Shown here: one piece after another, positions 1 to 64,000 of the stretch | How positions within the stretch are numbered: the first letter of the stretch is position 1 | Layout of the letters: every line of letters starts with the position of its first letter | From: Macrostomum lignano | Taxonomy: Eukaryota | Assembly: GCA_002269645.1 (NCBI GenBank) | Contig: NIVC01001730.1 | Location: 62,001 to 126,000 of the forward strand | Length of the DNA stretch: 64,000 nucleotides | Direction of reading: 5' to 3' | Position numbers and translations under genes: made by a program | The notes under the pieces: generated by a model | Databases searched by the model: none | The model's input: only the letters and a program-made list of their open reading frames with translations | Told to the model about the DNA's origin: nothing

Positions 1-783
1 CACTTCTGAATGAGGACCCAACAACACCTGAGACTCCTGAATGAGGACCCAACACTTCTGAATGAGGACCCAACAACACCTGAGACTCCTGAATGAGGGG
101 CCAACAACACCTGAGACTCCTGAATGAGGGGCCAACAACACCTGAGACTCCTGAATGAGGGCGCCAACAACACCTGAGACTCCTAAATGAGGGGCCAACA
201 ACACCTGAGACTCCTGAATGAGGACCCAACACTTCTGAATGAGGACCCAACAACACCTGAGACTCCTGAATGAGGGGCCAACAACACCTGAGACTCCTAA
301 ATGAGGGGCCAACAACACCTGAGACTCCTAAATGAGAGGCCAACAACACCTGAGACTCCTGAATCAGGGGCCAACAACACCTGAGACTCCTGAATCAGGG
401 GCCAACAACACCTGAGACTCCTGAATGAGGACCCAACACTTCTAAATGAGGACCCAACAACACCTGAGACTCCTAAATGAGGGAGCCAACAACACCTGAG
501 ACTCCTAAATGAGGGGCCAACAACACCTGAGACTCCTAAATGAGGGCGCCAACAACACCTGAGACTCCTAAATGAGGGGGCCAACAACACCTGAGACTCC
601 TAAATGAGGGGCAAACAACACCTGAGACTCCTGAATGAGGACCCAACACTTCTAAATGAGGACCCAACAACACCTGAGACTCCTGAATGAGGGCGCCAAC
701 AACACCTGAGACTCCTAAATGAGGGGCCAACAACACCTGAGACTCCTGAATGAGGACCCAATAACAACTGAGACTCCTAAATG
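1..783. repeat. Minisatellite, ~31-bp unit CCAACAACACCTGAGACTCCTGAATGAGGGG with a shorter variant; truncated by window start
   Basis: Direct reading of tandem units; ORFs 297..838 are read-through of the array. Confidence 0.95.
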
Positions 784-1200
784 ATGCAGAAGTCACAAGC
801 AAAAATTTTGAACTTCCAAGACACCACAGAAACTGCAAATATATTATTTATGGAGTTCACAACAAGAACAGCTGCAAAAGTCTGTAATATGAATTCGGTG
901 CATTAACTTAAATCTAAACTGATTAATTACTTTAAGTAGGCAAGCTGAAACATGCTTAATATTTTGTGTGCTGTTATTTCACAATGCAAAGCTGTTATAG
1001 CATAAACACCATTTGTGGTGAGTAGAGAAGTTGCAAAAAAAGTTAAAAGCAGCTAACATGATCCATAAAATCCAGGACAACAAACGGGACAACGAAACTA
1101 CGAGCTAATAATTGATTTATTTTATCTTCGAGCATGTGTCAACATTAATCAATAAAAACACATAAGTAATATAATTTCTTGCATAAGTAAGAAATAAATT

Positions 1201-2253
1201 GCCGCCATTTCCTCCAGTCATTTGATGACAAACTGCCATTCCCTCCAGTCATTTGAGGACAAACTGCCATTCCCTCCAGTCATTTGATGACAAACTGCCA
1301 TTCCCTCCAGTCATTTGATGACAAACTGCCATTCCCTCCAGTCATTTGATGACACACTGCCATTCCCTCCAGTCATTTGATGACAAACTGCCATTCCCTC
1401 CAGTCATTTGATGACAAACTGCCATTCCCTCCAGTCATTTGATGACACACTGCCATTCCCTCCAGTCATTTGATGACAAACTGCCATTCCCTCCAGTCAT
1501 TTGATGACAAACTGCCATTCCCTCCAGTCATTTGATGACAACTGCCATTCCCTCCAGTCATTTGATGACAAACTGCCATTCCCTCCAGTCATTTGATGAC
1601 AAACTGCCATTCCCTCCAGTCATTTGATGACAAACTGCCATTCCCTCCAGTCATTTGATGACAAATGCCATTCCCTCCAGTCATTTGATGACAAACTGCC
1701 ATTCCCTCCAGTCATTTGATGACAAACTGCCATTCCCTCCAGTCATTTGATGACAAATTGCCATTCCCTCCAGTCATTTGATGACAAACTGCCATTCCCT
1801 CCAGTCATTTGATGACAAACTGCCATTCCCTCCAGTCATTTGATGACACACTGCCATTCCCTCCAGTCATTTGATGACAAATTGCCATTCCCTCCAGTCA
1901 TTTGATGACAAACTGCCATTCCCTCCAGTCATTTGATGACAAATTGCCATTCCCTCCAGTCATTTGATGACAAACTGCCATTCCCTCAAGTCATTTGATG
2001 ACAAATTGCCATTCCCTCCAGTCATTTGATGACAAACTGCCATTCCCTCCAGTCATTTGATGACAAATTGCCATTCCCTACAGTCATTTGATGACAAATT
2101 GCCATTCCCTACAGTCATTTGATGACAAACTGCCATTCCCTCCAGTCATTTGATGACAAACTGCCATTCCCTCCAGTCATTTGATGACAAACTGCCATTC
2201 CCTCCAGTCATTTGATGACAAACTGCCATTCCCTCCAGTCATTTGATGACAAA
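1201..2253. repeat. Minisatellite, 31-bp unit CTGCCATTCCCTCCAGTCATTTGATGACAAA, ~34 near-identical copies, just 3' of the GPCR stop
   Basis: Direct reading; unit contains the hairpin GTCAT-TTG-ATGAC. Confidence 0.97.
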
Positions 2254-2357
2254 ATTTAGGGTTTTTTCAACCAGAGCAATCGTGAATTTTGTAGTTTAAT
2301 CGGGACTAAAAGGACCCCTGACTGCCTCTGTCCCAAATTCACAGGGGAGATCCTGGC

Positions 2358-5300
2358 TTAGAGCTCATCCTCTGAGCACTCGGGCAGCACTTGGCTCCAT
2401 CTGGCCGTGGTTGCCCTTGCACTGTCCATCGGACAGGAGTCCTTCCCGAAGCCGCTTCCGTCGCCCTCGGAGAACTGCTGACTACTCGGCCAGTCGTCCT
2501 CCTCGGGCAGCAGGCTGCAGTTCCGGAAATTGTGCCCCTCCGACGCCTCCGAGTTGCCTTCGTTGTCGACGTCGTGCGAAGCCGCCGCCGCCTCCCGGTG
2601 CACCAGCACGTCTGTCGTGCTCGCCGACGAGTCCGTGTTGCAGACAGTCGCCGACAGCGCTGTCTCCTGTCGCAGTTGGTTCTTCTTCGGCTTGCTGTCC
2701 AACGCCGTGGACGAAGTGCCCGAACCGCCCGTGCCGGCCGTCTTCGCGTTTCGCACCGCCACGGCGTGTTGTCGATCCGTGGTGGCCCCGGTTGTGCCGC
2801 CGACGCCGCCGCCGCCTCCAGCAGGCCGGCCGCCGGGGCGATGCCGGTGGTGTCTCGGCCTGGTGACGTAGCTCAGCATTCGGGTGAAGTTCTTTTGCCT
2901 GCAGTGCAGCAGGCTGGCCAGCAGGCGGCGGAACTGCTCCTCGCTGATGCAGTAGATTACGAAATTAACAGAAAAATTGACGAAGTTCAGCGTCAGCGTG
3001 ATGGTCAGCGCGTTGGCCGCCCAGACGTAGCAGTAGGTGCCCGACATGGCGTGAGTGACGATGTGGAACAGAGCCAACGGGAAGCTCAGCAGGATGTAGG
3101 TCGTGGACACCAGGATCAGCCGCTTCGTGACCTGCCGGTCGATCTGCTCATCCGACTGCTGCCCTGACGACGAGGCTTTGCGCAAGTCGTGCCCGTCGCC
3201 GCGGCGCCGGAGCACGAACAGGATGACCAGGTTGCAGACGCCCGTGACAAAAAAGGGCACAACAGACAGCGACAGGACGTGGAACACGGCGAACGGTTTG
3301 AACACGGCGAAGTTGATGCGGCACTCGGACACCGGCTGGCAGTCCAGACCGATGCCCGGCGGCAGGAGGCTGTGCGGCGCCGTTGACAAGTCGGCCGGTT
3401 CAGCTTTGCCAAGCAGGCCGCTGATGTTGGCGAATGCCGCCGATGCTGACCGACTTCGGCTGGCGTTGCTGCGCTTGAAGGACGGCGGGGTGGCGAGCTC
3501 TGACAGCAGCCCCGAGTGCGGCTGCTCGGCCTCGCCAGGGTACACGAATCCGAAGTGGCTGTGAGTCGGCTGGGTGCCGTTGTTCCCATCGACGAAGACT
3601 GTCTCGCTGACGCTGCCGCCGACGCCGCCGTCCGTCTGGTTGCTGTCGATGTCGCGTCCTCCGCTTTCGCACTTGGCATTGCTGAGCAACTCGTCCGAGT
3701 AGACGGTCTCGCCAGTGTCGTTCCGGTACAGCCGGCTGGGATGGTTGACCACGTAGCGCCGGAAGCTGAACAGCGCCGGGGAGGACAGCAGGCAGCTGGA
3801 CACGACCAGGCAGGCCACGGCGATGCGCGCCTTGCGCAGCGTGAGCCGTCGAGACCAGCGGAACGGATTCACCAGGACCAGGGCGCGCTCGATGCTGAAG
3901 AACACGATGATGTACACTGAGACCATGATCGCCGAGTAAGTGATGAACATGCGGATGTTGCAGGCGGGAAACGAGTTCACCAGCATGGACACCGGGTTCA
4001 GCGGGCTTAGGTGAATGGCTGGGCGGAGCATCATCTGCATGGAGGTGAGTAGTGCATTGAACACCAGAGCGAAGCAGTCGGCAACAGCCAGCGCCCGAAG
4101 ATAGAAAGTGCTGGACTGGTTCCGGCGGCTCTTGTCGTAGCCCAGAATCATGAAGGACATGGTGTTGCCTGCGAGACGGGATGCTTGGGTTTCAGTGGCG
4201 CTTGCGGCCCTGCCCCTCTGCACCCGACTGTTGCAGCCACCTCACTCCCTGCCTCACTGCACCCCCGACTGTTGTAGCCACCACACTCCCTGCCCCTCTT
4301 CCCCCTGACTGTTGCAGCCACCTCACTCCCTGCCTCACTGCACCCCCGACTGTTGCAGCCACCACACTCCCTGCCCCTCTTCCCCCTGACTGTTGCAGCC
4401 ACCTCACTCCCTCCCCCTCTGCACCCCCAACTGTTGCAGCCACCCCACTCCTTGCCCCACTGCACCCCCGACTGTTGCAGCCACCCCACTCCTTGCCCCA
4501 CTGCACCCCCCGACTGTTGCAGCCACCACACTCCCTGCCCCTCTTCCCCCTGACTGTTGCAGCCACCTCACTCTCTGCCTCACTGCACACCCGACTGTTG
4601 CAGCCACCACACTCCCTGCCCCTCTTCCCCCTGACTGTTGCAGCCACCTCACTCTCTGCCTCACTGCACCCCCGGCTGTTGCAGCCACCTGACTCCCTCC
4701 CACTCTGCACCCCCGACTATTGCAGCCACCTCACTCCCTGCCCCTCTGCACCCCCGACTATTGCAGCCACCTGACTCCCTCCCCCTCTGCACCCCCGACT
4801 ATTGCAGCCACCTCACTCCCTGCCCCTCTGCACCCCCGACTGTTGCAGCCACCACACTCCCTGCCCCTCTTCCCCCTGACTGTTGCAGCCACCTCACTCC
4901 CTGCCTCACTGCACCCCGACTGTGGCAGCCACCTCACTCTCTGCCTCACTGCACCCCCGACTGTTGCAGCCACCTCACTCCCTCCCCCTCTGCAACCCCC
5001 GACTGTTGCAGCCACCTGACTCCCTCCCCCTCTGCACCCCCAACTGTTGCAGCCACCTCAGTCCCTGCCTCACTGCACCCTCGACTGTTGCAGCCACCTC
5101 ACTCCCTGCCTCACTGCACCCCCGACTGTTGCAGCCACCTCACTCCCTGCCCCTCTGCACCCCCGACTGTTGCAGCTAGCATATAAAAATAGCTGGAAGC
5201 TGGTCCTGCATGAGCAAACTAAGCTAAGAGCTAAATATTGCTTAATAGTTGCTTAATATTTATCACCCTTTGCCAGACTAAAATCTGGTCAGCAAATCTG

Positions 5301-7062
5301 GAAGCAGTATTGCGGCGAGTTAGATTTCCTCAGTCTCGGCCAGTAAGCACGGCATATATGAGCTGCTCACTGTAGTGTGCCCAATACCGTATCGAGGCCT
5401 AAGGTTAAACGAACTCCAGTAACAGATTCCTATGCCAACAAAATAAATATTTGACAAAAGTCTGAATAACTCTCTGGATCCGAGTTGGAGATGCTGGCCT
5501 GAGTTCAAGCCGGCTAGGAACCCTGACCAGATGCTTCATTATTTGATACTCAAAGGAAGTCTACTTCATGAAGTCTTTTCTTATCAGGATTTTTTAGAAA
5601 CTTCCGCTCCGTCTTCAACAAAATGGCTGTTTCTTTTAGATTTTCTTCTGGACAGCGAATGCTCACCCTGGCTAATTCGAGCAGATTCGAGGGAGTGGAT
5701 AGGTAGATTAGAGGGAGTGGACAGGTAGATTCGAGGGAGTGGACAGGTAGATTAGAGGGAGTGGACTGGTAGATTCGAGGGAGTGGACAGGTAGATTAGA
5801 GGGAGTGGACAGGTAGATTCGAGGGAGTGGACAGGTAGATTAGAGGGAGTGGACTGGTAGATTCGAGGGAGTGGACAGGTAGATTAGAGGGAGTGGACAG
5901 GTAGATTCGAGGAAGTGGACAGGTAGATTCGAGGGAGTGGACAGGTAGATTCGAGGGAGTGGACAGGTAGATTCGAGGGAGTGGACAGTTAGCTTCGGGG
6001 GAGTGGACTGGTAGATTCAAGGGAGTGGAGAGGGAGCGGAGAGGGAGCGCAGAGGGAGCGAAGAGGCAGCAGAGGAGGAGCGGAGAGGGAGCGCAGAGGG
6101 AGCGGAGAGGCAGCAGAGGAGGAGCGGAGATGGAGCGGAGAGGGAGCGGAGAGGCAGCAGAGGAGGAGCGGAGAGGGAGCGAAGAGGGAGCGGAGAGGGA
6201 GCGGAGAGGGAGCGAAGAGGGAGCGAAGAGGGAGCGGAGAGGCAGCGGAGAGGCAGCGGAGAGGGAGCGAAGAGGCAGCGGAGAGGCAGCGGAGAGGCAG
6301 CGGAGAGGCAGCGGAGAGGGAGCGAAGAGGGAGCGAAGAGGGAGCGGAGAGGCAGCGGAGAGGCAGCGGAGAGGGAGCGAAGAGGCAGCGGAGAGGCAGC
6401 GGAGAGGCAGCGGAGAGGCAGCGGAGAGGGAGCGGAGAGGGAGCGGAGAGGGAGCGAAGAGGGAGCGGAGAGGGAGCGAAGAGGGAGCGGAGAGGGAGCG
6501 GAGAGGGAGCGGAGAGGGAGCGAAGAGGGAGCGAAGAGGGAGCGAAGAGGGAGCGGAGAGGCAGCGGAGAGGCAGCGGAGAGGGAGCGAAGAGGCAGCGG
6601 AGAGGCAGCGGAGAGGCAGCGGAGAGGCAGCGGAGAGGGAGCGGAGAGGGAGTGGAGAGGGAGCGAAGAGGGAGCGGAGAGGGAGCGAAGAGGGAGCGGA
6701 GAGGGAGCGGAGAGGGAGCGGAGAGGGAGCGAAGAGGGAGCGAAGAGGCAGCGGAGAGGCAGCGGAGAGGCAGCGGAGAGGCAGCGGAGAGGCAGCGGAG
6801 AGGGAGCGGAGAAGCAGATCAAATACCAGATTGAGATGCAGATTAGAGTGTCAAAAAAGTGCAGAAGCTCACCGAACAGGCCCAGCAAGCAGCAAGCAGC
6901 GAGCAGCGAGCAGCAGCAAGCTGAAGATGTAGCAGAACCACAGTACGGGAGTGCTGGCGATGTACATAATTGGCACTCTGAAATTGTCGTTGAATTTGAG
7001 AATATTGAACCAACGTCAATAAGACCCCCGCTATTTATAGAATTTAAAAAGATACAAACTGA
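2358..7062 (-). CDS. Class A (rhodopsin-like) peptide GPCR, FMRFamide/TRH-receptor-like; exons 7062-6873 and 4168-2358; start codon further 5' not located
   Basis: Splicing 6873|GTGAGC to TCTCGCAG|4168 (phase 1) restores TM1 (ACCLLGLFGNTMSFMILG). TM2 YLRALAVAD, TM3 FSIERA (DRY-like), TM5 VVPFFVTGVCN, TM6 ILLSFP, TM7 NFSVNFVIYC. Acceptor at 7063 is tentative. Confidence 0.85.
4210..5177. repeat. Intronic minisatellite, 40-41-bp unit (CCCGACTGTTGCAGCCACCTCACTCCCTGCCCCTCTGCACC), ~23 copies
   Basis: TTGCAGCC core recurs at 4231, 4272, 4312, 4353 etc.; begins ~40 bp from the GPCR acceptor. Confidence 0.95.
5684..6025. repeat. Intronic minisatellite, 22-bp unit GATTCGAGGGAGTGGACAGGTA, ~15 copies
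   Basis: 22-bp period read directly (5684, 5706, 5728). Confidence 0.95.
6025..6812. repeat. Intronic purine-rich 12-bp array (GCGGAGAGGGAG / GCGGAGAGGCAG / GCGAAGAGGGAG), ~65 copies
   Basis: Direct reading; abuts the 22-bp array and ends ~60 bp before the GPCR donor. Confidence 0.95.
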
Positions 7063-7607
7063 CTGAGCATCAATATAATATTGATTAATGCTCAAGGGAA
7101 AGTTACAATGGGGCTTATAATCTTACCTTCCCTTGCAGCCGACACCCATGACGGTCAGCTCTCTCTAGTTTTGCAGAGTTCCACCAAGAGAGACTTTTGT
7201 CCGCTATCAGATGAATTCTCTCGGCTAGATGATTTGACAGATTTTCAGTTGAAACTGCTGAAACTGGGACTGCAGAGACTGCTCTTGACCAGCAGCAATA
7301 GCAGCAATTTACTAGCAGCAAAAGCAGCAATGCTTTGTTTCGGAACAGATGGTTTAAACTGTCTGGCGGATATGCAGTCTCGCTCTCTCCCCACTTCTAT
7401 AGGGCTGCAACGAGCTTTCATGCAACGATTTTAAGGGGAAAAATCTCCCCTTCCTACCCCGATTCGGAGGGCTCCCGCGTGCAGGACTGGGGTTGGGGGT
7501 CCGGGCGTTCTGGGCGCAGGATCTGGCGAGGGGATTTTCATTTTTAGTGCACCTTGATGACGATGATGGAATCAGGGGATTCAGTGATTCGCGCCTCTGT
7601 CACTAAC

Positions 7608-8757
7608 AAATTTGCAGCCTCTGACACCCCAGATTGGAGCCTCTGACACCATAGATTGCAGCCTCTGACACCACAGATTGGAGCCTCTGACACCACAGAT
7701 TGGAGCCTCTGACACCCCAGATTGGAGCCTCTGACACCATAGATTGGAGACTCTGACACCCCAGATTGGAGCCTCTGACACCACAGATTGGAGACTTTGA
7801 CACCCCAGATTGGAGCCTCTGACACCCCAGATTGGAGACTCTGACACCATAGATTGGAGACTCTGACACCACAGATTGGAGCCTCTGACACCACAGATTG
7901 GAGCCTCTGACACCATAGATTGGAGACTCTGACACCACAGATTGGAGCCTCTGACACCACAGATTAGAGCCTCTGACACCATAGATTGGAGACTCTGACA
8001 CCACAGATTGGAGACTCTGACACCACAGATTAGAGCCTCTGACACCATAGATTGGAGCCTCTGACACCATAGATTGGAGCCTCTGACACCATAGATTGGA
8101 GCCTCTGACACCATAGATTGGAGCCTCTGACACCACAGATTGGAGACTTTGACACCCCAGATTGGAGACTCTGACACCCCAGATTGGAGCCTCTGACACC
8201 ATAGATTGCAGCCTCTGACACCCCAGATTGGAGCCTCTGACACCACAAATTGGAGCCTCTGACACCACAGATTGGAGCAGCTGATATCCCAGATTGGAGC
8301 AGCTGATATCCCAGATTGGAGCAGCTGACACCATACGAGCGTAGATTACAGCCTTTGACACCCCAGATTGGAGACTCTGACACCACAAATTGGAGCCTCT
8401 GACACCACAGATTAGAGCCTCTGACACCCCAGATTGGAGTCTCTGACACCCAAGATTAGAGCCTCTGACACCACAGATTGGAGCCTCTGACACCACAGAT
8501 TGGAGCCTCTGACACCCAAGATTAGAGCCTCTGACACCCCAGATTGGAGCCTCTGACACCCCAGATTGGAGACTCTGACACCACAGATTGGAGACTCTGA
8601 CACCACAGATTGGAGACTCTGACACCACAAATTGGAGACTCTGACACCACAAATTGGAGACTCTGACACCACAAATTGGAGACTCTGACACCACAGATTG
8701 GAGCCCCTGACACCACAGATTGGAGCCTCTGACACCACAGATTGGAGACTCTGACAC
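7608..8757. repeat. Minisatellite, 22-bp unit CTCTGACACCACAGATTGGAGC, ~52 copies
   Basis: Direct reading; ORFs 7544..8779 are read-through. Confidence 0.96.
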
Positions 8758-9289
8758 ACCAGACCGGCGCTTTTGACAAGAAAATTTTTGAGTTCTAAAT
8801 TGTCAGTAGAAATGTACTTTTCTGCGGTTAGTTTCCTTTCCAGTTAGTACAATCTAGAAGTCCATGGCCGAGGCCGTTCCTCGGTGCTATCTCTCTCTCT
8901 CCCTCTCTCTCCCCCTCTATCCAGGACTGCATTTTTCGATTCGACAGGCCACGAAGGCTGGGGCTGGGCAGAATCTTTGATAGGAGGCTGGGCGAAAAAA
9001 TAATAGAGCTCTCTCTTCATCACTCATGGGATCTTTGCAACAACCGAGGTCCTCGCGCTGTGCAGCGAATGCTCCCCTGGCCGCCAACTGACGGCGAAAA
9101 AGTCCTGCCAGAATTTTGGCGAAGTGCCGAAACAAAATTTATGCGCGCATTCGAGATGCGATGGAGATTCAAACTGGCTGAGACCGTCATTGAGATGCGG
9201 CCCGCGCTGCCCCCCCCCCACTGCTGTGCCCTGCCTTCATCCGCCTCCTGCCTGCACCACCACTTTATCTTGACCCGTGGGCTTGGTGT

Positions 9290-10012
9290 ACTCTCTCCTC
9301 TCTCCTCTCCCTTATTCCCTTTCTCTTTTCTTTTCTCTCCTCTCTCCTCCCCTCTCTCCTCTCTCCTCCCCTCTCTCCTCTCTCCTCGCCTCTCTCCTCT
9401 CTCCTCCCCTCTCTCCTCTCTCCTCGCCTCTCTCCTCTCTCCTCCCCTCTCTCCTCTCTCCTCCCCTCTCTCCTCTCTCCTCCCCTCTCTCCTCTCTCCT
9501 CCCCTCTCTCCTCTCCCCTCTCTGCTCCCTCCTCCCCTCTCTGCTCTCTCCTCCCCTCTCTCCTCCCTCCTCCCCTCTCTGCTCTCTCCTCCCCTCTCTC
9601 CTCTCTCCTCGCCTCTCTCCTCTCTCCTCCCCTCTCTCCTCTCTCCTCCCCTCTCTCCTCTCTCCTCCCCTCTCTCCTCTCTCCTCCCCTCTCTCCTCTC
9701 TCCTCCCCTCTCTCCTCTCCCCTCTCTGCTCCCTCCTCCCCTCTCTGCTCTCTCCTCCCCTCTCTCCTCTCTCCTCCCCTCTCTGCTCTCTCCTCCCCTC
9801 TCTCCTCTCTCCTCCCCTCTCTCCTCTCTCCTCCCCTCTCTCCTCTCTCCTCCCCTCTCTCCTCTCTCCTCCCCTCTCTCCTCTCTCCTCCCCTCTCTCT
9901 CTCTCCTCCCCTCTCTCCTCTCTCCTCCCCTCTCTCCTCTCTCCTCCCCTCTCTCCTCTCCCCTCTCTGCTCCCTCCTCCCCTCTCTGCTCTCTCCTCCC
10001 CTCTCTCCTCTC
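9290..10012. repeat. Pyrimidine-only array, ~19-bp unit CTCTCCTCTCTCCTCCCCT
   Basis: Direct reading; almost exclusively C/T. Confidence 0.93.
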
Positions 10013-10409
10013 TACTCCAGTATACTCTACCCGGAAGTCACCAGCTGAGATAGGCTCGCTTCTGAGAATTTATACCCTACAAATCAGATTGCAGCACAGA
10101 ATTGCAGCCTATTTTCCTGTGACTAGAGTTTATCAGTCTCAGGGAAAACTAGACTCAATGCTGAGGCATTATTACTCGCAGGGTAATGCCTGGAGAGAGA
10201 TGCGTTGAATAGGAGTAATTAAATGACCCTTATATATTCCATTTTGCAGTTGGCCAAAACGCACCATAACTTTATATATTATGAATCTATGGAGTCTGAC
10301 TATAAAAAATGCTAGCTCAAACTTCGAGCGCTTTTATTGATTATGAATATGAAAATATTGTAGACAAAGATACGAAGATCAGTGCACGCGAAGATCATTG
10401 AATGCCACA

Positions 10410-12192
10410 TAAGATAGAACAGAGAGTAGAACAGAGGGTAGAACAGAGGATAGAACAGAGGATAGAACAGAGGATAGAACAGAGGATAGAACAGAGGAGA
10501 GAACAGAGGATAGAACAGAGGAGAGAACAGAGGATAGAACAGAGGGTAGAACAGAGGGTAGGGCACAGGGTAGAACAAAGGATAAACAGAGGGTAAAACA
10601 GAGGGTAGAACAGAGGGTAGAACAGAGGGTAGAACAGAGGGTAGAACAGAGGGTAGAACAGAGGGTAGAACAGAGGGTAGAACAGAGGAGAGAACAGAGG
10701 ATAGAACAGAGGGTAGAACAGAGGGTAGGGCACAGGGTAGAACAAAGGATAAACAGAGGGTAAAACAGAGGGTAGAACAGAGGGTAGAACAGAGGGTAGA
10801 ACAGAGGGTAGAACAGAGGGTAGAACAGAGGGTAGAACAGAGGGTAGAACAGAGGGTAGAACAGAGGGTAGAACAGAGGGTAGAACAGAGGGTAGAACAG
10901 AGGGTAGAACAGAGGAGAGAACAGAGGATAGAACAGAGGAGAGAACAGAGGATAGAACAGAGGAGAGAACAGAGGATAGAACAGAGGGTAGAACAGAGGG
11001 TAGGGCACAGGGTAGAACAAAGGATAAACAGAGGGTAAAACAGAGGGTAGAACAGAGGGTAGAACAGAGGGTAGAACAGAGGGTAGAACAGAGGGTAGAA
11101 CAGAGGGTAGAACAGAGGGTAGAACAGAGGGTAGAACAGAGGGTAGAACAGAGGGTAGAACAGAGGGTAGAACAGAGGGTAGAACAGAGGGTAGAACAGA
11201 GGGTAGAACAGAGGATAGAACAGAGGGTAGAACAGAGGGTAAAACAGAGGGTAGAACAGAGGGTAGAACAGAGGGTAGAACAGAGGGTAGAACAGAGGAT
11301 AGAACAGAGGATAGAACAGAGGATAGAACAGAGGATAGAACAGAGGAGAGAACAGAGGATAGAACAGATGAGAGAACAGAGGATAGAACAGAGGGTAGAA
11401 CAGAGGGTAGGGCACAGGGTAGAACAAAGGATAAACAGAGGGTAGAACAGAGGGTAGAACAGAGGGTAGAACAGAGGGTAGAACAGAGGGTAGAACAGAG
11501 GGTAGAACAGAGGGTAGAACAGAGGGTAGAACAGAGGGTAGAACAGAGGGTAGAACAGAGGGTAGAACAGAGGGTAGAACAGAGGGTAGAACAGAGGAGA
11601 GAACAGAGGATAGAACAGAGGAGAGAACAGAGGATAGAACAGAGGGTAGAACAGAGGGTAGGGCACAGGGTAGAACAAAGGATAAACAGAGGGTAAAACA
11701 GAGGGTAGAACAGAGGGTAGAACAGAGGGTAGAACAGAGGGTAGAACAGAGGGTAGAACAGAGGGTAGAACAGAGGGTAGAACAGAGGGTAGAACAGAGG
11801 GTAGAACAGAGGATAGAACAGAGGGTAGAACAGAGGGTAGAACAGAGGGTAGAACAGAGGATAGAACAGAGGGTAGAACAGAGGGTAAAACAGAGGGTAG
11901 AACAGAGGGTAGAACAGAGGGTAGAACAGAGGGTAGAACAGAGGATAGAACAAATGATAGAACAGAGGATAGAACAGAGGGTAGGGCACAGGGTAGAACA
12001 AAGGATAGAACAGAGGGTAGAACAGAGGATAGAACAGAGGATAGAACAGAGGGTAGAACAGAGGATAGAACAGAGGGTAGAACAGAGGGTAAAACAGAGG
12101 GTAGAACAGAGGGTAGAACAGAGGATAAACAGAGGGTAAAACAGAGGGTAGAACCGAGGGTAGAACAGAGGGTAGAACAGAGGGTAGAACAG
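10410..12192. repeat. 12-bp array AGAACAGAGGGT with a periodic marker cassette (higher-order structure)
   Basis: Direct reading; marker GGGCACAGGGTAGAACAAAGGATA at 10561, 10728, 11003, 11410, 11661, 11984. Confidence 0.96.
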
Positions 12193-12951
12193 TGAATGAA
12201 ATCAGTGCAGTTGGAAACGCAACAAAATGCGGTTACTAAAATTATCAATAGCTCCACAATACTCCTGATAGCAAGTGTTCGATCAGCAAGAACTGCGCAC
12301 TTTCTCCTAAACGGCTAGAAATAGAAGAAATCATTGATCAGTCAGCACTGGTTTCAATGTCTGGATAGCCCGTTTACAGGAAATATTTCGTAACAAAAGG
12401 TCAAGGAAAACACTGTGGGAGATAAGCTGCCTGTTCTGCATGCCCGTCTGCCTGCGAAACACTCGGGTAAGGATTTTTACAGGCCTGGTTGCCATGGCTA
12501 CAAATTGAAACTGGCTATTGCGACTAAAGCTTGGCCAATAACTATAAGAAGTTTTCTTTAAATTTCTAGTTCGAATGCGTGGAAATTTGTTATGATAAAT
12601 TTACTAGAAGAAGCCTCATCGTGTATGAATTAGGGGATTCTGGTTTTAGCAAGGAGAAGATGAAAGACAAACCACAAGGAACTTCCTATGGGGGATCTTA
12701 GCATCAGCCAAGTTTTTCAAGGTGAGCGAACAGAGGGATTGGGATATTCTTCCCCGCTCATGCCTGGCGCCTCCGTTTCCTTGATGCAAAAATTGTTATC
12801 CACTCGAAGGATCCCCTCCGAATCCCCAAAGCCCTGATTTCATCCTGCTGCGCAGACACCCGCAATTGCCGAGCCGAACCAGGACAGATTTGCACTTTTA
12901 CGTCAAATAACAACCTTATCTTTTAGGCTCGATTCTCCAGATCGTAGACAA

Positions 12952-15773
12952 GTGTCAGGTGAGACTGGGGTGTCAGGTGAGAGACTGGAGTGTCAGGTGA
13001 GAGACTGGAGTGTCAGGACCGAGACTGGAGTGTCAGGTGAGAGACTAGAGTGTCAGGTGAGAGACTGGAGTGTCAGGTGAGAGACCGGAGTGTCAAGATA
13101 GAGACTGGAGTGTCAGGTGAGAGACTGGAGTGTCAGGTGAGAGACTGGAGTGTCAAGATAGAGACTGGGGTGTCAGGTGAGAGACTGGAGTGTCAGGTGA
13201 GAGACTGGAGTTTCAGGTGAGAGACTGGAGTGTCAAGATAGAGACTGGGGTGTCAGGTGAGAGACTGGGGTGTCAAGATAGAGACTGGGGTGTCAGGTGA
13301 GAGACTGGAGTGTCAGGTGAGAGACTGGAGTTTCAGGTGAGAGACTGGAGTGTCAGGTGAGAGACCGGAGTGTCAAGATAGAGACTGGAGTGTCAGGTGA
13401 GAGACTGGAGTTTCAGGTGAGAGACTGGAGTGTCAAGATAGAGACTGGGGTGTCAGGTGAGAGACTGGAGTGTCAGGTGAAAGACTGGAGTTTCAGGTGA
13501 GAGACTGGAGTGTCAGGTGAGAGACTGGAGTGTCAGGTGAGAGACTGGAGTGTCAGGTGAGAGACTGGAGTGTCAGGTGAGAGACTGGAGTGTCAGGTGA
13601 GAGACTAGGGTGTCAGGTGAGAGACTGGAGTGTCAGGTGAGAGACTGGAGTTTCAGGTGAGAGACTGGAGTGTCAAGATAGAGACTGGGGTGTCAGGTGA
13701 GAGACTGGAGTGTCAGGTGAGAGACTGGAGTGTCAGGTGAGAGATTGGAGTGTCAGGTGAGAGACTGGAGTTTCAGGTGAGAGACTGGAGTGTCAAGATA
13801 GAGACTGGGGTGTCAGGTGAGAGACTGGAGTGTCAGGTGAGAGACTGGAGTGTCAGGTGAGAGACTGGAGTGTCAGGTGAGAGACTGGAGTGTCAGGTGA
13901 GAGACTGGAGTGTCAGGTGAGAGACTGGAGTGTCAAGACAGAGACTGGGGTGTCAGGATAGAGACTGGAGTGTCAGGTGAGAGACTGGAGTGTCAGGTGA
14001 GAGACTGGAGTGTCAGGTGAGAGACTGGAGTGTCAAGTGAGAGACTGGAGTATCAAGATAGAGACTGGGGTGTCAGGATAGAGACTGGAGTGTCAGGTGA
14101 GACTGGAGTGTCAGGCGAGAGACTGGAGTGTCAGGTGAGAGACTGGAGTGTCAGGTGAGAGACTGGAGTGTCAGGCGAGAGACTGGAGTGTCAGGTGAGA
14201 GACTGGAGTGTCAGGTGAGAGACTGGAGTTTCAGGTGAGAGACTGGAGTGTCAGGTGAGAGACTGGAGTTTCAGGTGAGAGACTGGAGTGTCAAGATAGA
14301 GACTGGGGTGTCAGGTGAGAGACTGGAGTTTCAGGTGAGACTGGAGTGTCAGGTGAGACAGGAGTGTCAGGCGAGAGACTGGAGTGTCAGGTGGGAGACT
14401 GGAGTGTCAAGATAGAGACTGGGGTGTCAGGTGAGAGACTGGAGTGTCAGGTGAGACTGGAGTGTCAGGTGAGAGACTGGAGTGTCAGGCGAGAGACTGG
14501 AGTGTCAGGTGAGAGACTGGAGTGTCAGGTGAGAGACTGGGGTGTCAGGTGAGAGACTGGAGTGTCAGGTGAGAGACTGGAGTGTCAGGTGAGAGACTGG
14601 AGTGTCAAGTGAGAGACTGGAGTATCAAGATAGAGACTGGGGTGTCAGGATAGAGACTGGAGTGTCAGGTGAGACTGGAGTGTCAGGCGAGAGACTGGAG
14701 TGTCAGGTGAGAGACTGGAGTGTCAGGTGAGAGACTGGAGTGTCAGGCGAGAGACTGGAGTGTCAGGTGAGAGACTGGAGTGTCAGGTGAGAGACTGGAG
14801 TTTCAGGTGAGAGACTGGAGTGTCAGGTGAGAGACTGGAGTTTCAGGTGAGAGACTGGAGTGTCAAGATAGAGACTGGGGTGTCAGGTGAGAGACTGGAG
14901 TGTCAGGTGAGACTGGAGTGTCAGGTGAGACAGGAGTGTCAGGCGAGAGACTGGAGTGTCAGGTGGGAGACTGGAGTGTCAAGATAGAGACTGGGGTGTC
15001 AGGTGAGAGACTGGAGTGTCAGGTGAGACTGGAGTGTCAGGTGAGACAGGAGTGTCAGGCGAGAGACTGGAGTGTCAGGTGAGAGACTGGAGTGTCAGGT
15101 GAGAGACTGGGGTGTCAGGTGAGAGACTGGAGTGTCAGGTGAGAGACTGGAGTGTCAGGTGAGAGACTGGGGTGTCAGGTGAGAGACTGGAGTTTCAGGT
15201 GAGAGACTGGAGTGTCAAGATAGAGACTGGGGTGTCAGGTGAGAGACTGGAGTGTCAGGACCGAGACTGGAGTGTCAGGTGAGAGACTGGAGTTTCAGGT
15301 GAGAGACTGGAGTGTCAAGATAGAGACTGGGGTGTCAGGTGAGAGACTGGAGTGTCAGGTGAGAGACTGGAGTGTCAAGATAGAGACTGGAGTGTCAGGT
15401 GAGAGACTGGAGTGTCAGGTGAGAGACTGGAGTGTCAAGATAGAGACTGGGGTGTCAGGATAGAGACTGGAGTGTCAGGTGAGAGACTGAAGTGTCAGGT
15501 GAGACTGGAGTGTCAGGCGAGAGACTGGAGTGTCAGGTGAGAGACTGGAGTGTCAGATGAGAGACTGGAGTGTCAAGATAGAGACTGGGGTGTCAGGATA
15601 GAGACTGGAGTGTCAGGTGAGACTGGAGTGTCAGGCGAGAGACTGGAGTGTCAGGTGAGAGACTGGAGTGTCAGGTGAGACTGGAGTGTCAGGCGAGAGA
15701 CTGGAGTGTCAGGTGAGAGACTGGATTGTCAAGATAGAGACTGGAGTGTCAGGTGAGAGACCGGAGTGTCAGG
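12952..15773. repeat. 20-bp minisatellite GAGACTGGAGTGTCAGGTGA, ~140 copies, with an internal 572-bp block duplication
   Basis: Direct reading; rare variants recur at +572 (14051/14623; 14357/14929). Confidence 0.97.
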
Positions 15774-16002
15774 TAGCGGATTGAGGGCAGGCACCCAATG
15801 GCTATCATACGGATCGAAAATTTTTCAACGATGCTAAAAATAAGTTAATCACCAAATTATTGATTTTCAACAAAGGAAAATCGTGATTCGCATCGTGCAC
15901 TGATCAATTCGACTGCGGTTTTCCTTTGAGCAGAAATGTTTACGCAGGGCAGAATTAATTGAATTTTATGAGAAAATGACCGGCACACACTGACCATGTA
16001 GG

Positions 16003-17488
16003 TTAGATTAGCAATCCATTCCGTTCCTGCATCCGTGCATTGGCTAGATTAGCAATCCATTCTATTTCTGCATCCGTGTATTGGCTAGATTAGCAATCCA
16101 TTCTATTCCTGCATCCGTGTATTAACTAGATTAGCAATTCATTCTATTCCTGCATCCGTGTATTGGCTAGATTAGCAATCCATTCTATTCCTGCATCCGT
16201 GTATTAACTAGATTAGCAATTCATTCTATTCCTGCATCCGTGTATTGGCTAGATTAGCAATCCATTCTATTCCTGCATCCGTGCATTGGCTAGATTAGCA
16301 ATCCATTCTATTCCTGCATCCGTGTATTGGCTAGATTAGCAATCCATTCTATTCCTGCATCCGTGTATTGGCTAGATTAGCAATCCATTCTATTCCTGCA
16401 TCCGTGTATTGGCTAGATTAGCAATCCATTCTATTCCTGCATCCGTGTATTGGCTAGATTAGCAATCCATTCTATTCCTGCATCCGTGTATTGGCTAGAT
16501 TAGCAATCCATTCTATTCCTGCATCCATGTATTGGCTAGATTAGCAATCCATTCTATTCCTGCATCCGTGCATTGGCTAGATTAGCAATCCATTCTATTC
16601 CTGCATCCATGTATTGGCTAGATTAGCAATCCATTCTATTCCAGCATCCGTGTATTGGCTAGATTAGCAATCCATTCTATAACTGCATCCGTGTATTGGC
16701 TAGATTAGCAATCCATTCTATTCCTGCATCCGTGTATTGGCTAGATTAGCAATCCATTCTATTCCTGCATCCGTGTATTGGCTAGATTAGCAATCCATTC
16801 TATTCCTGCATCCGTGTATTGGCTAGATTAGCAATCCATTCTATTCCTGCATCCGTGTATTGGCTAGATTAGCAATCCATTCTATTCCTGCATCCGTGTA
16901 TTGGCTAGATTAGCAATCCATTCTATTCCTGCATCCGTGTATTGGCTAGATTAGCAATCCATTCTATTCCTGCATCCGTGTATTGGCTAGATTAGCAATC
17001 CATTCTATTCCTGCATCCGTGTATTGGCTAGATTAGCAATCCATTCTATTCCTGCATCTGTGTATTGGCTAGATTAGCAATCCATTCTATTCCTGCATCC
17101 GTGTATTGGCTAGATTAGCAATCCATTCTATTCCTGCATCCATGTATTGGCTAGATTAGCAATCCATTCTATTCCTGCATCCGTGTATTGGCTAGATTAG
17201 CAATCCATTCTATTCCTGCACCCGTGTATTGGCTAGATTAGCAATCCATTCTATTCCTGCATTCCGTGTATTGGCTAGACTAGCAATCCATTCTATTCCT
17301 GCATCCGTGCATTGGCTAGATTAGCAATCCATTCTATTCCTGCATCCGTGCATTGGCTAGATTAGCAATCCATTCTATTCCTGCATCCGTGTATTGGCTA
17401 GATTAGCAATCCATTCTATTCCTGCATCCGTGTATTGGCTAGATTAGCAATCCATTCTATTCCACGCAGACTAGATTAGCAATCCATT
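16003..17488. repeat. Highly homogeneous 41-bp minisatellite TATTGGCTAGATTAGCAATCCATTCTATTCCTGCATCCGTG, ~36 copies
   Basis: Direct reading; both ends share TAGATTAGCAATCCATT with the flanks. Confidence 0.97.
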
Positions 17489-18061
17489 GAACTCGCTGAT
17501 CCCCAGAAGTGACCCACTGTCATAAATCAGCATTGCACACGGCTGTCCTTTAAACTATACCGCGGTCAATGGCTGTCCGCAAGACCCACTTGCACCCTAG
17601 CGGCAGTCCGTCTGTTGGATTAGAAGTTGTCCTTTTTGTAGGTAAGCTCTGTGCCCAACCAAGTTTTCGGAACCGCATGGCACCTGGTGGGCACCAGCCC
17701 CCCCCCCCCAGTCCCTTGCACACGCTGCCCAAATTAGGACTTTACGAGCCACAGTAAAGGAATTTGCACGGCTGCCTCGTGATTCCTTCCCCTCTTCACA
17801 ATCCCAAGCTTCGATCCGCCCCTCTTGGTGGTTGCTGGGAGACACTAGGCGGAAGTAAGTGAGGGAGAATTAGTGCATGATTTCGGGAACCGGATGTGTC
17901 TGGAATCATTAATATAGGCATGTGAGGATCGAAAATTTCATGTGTAATCTTCAGATTATACACCTATGCTTCTACTTTATTGTACTACTATTAATAATGA
18001 AGTATAGAAATGCATTTGTTTTTTTAATTTTACGCTTTTGTAAAAAATTATAAACCTACTG

Positions 18062-18180
18062 AATGAGTGACTTTACGAGTGAGTTCATGAGTGAGTTCAT
18101 GACTTAGTTCATGAGTGAGTTTATGAGTGAGTTCATGAGTGAGTTCATGAGTGAGGTTATGAGCGAGTTTATGAGTGAAT
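18062..18180. repeat. Short 12-bp array GAGTGAGTTCAT, ~10 copies
   Basis: Direct reading. Confidence 0.85.
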
Positions 18181-19004
18181 TAGAGGCATACATAGAGGCA
18201 GGAAAAATTGCAAATTACCAAAAAGCACAGTAATGTCCCCACTCTGCTACTACTTACTACATGATATCTGAGTAGTAGAACGCGAAAAAATGTCAAAACT
18301 TTTTGGCAGTGAGGAAATCTATCGTGCCAATAAAGTGAATCTTAACAATTGTAAAATTTAATTGCTTTCAACGTTCAACTTTTCAAAGTTGGAGATTTTC
18401 CACCTTACGAGTTGCCGCCCCGGAATCAGATGGAGTCTGCAGCTATCAATCCGTGGTCCGCAGTGATGAGGATGATCAATTAGTTTTCAGAAAGCGCCGC
18501 GTTGCCTAGAATGGGAAAATGACAGATTGAAAACTGTCTGATATTAATATTTATAAACATGTGCACAGGAAAACTTATATTTAGCTAATAGCGGTGACTC
18601 AACTTGGTGTGGAGGCCGAAAGTTAGATTCAACAAAGATCTTGACTGGTCTTTGTTAGACGGCTGAGAACGCCTGGCACTATCGCCCACATCTCTGGAAA
18701 TTGAATTTTCTGTTGCCAAGCGTCTCAAGCTGGCGGTGACAAAAGTTCTAACAAAAACTAAATTTCGAATTTTTGGATTTTCAAGAAATTCTCTCAATTC
18801 ATCATGTCATTATTTGGGTCTTTACTGTTGCTAGTCTTTGTTGTCTAAATTATGTTGATAACTAATCTAATGATATCTCTGCAGTTGCTAAGCAGAAATT
18901 GTGCAATATTTGTATACAAATTCGATTTAGACAACCTGAGACAACTGAAAGTTGCAAAATTATCAGGATTAACATTTTCACACTTTAAAGAAACAAATAA
19001 AAAC

Positions 19005-19330
19005 GCCCAAAAGCGGTTTCTAATCCTCTTGCTGGAGCAAAGATCTCTAAAAGCCACTGGACGGGCCCAAAGGTGGATTCTAAGCCTCTTGCTCGAGCCA
19101 AGGACCACAAAAGCCCAAAAGGAAGTTCTAATCCTCTTGCTGGAGTCAAAGACCTCTAAAAGCCGTAGGACGGACCCAATGGTCGTTTCTAAGACTCTTG
19201 CTGGAGCCAAGGACATCAAAAAGCCGTTTGACCGGCTCAGAGGCGGTTTCTTGGAAAAGGACCTCTGAAAGCTCCTGGACTGGCCCAATGGCGGTTCTAT
19301 ACCTCTTACTACAAAGACCACTAAAAGCCT
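19005..19330. repeat. Old degenerate tandem repeat (~50-60-bp units; TTCTAATCCTCTTGCTGGAG...AAAAGCC)
   Basis: Recurring CTCTTGCTGGAG / GACCTCTAAAAGCC motifs with many mismatches. Confidence 0.55.
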
Positions 19331-19984
19331 AAAATGCTCAGTTCATTGATTTCTATTGACTAGGCCAACTAACCGATATGTAGTGTAAAACACTTTTTGC
19401 ACAGCGATTTCTTCGCTTGTTGCTAGTCTGACAATTTGTTCAGGTGATAATTACGAGGTGAATTAGACAATTACATCCCCAGCCTGCTCCAGCCCAGATT
19501 TGAGCAGTTTGCTTTAGGAAGCATTAAGCAAATTGAATAATATTTAAAATGCGATCACGTTTGACTAACAAAAGCAAAACCTGCTCTTCTGACATTGATT
19601 GATAGCCTTAAAGATAAGACTTTTGAATTTAAAATTGCTTTCAATGTTAAATTCCGAATCACCATGTAGCTATTGAGAGTATGAGCAGAGAGAAACGTGA
19701 CTGCTGGCTGATGATGAACACTTCGGGTCCTCCAGTTTGATGTTTGGCTAGAAAATTAGCATTGTTTGCACTGAATCCTGTTCCTGTTCAATCCTGTTCA
19801 ATTGTAAGCTGCGGTGTCTGCAGGGAGTCTATGTGTCTGTCTGCTTCCGAGTGGTAGCGGTCCTGCTTCCTGAATGTCTATTGAACTGCCTTTCTAGTCG
19901 CTTGCATCTCTCCCTACCCTCCTGCCTCTCCCTTCCTCTCTCTCTTCCCCTCTCTCCCTTCCTCTCCATCTTCCTTCACTCGCT

Positions 19985-20470
19985 TCCTCTCTGTCTCAAC
20001 TCTCTCCCTTCCTCTCTGTCTCAACTCTCTCCCTTCCTCTCTGTCTCAACTCTCTCCCTTCCTCTCTGTCTCAACTCTCTCCCTTCCTCTCTGTCTCCAA
20101 TCTCTACCTTCCTCTCTGTCTCAACTCTCTCCCTTCCTCTCTGTCTCAACTCTCTCCCTTCCTCTCTGTCTCAACTCTCTCCCTTCCTCTCTGTCTCAAC
20201 TCTCTCCCTTCCTCTCTGTCTCAACTCTCTCCCTTCCTCTCTGTCTCAACTCTCTCCCTTCCTCTCTGTCTCAACTCTCTCCCTTCCTCTCTGTCTCAAC
20301 TCTCTCCCTTCCTCTCTGTCTCAACTCTCTCCCTTCCTCTCTGTCTCAACTCTCTCCCTTCCTCTCTGTCTCAACTCTCTCCCTTCCTCTCTGTCTCAAC
20401 TCTCTCCCTTCCTCTCTGTCTCAACTCTCTCCCTTCCTCTCTGTCTCAACTCTCTCCCTTCCTGTCTCGG
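19985..20470. repeat. 23-bp array CTCTGTCTCAACTCTCTCCCTTC, ~21 copies, 3' of the Dbx stop
   Basis: Direct reading. Confidence 0.95.
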
Positions 20471-20734
20471 TATCCCCTTTTATACCTTCCTCGCTCATTT
20501 TTTATATTATAAAGCACAAAAACAACAAAACTCCAAATGAATACAGATTTAACCTGAACTGATAACAAGGTATTAACACCTAGAAGTTTGTGAAATGACC
20601 ATTTGTACTTAGTTATAGTGTATTTACATGCATGCAGATACAGCAACATTCATTTTGTGCTCGGGAGAGGATGGCTACGCTTCAAACAACCAGTGGAGTT
20701 CCTGACATCAGACAAAACCGAGACATGACAAACT

Positions 20735-21951
20735 TTAATCGCTGCTTTCGCGTTCCTTGGCGTTGCGCCACTTCATCCTGCGATTTTGGAACCAGATCTT
20801 CACCTGGAAGGCGGGAGCGAGGGCAGATAGAAGGGATTAAAGGATCAATAGTTCATCTTCTAACCAACTACCAACTACTGATAGTTCCCCATCTGAATCT
20901 GGCTAATACCACCTGAGATTCACCTGAGAGTCTCTCAGTCTCAGCATGTCAGCCAGCAGTCTCACCTGAGAGTCTCTCAGTCTCAGCATGTCAGCCAGCA
21001 GTCTCACCTGAGATTCTCTCAGTCTCAGCATGTCAGCCAGCAGTCTCACCTGAGAGTCTCTCAGTCCCAGCCTGTCAGCCAGCAGTCTCACCTGAGAGTC
21101 TCTCAGTCCCAGCCTGTCAGCCAGCAGTCTCACCTGAGAGTCTCTCAGTCCCAGCCTGTCAGCCAGCAGTCTCCGGTCGGGCTTGCCGATGTACTTCTGC
21201 TGCTGGAAGGCCTTCTCGAGGCCGCGTCGCTGCGATTCGCTGAACACGGCCCGACGAAGGACTCCACCAATGACTCGGCCGCTGACGCCACCGACTCCGT
21301 CACGGACAGGGCTTGCATCAACGACTGGTAGAAATTGAGACTGAGGCTGGAGCTGGTGCTGCAGCTGGTACTGCAGCTGGCTTTGAAGGAGGTGCTGCTG
21401 GTGCTGCTGCAGCTGCAACAGCTGATGATGAAGGGTCTGCAGCTGGCTCAGCGGCGGCAGGGGCTGCTGCAGGCCTGCGTGGAAGGCGATCGACAAAGCG
21501 GTAATTTTTAGGAGCGATTTTTAGGGGCGATTTTTAGGGGCAATTTTTAGGAGCGATTTTGAACTGGGCGATTTTGAATTGGGCGATTTTGAATTGGGGC
21601 GCGTGAGGGCCACTCACCGCTGTCAGCTGTTGCAGACGCAAAGGCGCCGCTATGATGAGGCGCAGAGCCTGGACTAGCAGCAGCATGGGAAAGCAGCAGT
21701 CGGTGCTGTTGAGCTTGAAGCAGCAAGTGCGGCGGAGGCGGAAGCGGCCCCAGCATCCGGAAGCGGCTGGCTGAGCAGCCAATGTTGAGAATTGCAGAGA
21801 CGCCAAATTTAAGCCTGTCGGAAGCGGGGGCGAAAGCGGGGGCGGAAGCGGGGGCGGAAGCGGGGGCGGAAGCGGGGGCGGAAGCGGGGGCGGAAGCGGG
21901 GGCGGAAGCGGGGGCGGCAGAAGCGGCGGCGACTTGCAGTGAGTTGTCCAT
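20735..21951 (-). CDS. DBX: Dbx (H2.0/NKL class) homeobox transcription factor; exons 21951-21618, 21474-21134, 20803-20735
   Basis: eh1-like LKFGVSAIL motif; homeodomain LRRAVFSESQRRGLEKAFQQQKYIGKPDRRLLADRLGLRDSQ|VKIWFQNRRMKWRNAKERE matches Dbx. Canonical GT-AG junctions with consistent phases (1, 0). Confidence 0.92.
20919..21170 (-). repeat. 42-bp tandem duplication of the Dbx exon 2 3' end including its splice donor (6 units)
   Basis: CAG|GTGAG donors at 21133, 21091, 21049, 21007, 20965 and CAG|GTGAA at 20923. Confidence 0.95.
21505..21600. repeat. Two short arrays (GCGATTTTTAGG-like; GGGCGATTTTGAATT) in Dbx intron 1
   Basis: Direct reading. Confidence 0.75.
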
Positions 21952-22081
21952 GAAAATTTTGTTTTAAAATAGTTGTTTTTTTTTTAAAAACAGTGAAGAA
22001 TGAAGTTCTGATTAGCCTGAAATAATCAGGTGCTTCAAATACAGATAATTTCTTTCTACTTAACAGCTACACAAGTCGGAC

Positions 22082-22160
22082 TTCTAATTGGCCCGAGGAG
22101 GGGGCTAAGACAGCCAATTAGAAAAGGGTGAAAATTGAATGATATATGCCGGCCAATGAG
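22082..22160. promoter_or_regulatory. Candidate Dbx proximal promoter: inverted pair TTCTAATTGGC...GCCAATTAGAA plus a further CCAAT
   Basis: Perfect 11-bp inverted repeat (22082-22092 / 22113-22123) 130-170 bp upstream of the ATG, containing TAATTG and CCAAT motifs; function inferred. Confidence 0.4.
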
Positions 22161-22267
22161 AGCTCATCAGTATTTGATTATGAACCATAGGCGAAACGAA
22201 CACATAAATGTAATTAATTTCGGCATTATAGTTTTAGAATGAGTTATATGGATAGGGTGCTTAACTA

Positions 22268-22745
22268 TCAGATGTGGTGATTTACCTGTCAGATAGGGCT
22301 GATTTACCTGTCAGATAGGGCTGATTTACCTGTCAGATAGGGCTGATTGCTTTGTCAGATACGGTGTTTCACATGTCAAATAGGGTGATTTACCTGTCAG
22401 ATGGGGTGATTTACCTGTCAGATAGGGTATTTTACCTGTCGGATAGGGTGATTTACGAATCAGATAGGGTGATTTACCTGTCAGATACTGTGATTTACCT
22501 GTCAGATACGGTGATTTACCTGTCAGATAGGGCTGATTTACCTGTCAGATACGGTGATTTACCTGTCAGATACGGTGATTTACCTGTCAGATACGGTGAT
22601 TTACGAATCAGATAGGGTGATTTCCCTGTCAGATACTGTGATTTACCTGTCAGATACGGTGATTTACCTGTCAGTTACGGTGATTTACCTGTCAGATAGG
22701 GTGATTACCTCTCAGATAGGGTGATTTAACTGTCAGATAGGGTAT
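22268..22745. repeat. 21-bp array GTGATTTACCTGTCAGATAGG, ~22 copies, upstream of Dbx
   Basis: Direct reading. Confidence 0.95.
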
Positions 22746-23254
22746 TTGCTTTAAATACCCTATAGGTAATAAAAGCAAAATTTCAGGCAAAAAAATCTGA
22801 TTCTAAATTGCGCAGAGTTTCAATCGAAATGCAACAGTTTTTGCTGTCGTTTCGGTAATTAAAACAAAAACCACTTCAAGTTGAATGTTGCAAGCAAGCT
22901 TTCTGTTAAGCTGCTGAACAAAGTGATAAATTTTTTGTATGGTAAATTTTAATTGGCCATGCACTTGATCGGATTTGGAGTTCTTACAGCTCCTACTACA
23001 ATCCAGTACTATAAAATGCATTTTATTGCCAACTGTTTTAATTGTTAAAAATTGCGCTTCATCAAAATTCGCTAAATTTCTGGCTATTAATGGTGATCTA
23101 GGAGACAGATAGGGTGACTAATCTCCGGTGCGCCAAGTGGCCTGGGTCATAAATTATTGCTATGGATTAACGAATCCCAAATGTATTGTTGAATGTTGGG
23201 TGGATTGGAATCCAAGCTTGGAAGCAAACTAAATGAAACAAAGAACTACTCCGT

Positions 23255-24320
23255 GACTCAGGAAACCAGTGAATGAGTCAGGAAATCGGTGAATGTGTCA
23301 GGAAATTGGTGAATGAGTCAGAAAATTAGCTAATGTGTCAGGAAACCGGCGAATGAGTCAGGAAATCGGTGAATGTGTCAGGAAATTGGTGAATATGCCA
23401 GGAAATCAGTAAATGTGTCAGGAAACCAGTGAATGTGTCAGGAAATCGGTGAATGTGTCAGGAAACCAGTGAATGATTTAGGAAATCAGTGAATGCGTCA
23501 GGAAACCAGTGAATGTGTCAGGAAATCGGTGAATGTGTCAGGAAATCGGTGAATGAATCAGGAAACCAGTGAATGATTTAGGAAATCAGTGAATGCGTCA
23601 GGAAACCAGTGAATGTGTCAGGAAATCGGTGAATGTGTCAGGAAATCGGTGAATGAATCAGGAAACCAGTGAATGATTTAGGAAATCAGTGAATGCGTCA
23701 GGAAACCAGTGAATGTGTCAGGAAATCGGTGAATGTGTCAGGAAATTGGTGAATGAGTCAGGAAATTGGTGAATGTGTCAGGAAATCAGTAAATGTGTCA
23801 GAAAATCGGTGAATGAGTCTGGAAACCAGTGAATGATTTAGGAAATCAGTAAATGCGTCAGGAAACCGGCTAATGAGTCAGGAAATCAGTGAATGTGTCA
23901 GGAAATCAGTAAATGTGTCAGAAAATCGGTGAATGAGTCTGGAAACCAGTGAATGATTTAGGAAATCAGTGAATGCGTCAGGAAACCGGCTAATGAGTCA
24001 GGAAATCAGTGAATGTGTCAGGAAATCAGTAAATGTGTCAGAAAATCGGTGAATGAGTCTGGAAACCAGTGAATGATTTAGGAAATCAGTGAATGCGTCA
24101 GGAAACCGGCTAATGAGTCAGGAAATCAGTGAATGTGTCAGGAAATCAGTAAATGTGTCAGAAAATCGGTGAATGAGTCTGGAAACCAGTGAATGATTTA
24201 GGAAATCAGTGAATGCGTCAGGAAACCGGCTAATGAGTCAGGAAATCAGTGAATGAGTCAGGAAATCGGTGAAGGAGTCAGAAAACCAGTAAATGAGTCA
24301 GGAGACCAGTAAATAAGTCA
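23255..24320. repeat. 20-bp array (GTGAATGTGTCAGGAAATCA) with 100-bp and 120-bp higher-order repeats
   Basis: 23461-23560 repeated at 23561-23660; 120-bp blocks repeated at 23821, 23941, 24061. Confidence 0.95.
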
Positions 24321-24895
24321 CAAAGCAAAGCTGAAGTCAAAGAATGAGAAAAAGTGCAAAAAATGAATAAAAAGCCCGCTAACTTCAAGTCCGTTAATTG
24401 ACTATTTAATAATCAGAACTTGCAAACTCGAGAATGAAACTGCCGTTGAAAATTTATTGCAAATTAACAAAACATTTTACAATTCATTTAACATGAATTC
24501 ATTTTCACTAAACAATGAAAAACACAATTAAAGAACTTAATCACCTTAACCAAGGCATTAATTTATTCAGCTAATTAGTGAATATTGAAAGAAACATTAC
24601 TAGTAAAAGCAAGAAAAAATTCAAACACCAATGCAAAATAAAGAACACGCATAAAGTTTACTACTTGAAACTGTCATTAGTAGTAGTACGTAGGACATTT
24701 TAGTTTTACCTAATGGTAAAGGATCTTTTAACACTGAATTTCACGCAGAATATCTAGAATTTCTTTTTAAACAGCTCATTAAACAGTTAATCGAACAGGC
24801 TCATCAAATTAATAAAAATATTATCAACAAGTATGCCAACCTTATCCGACACAGATGACAGAAGAGGTCAAATGACTCAAAGCAGTCGATCACCC

Positions 24896-26856
24896 TCACG
24901 AAACCACAATGGCTCCTTCATCAGCCTGTCTGACCAGCCGTCTGTACTTCGCCAACACGGAGGTGCGAGATCCTCCCGGTGGGTTCGCTTTCGCCTCGGC
25001 CGAAGCCTCCGCAGCCACCGTAGCCGCCTCGGACAGTCGGGCGGCCAGTTCGGACTCGGCCAGTCGGACATTAATTTGTCGGCCGGGACCGTCGATTTCA
25101 ATTTGATCGCCGGTACGAAGCGCGCCGATTGGCCCGCCGACAGCTGACTCTGGGGTCACGTGACCAACTACAAAACCCTTCGTGGCGCCAGAGAAGCGGC
25201 CGTCCGTGATCAGAGCTACGCGGCCAGACAGGCCCCGGCCCTGGAAAATTTTGAGGGAGGGTTATTTAGGCGTGCGTAATTAGGGGAGAGAGGCTTATTC
25301 GGGTGTGCGTACATTGGGGGAGAGGCTTATTCGGGCGTGCGTACATTGGGGGAGAGGCTTATTCGGGCGTGCGTACATTGGGGGAGAGGCTTATTCGGGC
25401 GTGCGTACATTGGGGGGAGAGAGGCTTATTCGGGCGCGCGTACATTGGGGGAGAGAGGCTTATTCGCGTGTGCGTAGATTGGGGGGAGAGAGGCTTATTC
25501 GGGTGTGCGTACATTGGGGGGAGAGAGGCTTATTCGTGTGTGCGTAGATTGGGGGGGAGAGAGGCTTATTCGGGCGTGCGTACATTGTGGCTAAGAGTGG
25601 CCTGCTTAGGCTTCTCTTGCTTTTATTATAGAACCAATAAATTAGGGTTGCTGAAAGCTTTAAAGGGTTGATTTAAAATGTCGTTATTGGGCGGTTTGGC
25701 GATGTACATGTACATCCTAGAGTACATGTACAGACACGGTTATGCTAGCATAGAGATTTATTAGTAATTTTTACTTGAATAGCAGCTGTCACGGCCAGCA
25801 TCTCCCGCATGCCGGGCCCTCCGACCGGTCCCTCGTTACGCACAACAACAACGTGGCCAGGTTGGACTTGTCCGCGAGAGACGCCGACATAGGCGGCCTC
25901 CTCATTTTCATACACGATAGCCGGGCCGGAGAAGCTGTCGCCCTCGTCGCCGATAAGTTTGCCAACGGCGCCGTTCGGGCAGAGACTGCCGCGGAAGATT
26001 ATCAGATGACCGGTAGCTTTAATCGGATCGGCTGTTAGAAAGCAAGGTTAAAGATAGATCACGATTGGTTGGCGTGCATTACTGAGGGTAGAAAGTTTAA
26101 AGAATGAGTGTGGAGAGCGCTGATTGGCTGGTGCGGTTCAGCAGGGATAGAAAATGTGGGATGAGTGCGGAGAGTGCTGATTGGCTGGCGGGGTTAACCA
26201 GGGATAGAAATGTTAAATGAGTGCGTAGAGCGCTGATTGGCTGGATATCTCACACATTGGCCGAATAACCTTCTGCCCTGCTGGATAATCCTCCACTCCT
26301 TTCAGATCCTCGGCAAGTGTCCGGCCGGTGCAGGTGACGGCCGAGCCGTGCAGCAGGCCGGCTGACAGCATGCGGCGGAGCAGCGGCCGAAGCCCGCCAG
26401 CCTCGTGCAGGTCGGCTATGGCGTGGCAGCCGCTGGGGAACAGGTCAGCCAGCACGGGGGTTCGCTGGAACACCGATTGGAGTTCGTCCAGGCCAAAGTC
26501 AGCCAGGCCGGCCTCCCTGGCGATGGCTACCAGATGCAGGCAGGCGTTGGTGGAGCCGCCCAGCGCGGAAACCACGGCGGCCGCATTCTCCAGCGCCTGT
26601 CTCGTGACAATGTCGCGCGGCCGAATCCCGCACCGCATCATGTTGGCTAGCGCGGCGCCAACCAGATGGCGCGCCTGGCGCCGTTTCTCTTCACTGACGG
26701 CCGGCGGCGAGGCGTCGCCGGGCAGAGCGAGGCCCATAGCCTCCAGGGCGCAGGACATTGTGTTGGCGGTGTACATGCCCGCGCAGGAGCCCGGCCCCGG
26801 GATGGCGCACTCCTCAATGTCCGACAGCTCCTGCCGCGGTGGGGGTGGGACGAATA

Positions 26857-26927
<71 letters not shown>

Positions 26928-27540
26928 TAGACATACAGGCAGACAGGCAGACACGTGGACAGACAGTCCGATCGCCAACCTTGTCGCTGACGCTGCCTTT
27001 GTGGTAGCCGCCGATGGCCTCATAGACGGTGCGGATGTCCACCTTGTCGCCCTTCGGGCCGCAGCCGGGCAGGATGCTGCCACCGTAGACAAACAGGGCG
27101 GGCCGGTTGATCCGCAACATGGCCATGGCCATGCCTGGCATGTTCTTGTCGCAGGCGCCCAGGCAGACCAGGCCGTCAAAGCCTTCGGCCAGCGTCACCG
27201 TCTCGATGGAGTCGGCGATGACCTCGCGGCTGATCAGCGACAGCCGCATGCCAGGCGTGCCCATGCTGATGCCGTCGCTGACCGTGACGGTGTTGAAGTG
27301 CATCGGCACCAGCCCGGCCTCGCGGACCGATTCACCCGCCAGGTCCTGCAGCTCGCGCAGATTCAAATTGCACGGAGTGACGGTGGCCCAGCAGGACACC
27401 ACGCCAACCTGCGGCCGGGAAAAATCGGCGCTTTTCAATCCGACGCCGCGTAGCATCGAGCGGGCGCCAGCGCGGTCGGGGCCATCGACGACTAGCGCAG
27501 AGTGCGGGCGGGGCAGCGCGGCAGCGGAGTCGGAGGACAT
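24896..27540 (-). CDS. ilvD: Dihydroxy-acid dehydratase (IlvD/Edd family, [2Fe-2S] type), 579 aa; exons 27540-26980, 26830-26254, 26031-25775, 25240-24896
   Basis: Spliced frame is continuous (561+577+257+345 = 1740 nt). Motifs [44 protein letters not shown] and TDGRFSGAT are all intact; GT-AG introns. Confidence 0.95.
25283..25590. repeat. 32-37-bp array GGGGAGAGGCTTATTCGGGCGTGCGTACATTG in ilvD intron 3
   Basis: Direct reading, ~9 copies. Confidence 0.92.
26055..26245. repeat. ~60-bp degenerate repeat (x3-4, CTGATTGGCTGG core) in ilvD intron 2
   Basis: GATTGG(C/T)TGG...GATAGAAA...ATGAGTG recurs. Confidence 0.75.
26858..26970. repeat. (CAGA)n microsatellite in ilvD intron 1
   Basis: Direct reading. 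Confidence 0.95.
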
Positions 27541-27715
27541 GGCGGTCTGGACGGAAGTGTTTCATTTCTTCGAGGTACTTTTAGCTCGACGCAAATCATC
27601 GGTTTATCGGCAAAGTAATTGCTTTAACTAATCAATTCTGGCACTGCATCCCTTGATCCCTTGACCCCTCGCAGGAGGGCTGCGAGCACGAGCTGTCGCA
27701 ACTCCTTCGGCGCAC

Positions 27716-28016
27716 ACCCATTGTCAGCTATTCAGGTAGCGCCATACCCTTTGTCAGCTGTTCAGGTAGCGCCATACCCTTTGTCAGCTGTTCAGGTAGC
27801 GCCATACCCATTGTCAGCTGTTCAGGTAGCGCCACACCCATTGTCAGCTATTCGGGTAGCGTCATACCCTTTGTCAGCTGTTCAGGTAGCGCCACACCCA
27901 TTGTCAGCTGTTCAGGTAGCGCCACACCCATTGTCAGCTGTTCAGGTAGCGCTACACCCATTGTCAGCTGTTCAGGTAGCGCCATACCCATTGTCAGCTG
28001 TTCAGGTAGCGCCACC
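27716..28016. repeat. 30-bp array TTGTCAGCTGTTCAGGTAGCGCCATACCCA, ~10 copies, between UQCRQ and ilvD
   Basis: Direct reading. Confidence 0.95.
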
Positions 28017-28586
28017 GCCCCTCGTTGAATTATTTTGCATGCCCAACAGGGGTCTCTGTTAACAAAGCAAAATACAGATTGTCTTGACAGATAAAACTTA
28101 CCGTTAGAACGGATTGGACTATCTGAGTAAACAGCTGGTAGATAAAATAAGCAGCTCCAATAAAGTTATGGACTATCTCATATATATGCTGAATAGGTGC
28201 AGGCTAACACACACGGACGCACCTGGCGAATTCTCTGCGCATAGTAACACGTTTCAAGAGCCCACTTGAAATGCGCGCATAAACAAAAGCTTGGGCATTG
28301 CATGCCTTACGGCAGAAATAAGACAGGCGTAAGACGAAAACTTGAAATGATGTAATATTTATTACTATCTAGTTGATTAATTATTTTAAACTTTCATTCT
28401 ATTTCTGAGCAACAGAAGAGAGGCGATGTTACACGGAGTTGATAGAGAGGGTGGGGCGGTTTAGTAGATCTACCTACTTAAACACTACTGATCTAACTAC
28501 TCGCAAGATGCTACTTTCCCAGTAGTAGAATTGGGCTTCGCGTGTAATATAGTTTGGGTTAATTAAAAATATTAATTAGCAGTTTC

Positions 28587-28859
28587 TCATAGCTCGCCAT
28601 TCTGAGCAGCCTCCTGCTCAAAGAAGGCCGGGTCCTTTCGCTTAGTTTTCTCGTTGGCCTCCTTGCCCCAGGTGATGATCAGGTAGGCGCCAGCGAATGG
28701 CGGCACAACGCGAAAGAATTCTTCGCTGACCCGGCGCAACGCATTCCAGGGAGCCTTGGTGAGCAGGCCGCGGAACGGGTGCAGCTCGTTCGGCGACACC
28801 GAATAGTAGATGATGCCCCGAACATAGGCCATGCCCTGGCCCAGGCCTTTGTGCACCAT
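28587..28859 (-). CDS. UQCRQ: Cytochrome b-c1 complex subunit 8 (QCR8), 90 aa, intronless CDS
   Basis: MVHKGLG...YYSVSPNELHPF...LRRVSEEFFRVVPPF...YLIITWG...KRKDPAFFE has the size and motif pattern of UQCRQ. Confidence 0.9.
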   Translation of the reverse strand: MVHKGLGQGMAYVRGIIYYSVSPNELHPFRGLLTKAPWNALRRVSEEFFRVVPPFAGAYLIITWGKEANEKTKRKDPAFFEQEAAQNGEL

Positions 28860-28965
28860 CGTTTGCTTTGTCTTTCTTAGAAATCTGACTGCGCGAGATT
28901 GGCTGCCAATGCAGCGAGACCGAGTTGCATGCATTGAGTATTCAATATTGATTGAAATTTCTCCC

Positions 28966-30535
28966 AAACTCGCTACCTAAAACCCTACCCCAAAGTCGCT
29001 ACCTAAAACCCTACACCAAAGTCGCTACCTAAAACCCTACCCCAAAGTCGCTAACTAAAACCCTACCCCAAAGTCGCTGCCTAAAACCCTACCCCAAACA
29101 ACTACCTAAAACCCTACCCCAAACTCGCTACCTAAAACCCTACCCTAAACTCGCTACCTAAAACCCTACCCCAAACTCGCTACCTAAAACCCTACCCCAA
29201 ACAACTACCTAAAACCCTACCCCAAACTCGCTACCTAAAACCCTACCCCAAACTCGCTACCTAAAACCCTACCCCAAACTCGCTACCTAAAACCCTACCC
29301 CAAAGTCGCTAACTAAAACCCTACCCCAAAGTCGCTGCCTAAAACCCTACCCCAAACAACTACCTAAAACCCTACCCCAAACTCGCTACCTAAAACCCTA
29401 CCCTAAACTCGCTACCTAAAACCCTACCCCAAAGTCGCTACCTAAAACCCTACCCCAAAGTCGCTACCTAAAACCCTACCCCAAACAACTACCTAAAACC
29501 CTACCCCAAACTCGCTACCTAAAACCCTACCCCAAAGTCGCTAACTAAAACCCTACCCCAAAGTCGCTGCCTAAAACCCTACCCCAAACAACTACCTAAA
29601 ACCCAACCCCAAACTCGCTACCTAAAACCCTACCCCAAACTCGCTACCTAAAACCCTACCCCAAAGTCGCTACCTAAAACCCTACCCCAAAGTCGCTACC
29701 TAAAACCCTACCCCAAACTCGCTACCTAAAACCCTACCCCAAACTCGCTACCTAAAACCCTACCCCAAAGTCGCTACCTAAAACCCTACCCCAAAGTCGC
29801 TAACTAAAACTCTACCCCAAACTCGCTACCTAAAACCCTACCCCAAAGTCGCTACCTAAAACCCTACCCCAAACTCGCTACCTAAAACCCTACCCCAAAC
29901 TCGCTACCTAAAACCCTACCCCAAACTCGCTACCTAAAACTCTACCCCAAACTCGCTACCTAAAACTCTACCCCAAACTCGCTACCTAAAACCCTACCCC
30001 AAACTCGCTACCTAAAACTCTACCCCAAACTCGCTACCTAAAACTCTACCCCAAACTCGCTACCTAAAACTCTACCCCAAACTCGCTACCTAAAACTCTA
30101 CCCCAAACTCGCTACCTAAAACCCTACCCCAAACTCGCTACCTAAAACTCTACCCCAAACTCGCTACCTAAAACTCTACCCCAAACTCGCTACCTAAAAC
30201 CCTACCCCAAACTCGCTACCTAAAACCCTATACCAAACTCGCTACCTAAAACCCTATACCAAACTCGCTACCTAAAACCCTATACCAAACTCGCTACCTA
30301 AAACCCTATACCAAACTCGCTACCTAAAACCCTATACCAAACTCGCTACCTAAAACTCTACCCCAAACTCGCTACCTAAAACCCTATACCAAACTCGCTA
30401 CCTAAAACTCTACCCCAAACTCGCTACCTAAAACCCTATACCAAACTTCGCTACCAAAAACCCTACCCCAAACTCGCTACCTAAAACGCTACCCCAAACT
30501 CGCTACCTAAAACCCTATACCAAACTCGCTACCCA
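28966..30535. repeat. 26-bp array AAACTCGCTACCTAAAACCCTACCCC, ~60 copies, G-rich on the minus strand
   Basis: Direct reading. Confidence 0.96.
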
Positions 30536-31146
30536 GTACTAAACTTACAATTTCTTAAAAAAGTAACTAATTCAATTCCACTATCATAATTATACTTAAT
30601 AAATGAAAAGAATAAAATGCATCAAACAAGCAATTCCGAAAATATGGACGGAATTTCATCTTATATTCTTAAAAAATAAAAAAATTAGCAACAGACACAG
30701 TAGCAGCAGCAGTGGATACTAATAATAGTATTACAGTAGTATACTATTACAAATATGCAGCAAATCTATAATTCAGCTGACAGAAAAACATGCACTATAC
30801 TACTTACATGTACTATCCGCATTTACAATACACATGTATGGATAGGAAAACACTAATTTAAATAGATAAAAATTGCAGTAGATAGCGCCAATGCACACAG
30901 GAATGTTAAGGACTCACTTGGGAGTACAAAAACAGCATACGAGGCTAGTAAAAATAGTAACACAGATCAATTTCGGACGGATTATTTTCATTTACTCAAG
31001 AAAACAAAACGAGTCAACCTACTAAGCGCTAGTAGTCAATAAAGAAAATTAATCGAAAAATTGGTACTTCAAAAGACATTAGCTTTAAAAAACTTGATGG
31101 AAAGGCAATTAAATAAACTGTAAAAAGTCTTTTAAAATCTTCAGCC

Positions 31147-34100
31147 TCACTGTTTCACATTCAACAGCAGTTGATTTCGCGCATTGACAAGAATTTTAAA
31201 AGCCTCTTCGCTGCCAGGAGCGACGCTTTTGTCCGGGTGCAGCAGCACGGCCAGGCGGCGGTACGCCTTGTTGATGTCCTCTCTGCGGGGCGCGGCGGGT
31301 CCACTGCCGGTTAGGGACTGGCGGGACTGGGGTAGGGACTGGCGGGACTGGGGTAGGGACTGGCGGGACTGGGGTAGGGACTGGCGGGACTGTGGTAGGG
31401 ACTGGCCAGACTGGGGTAGGGACTAACGGGACTGGGGTAGGGACTGGCGGGACTGGGGTAGGGACTGGCCAGACTGGGGTAGGGACTGGCAGGACTGGGG
31501 TAGGGACTGGCGGGACTGTGGTAGGGACTGGCCAGACTGGGGTAGGGACTAACGGGACTGGGGTAGGGACTGGCGGGACTGGGGTAGGGACTGGCCAGAC
31601 TGGGGTAGGGACTAACGGGACTGGGGTAGGGACTGGCGGGACTGGGGTAGGGACTGGCCAGACTGGGGTAGGGACTGGCGGGACTGGGGTAGGGATAATA
31701 ATGGCGGGACTGAGGGATGAGAATGGGGAGACTGAACAATGAGCATGGTAGCAGATCAGGAACTCACTTAGTGCAATTCTGAGCGATGCCCAGTCTCTCG
31801 TAGTTGTCTCTGCCACTCTTCAGCTTCTTAATAGCTTCAATCTGTTCGGTGTTGTAGCCCAGCTGCACAGGAATCGGCTGCGGCTTCTTGCCGGAGATCA
31901 CGGCCTCCACGACACCGTCGAATAGGCATTTGAACATCTCGCTGACCCCGTCGCCATTCAGAGCCGAGGTCTCAAAGTACGGATAGCCGCGCGCATCTGA
32001 CCACAGGCGACCTTCGAGTTCGTCAACAACTCGCGCCTGCTTCTTGTCCACCTGCCAGATTGAAAATTTAATGTGTATATACTGCCTGAGGATGAGATAG
32101 TCAGGCCCGCTGGACACCTTGTGCGTGTGCTGATGGATAAGCGAAACGGACAAAGGCTACTTGCCTACTCGCTACCTGCGCATCGACTGGCGCCTCTCCT
32201 CTCCCCCTTCTCCTCTTCCTCTCCCCACCTCTTCTCTTCCCATTCCTCTCCTCAGTCACATCTACTCTTCTCTCTCCCTCGTCAACCCTCTCTCCTACTC
32301 TTCTCTTCCTTTCCTCTTCTCCCCCTCTCTTCTCCTCTTCCCCTCCTCTCTTCTCCTCTTCCCCTCCTCTCTTCTCCTCTTCAACTCCTCTCTTCTCCTC
32401 TCTTCTCCTCTTCCCCTCCTCTTCCCCTCCTCTCTTCTCCTCTTCAACTCCTCTCTTCTCCTCTTCCCCTCCTCTCTTCTCCTCTTCAACTCCTCTCTTC
32501 TCCTCTCTTCTCCTCTTCCCCTCCTCTCTTCTCCTCTTCCCCTCCTCTCTTCTCCTCTTCCCCTCCTCTCTTCTCCTCTTCCCCTCCTCTCTTCTCCTCT
32601 TCAACTCCTCTCTTCTCCTCTCTTCTCCTCTTCCCCTCCTCTCTTCTCCTCTTCCCCTCCTCTTCCCCTCCTCTTCCCCTCCTCTCTTCTCCTCTTCAAC
32701 TCCTCTCTTCTCCTCTTCCCCTCCTCTCTTCTCCTCTTCAACTCCTCTCTTCTCCTCTTCCCCTCCTCTCTTCTCCTCTTCCCCTCCTCTCTTCTCCTCT
32801 TCCCCTCCTCTCTTCTCCTCTTCCCCTCCTCTCTTCTCCTCTTCAACTCCTCTCTTCTCCTCTTCCTCCTCTCTTCTCCTCTTCCCCTCCTCTCTTCTCT
32901 CTTCCCCTCCTCTCTTCTTCTCTTCCCTCCTCTCTTCTTCTCTTCCCCTCCTCTCTTCTTCTCTTCCCCTCCTCTCTTCTTCTCTTCCCCTCCTCTCTTC
33001 TTCTCTTCCCCTCCTCTCTTCTTCTCTTCCCCTCCTCTCTTCTTCTCTTCCCCTCCTCTCTTCTTCTCTTCCCCTCCTATCCTATACTCTCCTCTCTTTT
33101 CCTACTCTCCCATCATCTCATCCTCTCCTTTTTATCTCTTCTCTTCTCAGCCTCATTTCCACTGTCACCCACATTTAACAAACAATATTTCTAAGTGATA
33201 TTCAAACCTTATTGGCGCAGACTATAAAATACGCGGAGTCGAACTCGGCAATATGCTTGGCGCCCAGTTCAGATTTCATCTCCTTGATCCAGGCGTCTAA
33301 GGATTCAAAGCTGGCCCGGTTGGTGACGTCATAGACTAGCATGACGCCTTGGACGTCGCGGTAAAACTCGTTGCGGACCTCGTAGAACACGGGATGGCCA
33401 GCGAAGTCGAAGATGTTCACTTTGACGTCGCGGTCGCCCACTGTCACTCTGGGGAGACGAGGAGAGCACCAGGGTTACTGAGGATCTGGGAGGCTGGCCC
33501 AGCAACTAAGGATCTGGGAGGCTGCCCTAGCAACTGGGGATCTGGGAGGCTGGCCCAGCAACTGAGGATCTGGGAGGCTGCCCTAGCAACTGGGGATTTG
33601 GGAGGCTGGCCTAGCAACTGGGGATTTGGGAGGCTGGTACAGCAACTGAGGATCTGGGAGGCTGGCCCAGCAACTGGGGATTTGGGAAGGTGGTCTAGCA
33701 ACTAAGGATCTTGGAAGCTGGCCCATCAACTATGGATCTGGGAAGGTGGCCCAGCAACTAAGGATCTGGGAGGCTGCCCTAGCAACTGGGGATCTGGGAG
33801 GCTGGTACAGCAACTGAGGATCTGGGAGGCTGCCCTAGCAACTGGGGATCTGGGAGGCTGGTACAGCAACTGAGGATCTGGGAGGCTGGTTCAGTAACTG
33901 AGGATCTGGGAGGCTGGTACAGCAACTGAGGATCTGGGAGGCTGGCACAGCAACTGAGGATCTGGGAGGCTGGTACAGCAACTGAGGATCTGGGAGGCTG
34001 GCACAGCAACTGAGGATCTGGGAGGCTGGCCCAGCAAAATCTGAGCTTCATAATAAACGGTTGCAAAGTTCATAACGTACTTAGTAACGCCAAAGTCGAT

Positions 34101-34348
34101 GCCGATGGTCATCAAGTACTTTTGTACGAATCGTTTCTCGCAGTAGCGCTTAATAATGCAGCTCTGTTTTAAAAGAAAGAAACAACAGTTAAATGATTGC
34201 TTTTTGCAATATTCACAGCGAAAAATAGTCAAATTATTATTTAAAAGTACACACGCAGACACTAGCTCACCTTGCCGGTATCCGAGTTGCCCATGCTAAT
34301 GATTTTGATGCGAAACACCTTTGCGGGATCATTTTTGTCTAAAGTCAT
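31147..34348 (-). CDS. DNAJC27: Rab-and-DnaJ-domain protein (RBJ), 273 aa; exons 34348-34271, 34163-34081, 33448-33208, 32051-31768, 31282-31147
   Basis: G1 GNSDTGKS, G2 TIGIDFG, G3 DFAGH, G4 NKVD, G5 ETSA; J-domain with HPD (LLHPDK). Exon lengths sum to 822 nt with consistent phases. Confidence 0.95.
31312..31696. repeat. 21-bp G-rich array GGGACTGGCGGGACTGGGGTA, ~18 copies, DNAJC27 intron 4
   Basis: Direct reading. Confidence 0.95.
32190..33085. repeat. Pyrimidine-rich ~21-bp array CTTCTCCTCTTCCCCTCCTCT, DNAJC27 intron 3
   Basis: Direct reading. Confidence 0.93.
33476..34037. repeat. 28-bp array GATCTGGGAGGCTGGCCCAGCAACTGAG, ~20 copies, DNAJC27 intron 2
   Basis: Direct reading. Confidence 0.93.
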
Positions 34349-34564
34349 TTTTTATTATAATTTTAATCTGACAAAAGTTGAAGCCGAATAGGTCTCTGAA
34401 ATATTTATTTGGAATGGAGAGATTGTGAGATTTTTAAGCAGAATTTTATTCAGTGTCTAATGCTACAGTATGTTTATAACATAAGCTGCGCTACCTATGT
34501 ATTATATCATGATGTTATGTTTATGACTAGCGATCTGGAAATCATAGAGGAAAGACATGGGACG

Positions 34565-35862
34565 ACCCACCTCAGGATCTGAGGGTAGCGGAAGAGAACC
34601 ACCTCAGGATCTGAGGGTAGTGGAAGAGAACCACCTCAGGATCTGAGGGTAGTGGAAGAGAACCACCTCAGGATCTGAGGGTAGCGGAAGAGAACCACCT
34701 CAGGATCTGAGGGTAGCGGAAGAGAACCACCTCAGGATCTGAGGGTAGTGGAAGAGAACCACCTCAGGATCTGAGGGTAGTGGAAGAGAACCACCTCAGG
34801 ATCTGAGGGTAGCGGAAGAGAACCACCTCAGGATCTGAGGGTAGCGGAAGAGAACCACCTCAGGATCTGAGGGTAGCGGAAGAGAACCACCTCAGGATCT
34901 GAGGGTAGCGGAAGAGAACCACCTCAGGATCTGAGGGTAGTGGAAGAGAACCACCTCAGGATCTGAGGGTAGCGGAAGAGAACCACCTCAGGATCTGAGG
35001 GTAGCGGAAGAGAACCGCCTGAGGATCTGAGGGTAGCGGAAGAGAACCACCTCAGGATCTGAGGGTAGCGGAAGAGAACCACCTCAGGATCTGAGGGTAG
35101 TGGAAGAGAACCACCTCAGGATCTGAGGGTAGCGGAAGAGAACCACCTCAGGATCTGAGGGTAGCGGAAGAGAACCGCCTGAGGATCTGAGGGTAGCGGA
35201 AGAGAACCGCCTGAGGATCTGAGGGTAGCGGAAGAGAACCGCCTGAGGATCTGAGGGTAGCGGAAGAGAACCGCCTGAGGATCTGAGGGTAGCGGAAGAG
35301 AACCGCCTGAGGATCTGAGGGTAGCGGAAGAGAACCGCCTGAGGATCTGAGGGTAGCGGAAGAGAACCGCCTGAGGATCTGAGGGTAGCGGAAGAGACAC
35401 GCCAGAGGATCTGAGGGTAGCGGAAGAGAACCGCCTGAGGATCTGAGGGTAGCGGAAGAGAACCGCCTGAGGATCTGAGGGTAGCGGAAGAGACACGCCA
35501 GAGGATCTGAGGGTAGCGGAAGAGAACCGCCTGAGGATCTGAGGGTAGCGGAAGAGAACCGCCTGAGGATCTGAGGGTAGCGGAAGAGAACCGCCTGAGG
35601 ATCTGAAGGTAGCGGAAGAGAACCGCCTGAGGATCTGAAGGTAGCGGAAGAGAACCGCCTGAGGATCTGAAGGTAGCGGAAGAGAACCGCCTGAGGATCT
35701 GAGGGTAGCGGAAGAGACACGCCAGAGGATCTGAGGGTAGCGGAAGAGACACGCCAGAGGATCTGAGGGTAGCGGAAGAGACACGCCAGAGGATCTGAGG
35801 GTAGCGGAAGAGACACGCCAGAGGATCTGAGGGTAGCGGAAGAGACACGCCAGAGGATCTGC
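34565..35862. repeat. 32-bp array CAGGATCTGAGGGTAGCGGAAGAGAACCACCT, ~40 copies, between FKBP12 and DNAJC27
   Basis: Direct reading; period 32 (34568, 34600). Confidence 0.96.
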
Positions 35863-36386
35863 ACTATAGATTAACTGCAATATATATATTAAAACAATAC
35901 AATACTTATATTTAGCACACGTAGAATGCAACAACAGATTTTATTTCAATTTCAGATGGTTGGTAAACATTCGAAAAGAAGCACAATTAACACTAGGGAA
36001 CTTGGTAACAGTGAACAACAAAGTAACAGGGTAATTATTTGTACTCTATAAAAAGAAAAAATGGTTTGTCAATTTCTGGGTTTGGATTGTAATATAGAAT
36101 TGCAATAAACTACGGAAAGCTGTCATAATGTTGAATTTATTACTACACAATTAGCATAATTCGGTCATTAATAATAATATCTTGAAACCGGGTTTTAATT
36201 ACTATTTGCTCGAATATTTTACTACTCACGGTGAGTAGACTAATAAGACTGTGTTGACAAAATTTGTTTTAAAAAATTTGAACATTTAAACTTTAACATA
36301 CACACTACAGCAATAAAAGGGGCTAAGCAGAAAAAAAGTTATTAGACAACAGCTAACAGACAAGCAGGTACCGATCGGGTCTCAAT

Positions 36387-36713
36387 TCACTTGTAGTTGA
36401 TCAGCTCAACCTCAAACACGAGGGTGGAGTTGGGCGGAATCACGGGCGGATAGCCCCTAGCTCCGTAGGCGAAGTCCGGTGTGCAGGTGAGCTTAGCAAC
36501 TTCGCCTTTGCTCATCTGGGCGACGCCCTCGTCCCAGCCTTTGATGACTTCGCCAGCGCCGAGTCTGAATTGGAATGGCTTGCCGCGGTCGCGGCTGGAG
36601 TCGAACTTGTTGCCATTGGTCAGGGTGCCAACGTAGTGCACTGTGACCGTGCAGCCTTTCGGCGGATAGGAGCAGTTGTCGCCCTGCTTGATGGTTTCTA
36701 CTTTGACGCCCAT
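36387..36713 (-). CDS. FKBP1A: FKBP12-type peptidyl-prolyl isomerase, 108 aa, intronless CDS
   Basis: MGVKVETI...VTVHYVGTL...[31 protein letters not shown]...[24 protein letters not shown]. Confidence 0.97.
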
Positions 36714-36796
36714 TGTGCTTTATAGGTTTGTTGTTGTCTGGTAACTGGGAGAGACACTTACAGCAGCAATGTTGAATTTCGTGGTGATAAACTCAG

Positions 36797-37400
36797 TACA
36801 GACTCAATATTCTCAAATACAGACTCAATATTCTCAAATACAGGCTCTATATTCTCAAATACAGACTCTCTATATTCTCAAATACAGACTATCTATATTC
36901 TCAAATACAGACTCTCTATATTCTCAAATACAGACTATCTATATTCTCAAATACAGACTCTCTATATTCTTAAATACAGACTCTCTATATTCTCAAATAC
37001 AGACTATCTATATTCTCAAATACAGACTCTCTATATTCTCAAATACAGACTATCTATATTCTCAAATACAGACTCTCTATATTCTTAAATACAGACTCTC
37101 TATATTCTCAAATACAGACTATCTATATTCTCAAATACAGACTCTCTATATTCTCAAATACAGACTCTCTATATTCTCAAATACAGACTATCTATATTCT
37201 CAAATACAGACCCTCTATATTCTTAAATACAGACTCTCTATATTCTCAAATACAGACTATCTATATTCTCAAATACAGACTCTCTATATTCTCAAATACA
37301 GACTCTCTTCTCAAATGGTCTCTATATTCTCAAATACAGACTCTATAACCTGAAATACGGACTCTCTATCCTCAAATAGACTCTATATTCTCAAATACAA
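36797..37400. repeat. 23-bp AT-rich array CTATATTCTCAAATACAGACTCT, ~26 copies, between the C2orf69 homolog and FKBP12
   Basis: Direct reading. Confidence 0.95.
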
Positions 37401-37815
37401 AATCTACACATGTATAAGTTTATCTGACCTAATCAATTTTATAACTCTCCAAAATTACTTTTAAAGAAAGTTAGATATTAAGTCAGTATACTTTAGATTT
37501 ACTATTAAACAAAGTGAGCATAGTGCTATAGAAATGACAAACTTGAGACTGACATAATTAATACAAACAAGCTGACGGCATGAAAAATCTCATTATAAAA
37601 TTTCCTAAAAAGAAATTACACAATTATCACACTTTTACCTACCAAATACATATTGAACTACTAAAAGTAAAATTTACCGAATATGCAATGTCGTTATTTT
37701 ATTTAACATAGTGGCTAAGCAGCACGTATGAACAAAAAATGCTTTCAGAAGCCAATCAGTTAACTAATCAGTTAATAGATGAGCTTATAAATCAATCAAT
37801 CAGATAGGCAATTAA

Positions 37816-38102
37816 TCAATCAACAGGAAAGACCTCCAGCAAGCGAAAATGTGCATCAAGCGACGCTGCTGACTCTTGACAGAGCACCCCGCTGCGCAGA
37901 TCTGTACAAGCAACTGGCGGAGCTGAACAGCCCGCTAGAAAAGATTCGAACTCGCGACCTATCCATGGTCTGTTGGAATCTCGAACCTGTGCCAAGAAGG
38001 ACAAGTAGAAACAGTTCTTTAAGTCAGACTTGTCGAGTACTATCACTGAGCTTATGTCTATGGCAATGCATCGGCATAGCTTATGTCTATGGCAATCTAT
38101 GG

Positions 38103-38136
<34 letters not shown>

Positions 38137-38190
38137 GTCTATCTATCTATCTGTCTATCTATCTATCTGTCTATCTATCTGTCTGTCTAT

Positions 38191-38246
<56 letters not shown>

Positions 38247-38274
38247 CTACGAGTATCTATCTATCTATCTATCA

Positions 38275-38306
<32 letters not shown>

Positions 38307-38321
38307 GTCTATCTATCTGTC

Positions 38322-38352
<31 letters not shown>

Positions 38353-38380
38353 CTACGAGTATCTATCTATCTATCTATCA

Positions 38381-38452
<72 letters not shown>

Positions 38453-38455
38453 GTC

Positions 38456-38515
<60 letters not shown>

Positions 38516-38559
38516 AATCTATCTATCTATCTATCTATCTATCTGTCTATCTATCTGTC

Positions 38560-38590
<31 letters not shown>

Positions 38591-38626
38591 CTACGAGTAT
38601 CTATCTATCTATCTATCTATCTATCA

Positions 38627-38720
<94 letters not shown>

Positions 38721-40385
38721 TAAACAGAAAACAACTGAAAAGAAAATAGACGTTGCCAATCACCTGATACGGCGTAGCGTACGCTCGCACTCTGAGATTA
38801 GTCAAGCTGGTCAAATCGGACGGATCGGTCAGCCAGGTGTCCGACCTGCCGGCGTGCCCACCGTCCAGCCAGTAGATGGCCGACAGGCCCGGCAACAGGC
38901 CAGAGGATTTATCGTGGCTCAACTCGCGTACCAGCTGGTTTAATGGGACGCAGCCTTTGCTGAAACCGATCTGTAGGGATTTCATCACAGTTGGGGAAGC
39001 AAACACGTGACATGATGCCTTTGTGCTCCATCTTATCAACAATATTCGAATTCCAGTTTCAAATGCTGCTATATCATTACTACATACAATCTAAAGATCC
39101 GATCCCCAATATAGAGATTCCAATCCCTAATCTAAAGATCCCAATCATCAATCTAAATATCCCAATCCCCAATCTAAAGATCCCAATCCCTAATCTAAAG
39201 ATCCCAATCATCAATTTAAATATCCCAATCCCCAATCTAAAGATCCCAATCCCTAATCTAAAGATCCCAATCATCAATCTAAATATCCCAATCCCCAATC
39301 TAAAGATCCAAATGCCTAATCTAAAGATCGCAATCCCTAATCTCAAGATCCAAGTCCCTAATCTAAAGATCCTAATCTTCATTTTAAAGATCCTAATCCC
39401 CAATCTAAAGATCCCAATCATCAATTTAAATATCCCAATCCCCAATCTAAAGATCCCAATCCCTAATCTAAAGATCCCAATCATCAATCTAAATATCCCA
39501 ATCCCCAATCTAAAGATCCAAATGCCTAATCTAAAGATCGCAATCCCTAATCTCAAGATCCAAGTCCCTAATCTAAAGATCCTAATCTTCATTTTAAAGA
39601 TCCTAATCCCCAATCTAAAGATCCCAATCCCAAGTATAAAGATCTCAATCCCCAATCTAAACATTCCAATCCCCAATATAAAGAACCCAATCCCTAATCT
39701 AAAGATCTCAATTTCTATTCTAAAGATCCCAATGCCCAATATAAATATCCCTATCCCAATCTGAGAATCCCTATGTCTATCTTCAATATTAGAAACCATC
39801 ACTTACCAAAATTAATCCCTGCACCTTATTACTGACACTGGCCTCATCCTTCACTCGGACACTGTCAGACTGTTCAGCCTCCTCTTCATCTTCATCTCCA
39901 GCTTGCCGAGCGCTGAGCTCACGCCGAGCTCTAGCCAGCAGCTCAGCTAAATGCCGCACAGCGCGCCCACCGCCATCCGGCCGATAGGGATGGTCGAACA
40001 CGGGCGCCCCGTCAGTCTCGGACCATTTATCAACAAAATTAGAGTACACACTGTACGTGCCAGATTCCATTCGCTTAGGCCGAACTACAAACACTTCAGA
40101 ATTGTTGCGCCCAAATCTAGTTAATAATAATCTGGCGGTGGCTTCTAAATTCCATTGTCGATATTTGCAATTGTCGCCATGACTGTCCATACATTCGACG
40201 TAGTCTTGCACATCGCCGCCAAAGTACACAATCAGCTGGTCCGGACAGCCAGCCTGGCGACTGGATGGATGGCAGGCGTAGATCAGGTCGTTACGGCAAC
40301 CCGCGTAGCCAGCTACCTGGGATAGGCGATAGCAGGCTGCCTGTTGGGACACCTTGCGCGCCTGGAAATCAAATATTGTTGACAT
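37816..40385 (-). CDS. C2orf69: C2orf69 (UPF0565) homolog; exons 40385-39807, 38970-38764, 37986-37816
   Basis: Family motifs [48 protein letters not shown]|VRD..RPWIG. Phase-0 GT-AG junctions. The exact start is uncertain because an acceptor-like TTTCCAG lies inside the first codons. Confidence 0.88.
38095..38720. repeat. Interrupted (CTAT)n microsatellite, intron 2 of the C2orf69 homolog
   Basis: Direct reading; CTGT, TTAT and CGAGTAT interruptions. Confidence 0.97.
39097..39765. repeat. 21-bp array CCCAATCCCTAATCTAAAGAT with duplicated sub-blocks, intron 1 of the C2orf69 homolog
   Basis: Direct reading. Confidence 0.92.
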
Positions 40386-43300
40386 ACGAGCATAAGGGAT
40401 CTAAATTCCATGGTATGGAGATTTGAATCCTGTCCACAGATACTAGAATAGCTAGATGGGCCACTCAGCACATTTGCGTGTAAGCTACTTTCAGTTCAGT
40501 AGTAAGTTAAACAGAAAGAATTTTTATGTATTTTTAAAGCCAAGGCTCATTTTATGGGCTCTTACCCCCCAGCTGAAACCCTCCAACCGCGCCATTCCAC
40601 CCTACCCCCATCCAGCTTCAATTTTTATTGCCTTTTCTCCGAATTCCATCCTAAAGCAGCCATGTACATTTCAGTGGACTGGCTAATGTACATTATGGCT
40701 GAACCAATTAGCAAGTTTTTTATGCTGCAAACTTGGGCTTCTAAACTTATCAAAGTCATTTTAGAATAGAGCTCTATTCCTTCCTAGCTCCATTTGAAAC
40801 TATCTTTTTAGGTCCCATTCTATTATTTTATTTATAACTTTCTTACTTATATTCAATCAACCACCCAAAAAAACTAATACTATTAAGCATACATCCAACA
40901 TCTGATTAATAACCTTAGTCCAAACCAAACAGTCCATTCTAATGTTTTACAATAATTATGGCTATGGCTATATACCAATACTATAGCAATTATAATAAAA
41001 TAAATACCTATATGGCTGTAGCAGCTATGAATATACCTATAGAAAATAATTGCTCCTATGGCTAACTATGGAAATGTAAAAATTTGAATATCTTCCTATA
41101 GATTACTATACTTAGTTTTGAGTTTTGAATTATCAAAAAAGAAAGAATTAATTAATTAATTTTAAAATAGCAACATAGATCAATGATGAAAAAACTAGTT
41201 ATAAACAAAAATACAAAGAAGCTTACTATATTTAAAAAGATTACAGTATAGTTACTATATGCTATGACAAAATGAAAAATCACTATTACTTGCTATTTAT
41301 AATACTTATAATATAGATATCCATAGTAAAAAGATGAATATTACCAGGAATGACAAAACACTAGTCATTTATTAGTTCCAAAATGAATTAAGCCTTTTTA
41401 TTTCTTATCTATTCATTATAGAAGTTTTTGTTATTATGTTAGCAAAGTTTAATTAAGAAAAGTTAAGAAGTATAAAATAATTTAACTTATATAAAATAAA
41501 TAATGCAAATCTTTATAACCAAAATATTTTGTTTATAATATCTATAATTTTTTTGTTTTTAGATTCATATTTATTTAGGAAAAATAGCAAAGTTGTTATT
41601 TTTTTATATAATAAAGAGTGCAAAAAGTTTGAATATTCCTATATATAAAATTAGTGATAGATATCTCGATTCCCTAGCCTAACATTGCCCAAAGCTTAGT
41701 AACTACATTATTTACGTACATACACGCGCAACAGTCGGCCGAGTCGGCCGATCCGGCCGACTGATTTGGTGGCCAACAAAGGAAGTCGCGAAAAGGCCCA
41801 CCTGAAAAAATACCCAAGTAGTTGTACTAAGTAGCTGACGAGGCATTTTGGCTTAAAAAGACAGTCATAGTTACTCCTGCCGTTTACCCAAAGTTGCGTT
41901 AATTTTGCTTTAGGGTTTTTTACATGTAAGTCGCATTTTTGGCCAAAAACTACGTCGCATTTTTGTTAAAACTAAGTCGCACGGCCGACCGAATTTTGGA
42001 GGTTGCTCATGTATGTTTACGTAACTATATTTTTTCTACAACTTAAGACAAATGTTTTGCCGTAAGGAGGGTCCATGTATTATAGCCATAGCCATAAGCA
42101 AAACTATGGCTTATTCCAATTCTCCATATTCTATAGTCATAGGGACCCCAATATTACCATATTGCTGTAGTTCCCATAGCAATATCTGTAGTTTTAACAA
42201 AAAGTCTAGAAAACAAAATATTTTGAATCCAGAAGATGACCTGGTGCTTAAACAACTAAATTAAGTTAGAAAATAAAAGAAACACTTGATTGCCTTTGTC
42301 AGATTATTGATTCATAGATTAAGAAAAGTTTGTCATATATACTTAGCTAGGCATTCTTTCGTTATAAAAGACCCAAAAATGTGTGACTTTTGTAATGGAA
42401 GACCCATACATAGAAAAGGGGAAGAAATCAATCAAAAAACGAGCATTCACTAACAAAATGAAAGCGTAGCAAAAGTTCTACACCTCAACTGGCCAGTCTT
42501 TTAAAACAAAACTGTATATACCAGACATTCATAGAAAATGTACCCAAGGCCGACATAGGAAAACAAATCATCTAAACCCTACATTTCTGCAGCTTTTGTT
42601 GCTACCACCCCTACTACCTTCGTTTTGGAAGACCTTCAATGAAATAGTAGCTTGACGGTTTTCTAAAACGAAACTGTAATATAAACTGTAATAAAGGACA
42701 CACAAAGCCATTAAGAATAAACAAACAAAATAATAAACAACAATATGTGAGCAGCTTCCTATGTTTTAGGTGGGTCTTCTTTTTCGAAACTGCCAGCTTC
42801 CTATTTGATACATAGAGAGTCTTCTAAAACAAAAGAATGCCCTTAGCCAGCCCTAACCCACAATGTTAATCTTTAATATATTTTATTTAAGGTTTGAATA
42901 GGCCCTATGGCTATAACTTAGACTAGGTCTATTATATCAATAATTGTAACATTGCTATTTTTCAAAATCAAATACTCAAATTTGATTTTGGACTTAGTCT
43001 TGGACTCTTGGTCTTGGATTAGGGGCCTAGGTGTAAAAATCATATCCAACAAATGAAAGACTTTGGCTTTCTAAAAAATTGCATATTTATGCCTATGATG
43101 GCCTATGGCGATGTATGGGAGTTGGACATTTAAATTCTTCAGAAGTATTCTTAGCAAAGTCATTTTGCAACATTAGTTTATTTATTTGGACACTTAGAAA
43201 GATGTTAAGTGAAATTATTAATGCTAAGCCTGAAGCCACACTTGCTCGAAAATTACATACACTGACTGAAAATTAATTCATTCATAGTTCAGATATTCAG

Positions 43301-44128
43301 CTGTAGGTACTACCCACTGGTTCACACGACCTCGAAACGACATCGAATCAAGCAGTATACCTCGATTTGACTATATTCTGGTTTTTCCAACAATTTGTTT
43401 ATATAAACCATCCCCGTGGTGTCGAATGTATTAAAAAACATAGATTTTTTAAAAATTAAAATGAAAAAGTATGACGTAATGACATCGTATCCATGCCGTA
43501 AAGTAGGACCTCGTTTGTACGATAAAACTTCGATAAGAAGTTGATAGTTCAAATTTTTGACAACAAAAAACATGTATTAAAATGAAAGTACCACTGTTAA
43601 TTCAAAGATTTTTATAATCATTTTTTACCAGTTATGTTTTAGCATTAACGAACAATAAAGAGTATTTTTTCATTTGTTATAGTACGATTATTAAATATGG
43701 ACAAACTAGTCTATCTGCGGTTTTAAATTATTTCCCAGACCTACGACGGCCCTCTATACACGTGCGTGCGGACGTGTCAGTATAGAGTATAGTCTACAAA
43801 TGATTATCTTTGCTGCGCTAGAATTGTTATTGAAAGATAAAGTTAAAAAGTAATATACACTGCGTTTCAAATAAGCTTGTCTATTATAGTTCATAATAAA
43901 CTTTCATTCTTTATTTTTCATTTTTTTTAAAATATTTGAAAAAAATGAATGTTTCAAAAACATTCATTTTTGAATTCATTGCTTATATTCAAATTCATTT
44001 ATATTATAGTTATACTTAATTTTATGTTCATAATTTGAGTAAGATACTGTGTCTAACTCTATATTTTAATAAAAGTTTAATTTCCTCTTACTGGAGACTC
44101 CAAGCCTAGTAGATTCTGAAAGCATGGG

Positions 44129-44310
44129 CAGCAGGCAGTGGAGCTTGTGACACCGGGGGCACATGCCCACCTCCCCTAGAAAATAAGTCCATATGGAAAT
44201 TTTAGTGCTTTTTCTTATTTTAGCCTTTAATTAGCAGCTTATAAAGGTACATGTAGCCCACTTTCTTTGTGCCCAATGCCCCCCTTAAATATTAGGCTCC
44301 ACTGCCCCTG
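44129..44310. mobile_element. Possible small MITE nested in the transposon
   Basis: 11-bp perfect inverted repeat GGCAGTGGAGC / GCTCCACTGCC at the ends of a GC-richer 180-bp patch; no clean TSD. Confidence 0.35.
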
Positions 44311-46809
44311 GCCTGTCTGAATGTTAAAAAATTCAAAGTTTTGTAATATAAATTTTAATTTTTGTCAAGATTAATAAATATACTGCTTATTTAAACTTCT
44401 ATTTTTAGTGAGTGAACATTTACTTTATTGCTTAACATAGTTTTTTTAAAAGAATTTTCATAGAGCAAAACAAGTTTCTTTATGTAAAATATATATTAAA
44501 TGAAAGTAGTGCATTCAAGTATTTTTCAATTCCACATAGCTGGCCTATATAGACAAGTTTTGGCCAACAATTCGGTTTTTATATTTTATTATATGACACA
44601 TTCTATGAATGTTTTATGTTTACTATACAAATTATCTTTTATTTTAATTTTATTTAGGCATCATAATATCAATCATATATTTCATGTATATGATATTAAC
44701 TAGTATTTTTTATATCTATGAATAACTTGTAGCATCCAAGTGTTTTAGTTATTAGGCCTAGTAGAAATAAGGGCATTCTTTCGTTTTACGATCCCTGAGC
44801 AGGTCAAGTTTTATCTTATGATCCCCAAAAAAAAGAGTTGAAAAGACACTCTAGTTTATCAAAAAGTACATTTCACATTTATTTTTCAAGAAAAAATCAC
44901 TGCAACTCACTTTCTAGTCAACTTAAATCATCACTGCAACTTACTTTTCAGTCAACTTGAGGATTGTGGGTGTAGCATAGTTATGAAAGCATATAGCTTA
45001 TATTCACTTTGTCATACAATCATTTAAATGGTGAAATTATATGTAGAATGATCGCAGGACAAAACCAAAAGAGCTTGTAGGTTTTGAATTATGATCACCG
45101 CATTAGTAGAATTGTATTGAAGGGATTGTATGATGAAAGTGAATGGATTGCTATGTCCTAAATTGCTATATTAACTGATCATTGTCACTCTATGGACTGT
45201 ATCTTAAAACTGTATTTGTTATAAAATTTGCATGCGTTGGCGTACACTGCCCCCCCTCACTTTTGTTATACAATCACCCCTTGGTATAACACATAGGTCC
45301 AATGAACTGGGGGATCGTTAGACAAAAGTTAGGGGGTACCCAAAAAGGGTGCAATATAGTTTATTTAGTAAAAAATGCTTCTTATATGCGCCACAGGGAC
45401 TTGGCTTTCTATTTACAGACATATTGTAGAGAGGCTAGCTGCAATTGATTGTTTAGTTAAAACGTCTATTATAGCAACAATTTCCTACCATTTTGTCATA
45501 CAATCCCTCCAATACAATTTTAACATTAATGTGATCATAATTCAAAACCTACAAGCTTTTTCAGTTTTGTCTTGCAATCATCTACATATAATTTCACTAT
45601 TTAAATGATCATATGATGAAAGCAAATATAAGGACACTTCTAACTTCTATAGGACACAAGATTTTATATTAAAATGATATGCTTAGAAGTGGTCCTATTT
45701 TAAACTTTGATTTGTCTTCTGTGGGGGATTGTATAACAAAAGTCCCAACTCCCATAGGGACAGTGCTGGGTCAAAACAAAAGAATGCCAAAATAAGAAAT
45801 AAAGGCCTAGCTAAAATGTGTTATACAATTCAATGACAATGAGTTGATCTATTTTAAGATGTGCATAGTTACTTATCCCATTTATCTAATTAATTTTAAT
45901 AAAATTTTAACAGAGGCAGAAGGCTTTTTATTTCAATGGATAGAATGGCAGCAAAGAGTTTATGCTTCTTTGTGGGTATATTTATATTTACACAAACTGC
46001 GCAAGATTAAGGGGCCTAGAGAGATTTGAAAAAAGGTGGCATGGCATAATAAGCTATGCTAACCCCCCAGCTTAGTGAGCTGGCTAGCCTGGTGCATAAC
46101 CAGTTTTACAACATGCCAATTTTAGTGAGCAACAAAGACTAGGCAAAGCCTCTATATGGAATCAAGATAATAGAATAAGATAAGATAATAGAAAGTTAAA
46201 ACCCATGCTGCCATTGTCAATAACCTGAATACAAAAAATGCTTTAGTTTTATAACACAATATATTGACCTAAATATTTTAATGAGAAAGTTTTAAATAAT
46301 AATTTATTGTAAGATATATGACAATAATATAATAATACCTTTAAAAACAAGTTTGTTTCATTTCAATGGCCATGGCATAATTTCAACTCATATTAAACAT
46401 GATTACATGAAATTGATTGTTAATACACATTATTTGAGCCTGATGTGAAAAAGTGAGATCCCCAAAATGCCAAAACAAGCTGAAATTTAATTCATTGAAT
46501 TCAACTATGCTGTTTAGCTTGCAATATTTTTCCTTTATCACTTGGGTATTATAAAAAGCAGACATATAGTTTAACAAATATTTAATGTTTTAAACAAAAA
46601 CCTTTTTTGTTCTATTTAGCTATCTAAAATTGGAATAAGGTGTAAAAAATAAGCTGTTGAGCTTTTATTAGAACGAATATTGGTAAGATAATCTTAATAA
46701 AAATCTAGCTAAGAGAATCTTAGTACTCTTGGAAAATCATTTACTTAAATAATTTTAGTATAAAATTTTATCATACCCTCAAAACAATCATTTTTTTAAC
46801 TTTTCAGAA

Positions 46810-48772
46810 ATGGCTTCTAGACAAACAGCAAATCGCTACATCCGTGAATATCTGTTGACTCTGATGTCAGCAGACAGCACTGCTAATTGTGTAGAGGATG
46901 AGAGTTTGTCTGAAGTTTCTGCTTCATTTCAACTTTCTGAAGCTGAAGAGTTTGCGAATCCGCACGTGTGGAAAGACCTGGCTCCAGATGCTGGTGAAGA
47001 CAATTCGGAAATCCCATATTGCTACTCGCACGAAAGTAGTGGTGAATCTTCTGATACAAGCGATGACGAGTCAGGTTCTGCAACAAGCAATCCGCAAACA
47101 AGCCGCCCTTCGCTGCCGGCGAAGCTTCTGACTTTCATGCTGATATTTTCTGTTAGCAAAAGAGCTATGCAAACCTTTTAGTAATTCTGAACGAGGAGGG
47201 TTGCAATGTACCGAAGTCGGTCAGCACTTTGAAACGCTATTGTCAACCTATTTCACATGACCTTTTATCTGTCGCATGTGGTGGCCAATTCGCCTACTTC
47301 GGTATTATGAACAATATTCGTTTTTGCTTCGAACGCCAGCTTTTAAAGCTCAATGATCACTTCCAGAAGTTGACAATATTAGTCAACTTTGATGGGGTTC
47401 CCGTGTACAAGAGCTCGAAAATGTGTCTATGGCCCATTTTGCTTGCCATTAAAGGTGTTGATTTATCTGTCCCTTTACCAATCGGAGTTTTTTGCGGCAC
47501 CAACAGGCCACCATTGAGTACGTATCTTGAGAGTTTTGCTCAAGAGTTGCGCTCTTTAATGGAAACTTACGTTTCCATTGCTAATAAAGCTATAAAAATC
47601 GAACGCTGCATTATTATTGCTGACGCACCTGCCCGTGCGTTCATTCAAGGAATTTACAGCCATTCGGCTAGACTCGCATGTGGATATTGCAAAATTGAAG
47701 GCTCTCGTATTGAAAACCGTATGTGCTTTCCTTATAATCAATATGAGCCACGTACCAACGACGCTTACATGTCCATGCGTGAAAGTAACCAACTTGTATC
47801 TTCTCCATTACTCGGCATTGTCAATTTCGTGGAAGATCTCCCCCCTGAATACATGCATTCGGTGTGTCTAGGTGTTGTGAAGCGTTTGTTTTCTTTATAT
47901 GTTTCTTCTATTAAGGGTATTAAGTTACCGTGCCGATTGTCTGCTGTTCAGAGAATTCATCTTTCGCAGCTAATGATTCAAGTTTCTAAGTGCTTGCCCC
48001 GTGAGTTTCACAGAAAGCTCAGAAGCCTCGACGAATTCGAGCACTTCAAGGCGTGTGAGTTTAGGACTTTAATTGTGTACCTTGCTCCCGTTTTGTTTCG
48101 TAAGTTTCTACCAGCTCCTTATTTTGACCACCTGATGCTATTGCATGTAGCAATCTTTTGCTTTGTTTCACAAGAGCTTTCTACTTCTCTGTTTCATCAA
48201 GCATCTTCTTGTATTACACTTTTTTGCCAGAGAGCTCCAGGATTATACAAAGGTGCTCTGCAATCTTTTAATGCGCATCTGTTATCCCACATGCCTCATT
48301 TTGTAGAATCACTCGGTCCATTGGATCAGTGGTCTGCATTTTTTTCGAAAACTACAACGGAGTTTTGAAGCGTCGCTTAAGGTGCACATCAAATATTTTC
48401 ATGCACACCATAAATACTATGTCTCACATTCGAAACGCTTTTGTTACTACTACTTCTCGCCCGCTATACTTTTCCTGCGCGTCGCCGGACAATTGTTGTA
48501 TTACTCAATGTGGTCATGTACTTGCTATTTCAGCTCTATCTATCGAGTATGGGCGCACAAAAGTTATTGGTAAAATTATTCAATTTGTTAGAGACATGTA
48601 CTCTTTTCCATATAGCTCTTCATCAATAGGCATTGGTATATATAAACTGACAAACAATAGCGTTTATGATGCCACGGCAAAGTCCAAATGTATTCTGATA
48701 CCACGTGAGAGCAATGAGTATTTCGTTATTCCTCTCGCCAATCCTGATTTGGCTCTCTTTTCGCCATCCTAA
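46810..48772 (+). pseudogene. EnSpm/CMC-type DDE transposase (~650 aa) interrupted by two 1-nt frameshifts
   Basis: Motifs NFDG (D), ADAPAR (D), CGYC, YMH, PREFHRKLRSL..FKACEFR, NAHLLSH, and FEN (E) once the frame is restored. Frameshifts at T4 (47176-79) and T7 (48339-45). Confidence 0.85.
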
Positions 48773-49646
48773 TCCTATTTTGACTCCATTCTACTTCGGG
48801 TGTGTCATAAGTAATGCCACTGCATCCTTCTGTCTAAAGTATGTAGGCATATGCACTTAAGGGTGGTCCAGCTGCAACGTATAATTCACCATAAATCTCA
48901 GCAAGACGCCTGCGCCAAGCAGATTCGCATGGACTTTTCCAAAATGAGTTTTCGCAAAGTATGAAGATGTCAACAGGCCGTGTTGCACTGGTTCCGGCAG
49001 CTGGAGGAAAAACTGGAGGAAGGCTGAGGTGGAGAAGCTGTATGAGCACTGCCAGGGGTCGATTGATATTGGGGGGACACTGTGTTGTTGATTGATACGG
49101 TTTTGTTCATCTGCGGTTGTAAGTTTGTCTGTTTTCACATCACTCAGTGACATTTCTTATGACACACCCGAAGTGTATCGGTATTTTGCGTCTTTGTTTC
49201 GTGTTTTACGGTTTAAATTCTCACAAAAGTCTTATGCATTATTGGCTTGTGTAAACATTGGGACTTTTAATTAATGCTCTTGAAGAATGAGCTCCAGTTT
49301 GACTTTAACTTCTTTATTTTTTATTTGCACTTTGGATATTATAAGTATAAAAAGATACTTAACTGCTTGTAATCTTCAAGTTTTGTTCATATTTTTAGAT
49401 AATGAACCGCCGTTATTTTAAATTACTAGTCCACCCAATCTGCATGCTGCCCTATACTTTCTTTTTATATCTAGTTAGCTTGTATCGACTATGGGGAGCT
49501 AGAATACTGCCTAGAACTTGTTCGCCTGCCAAATTCCTTTACCGAGGATCGCTTACTAAAAGTAAAATTATTGAACAAATGCTAAAATTCTGATAATTTT
49601 CTCAAAACTAATTAAATAGCCAGTCCATTTGTTTAAAATTGCAGAA

Positions 49647-51556
49647 ATGTCGCAAGCAGGCGAGTCAACTGCATTTATGCTGTTTTTTCGGACTTTTAAT
49701 CAATTCCGCGTAATTGCTGGTGATTTCATAGATTTGCCGCACCGCAATTGGACAGAGGAAGACTGGATGGACACTGGGTACGCAGAAGTCGCTGTTGACT
49801 TGCAGGACGAAAATGGATCAAGTACAGGCATTGTAGTCCAAGTGGCTACATCTATTACCGATCTAAATGAGACATTTAAAAAGGCAAAGGATCTTCGCTA
49901 CAAAAAAAACTTCTCGTTGGCCAAAATCCTGACGTTCTTTCGCCGTTTTAAGTCCGGTCGGGATCACGTGCCGCCTATGAGAAACCTAACTACCGAAGAT
50001 GAGCAAACCGATGCAGATTTAGATGCTGCAGCAGTACGAGTGAAGGCTTTACCTGCACAGCATCAACAACAGCAAGAGATTCAGCTGCCATCAATGCCTG
50101 CCAAAAATGCACCATTAACTACACGTACAATTTCGAATGAGTCAGCGGTTGAGACTACTGTTGTTTCGACAGGCGTGTCTACGAATTTGGTTAGTCATGC
50201 ATCAGCATCGTTTGCCCCTCAGCCCCGCGGTGGTGGAAGGTTTCAGTCAAATCTACGACCGTACATTCAGTCGCTGCAGGCGCAGGGTATTGACCCCTTC
50301 TCTCCGGACGGTCATACTCATCTGCTGCTCCTTGTCCTTACGGAAGTGACCAAACTAAAACAAACGATTGCAGAAATCAGACCTGCTGCGTCAATGGCCA
50401 ACACCAACACGGCAATTGATTTGGGCCTTCCTATCAAGGACCGTGAAGAATACGCCGCTTTCTCGAACCGCGTCAAGGAGAAAAATTTCCGACAAAGTAT
50501 TGTGAGTCTGACCGCATGTTTATTTTTCTGAGTGCATATTATACAGACAATCATTTATGGCATGTTTGGATTGAGTAATTTCCCTATCCTGTATACTTCG
50601 CATATCGAATGTCATGGTCAACAATTTCAAAGTCAAAAGCTAAGACTTAGTGGATATTTTTGATTTAATCAAATAACTATAATATTTGAAGCAGGTGCTT
50701 CTGATTGCATTTTTACCTAAGTCTGATGTCATTGACATCATTGTAGGTTGCTTATCTCCGCCGGCTGGGCGGCCAGTCAATTGACAGAATGATTACGTCA
50801 ATGGTGGATGCACTACTGGCAACTGATTTTCAACGCCAGTTTAATTTGACTGGGAAGGATTACAGCCAGCAGGGGCGGCCGAGATCGAAGATATCGTTTC
50901 GTGAATCTATTGAGCCCATTATCAGCGGTAAGTCACATACTCTGTGAAGCGTAGTTTTGCAGGAGAATCATAATCCGATTTATTATTTAGTAGTGGCTAT
51001 TGTTTTTAAAACAAGAGTAAATTTACTAAGTTTTCTTAATTCCTACATAAAATATAGGAGAATAGAATTAATTACTGTAGAGAACCAAAATTTATCGTAA
51101 AGGGAAGGAAATTAGATCGTATACCAATGCAGTGCGTTATCAGACTAAATACTATACAGTATGCTGCAGTTGTTGTTTAGAAACTTTCATAACTTCAGGG
51201 TCATATCAGTTATTTTCAGCTATTATGCCTATCTACTTACGCAATATAGCTTTATTCAGATGTTAGCTCTAATATATTGGCCTATTGATGGTATTTTAAG
51301 TATGCAAATTTAATCTTTTTTTCCAGAAGCAATGGCCACGTGCAAGCCGCCAGTCACGTCGGCTGAGGTCACCCGGCGCATTAGTCGCTATCTGCAGGAT
51401 GTTGGCCAGCGTTGTAAAGCCCTAACGCGCTTAAACCCTCAGCCTGACGGCAATGAGGAAAGCCAAACCGAGGGACGCGATTCTGCCGACTGCGACAGCG
51501 AGGATGAAGATTTTGAACCACTTCACAAGAGAGTGGCAAGGCAAAGGGAGACCTAA
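49647..51556 (+). CDS. Transposon accessory protein (~421 aa), C-terminus resembles DUF4806-type proteins; exons 49647-50501, 50747-50927, 51327-51556
   Basis: Canonical donors GTGAGT/GTAAGT and acceptors TAG/CAG give a continuous 1266-nt frame inside the TIRs. The pattern LRRLGG...FNLTG...KISF...EV.RRISRYL..V.QR matches the domain from memory, not from a search. Confidence 0.7.
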
Positions 51557-54500
51557 TTTTGATGCTGTACGACGCACGCCATCTATGAAACAGTTCATGA
51601 ATTTCTTACTCAGCACATTTTTTGTTTTGCTTTCCTTGTTTTTCTTGTTTCTTGAGTATTATGCAAACTATGGTACAAGCAAATTATATTAAAGAAAAAC
51701 TGGGATATGAAAAGCAAAAACAATTTTGCTGTCGACAATCGGTTACGAGGGAAAACTAGCAAAGCATAAGAATGGGTCAAACTTGTGAAATATAAGAGAT
51801 AATAACTACATGTAACATACGCTCGAAGTTGTTATAGTAGTGGTAAGATCACCAGGGGAAACAGATAACTGTAAAAATTTTCTCATGTTACTTTTCCTAT
51901 TTTTAAAAGCAGAATAAAATTTCGTTTTTGTTGCATGTACGATTTTTTGTTTCATCCTTTATTTTTTGTTTCTTATTCTTTTCCGCTTTGCATTCGTTTT
52001 CTTTTCGTGTGTTTCGATTGCTTGTCGGCCAGTGTTTAACGTTTTTTAGAAAAACAAATATATCAAATAAAGTGCAGACAATCCCCCTAAAATATTATAA
52101 TGCTGTTCGATATAAATTGTACGTTTCAATTGCATATCAGCTAGTTGTTTTCTCATCATTGGTTATTTAAAAATGCGTCCATGCAGCCAAAAAGCAAGTT
52201 TAATTGCAATTCCGTATTTAAATCTATGTACAGTACTAAATATACGCGATCTCGTTTTCACCTCGTTTTTATGACTCTGTCACGAGGTCGAATCAACGAG
52301 GTCGTTACGCCGGAACATTTAGTATACTCGTTACGAGATGCCAAAATGAGGTCGATTCGAGGTCGCATTGACCAGTGGGTATAGTAGCCTACAATCTGAT
52401 AATATTTTCACCATCATGATATCATACACAATATATTGAGGATGGTGGGTTTAAATCTCTCTCTTTAAAGCAGGGTCTTTTATGCAAATAGGGTGTAATT
52501 TACACCCTTAAATTTGGATTTGCACCCACTTTTTTGCACTGGATGCAACTCGTCCATCTGCACTTTTTTAGATCAACATGCATGCAAGTCATTTTTTAGC
52601 AAAAGTTACAACAAAACATAATGCATAAAATTGTTCCAATAATTTTTTGAATCTTCATTGAATACTTTCCCTGAATTTAGACCTAGATGCATGTTGCATC
52701 CTGCCTGTCATGTAATGTGCTAGCTGGCTTGGATTTCGTTTGCTTTTCAGCTGTTCAAATTGGTGCGGTTTCCGAGAATTCAAACAAACTCGGGCGAAGA
52801 TCTCGGCTTGCAGATGAAGGGGAGCTCCGGCTGCTAAGTTCCTCAAGCTCAGGGGGAGGGTAGCTGTGGTCGCAGCTGAGCAGTCTAGTTTTTCCGACAA
52901 TCAGAATACCGAATGCAGAAATTAGCCGATACGGGAAACTTAAGATAAACTAATTTGTCGAGAGTGTTACTGTAAGTAGTAGTTCGCTGCCACCAACGCG
53001 GATATTCGCGGGAAAAGCTCTAAAGCTCAAAATTGCCCGAATTTGCCCTAGAACTTCTCTTGAGACCACCGAGGGTGAAATAAAAGCTTCCGAGGTCACG
53101 AAGGCTAAGACACCGTTTCAAACACACAAGGTTAAATAGGCCGGATACTTGGCCAGATGGCTGAATATTATTATTATTCCACTAAACGCATTAAAAAACG
53201 CACTGTAAGCAATTAACTATTATTATAATTATGCTAAATTAGCTGGTCGGGTCTGGATGCTGGGCTTACAGGTAGGGTCCCCTCGTATTTTGGGCTGCAA
53301 AAGAGTCTGCTAGGTCCTAACGGTCGGGGTAGGGTCCAAACGAGAGTCTAGCCGGGAGAGGAGGGGGTGCAGACTCTTAATAAGTAACGCTCTCATGAGC
53401 CACCGGGAGGAAAGGGTTACACCGGGTGGGAATTAGAGTCGAGTGTACACGCAATGGAAATGATCGGGTACACCGCGGGGTGGTGACGATTAAACATCGG
53501 GTGTAACCCTATTCAAAGCACAGTAAAACAAAGTTACGGGGAGTGAGTTCCCGAAAACACACTTAGAGGAAAAGAGAGGGGGGATTTCCACGCAGGGAAA
53601 TGACGTCAGCATGCGTAATCTACACAGAGGAAATAACATTACATTCAGTCGGAATAGTGCGGAGGCCTCGCCTACCAGGGTCGTTCTCAAAGCTAGGTCA
53701 CAACTTTTTGTTATTGCAAAAAAAGTTTATACATCGACCAATAATCGTACAAAAAAAATTCTTTCGACAATTTCTGTAAGAAGCTGCTACTAAAACCACA
53801 AGAAAACTTGAAATTGACAAGAAATCAAGGCTATTTGTTATTCTTTGTTGCGGAAAATAAACGACAAAAATATTAAAGAGAAAATAAAATTTTCTTCTAT
53901 TTTTATTTTAAATATGCAGTTAAATTTCTTTTGCAAAAATAAAAGAACAAGAAATTGACAAAGGAAATGTTTTTGAGCACAGCATTTTGTTACTCTGCTC
54001 TAAATCCCAGACATTTAAAATTATCGTGTGCGAAAAAGTGCGAAATTATTATAGCATGCACTCGAAAGGACTTCGATCAGTTTAACTAATCACTGAATTA
54101 AGAAGTCTAAATAAGTCTTGAAAGGTTGAATTAAAAATCAAGTTTTCACTATGTATCTTTTCAAAGTTAAGATGATTCGACAAATAAAGAATGTTCATTT
54201 TTATGGTTAATAGAATTGTTTTCATTTTTACATTAAATATAATAAAATCTAACTAATAATAGAAAAAGTCAGGGAACCATCCTTGAACACCAAAAAGCAC
54301 ATTGTGGATTTAATATCGACTGCATGTTCCTTAATAAAGGAATTCGGATACTAGTATATATTTGATTATTTGTAGCATAATTTCTGAAAACTATAACTTG
54401 CTTGATTTTACTTTAAGTACTTATTACATTAATACTTATACCAAAGCTACATGTACTTAAAATAAAAAATTATAGTTACTTATTAGACATTTTACTCCAA

Positions 54501-57500
54501 TTAACTTAAAATAATTCAAATTTATTTTAATTAATTCATTTTTTGAAACTTTTTGGAAAATAGACAAAATTGAATTATTTAATTACCAAAAACCTACTAG
54601 CTTAACTAAAATAGCAATTAGTCTTTAAGAAAAGATTTCACTTGTTAATTGAGAAAAATGAGGATGTGCGAGGTGTAAAAATGCGAAAGAGCATGCAGGA
54701 AACAGAGACAAACAAAAATGTAGGTAAAAGACACTGCACATGCACATAATATGATAACCAGACATAATGCGCACACTGAAACACCAGTAGCAATGACGCC
54801 CAAGCTTTTGATGATCACAAGTGAAAAGGCAAAACCCAGCCATCTAATCAAAGAAGTAGACTATAGCACGCATATTGAGTGCATCACGCATTTTTTGCAG
54901 AGAAGCTCGAAAATTAACATTGTATTCTGTGCACAACCACCAACTGCGACAGGGTCTGCCGGGGGATTTGTGGGCACGCGGTCGCGGATACAAATCGGAG
55001 GAGTCGCTGACCATTCTGAAATTACTAGCTAGCACATGTAATTTTGTGTATTAATATTTTTTAGCCCGCTTTATTTCTATGCTCTCGTCCGCCTCTCGTT
55101 AATGCATCCCCAGACTCATGCAAAAATTAAACTTATGATCGAACTATGCATGGCTTCCGTCCCTCGCTTTGAATCTCTCACCTCCCCATAGTTCCATCAA
55201 CCTTACCGTAGTGGCTTCCTATGCAAAAATCATCCCTCCGCATCTTACACAGGCTACTTCAGGCTGTAGACTGTACTACACTATTAATTAGTTGCGCTAA
55301 AGAATCTACATGTATTTTGATCGCAGCGCAGCGCGCTGCTCAAAGAAGTTTAGATCTATCTAGATATTCTAGTAATTTCAGGTTTGTCCATAGACTAGAG
55401 CTCATGAGATGAGAATTCCATTAACTAGTACATTTAATATGAATGAACAGCGTGTGTGTGTGCTGTGCATACATATGTATAATATACGAGTAGTTTATGG
55501 GCCAAATTATTGTGTGGCACAATTCTTGGCATCACTCAGCAGGCACAAGATGCAGTTAAGCAGCGCACGAAAATTCTACAAAAGAAATTGAGCCTGGTTG
55601 AGGTGATGCGAGGAGGCAGATCCACACAATCTCAGTGAATACACCAGACTGCACCAGATACGAGTCCAGTCGAATGTGCGCACTGGTCTAAGCAGCACAC
55701 GCATGTCCTTCTGACAATGACGGCACCTAGCTTCGTCCAAGCCTTTGCCAGCGTCACTGACAGCGTCAATACTACCATGCAGTGCCACCTGCAGCACCGA
55801 CAACGGCAATTCCTCCAGTTAGCCCACAACAGTGGCTAAACTGAGGGACAGGGAACCTACCCGCAGAAGACACACACATACACACACAGCACCGGCAGCA
55901 GCACTCTGACAGCATAACCTAAAGCTCAATGAGCTCAGTTTTCAAGCATTGAAGAAGCAGAAGCAGTCATCTTGAATCCAGGGATCAGGAAGAGTGTTGC
56001 ATGTCCGACATGTGCTGTTTCCGTGGCAAAAGGTGATGGAGCAAATTAATCAACACTTACTATCTAGCTCGTATTAAGACTAAAAAACTGAGGCAAGCTG
56101 GGATTAAACTAAAGAAAATTTTTTACTATACTTTTTTACCATACTTTTACTATACTTCTATAGTATAGTAGAGGTACTCTATTTAAATGCAGTAAGAAGT
56201 GAAACAAATTTATATATTTATTATTAAATTAAATTAATTCAAGGTAAATAACTAATTTAACCAATTTATTAGGAGTATTTATTATTATAATAAAGTGATT
56301 TTTATACCTTACACGAAATAAGCTCTACATTCATTTCTTAGCTTGGGGCCCATCTGTATAAGGTCAGTTTCTTCAAAATGCTGATTAATTAATTAAGGCC
56401 TGTTGTCTTTACTTAAATTTATAAGGGCATCTTAGAAGTTAATATTACTATATAATACAGGTAAAATAGTATTACTATATTATAATAATATAGTTGCAAT
56501 TTTAATGACTATTGAATAAGTTTAAATGCTTCCCCTATTGACTCTAAATATATGGTATCTTTCCCTTCAGAAAAAAATTAGCATAGAATGACTTGATGAA
56601 AACAAAAAAAATCATTTCGAGATACACATTTGCTGATCATTCAGGTCAAATTTCAAGGTCCAGTTTTGCACATGTTTCTCTGTAGCTTGGTTACAAGGAT
56701 TTTAATAAAAATATAATAAATATGTCCAATGAACTAACTGATACATAGCCAAATTGAAGTATTTTCAAAAACAAAAAAATCATTTGCTCAGTTTACTTTA
56801 CTGGATATCTGTGTAAAATTTCAGCTCAAAAGGTGCTCCATGGAGAATGCTAGTGTGGTTACAGGATATTTATTTTGTGCTTCAAAGTAGGAGTTAATTG
56901 CGATGCATGGTTGCTTTTAATTATTTTTATCAATAATAGTGCTCTATTTCATAACAATTTTTTACAAAAAGATAATAAGACATGTTTTTCTAATTATCTG
57001 CATCAAAATGTATCATTTTAAGCGCACATTCTAGACGTCAGCTGAAAAATACATTTTGTGAGACGCAAAGAGGCTATCCCACCGGAAATGCTAGGCGTCC
57101 AGTTAAGCGTCTATAAAATCATTTATAGTGCAGTTTATTGAGCTTTAAAAAATTCTTAAATTAAATTTATATAAGCTTTCATTTTAAATGTAATATAGCA
57201 AGGTTTCAACACAACAACAACTTGTTTTAGCTACAGACATCTTGTAGTATCAAAAATTAACATCGGTGAAATGATTGAATTTGAATTTTTTCATCGCTAA
57301 TTATCGCTTAATACCGCCAGATGATTAAAAACACTTTTGCATGATAAAGTTCAACCCAAAAATTATCTTTATTCACAGATAAAAGTGTCCTATTATTTTG
57401 AATATGGCAGTAACAATAGTAAATGTTCGGAAAATTGTTAAAATTTTTGCTCCTTCTAGAATTTGCGAACGACCCACCACAATATTAATTGAACAAAAAA

Positions 57501-58700
57501 GACCAATTTAAAGCAGACATTTTAAATAGATAAACAAAAAGTTAAAAACCAATTTAGAAATACAAATGTAGAAATAAAATTAGAGAATTAAAAATAGAGA
57601 ATTAGAGAAATAGAGAAAAATAGAGAATTAAATAGAGAATTAAAAATAAGTTGATATAATTTTTTTAAATATTAATTTATAAATTCGTAACAATTACACA
57701 AACTAGTTACATGTAGTTTGTTTGAGCAATACATGTACGAGCTCGTATGACGATGTCCCACTTCCCCACCTCCCCGAGTTAAGCAAGGCCTCTTGTTGAA
57801 AAAATAAAGGTTTATCCATGTTGAAAAAGGCTTGAGAATCATTACTAGCAATCAGCGCCCCCCGTTGGGGGAGCCAAAAAACTGCAGTACAAGTTTAATT
57901 TGCAGCCCGGGCTAAATATATTGGAATCTTGGCTTGGCTCTGCTCGTGCAATTAACGCCCTAGAGGGCCAACTTCCAAGGCACAGTAAGCCCTTACTTCG
58001 TTAGTTAGTACATGTAATAAATAAAATTAGGGCCGCGCACTGTACCCACCTGTGTGAGTGTGTTCCTATGACCGTATGATTGCGTACGTACATGTATCTG
58101 CGCGCTTGTTTGCCGGTTCAGGGGAGTCGGCGGAATGCGGGGCAATAAGTAATGCCTCTCGCCGGTTGGCCTACAATCGTTTAAAGTGCGCAAGGTGCAC
58201 ACCAGCCCCCGGCCTCTAATAAAAAATAATACGAGTAGAAAGGTCACAATCCATACAAAACTTCACAAGCTGGCAAACGTTTGTCGGGTCACTAGAACAA
58301 CTTAAACGAAATCGATTGTATGAAATATCCAGCTCGTGAAAGATTCTGTCTTTCAAGGACGGAGAATCTTGAGCTTATGAACCCCTTGTACAGTGCAGCT
58401 TCATTAGGACGCCGTGGTCCTTTATGCGTCACATATTGGCAGTTTCTGGCCATTGTGCTGCATGTATAATCATGACCCGGGGGGGACTGCATCGATAAGA
58501 AATCTACGCTCGTATTTGTACTGTAATCAGCTGTTATTTTTCTTCTCACCATTTTATTTCCGATGTAATCTGGTTGAACACCGGAGATTAAAATCTTAAT
58601 TCTGGCGTTATAGTGAGGCGAGTCAGACATGCAGTGCTTCAGGTTGCGCAGGCTTTCAATGCGATATCTTACATGCACTTACAATTGAACTGTAGAACAA

Positions 58701-58950
58701 GGGGGTGCAGCCTAGTGGCTTGACCGTCGGAATCACCACTGAATGGTCGGGGGCTCGATTCTCGACTTACTCGGAACAATTTGTGTCCTTGAGCAAGACA
58801 CTTAACTCTGCATTGCTTCAGCTCACCCAGCTGTAAAATGGGTGCCAGCATTAGCTGGTGTAATTAAAGATGTGTGTAGCGACCCCCAGTCCTTGGACTG
58901 AACAGCCGTACGCAGCCTTCAGATGCGCCGCGCAATAGTTATTATTGCAT
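58701..58950 (+). mobile_element. tRNA-derived SINE with a CORE-like central domain (3' end approximate)
   Basis: A-box-like GCAGCCTAGTGG, B-box-like GGCTCGATTCTC (58752-63), then GTGTCCTTGAGCAAGACACTTAAC...CCAGCTGTAAAATGGG resembling the conserved SINE core domain. Confidence 0.65.
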
Positions 58951-59801
58951 TCATATAGTATCGGTACAATATAGTATTGGTTGCCCGATCATGTATCAGG
59001 GTCATTGTCATGGACAACTGAGGTGCGTGAATGACTTTCTGTGTCTTTAATTTAGTAACTGAGCTAATTGCATATTGACTGAGCGCTCATACAGTGCATT
59101 TTGTGCAGTGACATTTTAGCTACCTGTTGAGATATGCATGTACAAGTAGACTGCAGTATTCCGCACCGGATAAATTAATTAGCTAGTTTGCAACAAATGT
59201 AATATGGGATTAAATTACCATGAGATCGGATCCTATCAACATCGCTGCATGCTTAGAGTCTGCGTATGGATTTCATATCGCAATGCATGGACGATTACAT
59301 CTAGCATCTCATGGCAGTCTTGAAACCCGATCTAACGACATTAATATTAATGTACAATTTATTTACAGCTGTTGGGCATGTACTATACATGCACCACACT
59401 TTCGATTGAGCCAATTTTTTATTGTATGCTTCTTCTATCCGAAATGTATTTTGACTAGGAAATGGCGGATAAAAAGTGTCAACTACCCTCCAACATGCGC
59501 ATAGCATAAGATGGCAAGTGACCATCAGAAATTACCGAAAACGAAAGAGATCTACACGTAATACTGCGCTTGCAGAAGAAGTAGAAGTTTTTGAAGAAGT
59601 ACGGGAGTAGTATAAGACTACTGTTGATTTCATAAGGATTTCGATGTTTTAAATTAAAAAAAAGCTTGACTCCTGAAAGCCAGCTAGACATCAGCATCCC
59701 CTTTGAGTCTTAGAATCTCAGCAACTCCTCTTAAGCCATTGCCTAAGCATAACCTTAAATCTCTCTATCTGAGTGCATGACCTACCAGCAGCTTCAACTT
59801 T

Positions 59802-60495
59802 ACCTTTGGCATCTCAACAATCCACCCCGTGAGCATTGGCATCTCAACGATTCCCCCCGTGAGCATTGGCATCTCAACGATTCCTCCCCCCGTGAGCATT
59901 GGCATCTCAACGATTCCCCCCGTGAGCATTGGCATCTCAACGATTCCCTTCGTGAGAATTGGCATCTCAACGATTCCCCCCGAGAGCATTGGCATCTCAA
60001 CGATTCCCCCCGTGAGCATTGGCATCTTAACGATTCCCCCCGTGAGCATTGGCATCTCAACGATTCCCTTCGTGAGAATTGGCATTTCAACGATCCCCCC
60101 CGAGAGCATTGGCATCTCAACGATTCCTCCCCCCGTGAGCATTGGCATCTCAACGATTCCCCCCGTGAGCATTGGCATCTCAACGATCCCCCCATGAGCA
60201 TTGGCATCTCAACGATTCCCCCCGTGAGCATTGGCATCTCAACGATTCCCCCCCCCCGTGAGCATTGGCATCTCAACGATTCCCTTCGTGAGAATTGGCA
60301 TCTCAACTACCCCCTCGTGAGCCTTGGCATCTCAACAATTCCCCCCGTGAGGCTTGTCATCTCAACAATCCCCCCGTGAGCATTGGCATCTTAACAATTC
60401 CCCCCGTGAGGCTTGTCATCTCAACAATCCCCCCGTGAGCATTGGCATCTCAACAATTCCCCATGCGAGCCTTGGCATCTCAGCAATCCCCCCGT
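59802..60495. repeat. 30-bp array GGCATCTCAACGATTCCCCCCGTGAGCATT, ~23 copies
   Basis: Direct reading. Confidence 0.95.
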
Positions 60496-61349
60496 TTTTA
60501 TTTCTTAAGCACAAAAATTGTTATTACTTTCGATAGAAGGCAGACCCAATTTTCATCTTGTAACATGTTTTGCCCTTCTTTTAGCTCTATTGATATTCAT
60601 AAAGATCTTCGTGTAGAAAACTAGGATTCCATGTTTATTCAGTAACAAAATGTGCAGCAGAAAAGACCAATTGTTAAGTAGCTTGCGATCAAAACTGCTT
60701 GGTAATAGAGAGTTGTGCAATTATGCTAATAAATTTTCTGTAGTTATTGCACTGTAAACAGTTTCTGTCAAACAACATTAGCTTTTTATAAGCATTGGAG
60801 ACACAAGAATTACATATGACTGGCAGGAACAAGTTAATCGTTTTTTGGAAAAAAGGGGGTAAAACTGCTACTGCAGACTTTTATGGCTTTTTCTAAATGC
60901 TAATTGCAGCACTTGTTGGTTCCGTTTCGAAGCCTCTGGAAGTTTCAAAGTCCCTATTCGGTCACGCGATGGCCTCAGCTTGTCAGCGTGAAAGCAATAG
61001 GGAAGCTAAAGTCAGGGGCGCTTTTACATCCAGTAAATTTCACATCGCCTAAAATATTGTCATTTTAATAATGATTCCTGTGAAATTTAGGCCTTATGAA
61101 AGCCACACACTGAATATTTGCATGCAGAATTATGTAAATTAAACAAAAGGAGCTAATTTAAATATGAAATGAATAACAAACTATTGGTCGAAACCGCAAA
61201 AAGGTACGTAGTCATAAAATTCTACCCTTGAACAGCTAACCCAAACCTCAACCCTCACCCGGCCAAAAGTCACAGAATTTCAGCAATTCCTCCATTTATA
61301 GCTGACAGGTCGATAACTTTTACGGTTCAACTCTAAACCTAACCATATC

Positions 61350-61475
61350 CATAACCCTAACCCTAACCCTAACCCTAACCCTGACCCTAACCCTAACCCT
61401 AACCCTAACCCTAACCCTAACCCTAACCCTAACACTAACCCTAACCCTAACCCTAACACTAACCCTAACCCTAAC
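61350..61475. repeat. Interstitial telomere-type (TAACCC)n, ~20 units with TGACCC/TAACAC variants
   Basis: Direct reading; unique sequence on both sides. Confidence 0.9.
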
Positions 61476-61594
61476 GTTCAGGAAATTCAGGTCTTACGAA
61501 GCGAACCCCTTCCCCCAGAAGAAGCTCATAATTTCCGTATAGAATACTAAGTAGGCACAGAGCCATAGCAACAATAACCAGAACGGCTAAGCAT

Positions 61595-62044
61595 TCATAC
61601 GGCCTTATAAAACATATAGGTCAGCCAATAGACCAGATTGAAGGCCAGAAAGCAGGCTGGATAAACAATGGTAAACACGTTGTCCACTGTTTCAGCTCGG
61701 AATTCCTCTTCGGCTGAGGCTGGCTGCCTCGAGTTCGACGATTTTGCCTTCCGCCTGCCGGCGCTTGCTGTGTCGGCGTCTTCGCGAAGGTCGTCATCGC
61801 CTCCGCTGCTGTTGGCGTCGGTGCTGCCGCGCGGCCGCTTCTGCTGCTGCGGCAGCAGATTTCCGCGAAGCATTCGCATCTCGCGGGTCATCATGCCGCG
61901 CAGATCGTCGCGAGCCTGACGACGCTCCCTGCGGCGGGCGATCATGTTCACCAGGGCGAACTCCAGCAGCGAGGCAACGACGAATGCCAGGCAGGCAAAG
62001 AGCCACACGTCTATGGCCTTCACGTAGGACACTCGGGGCAGCTT
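61595..62044 (-). CDS. Last coding exon (TM3-TM4) of a Cys-loop ligand-gated anion channel (GlyR/GluCl/GABA-A-like); upstream exons outside the window
   Basis: KLPRVSYVKAIDVWLFACLAFVVASLLEFALVN and VDNVFTIVYPACFLAFNLVYW. Acceptor CCCCAG at 62046-45, phase 0, 450 nt to TGA. Confidence 0.92.
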   Translation of the reverse strand, partial: KLPRVSYVKAIDVWLFACLAFVVASLLEFALVNMIARRRERRQARDDLRGMMTREMRMLRGNLLPQQQKRPRGSTDANSSGGDDDLREDADTASAGRRKAKSSNSRQPASAEEEFRAETVDNVFTIVYPACFLAFNLVYWLTYMFYKAV

Positions 62045-62054
62045 CTGGGGTGGG

Positions 62055-62673
<619 letters not shown>

Positions 62674-63477
62674 AGGCAGGAGAGGGAGAGAGACGGAAGC
62701 CAGCAGGAAAATCTACATGGTATAAATTAGTGCAGTGGCTACAGTATTAACACGCAATGCGTCCCCATGCACCGAGCTTGAGCACTGCTCGGCGAGAGGA
62801 TCACAGATCGGGGGGAGGGGACGCGAAGAGAGGAACAGAGGAGAACAAGCTGATCTTCATTTAATTGCTCCAGAGCCGCAATTCCGGTTGCTCCAGTGCA
62901 GCCCGCAGTCCAGCCTCTGATGTAGCTAGTCAGCAGCCATTCGGGCCCCGAGCTCGCAGACTGTCCATTCGATCAGCATGCGCTCAGCCTCAGTTTGACA
63001 ATTTTACACGATTAAGGGCTGGAATTGGCATACAAACCCGCGCCTTGCAGCTGAGGGCACCTGAGCAGGCGCATGACTCGGCCTGCTCATTTAGTTTTCA
63101 GAGACCCCAGCTGTGCTCACGCCCGAGGCAAGAGCTGTCTGGTGAATAATTGACAGCATTCACAGATATCGTTGAGCAGCTGCTGGCCAGCAAAAAATTC
63201 ACTTTGTGACTGAAGAATCCAGTGCTCCTATCCAGTCGTAATTCATTGATGAAGCTAGAACAGCTTCTCGGTTTTAGTCGATTTTTGCCTCCTCAACTGA
63301 GCTTCTTCTCCTAGCAACTGCGAGTTATAAAGCTCTGCGAGCATATTAGGGCCAGGCAAATTCTGATCACGTCAGCAGCTCGGGATAATCGGATTAAATT
63401 TTTGCTTAAACTTCAGATGAACCCCAAAAAATGATTGGGGCAGATTCTGGATGGTAAAGAGGTCCCTTTCTTCGCTC

Positions 63478-63980
63478 ACCCGACCTACCCAGCCTATCCA
63501 ACCAACCAACCTACTCAACTTACCCAACCTATCCAACCAACCAACCTACCCAACATGCCAAACCTATCTAACCTACCTAACCTACCCAACATACCCAACC
63601 TACCCAACAGATCACACCTACCCACGCAACCTACGCAACATACTCAACCTACTCAACCTACTCAACCTACCCAACCTACCCAACCTTCCTAACCTACCCA
63701 ACCTACTCAACCTACTTAACCTACTCAGCCTACCCAACCTACCCAACTTACTTAACCTACTCGGCCTACCCAACCTACCCAACCTACTTACTCGGCCTAC
63801 CCAACCTACTCATCCTACCGAACCCATCCAACCCACTCAACCTACCACTCCTGCCCAACCTACTTAACCTACCAACCTACATAGCCTACTAGCCTATATG
63901 TACTTAACTTACCCAGTCAACCCAACCTTACCCAACCCAAACTATCTACCAATCGATCTAGCCTACCCAAGTCCACCTAT
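63478..63980. repeat. Degenerate 9-bp-based array (CCTACCCAA / CCTACTCAA / CCTACCTAA)
   Basis: Direct reading. Confidence 0.85.
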
Positions 63981-64000
63981 CCCGATTAACTAGCTAAAAC

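Follow-up and report, generated by a model that had tools for sequence, protein, structure and literature searches.

Dihydroxy-acid dehydratase (DHAD, EC 4.2.1.9) catalyses the dehydration of 2,3-dihydroxyisovalerate and 2,3-dihydroxy-3-methylvalerate, and enzymes of its short class are reported to bind a [2Fe-2S] cluster together with Mg2+. To our knowledge, the DHAD of the valine/isoleucine pathway is normally absent from animals, for which branched-chain amino acids are textbook essentials, and the standing of the enzyme as a herbicide and antimicrobial target rests on this absence. Foreign KARI and DHAD transcripts were nevertheless found in the bdelloid rotifer Adineta ricciae (Boschetti et al., 2012, PMC3499245), the proposal being that with them valine/isoleucine synthesis is made complete. 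Under experimental conditions, untargeted E. coli ilvD proved functional in hamster cells, the last step being performed by the BCAT of the host (PMC9560156). Our literature search found no paper on a flatworm DHAD gene or on horizontal transfer of branched-chain amino acid genes into flatworms.

In the present study a DHAD gene of the flatworm Macrostomum lignano was analyzed in a window of 64 kb, by which the whole stretch of DNA under study is meant. The original prediction, made from the letters of this window, was that of a domesticated, intron-bearing, bacterial-like DHAD. Family models, host context, codon composition, the phylogenetic tree and signs of purifying selection all agree with it, and we assign a probability of roughly 0.8 to the reading that a bacterial ilvD was gained by horizontal transfer and then domesticated as a nuclear gene of M. 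lignano. The bacterial ilvD would have entered the nuclear genome of the flatworm, gained three spliceosomal introns and the codon composition of the host, and been duplicated together with its host neighbours.

Gene structure and genomic context

The DHAD gene lies on the minus strand and encodes a protein of 579 aa in four exons, with a spliced CDS of 1740 nt including the stop. Exon 1 (26980..27540) begins with the ATG at 27540-27538 and encodes aa 1-187, with Cys57, Asp89, Cys130-Asp131-Lys132 and the first PROSITE motif; exon 2 (26254..26830) covers aa 188-380 and contains Cys203 within GSCAG; exon 3 (25775..26031) covers aa 380-465 with Glu446; exon 4 including the stop (24896..25240) covers aa 466-579, with the second PROSITE motif, Ser482 and the C-terminus ...EGAIVVS. 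They are separated by three GT...AG introns of 149 nt (26831..26979, phase 0), 222 nt (26032..26253, phase 1) and 534 nt (25241..25774, phase 0). Tandem repeats were found in each of them: intron 1 is mostly an (ACAG)n microsatellite (26857-26953), intron 2 holds 2.5 copies of a 57-bp unit (26103-26244) and intron 3 a minisatellite with 9.9 copies of a 35-bp unit (25253-25587), which is absent elsewhere in the window. In the alignment, the three splice junctions match intronless bacterial homologues residue for residue, and the junction peptides are identical in two public M. lignano gene models; the three introns are probably spliced out of the DHAD transcript. The protein equals the UniProt M. 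lignano entries, except for frameshift-like patches in those entries. The spliced frame of 579 aa, the three GT-AG introns and their host-type arrays, all of which had been predicted, were reproduced in full.

The predicted placement between UQCRQ and Dbx also held, and both flanking genes were recovered. UQCRQ (cytochrome bc1 subunit 8; CDS 28587..28859, minus strand, intronless, 90 aa; Pfam UcrQ, E=1e-23) lies upstream on the strand of the DHAD gene, 1046 nt from its ATG, and the intergenic region contains a minisatellite with ten copies of a 30-bp unit (27716..28014). The downstream neighbour, about 3.4 kb away, is a Dbx-like homeobox gene (20735..21330, minus strand) recognised by its homeodomain match, with a homeodomain exon at ~21300-21134, an intron after ...LGLRDSQ and a helix-3 exon at ~20803-20735. 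Further animal genes on the same sequence are RBJ-like, FKBP12, C2orf69 and a GPCR.

A second genomic copy was located by exact look-up of the UQCRQ product on a 320-kb contig of GCA_002269645.1, with neighbours, gene order and introns as in the window; exact look-ups with the public DHAD entry, the exon-1 read-through ORF and the exon-2 ORF gave no match. Intron 1 is identical in both copies, and intron 3 of the second copy has one repeat unit fewer.

At the 5' end an in-frame TGA (27562..27564, minus strand) is found 24 nt upstream of the ATG. Between the two, 6 nt upstream of the ATG, lies an AG (27547..27548, minus strand; CCGTCCAG|ACCGCCATG), which is used as splice acceptor by both public gene models and is a candidate for cis- or trans-splicing. 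Because of this AG, the TGA rules out an N-terminal extension only if the 5' end is unspliced; of the earlier argument against a presequence, the TGA itself is real, and the conclusion drawn from it is only partly safe. One public model, A0A1I8ISI1, joins UQCRQ residues 1-51 in frame to DHAD, using as donor a weak GT at 28706-28705 after UQCRQ codon 51, and a part of the transcripts might encode the enzyme with the N-terminus of UQCRQ, a mitochondrial protein, attached. The flatworm DHAD would presumably be located in the cytosol.

Enzyme class and proposed function

Two Pfam domains were detected, PF00920 (ILVD_EDD_N; 392 bits, aa 42-361) and PF24877 (ILV_EDD_C; 211 bits, aa 374-575). The protein passed the cut-offs of the ilvD equivalog model TIGR00110 (653.3 bits, cut-off 618.15) and of NF002068 (728.4 bits, cut-off 644), and in the PDB search it matched solved DHAD structures with E-values of 5e-161 to 2e-148. 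Both PROSITE motifs of the IlvD/Edd family, quoted in PMC5770437 as C-D-K-x2-P-[GA]-x3-[GA] and [SGALC]-[LIMF]-[LIVMF]-T-D-[GA]-R-[LIVMFY]-S-[GA]-[GAV]-[ST], are present, at aa 130-140 and 474-485, respectively. All ligand and catalytic residues described in PMC5770437 and PMC11316719 are found in the flatworm protein: the Fe-S cysteines Cys57 (TPCN), Cys130 (CDK) and Cys203 (GSCAG), and, by homology, the Mg ligands Asp89, Asp131, Lys132 and Glu446 and the catalytic serine Ser482 (TDGRFSG). The columns of the Mg ligands and of Ser482 are 87-98% conserved among 227 aligned sequences of more than 500 residues. The three cluster cysteines, the Mg-binding acidic residues, the CDK lysine and the TDGRFSG serine had been named in advance, and all could be located in the alignment. 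Despite a divergence of 42%, the protein keeps 43 of the 44 columns conserved to at least 95% and 76 of the 79 conserved to at least 90%.

The first cluster cysteine (Cys60 of CcXyDHT) is kept only in pentonate dehydratases and some DHADs, whereas the other two cysteines are universal in the family. In the corresponding column, 158 full-length homologues have Cys and 57 have Gly, and the flatworm protein has Cys. The protein would belong to the short, [2Fe-2S]-type class of DHADs, the cluster type being predicted from sequence. The long IlvD of the E. coli type ([4Fe-4S]; NF009103) was rejected, with 420.5 bits against 710 in two separate stretches of a 616-position model.

By homology, Cys57, Cys130 and Cys203 would hold the Fe-S cluster, whose open iron would be the Lewis acid for the C3 hydroxyl; Mg2+, held by Asp89, Asp131, carbamylated Lys132 and Glu446, would bind the carboxylate and the C2 oxygen of the substrate, and Ser482 would take the C2 proton. 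The products, 2-oxoisovalerate and 2-oxo-3-methylvalerate, could then be turned into valine and isoleucine by the animal's own branched-chain aminotransferase. Enzyme activity, expression and any role in valine/isoleucine synthesis in the worm are presumed here. DHAD by itself gives no pathway, and no gene for AHAS (IlvB/N), KARI (IlvC) or LeuA-D was seen within the 64-kb window, so that the worm may lack its own supply of the canonical substrates. It seems doubtful, although conceivable, that M. lignano makes valine and isoleucine, either with a full acquired set of AHAS, KARI and DHAD and its own aminotransferase or by finishing intermediates from its microbiota or diatom food; if true, a genetically tractable bilaterian would be partly prototrophic for 'essential' amino acids.

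The lack of AHAS and KARI in the window could also be explained if the enzyme had been recruited elsewhere, for the dehydration of gluconate, xylonate or arabinonate or for the salvage of dihydroxy acids from the diet or from microbes, instead of de novo synthesis of valine and isoleucine. A class of promiscuous [2Fe-2S] dehydratases has been recognised (Melse et al., 2022, cited in PMC11316719), and the flatworm branch is accelerated, with a p-distance to fungal, plant and cyanobacterial sequences of 0.517 as against 0.448 for its bacterial relatives. Recruitment is nonetheless unlikely. A role as sugar-acid dehydratase, which the original prediction had offered as an option, is disfavoured because the models of L-arabinonate, D-xylonate and YjhG-YagF dehydratases (NF009559, 342 bits against 882; NF009560, 322 against 684; TIGR03432, 207 against 808) stayed far below their cut-offs, as did that of 6-phosphogluconate dehydratase (Edd; TIGR01196, 226.9 against 708.25), and because the C-terminal His, which as last residue is fully conserved in sugar-acid dehydratases (PMC11316719), is missing from the ...EGAIVVS end of the flatworm protein. 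The ilvD equivalog model, in contrast, was passed, and even in the salvage of dihydroxy acids the reaction would remain that of a DHAD.

Maintenance of the gene

Between the two genomic copies 6 synonymous and 2 non-synonymous differences were counted (pN/pS 0.12, binomial P=0.006, on 8 substitutions only), and this excess supports purifying selection on the flatworm DHAD. As assembled, the second copy lacks 1 nt of a G4 run at codon 198, which would be a frameshift if real, and the annotation of GCA_002269645.1 has no gene called there. Together with the partner pathway genes not seen in the 64-kb window, this could indicate a transferred gene that is out of use, i.e., unexpressed or decaying and intact merely by chance. 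Such a state is quite improbable for a frame of 579 codons that is open over four exons with intact splice sites and retains 43 of 44 near-invariant positions, all the more with the synonymous excess between the copies. The deletion, moreover, lies in a homopolymer, and the public protein model P0121, which matches the second copy, is intact at codon 198; it is probably a long-read error.

Relationships and origin

After the M. lignano entry itself, the best 120 of 8000 scored matches were 53-58% identical to the flatworm protein, and all those with a source name were bacterial; two contigs of close matches that were inspected turned out to be compact bacterial gene arrays. Named GTDB genomes showed 49-56% identity, with near-equal similarity of Verrucomicrobiota, Gammaproteobacteria, Acidobacteriota and others. 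DHADs of fungal type, plants and cyanobacteria were 48-49% identical. No close orthologue was found among 1.84 billion cluster representatives (maximum identity 48%), the query being the public M. lignano entry with its frameshift-like errors, and a search for other Macrostomum fragments with exon 2 only yielded bacterial fragments of at most 57% identity. A specific Opitutales donor, suggested by an unusual 11-residue motif, was rejected because none of four other diagnostic columns agreed and the subgroup HMM scores (771 vs 778) gave no support.

The predicted bacterial affinity was recovered in a distance-based (NJ) tree with thin eukaryote sampling, where the flatworm protein and 120 bacterial sequences formed a clade with 85% bootstrap, outside of which fungi and plants were placed as a cluster of Wallemia, 9ix7 and Arabidopsis. 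The flatworm branch is long and diverges basally to the bacterial group, without being clearly nested in it, and the best sister candidate, P0068, was obtained in 44.5% of bootstrap replicates.

A long, basal branch outside any named bacterial group is what might also be expected under ancestral retention, that is, vertical descent from an opisthokont ancestor with loss in nearly all other animals, and the top solved structure is indeed of fungal type (9ix7, 540 bits vs 507 for plant and cyanobacterial structures). Even so, retention, which the original prediction had kept as an option, is highly improbable and finds no support, as fungal and plant DHADs group apart, with the bootstrap of 85% given above, and lie further away: bacterial proteins reached 640-663 bits and up to 58% identity as against 49% for the fungal type. 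The N-terminal motif of the flatworm protein is of the bacterial type (DGPDRAPSRAMLRAVGF in bacteria), instead of the QG[AG]SQA[MI]L seen as KSQGASQAML in fungal-type and as KSQGGSQAIL in plant enzymes; this contrast, drawn in the earlier reading of the letters, is real. An N-terminal targeting extension is predicted to be lacking as well. No animal orthologue appeared in three sequence-database searches, and a survey of the amino-acid-pathway genes that metazoans have retained makes no mention of DHAD in its main text (PMC4303824).

Although the bacterial-like CDS, with a GC content of 65% in a window of 45%, could at first sight be ascribed to bacterial contamination or chimeric assembly and hence be foreign to the animal genome, the probability of this is negligible, given a frame broken by three GT-AG introns of minisatellites like those that occur throughout the flanks, an unbroken sequence that carries animal genes 1 kb upstream and ~3.4 kb downstream, the occurrence in GCA_002269645.1 of a second copy whose neighbours and introns are the same, and a GC3 (0.76) equal to that of the neighbouring host genes (0.69-0.84).

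Significance and comparison with known systems

A horizontally acquired and domesticated ilvD would be a naturally occurring case of an Fe-S enzyme of bacterial origin that an animal cell apparently keeps in working order. The intron-bearing DHAD, kept under selection in a flatworm that is used in the laboratory and amenable to transgenesis and RNAi, offers a clean and testable instance in which an animal has regained one step of a lost biosynthetic pathway; it complements the transcript-level report on bdelloids as well as the pathway rebuilt synthetically in hamster cells. With introns that are largely minisatellites, the gene also bears on intron gain by foreign genes. Should partner enzymes be present, both the nutritional biology of M. 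lignano and the reading of dietary experiments with it would have to be revised.

Compared with bacterial short-form IlvD (NF002068/TIGR00110; Opitutales, Steroidobacteraceae, Vicinamibacterales), the flatworm protein is alike in length, 49-58% identical and colinear from residue 1-11 to residue 576, and shares the N-terminal helix DGPDRAxxRxMLRxVG, all ligand and catalytic residues and the LAKY...EGA tail. It differs in its position on an animal chromosome, its three spliceosomal introns, the host codon composition, a longer branch and a lineage-specific Ala/Glu-rich linker (aa 536-556), and among the bacterial lineages none stands out clearly as the nearest. Fungal Ilv3 and plant DHADs (9ix7, 5ze4/8hs0, Wallemia A0A4V4MMW1) belong to the same family and short class and have the first cluster cysteine at 48-49% identity; in the tree, however, they cluster apart, and they possess organelle-targeting extensions and QG[AG]SQA[MI]L, both of which the flatworm protein lacks (the extension by prediction). 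With the sugar-acid dehydratases RlArDHT (5j84) and CcXyDHT (5oyn) it has in common the fold family, the [2Fe-2S] and Mg2+ site, CDK and the catalytic Ser, whereas in the PDB search these structures scored 208-272 bits as against about 500-540 for DHADs.

Adineta ricciae is an animal expressing a horizontally acquired DHAD, as M. lignano would be. In the rotifer the evidence is transcriptomic and a foreign KARI stands alongside, whereas in the flatworm it is genomic (introns, synteny, two copies) and no KARI is known. The closest match beyond the M. lignano entry in our searches (best 120 of 8000) being 58% identical, rotifer and flatworm may have acquired their DHADs independently. A horizontally acquired DHAD in an animal has a precedent in bdelloid rotifers.

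Results

Gene structure and 5' end

The coding sequence of the dihydroxy-acid dehydratase (DHAD, ilvD type) was recovered in four open segments of the minus strand (27540-26980, 26830-26254, 26031-25775 and 25240-24896), which are joined at GT...AG boundaries and amount after splicing to 1740 nt (579 codons and the stop). Tandem repeats make up most of each intron, built of (ACAG)n in the first (149 nt), of a 57-bp unit in the second (222 nt) and of a 35-bp unit in the third (534 nt). An in-frame TGA is present at 27564-27562, 24 nt 5' of the ATG. Every sequence detail of the original prediction was reproduced. In alignments with bacterial homologues that lack introns, the spliced protein matches position by position across all three junctions, and the junction peptides also occur in two public Macrostomum lignano gene models.

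The TGA had further been read as evidence that no N-terminal presequence exists. The stop codon is indeed there, but as an AG acceptor (27548-27547, 6 nt 5' of the ATG) lies between it and the ATG and is the starting point of both public models, an N-terminal extension cannot be dismissed on the strength of the TGA alone. One of these models (UniProt A0A1I8ISI1, P0121 in our sequence set) comprises residues 1-51 of UQCRQ in frame, followed by 'TA' and the whole DHAD; its donor is a weak GT at 28706-28705, after UQCRQ codon 51. Both splice sites are present in the window, and joining them leaves the reading frame intact. The fusion may be a prediction artefact, reflect the spliced-leader acceptor of a downstream gene in a polycistronic or trans-spliced unit, or represent a real chimeric transcript.

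Genomic context

The closest database match, UniProt A0A1I8IYW7, also stems from M. lignano and is identical save for short frameshift-like patches; in databases this DHAD is known solely through automatically named entries. Its flanking genes encode ordinary animal proteins. UQCRQ (Pfam UcrQ), encoded by the same strand, precedes DHAD by 1046 nt, and a homeodomain gene (exons about 21330-21134 and 20803-20735, minus strand) follows downstream. The proposed position between UQCRQ and Dbx was confirmed by Pfam for UQCRQ and, on the other side, for a homeodomain only, putatively of the Dbx class. An RBJ/DNAJC27-like Ras and DnaJ protein (31150-33474), FKBP12 (36390-36719) and a C2orf69 homologue (38716-40400) share the orientation of DHAD. 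The exact UQCRQ product led to a 320-kb contig of the same assembly, GCA_002269645.1 (NIVC01001283.1, L084), on which C2orf69, FKBP, RBJ and UQCRQ are followed in this order by a second DHAD copy. Given the animal flanks and the second copy in the same gene order, contamination or a chimeric assembly is excluded for practical purposes.

Several other features of the window were recorded. Minisatellites with differing units are exceptionally dense from 20000 to 31700 and beyond (25-bp x19, 42-bp x6, 21-bp x24, 20/120-bp x53, 30-bp x10, 26-bp x61 and 21-bp x18), in intergenic stretches as well as in all three DHAD introns; the unit of DHAD intron 3 occurs nowhere else in the window. At 20920-21173 (minus strand) the Dbx-like homeobox is split by an intron after ...LGLRDSQ, where an in-frame tandem array with a 42-bp unit (14 codons), in which the exon's final 33 nt and the donor CAG|GTGAGA recur six times, yields five consensus donors in a row; a later donor, if used, would add 14-residue units to the homeodomain. 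In a rhodopsin-family 7TM receptor (2361-4241, minus strand; 627 codons open without a stop; the ORF, at 2358-4223, is 621 aa long), a long insert separates the two halves of the domain that were matched. On the plus strand, a run of long, AT-richer ORFs at 46759-50528 (403, 166 and 303 aa), with only a weak DUF1258 match and a GC3 of 0.40-0.44 versus 0.7-0.8 in host genes, is probably a transposable element.

Family assignment

The protein agreed with the DHAD family on every testable criterion. It carries both IlvD/Edd Pfam domains and scored 653 bits with the TIGR00110 ilvD equivalog (curated cut-off 618) and 728 bits with the short-form DHAD model NF002068 (cut-off 644). The models of E. 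coli-type IlvD, L-arabinonate dehydratase, D-xylonate dehydratase and Edd all remained far under their cut-offs, and solved DHAD structures (about 500-540 bits) outscored those of sugar-acid dehydratases (208-272 bits). PROSITE motifs 1 and 2 were located at residues 130-140 and 474-485. With residue roles assigned from published structures (PMC5770437; PMC11316719), the three predicted cluster cysteines (57, 130, 203), the predicted Mg ligands Asp89, Asp131, Lys132 and Glu446 and the predicted catalytic Ser482 are present; the first cysteine is conserved in part of the family only, namely pentonate dehydratases and some DHADs (PMC5770437; PMC11316719). Unlike sugar-acid dehydratases, in which a terminal histidine is fully conserved, the flatworm protein lacks this residue. 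Its DHAD activity and cluster type are predicted from sequence.

Origin of the gene

Among 5.8 billion proteins, the next matches after the M. lignano entry (best 120) showed 53-58% identity and had lengths of about 556-596 aa; those with a named source were bacterial (Opitutaceae, Puniceicoccaceae, Kiritimatiellaceae, Vicinamibacterales and others), and the two top-match contigs inspected were compact bacterial gene arrays. When the species genomes of GTDB were scanned, colinear matches with 49-56% identity turned up in several phyla: Verrucomicrobiota, Gammaproteobacteria (Steroidobacteraceae, Woeseiaceae, SAR86), Acidobacteriota, Dadabacteria and Kiritimatiellota. Among the representatives of 1.84 billion 50%-clusters, which were searched exhaustively, none exceeded 48% identity; the flatworm protein represents its own cluster. 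Fungal-type, plant and cyanobacterial DHADs are 48-49% identical to it.

In a neighbour-joining tree (221 sequences, 541 columns, 200 bootstraps) both flatworm copies formed one group with 120 bacterial sequences (85% support), outside of which stood a cluster of the fungal-type structure 9ix7, Wallemia mellicola, Arabidopsis and the database sequence P0127. Within the group, 44.5% of replicates placed the metagenomic sequence P0068 as sister to the flatworm copies, and 38% showed a basal position. The p-distance to fungal, plant and cyanobacterial sequences was 0.517 for the flatworm versus 0.448 for its bacterial relatives, which indicates a longer flatworm branch. Opitutales were considered as donor, since at residues 445-454 (DNA about 25835-25806) the usual RYEGP[KR]GGPGM is replaced by a motif common to 36 of the 119 top bacterial matches, the named ones being Opitutaceae, Opitutales and Puniceicoccaceae; other signature columns and subgroup HMM scores gave no backing. 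Judged by the closest matches and the grouping, a bacterial origin, as in the horizontal transfer first proposed alongside ancestral retention, is well supported. No specific donor lineage was singled out, and the transfer either dates far back or was succeeded by rapid evolution.

Selection and the second copy

The GC3 of DHAD (0.76) resembles that of UQCRQ (0.77), FKBP12 (0.76) and other neighbours, and of the columns conserved at ≥95% and at ≥90%, the protein retains 43 of 44 and 76 of 79, respectively. Between the copies, six synonymous and two non-synonymous substitutions (S41A, I325M) were counted. The pN/pS is 0.12, and neutral evolution would leave this few replacements with a binomial probability of 0.006, both values being calculated from only eight changes. 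Taken together, these values point to purifying selection. The two copies have identical introns 1 and 2; in intron 3 they are set apart by four substitutions and the gain or loss of one repeat unit. At codon 198 (CDS nt 594, about window 26798) the second copy reads GGG versus GGGG, which breaks the frame as assembled, and the annotation calls no gene downstream of UQCRQ there; the corresponding public protein has no such break, so that the missing G is more probably an error of long-read sequencing in a homopolymer.

Discussion

By homology, the enzyme would be a dimeric Fe-S/Mg2+ dehydratase removing water from 2,3-dihydroxyisovalerate and 2,3-dihydroxy-3-methylvalerate; the animal's own branched-chain aminotransferase could convert the resulting 2-oxo acids to valine and isoleucine. 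Animal cells can accommodate such a step, as untargeted E. coli ilvD supports it in hamster cells (PMC9560156). No other branched-chain pathway genes were found within the 64-kb window. The substrates may come from acquired genes for the upstream enzymes AHAS and KARI, from microbes or from food, or the enzyme may instead act in a different dehydration.

In the literature we found nothing on this gene or on such transfers into flatworms. Animal precedents for acquired amino-acid genes exist: a 2012 report described KARI and DHAD transcripts of foreign origin from the bdelloid rotifer Adineta ricciae (PMC3499245), and acquired amino-acid genes are known in sap-feeding insects. The interest of the flatworm gene lies in an experimentally tractable host and in unusually clean genomic evidence, comprising introns, synteny, two copies and selection.
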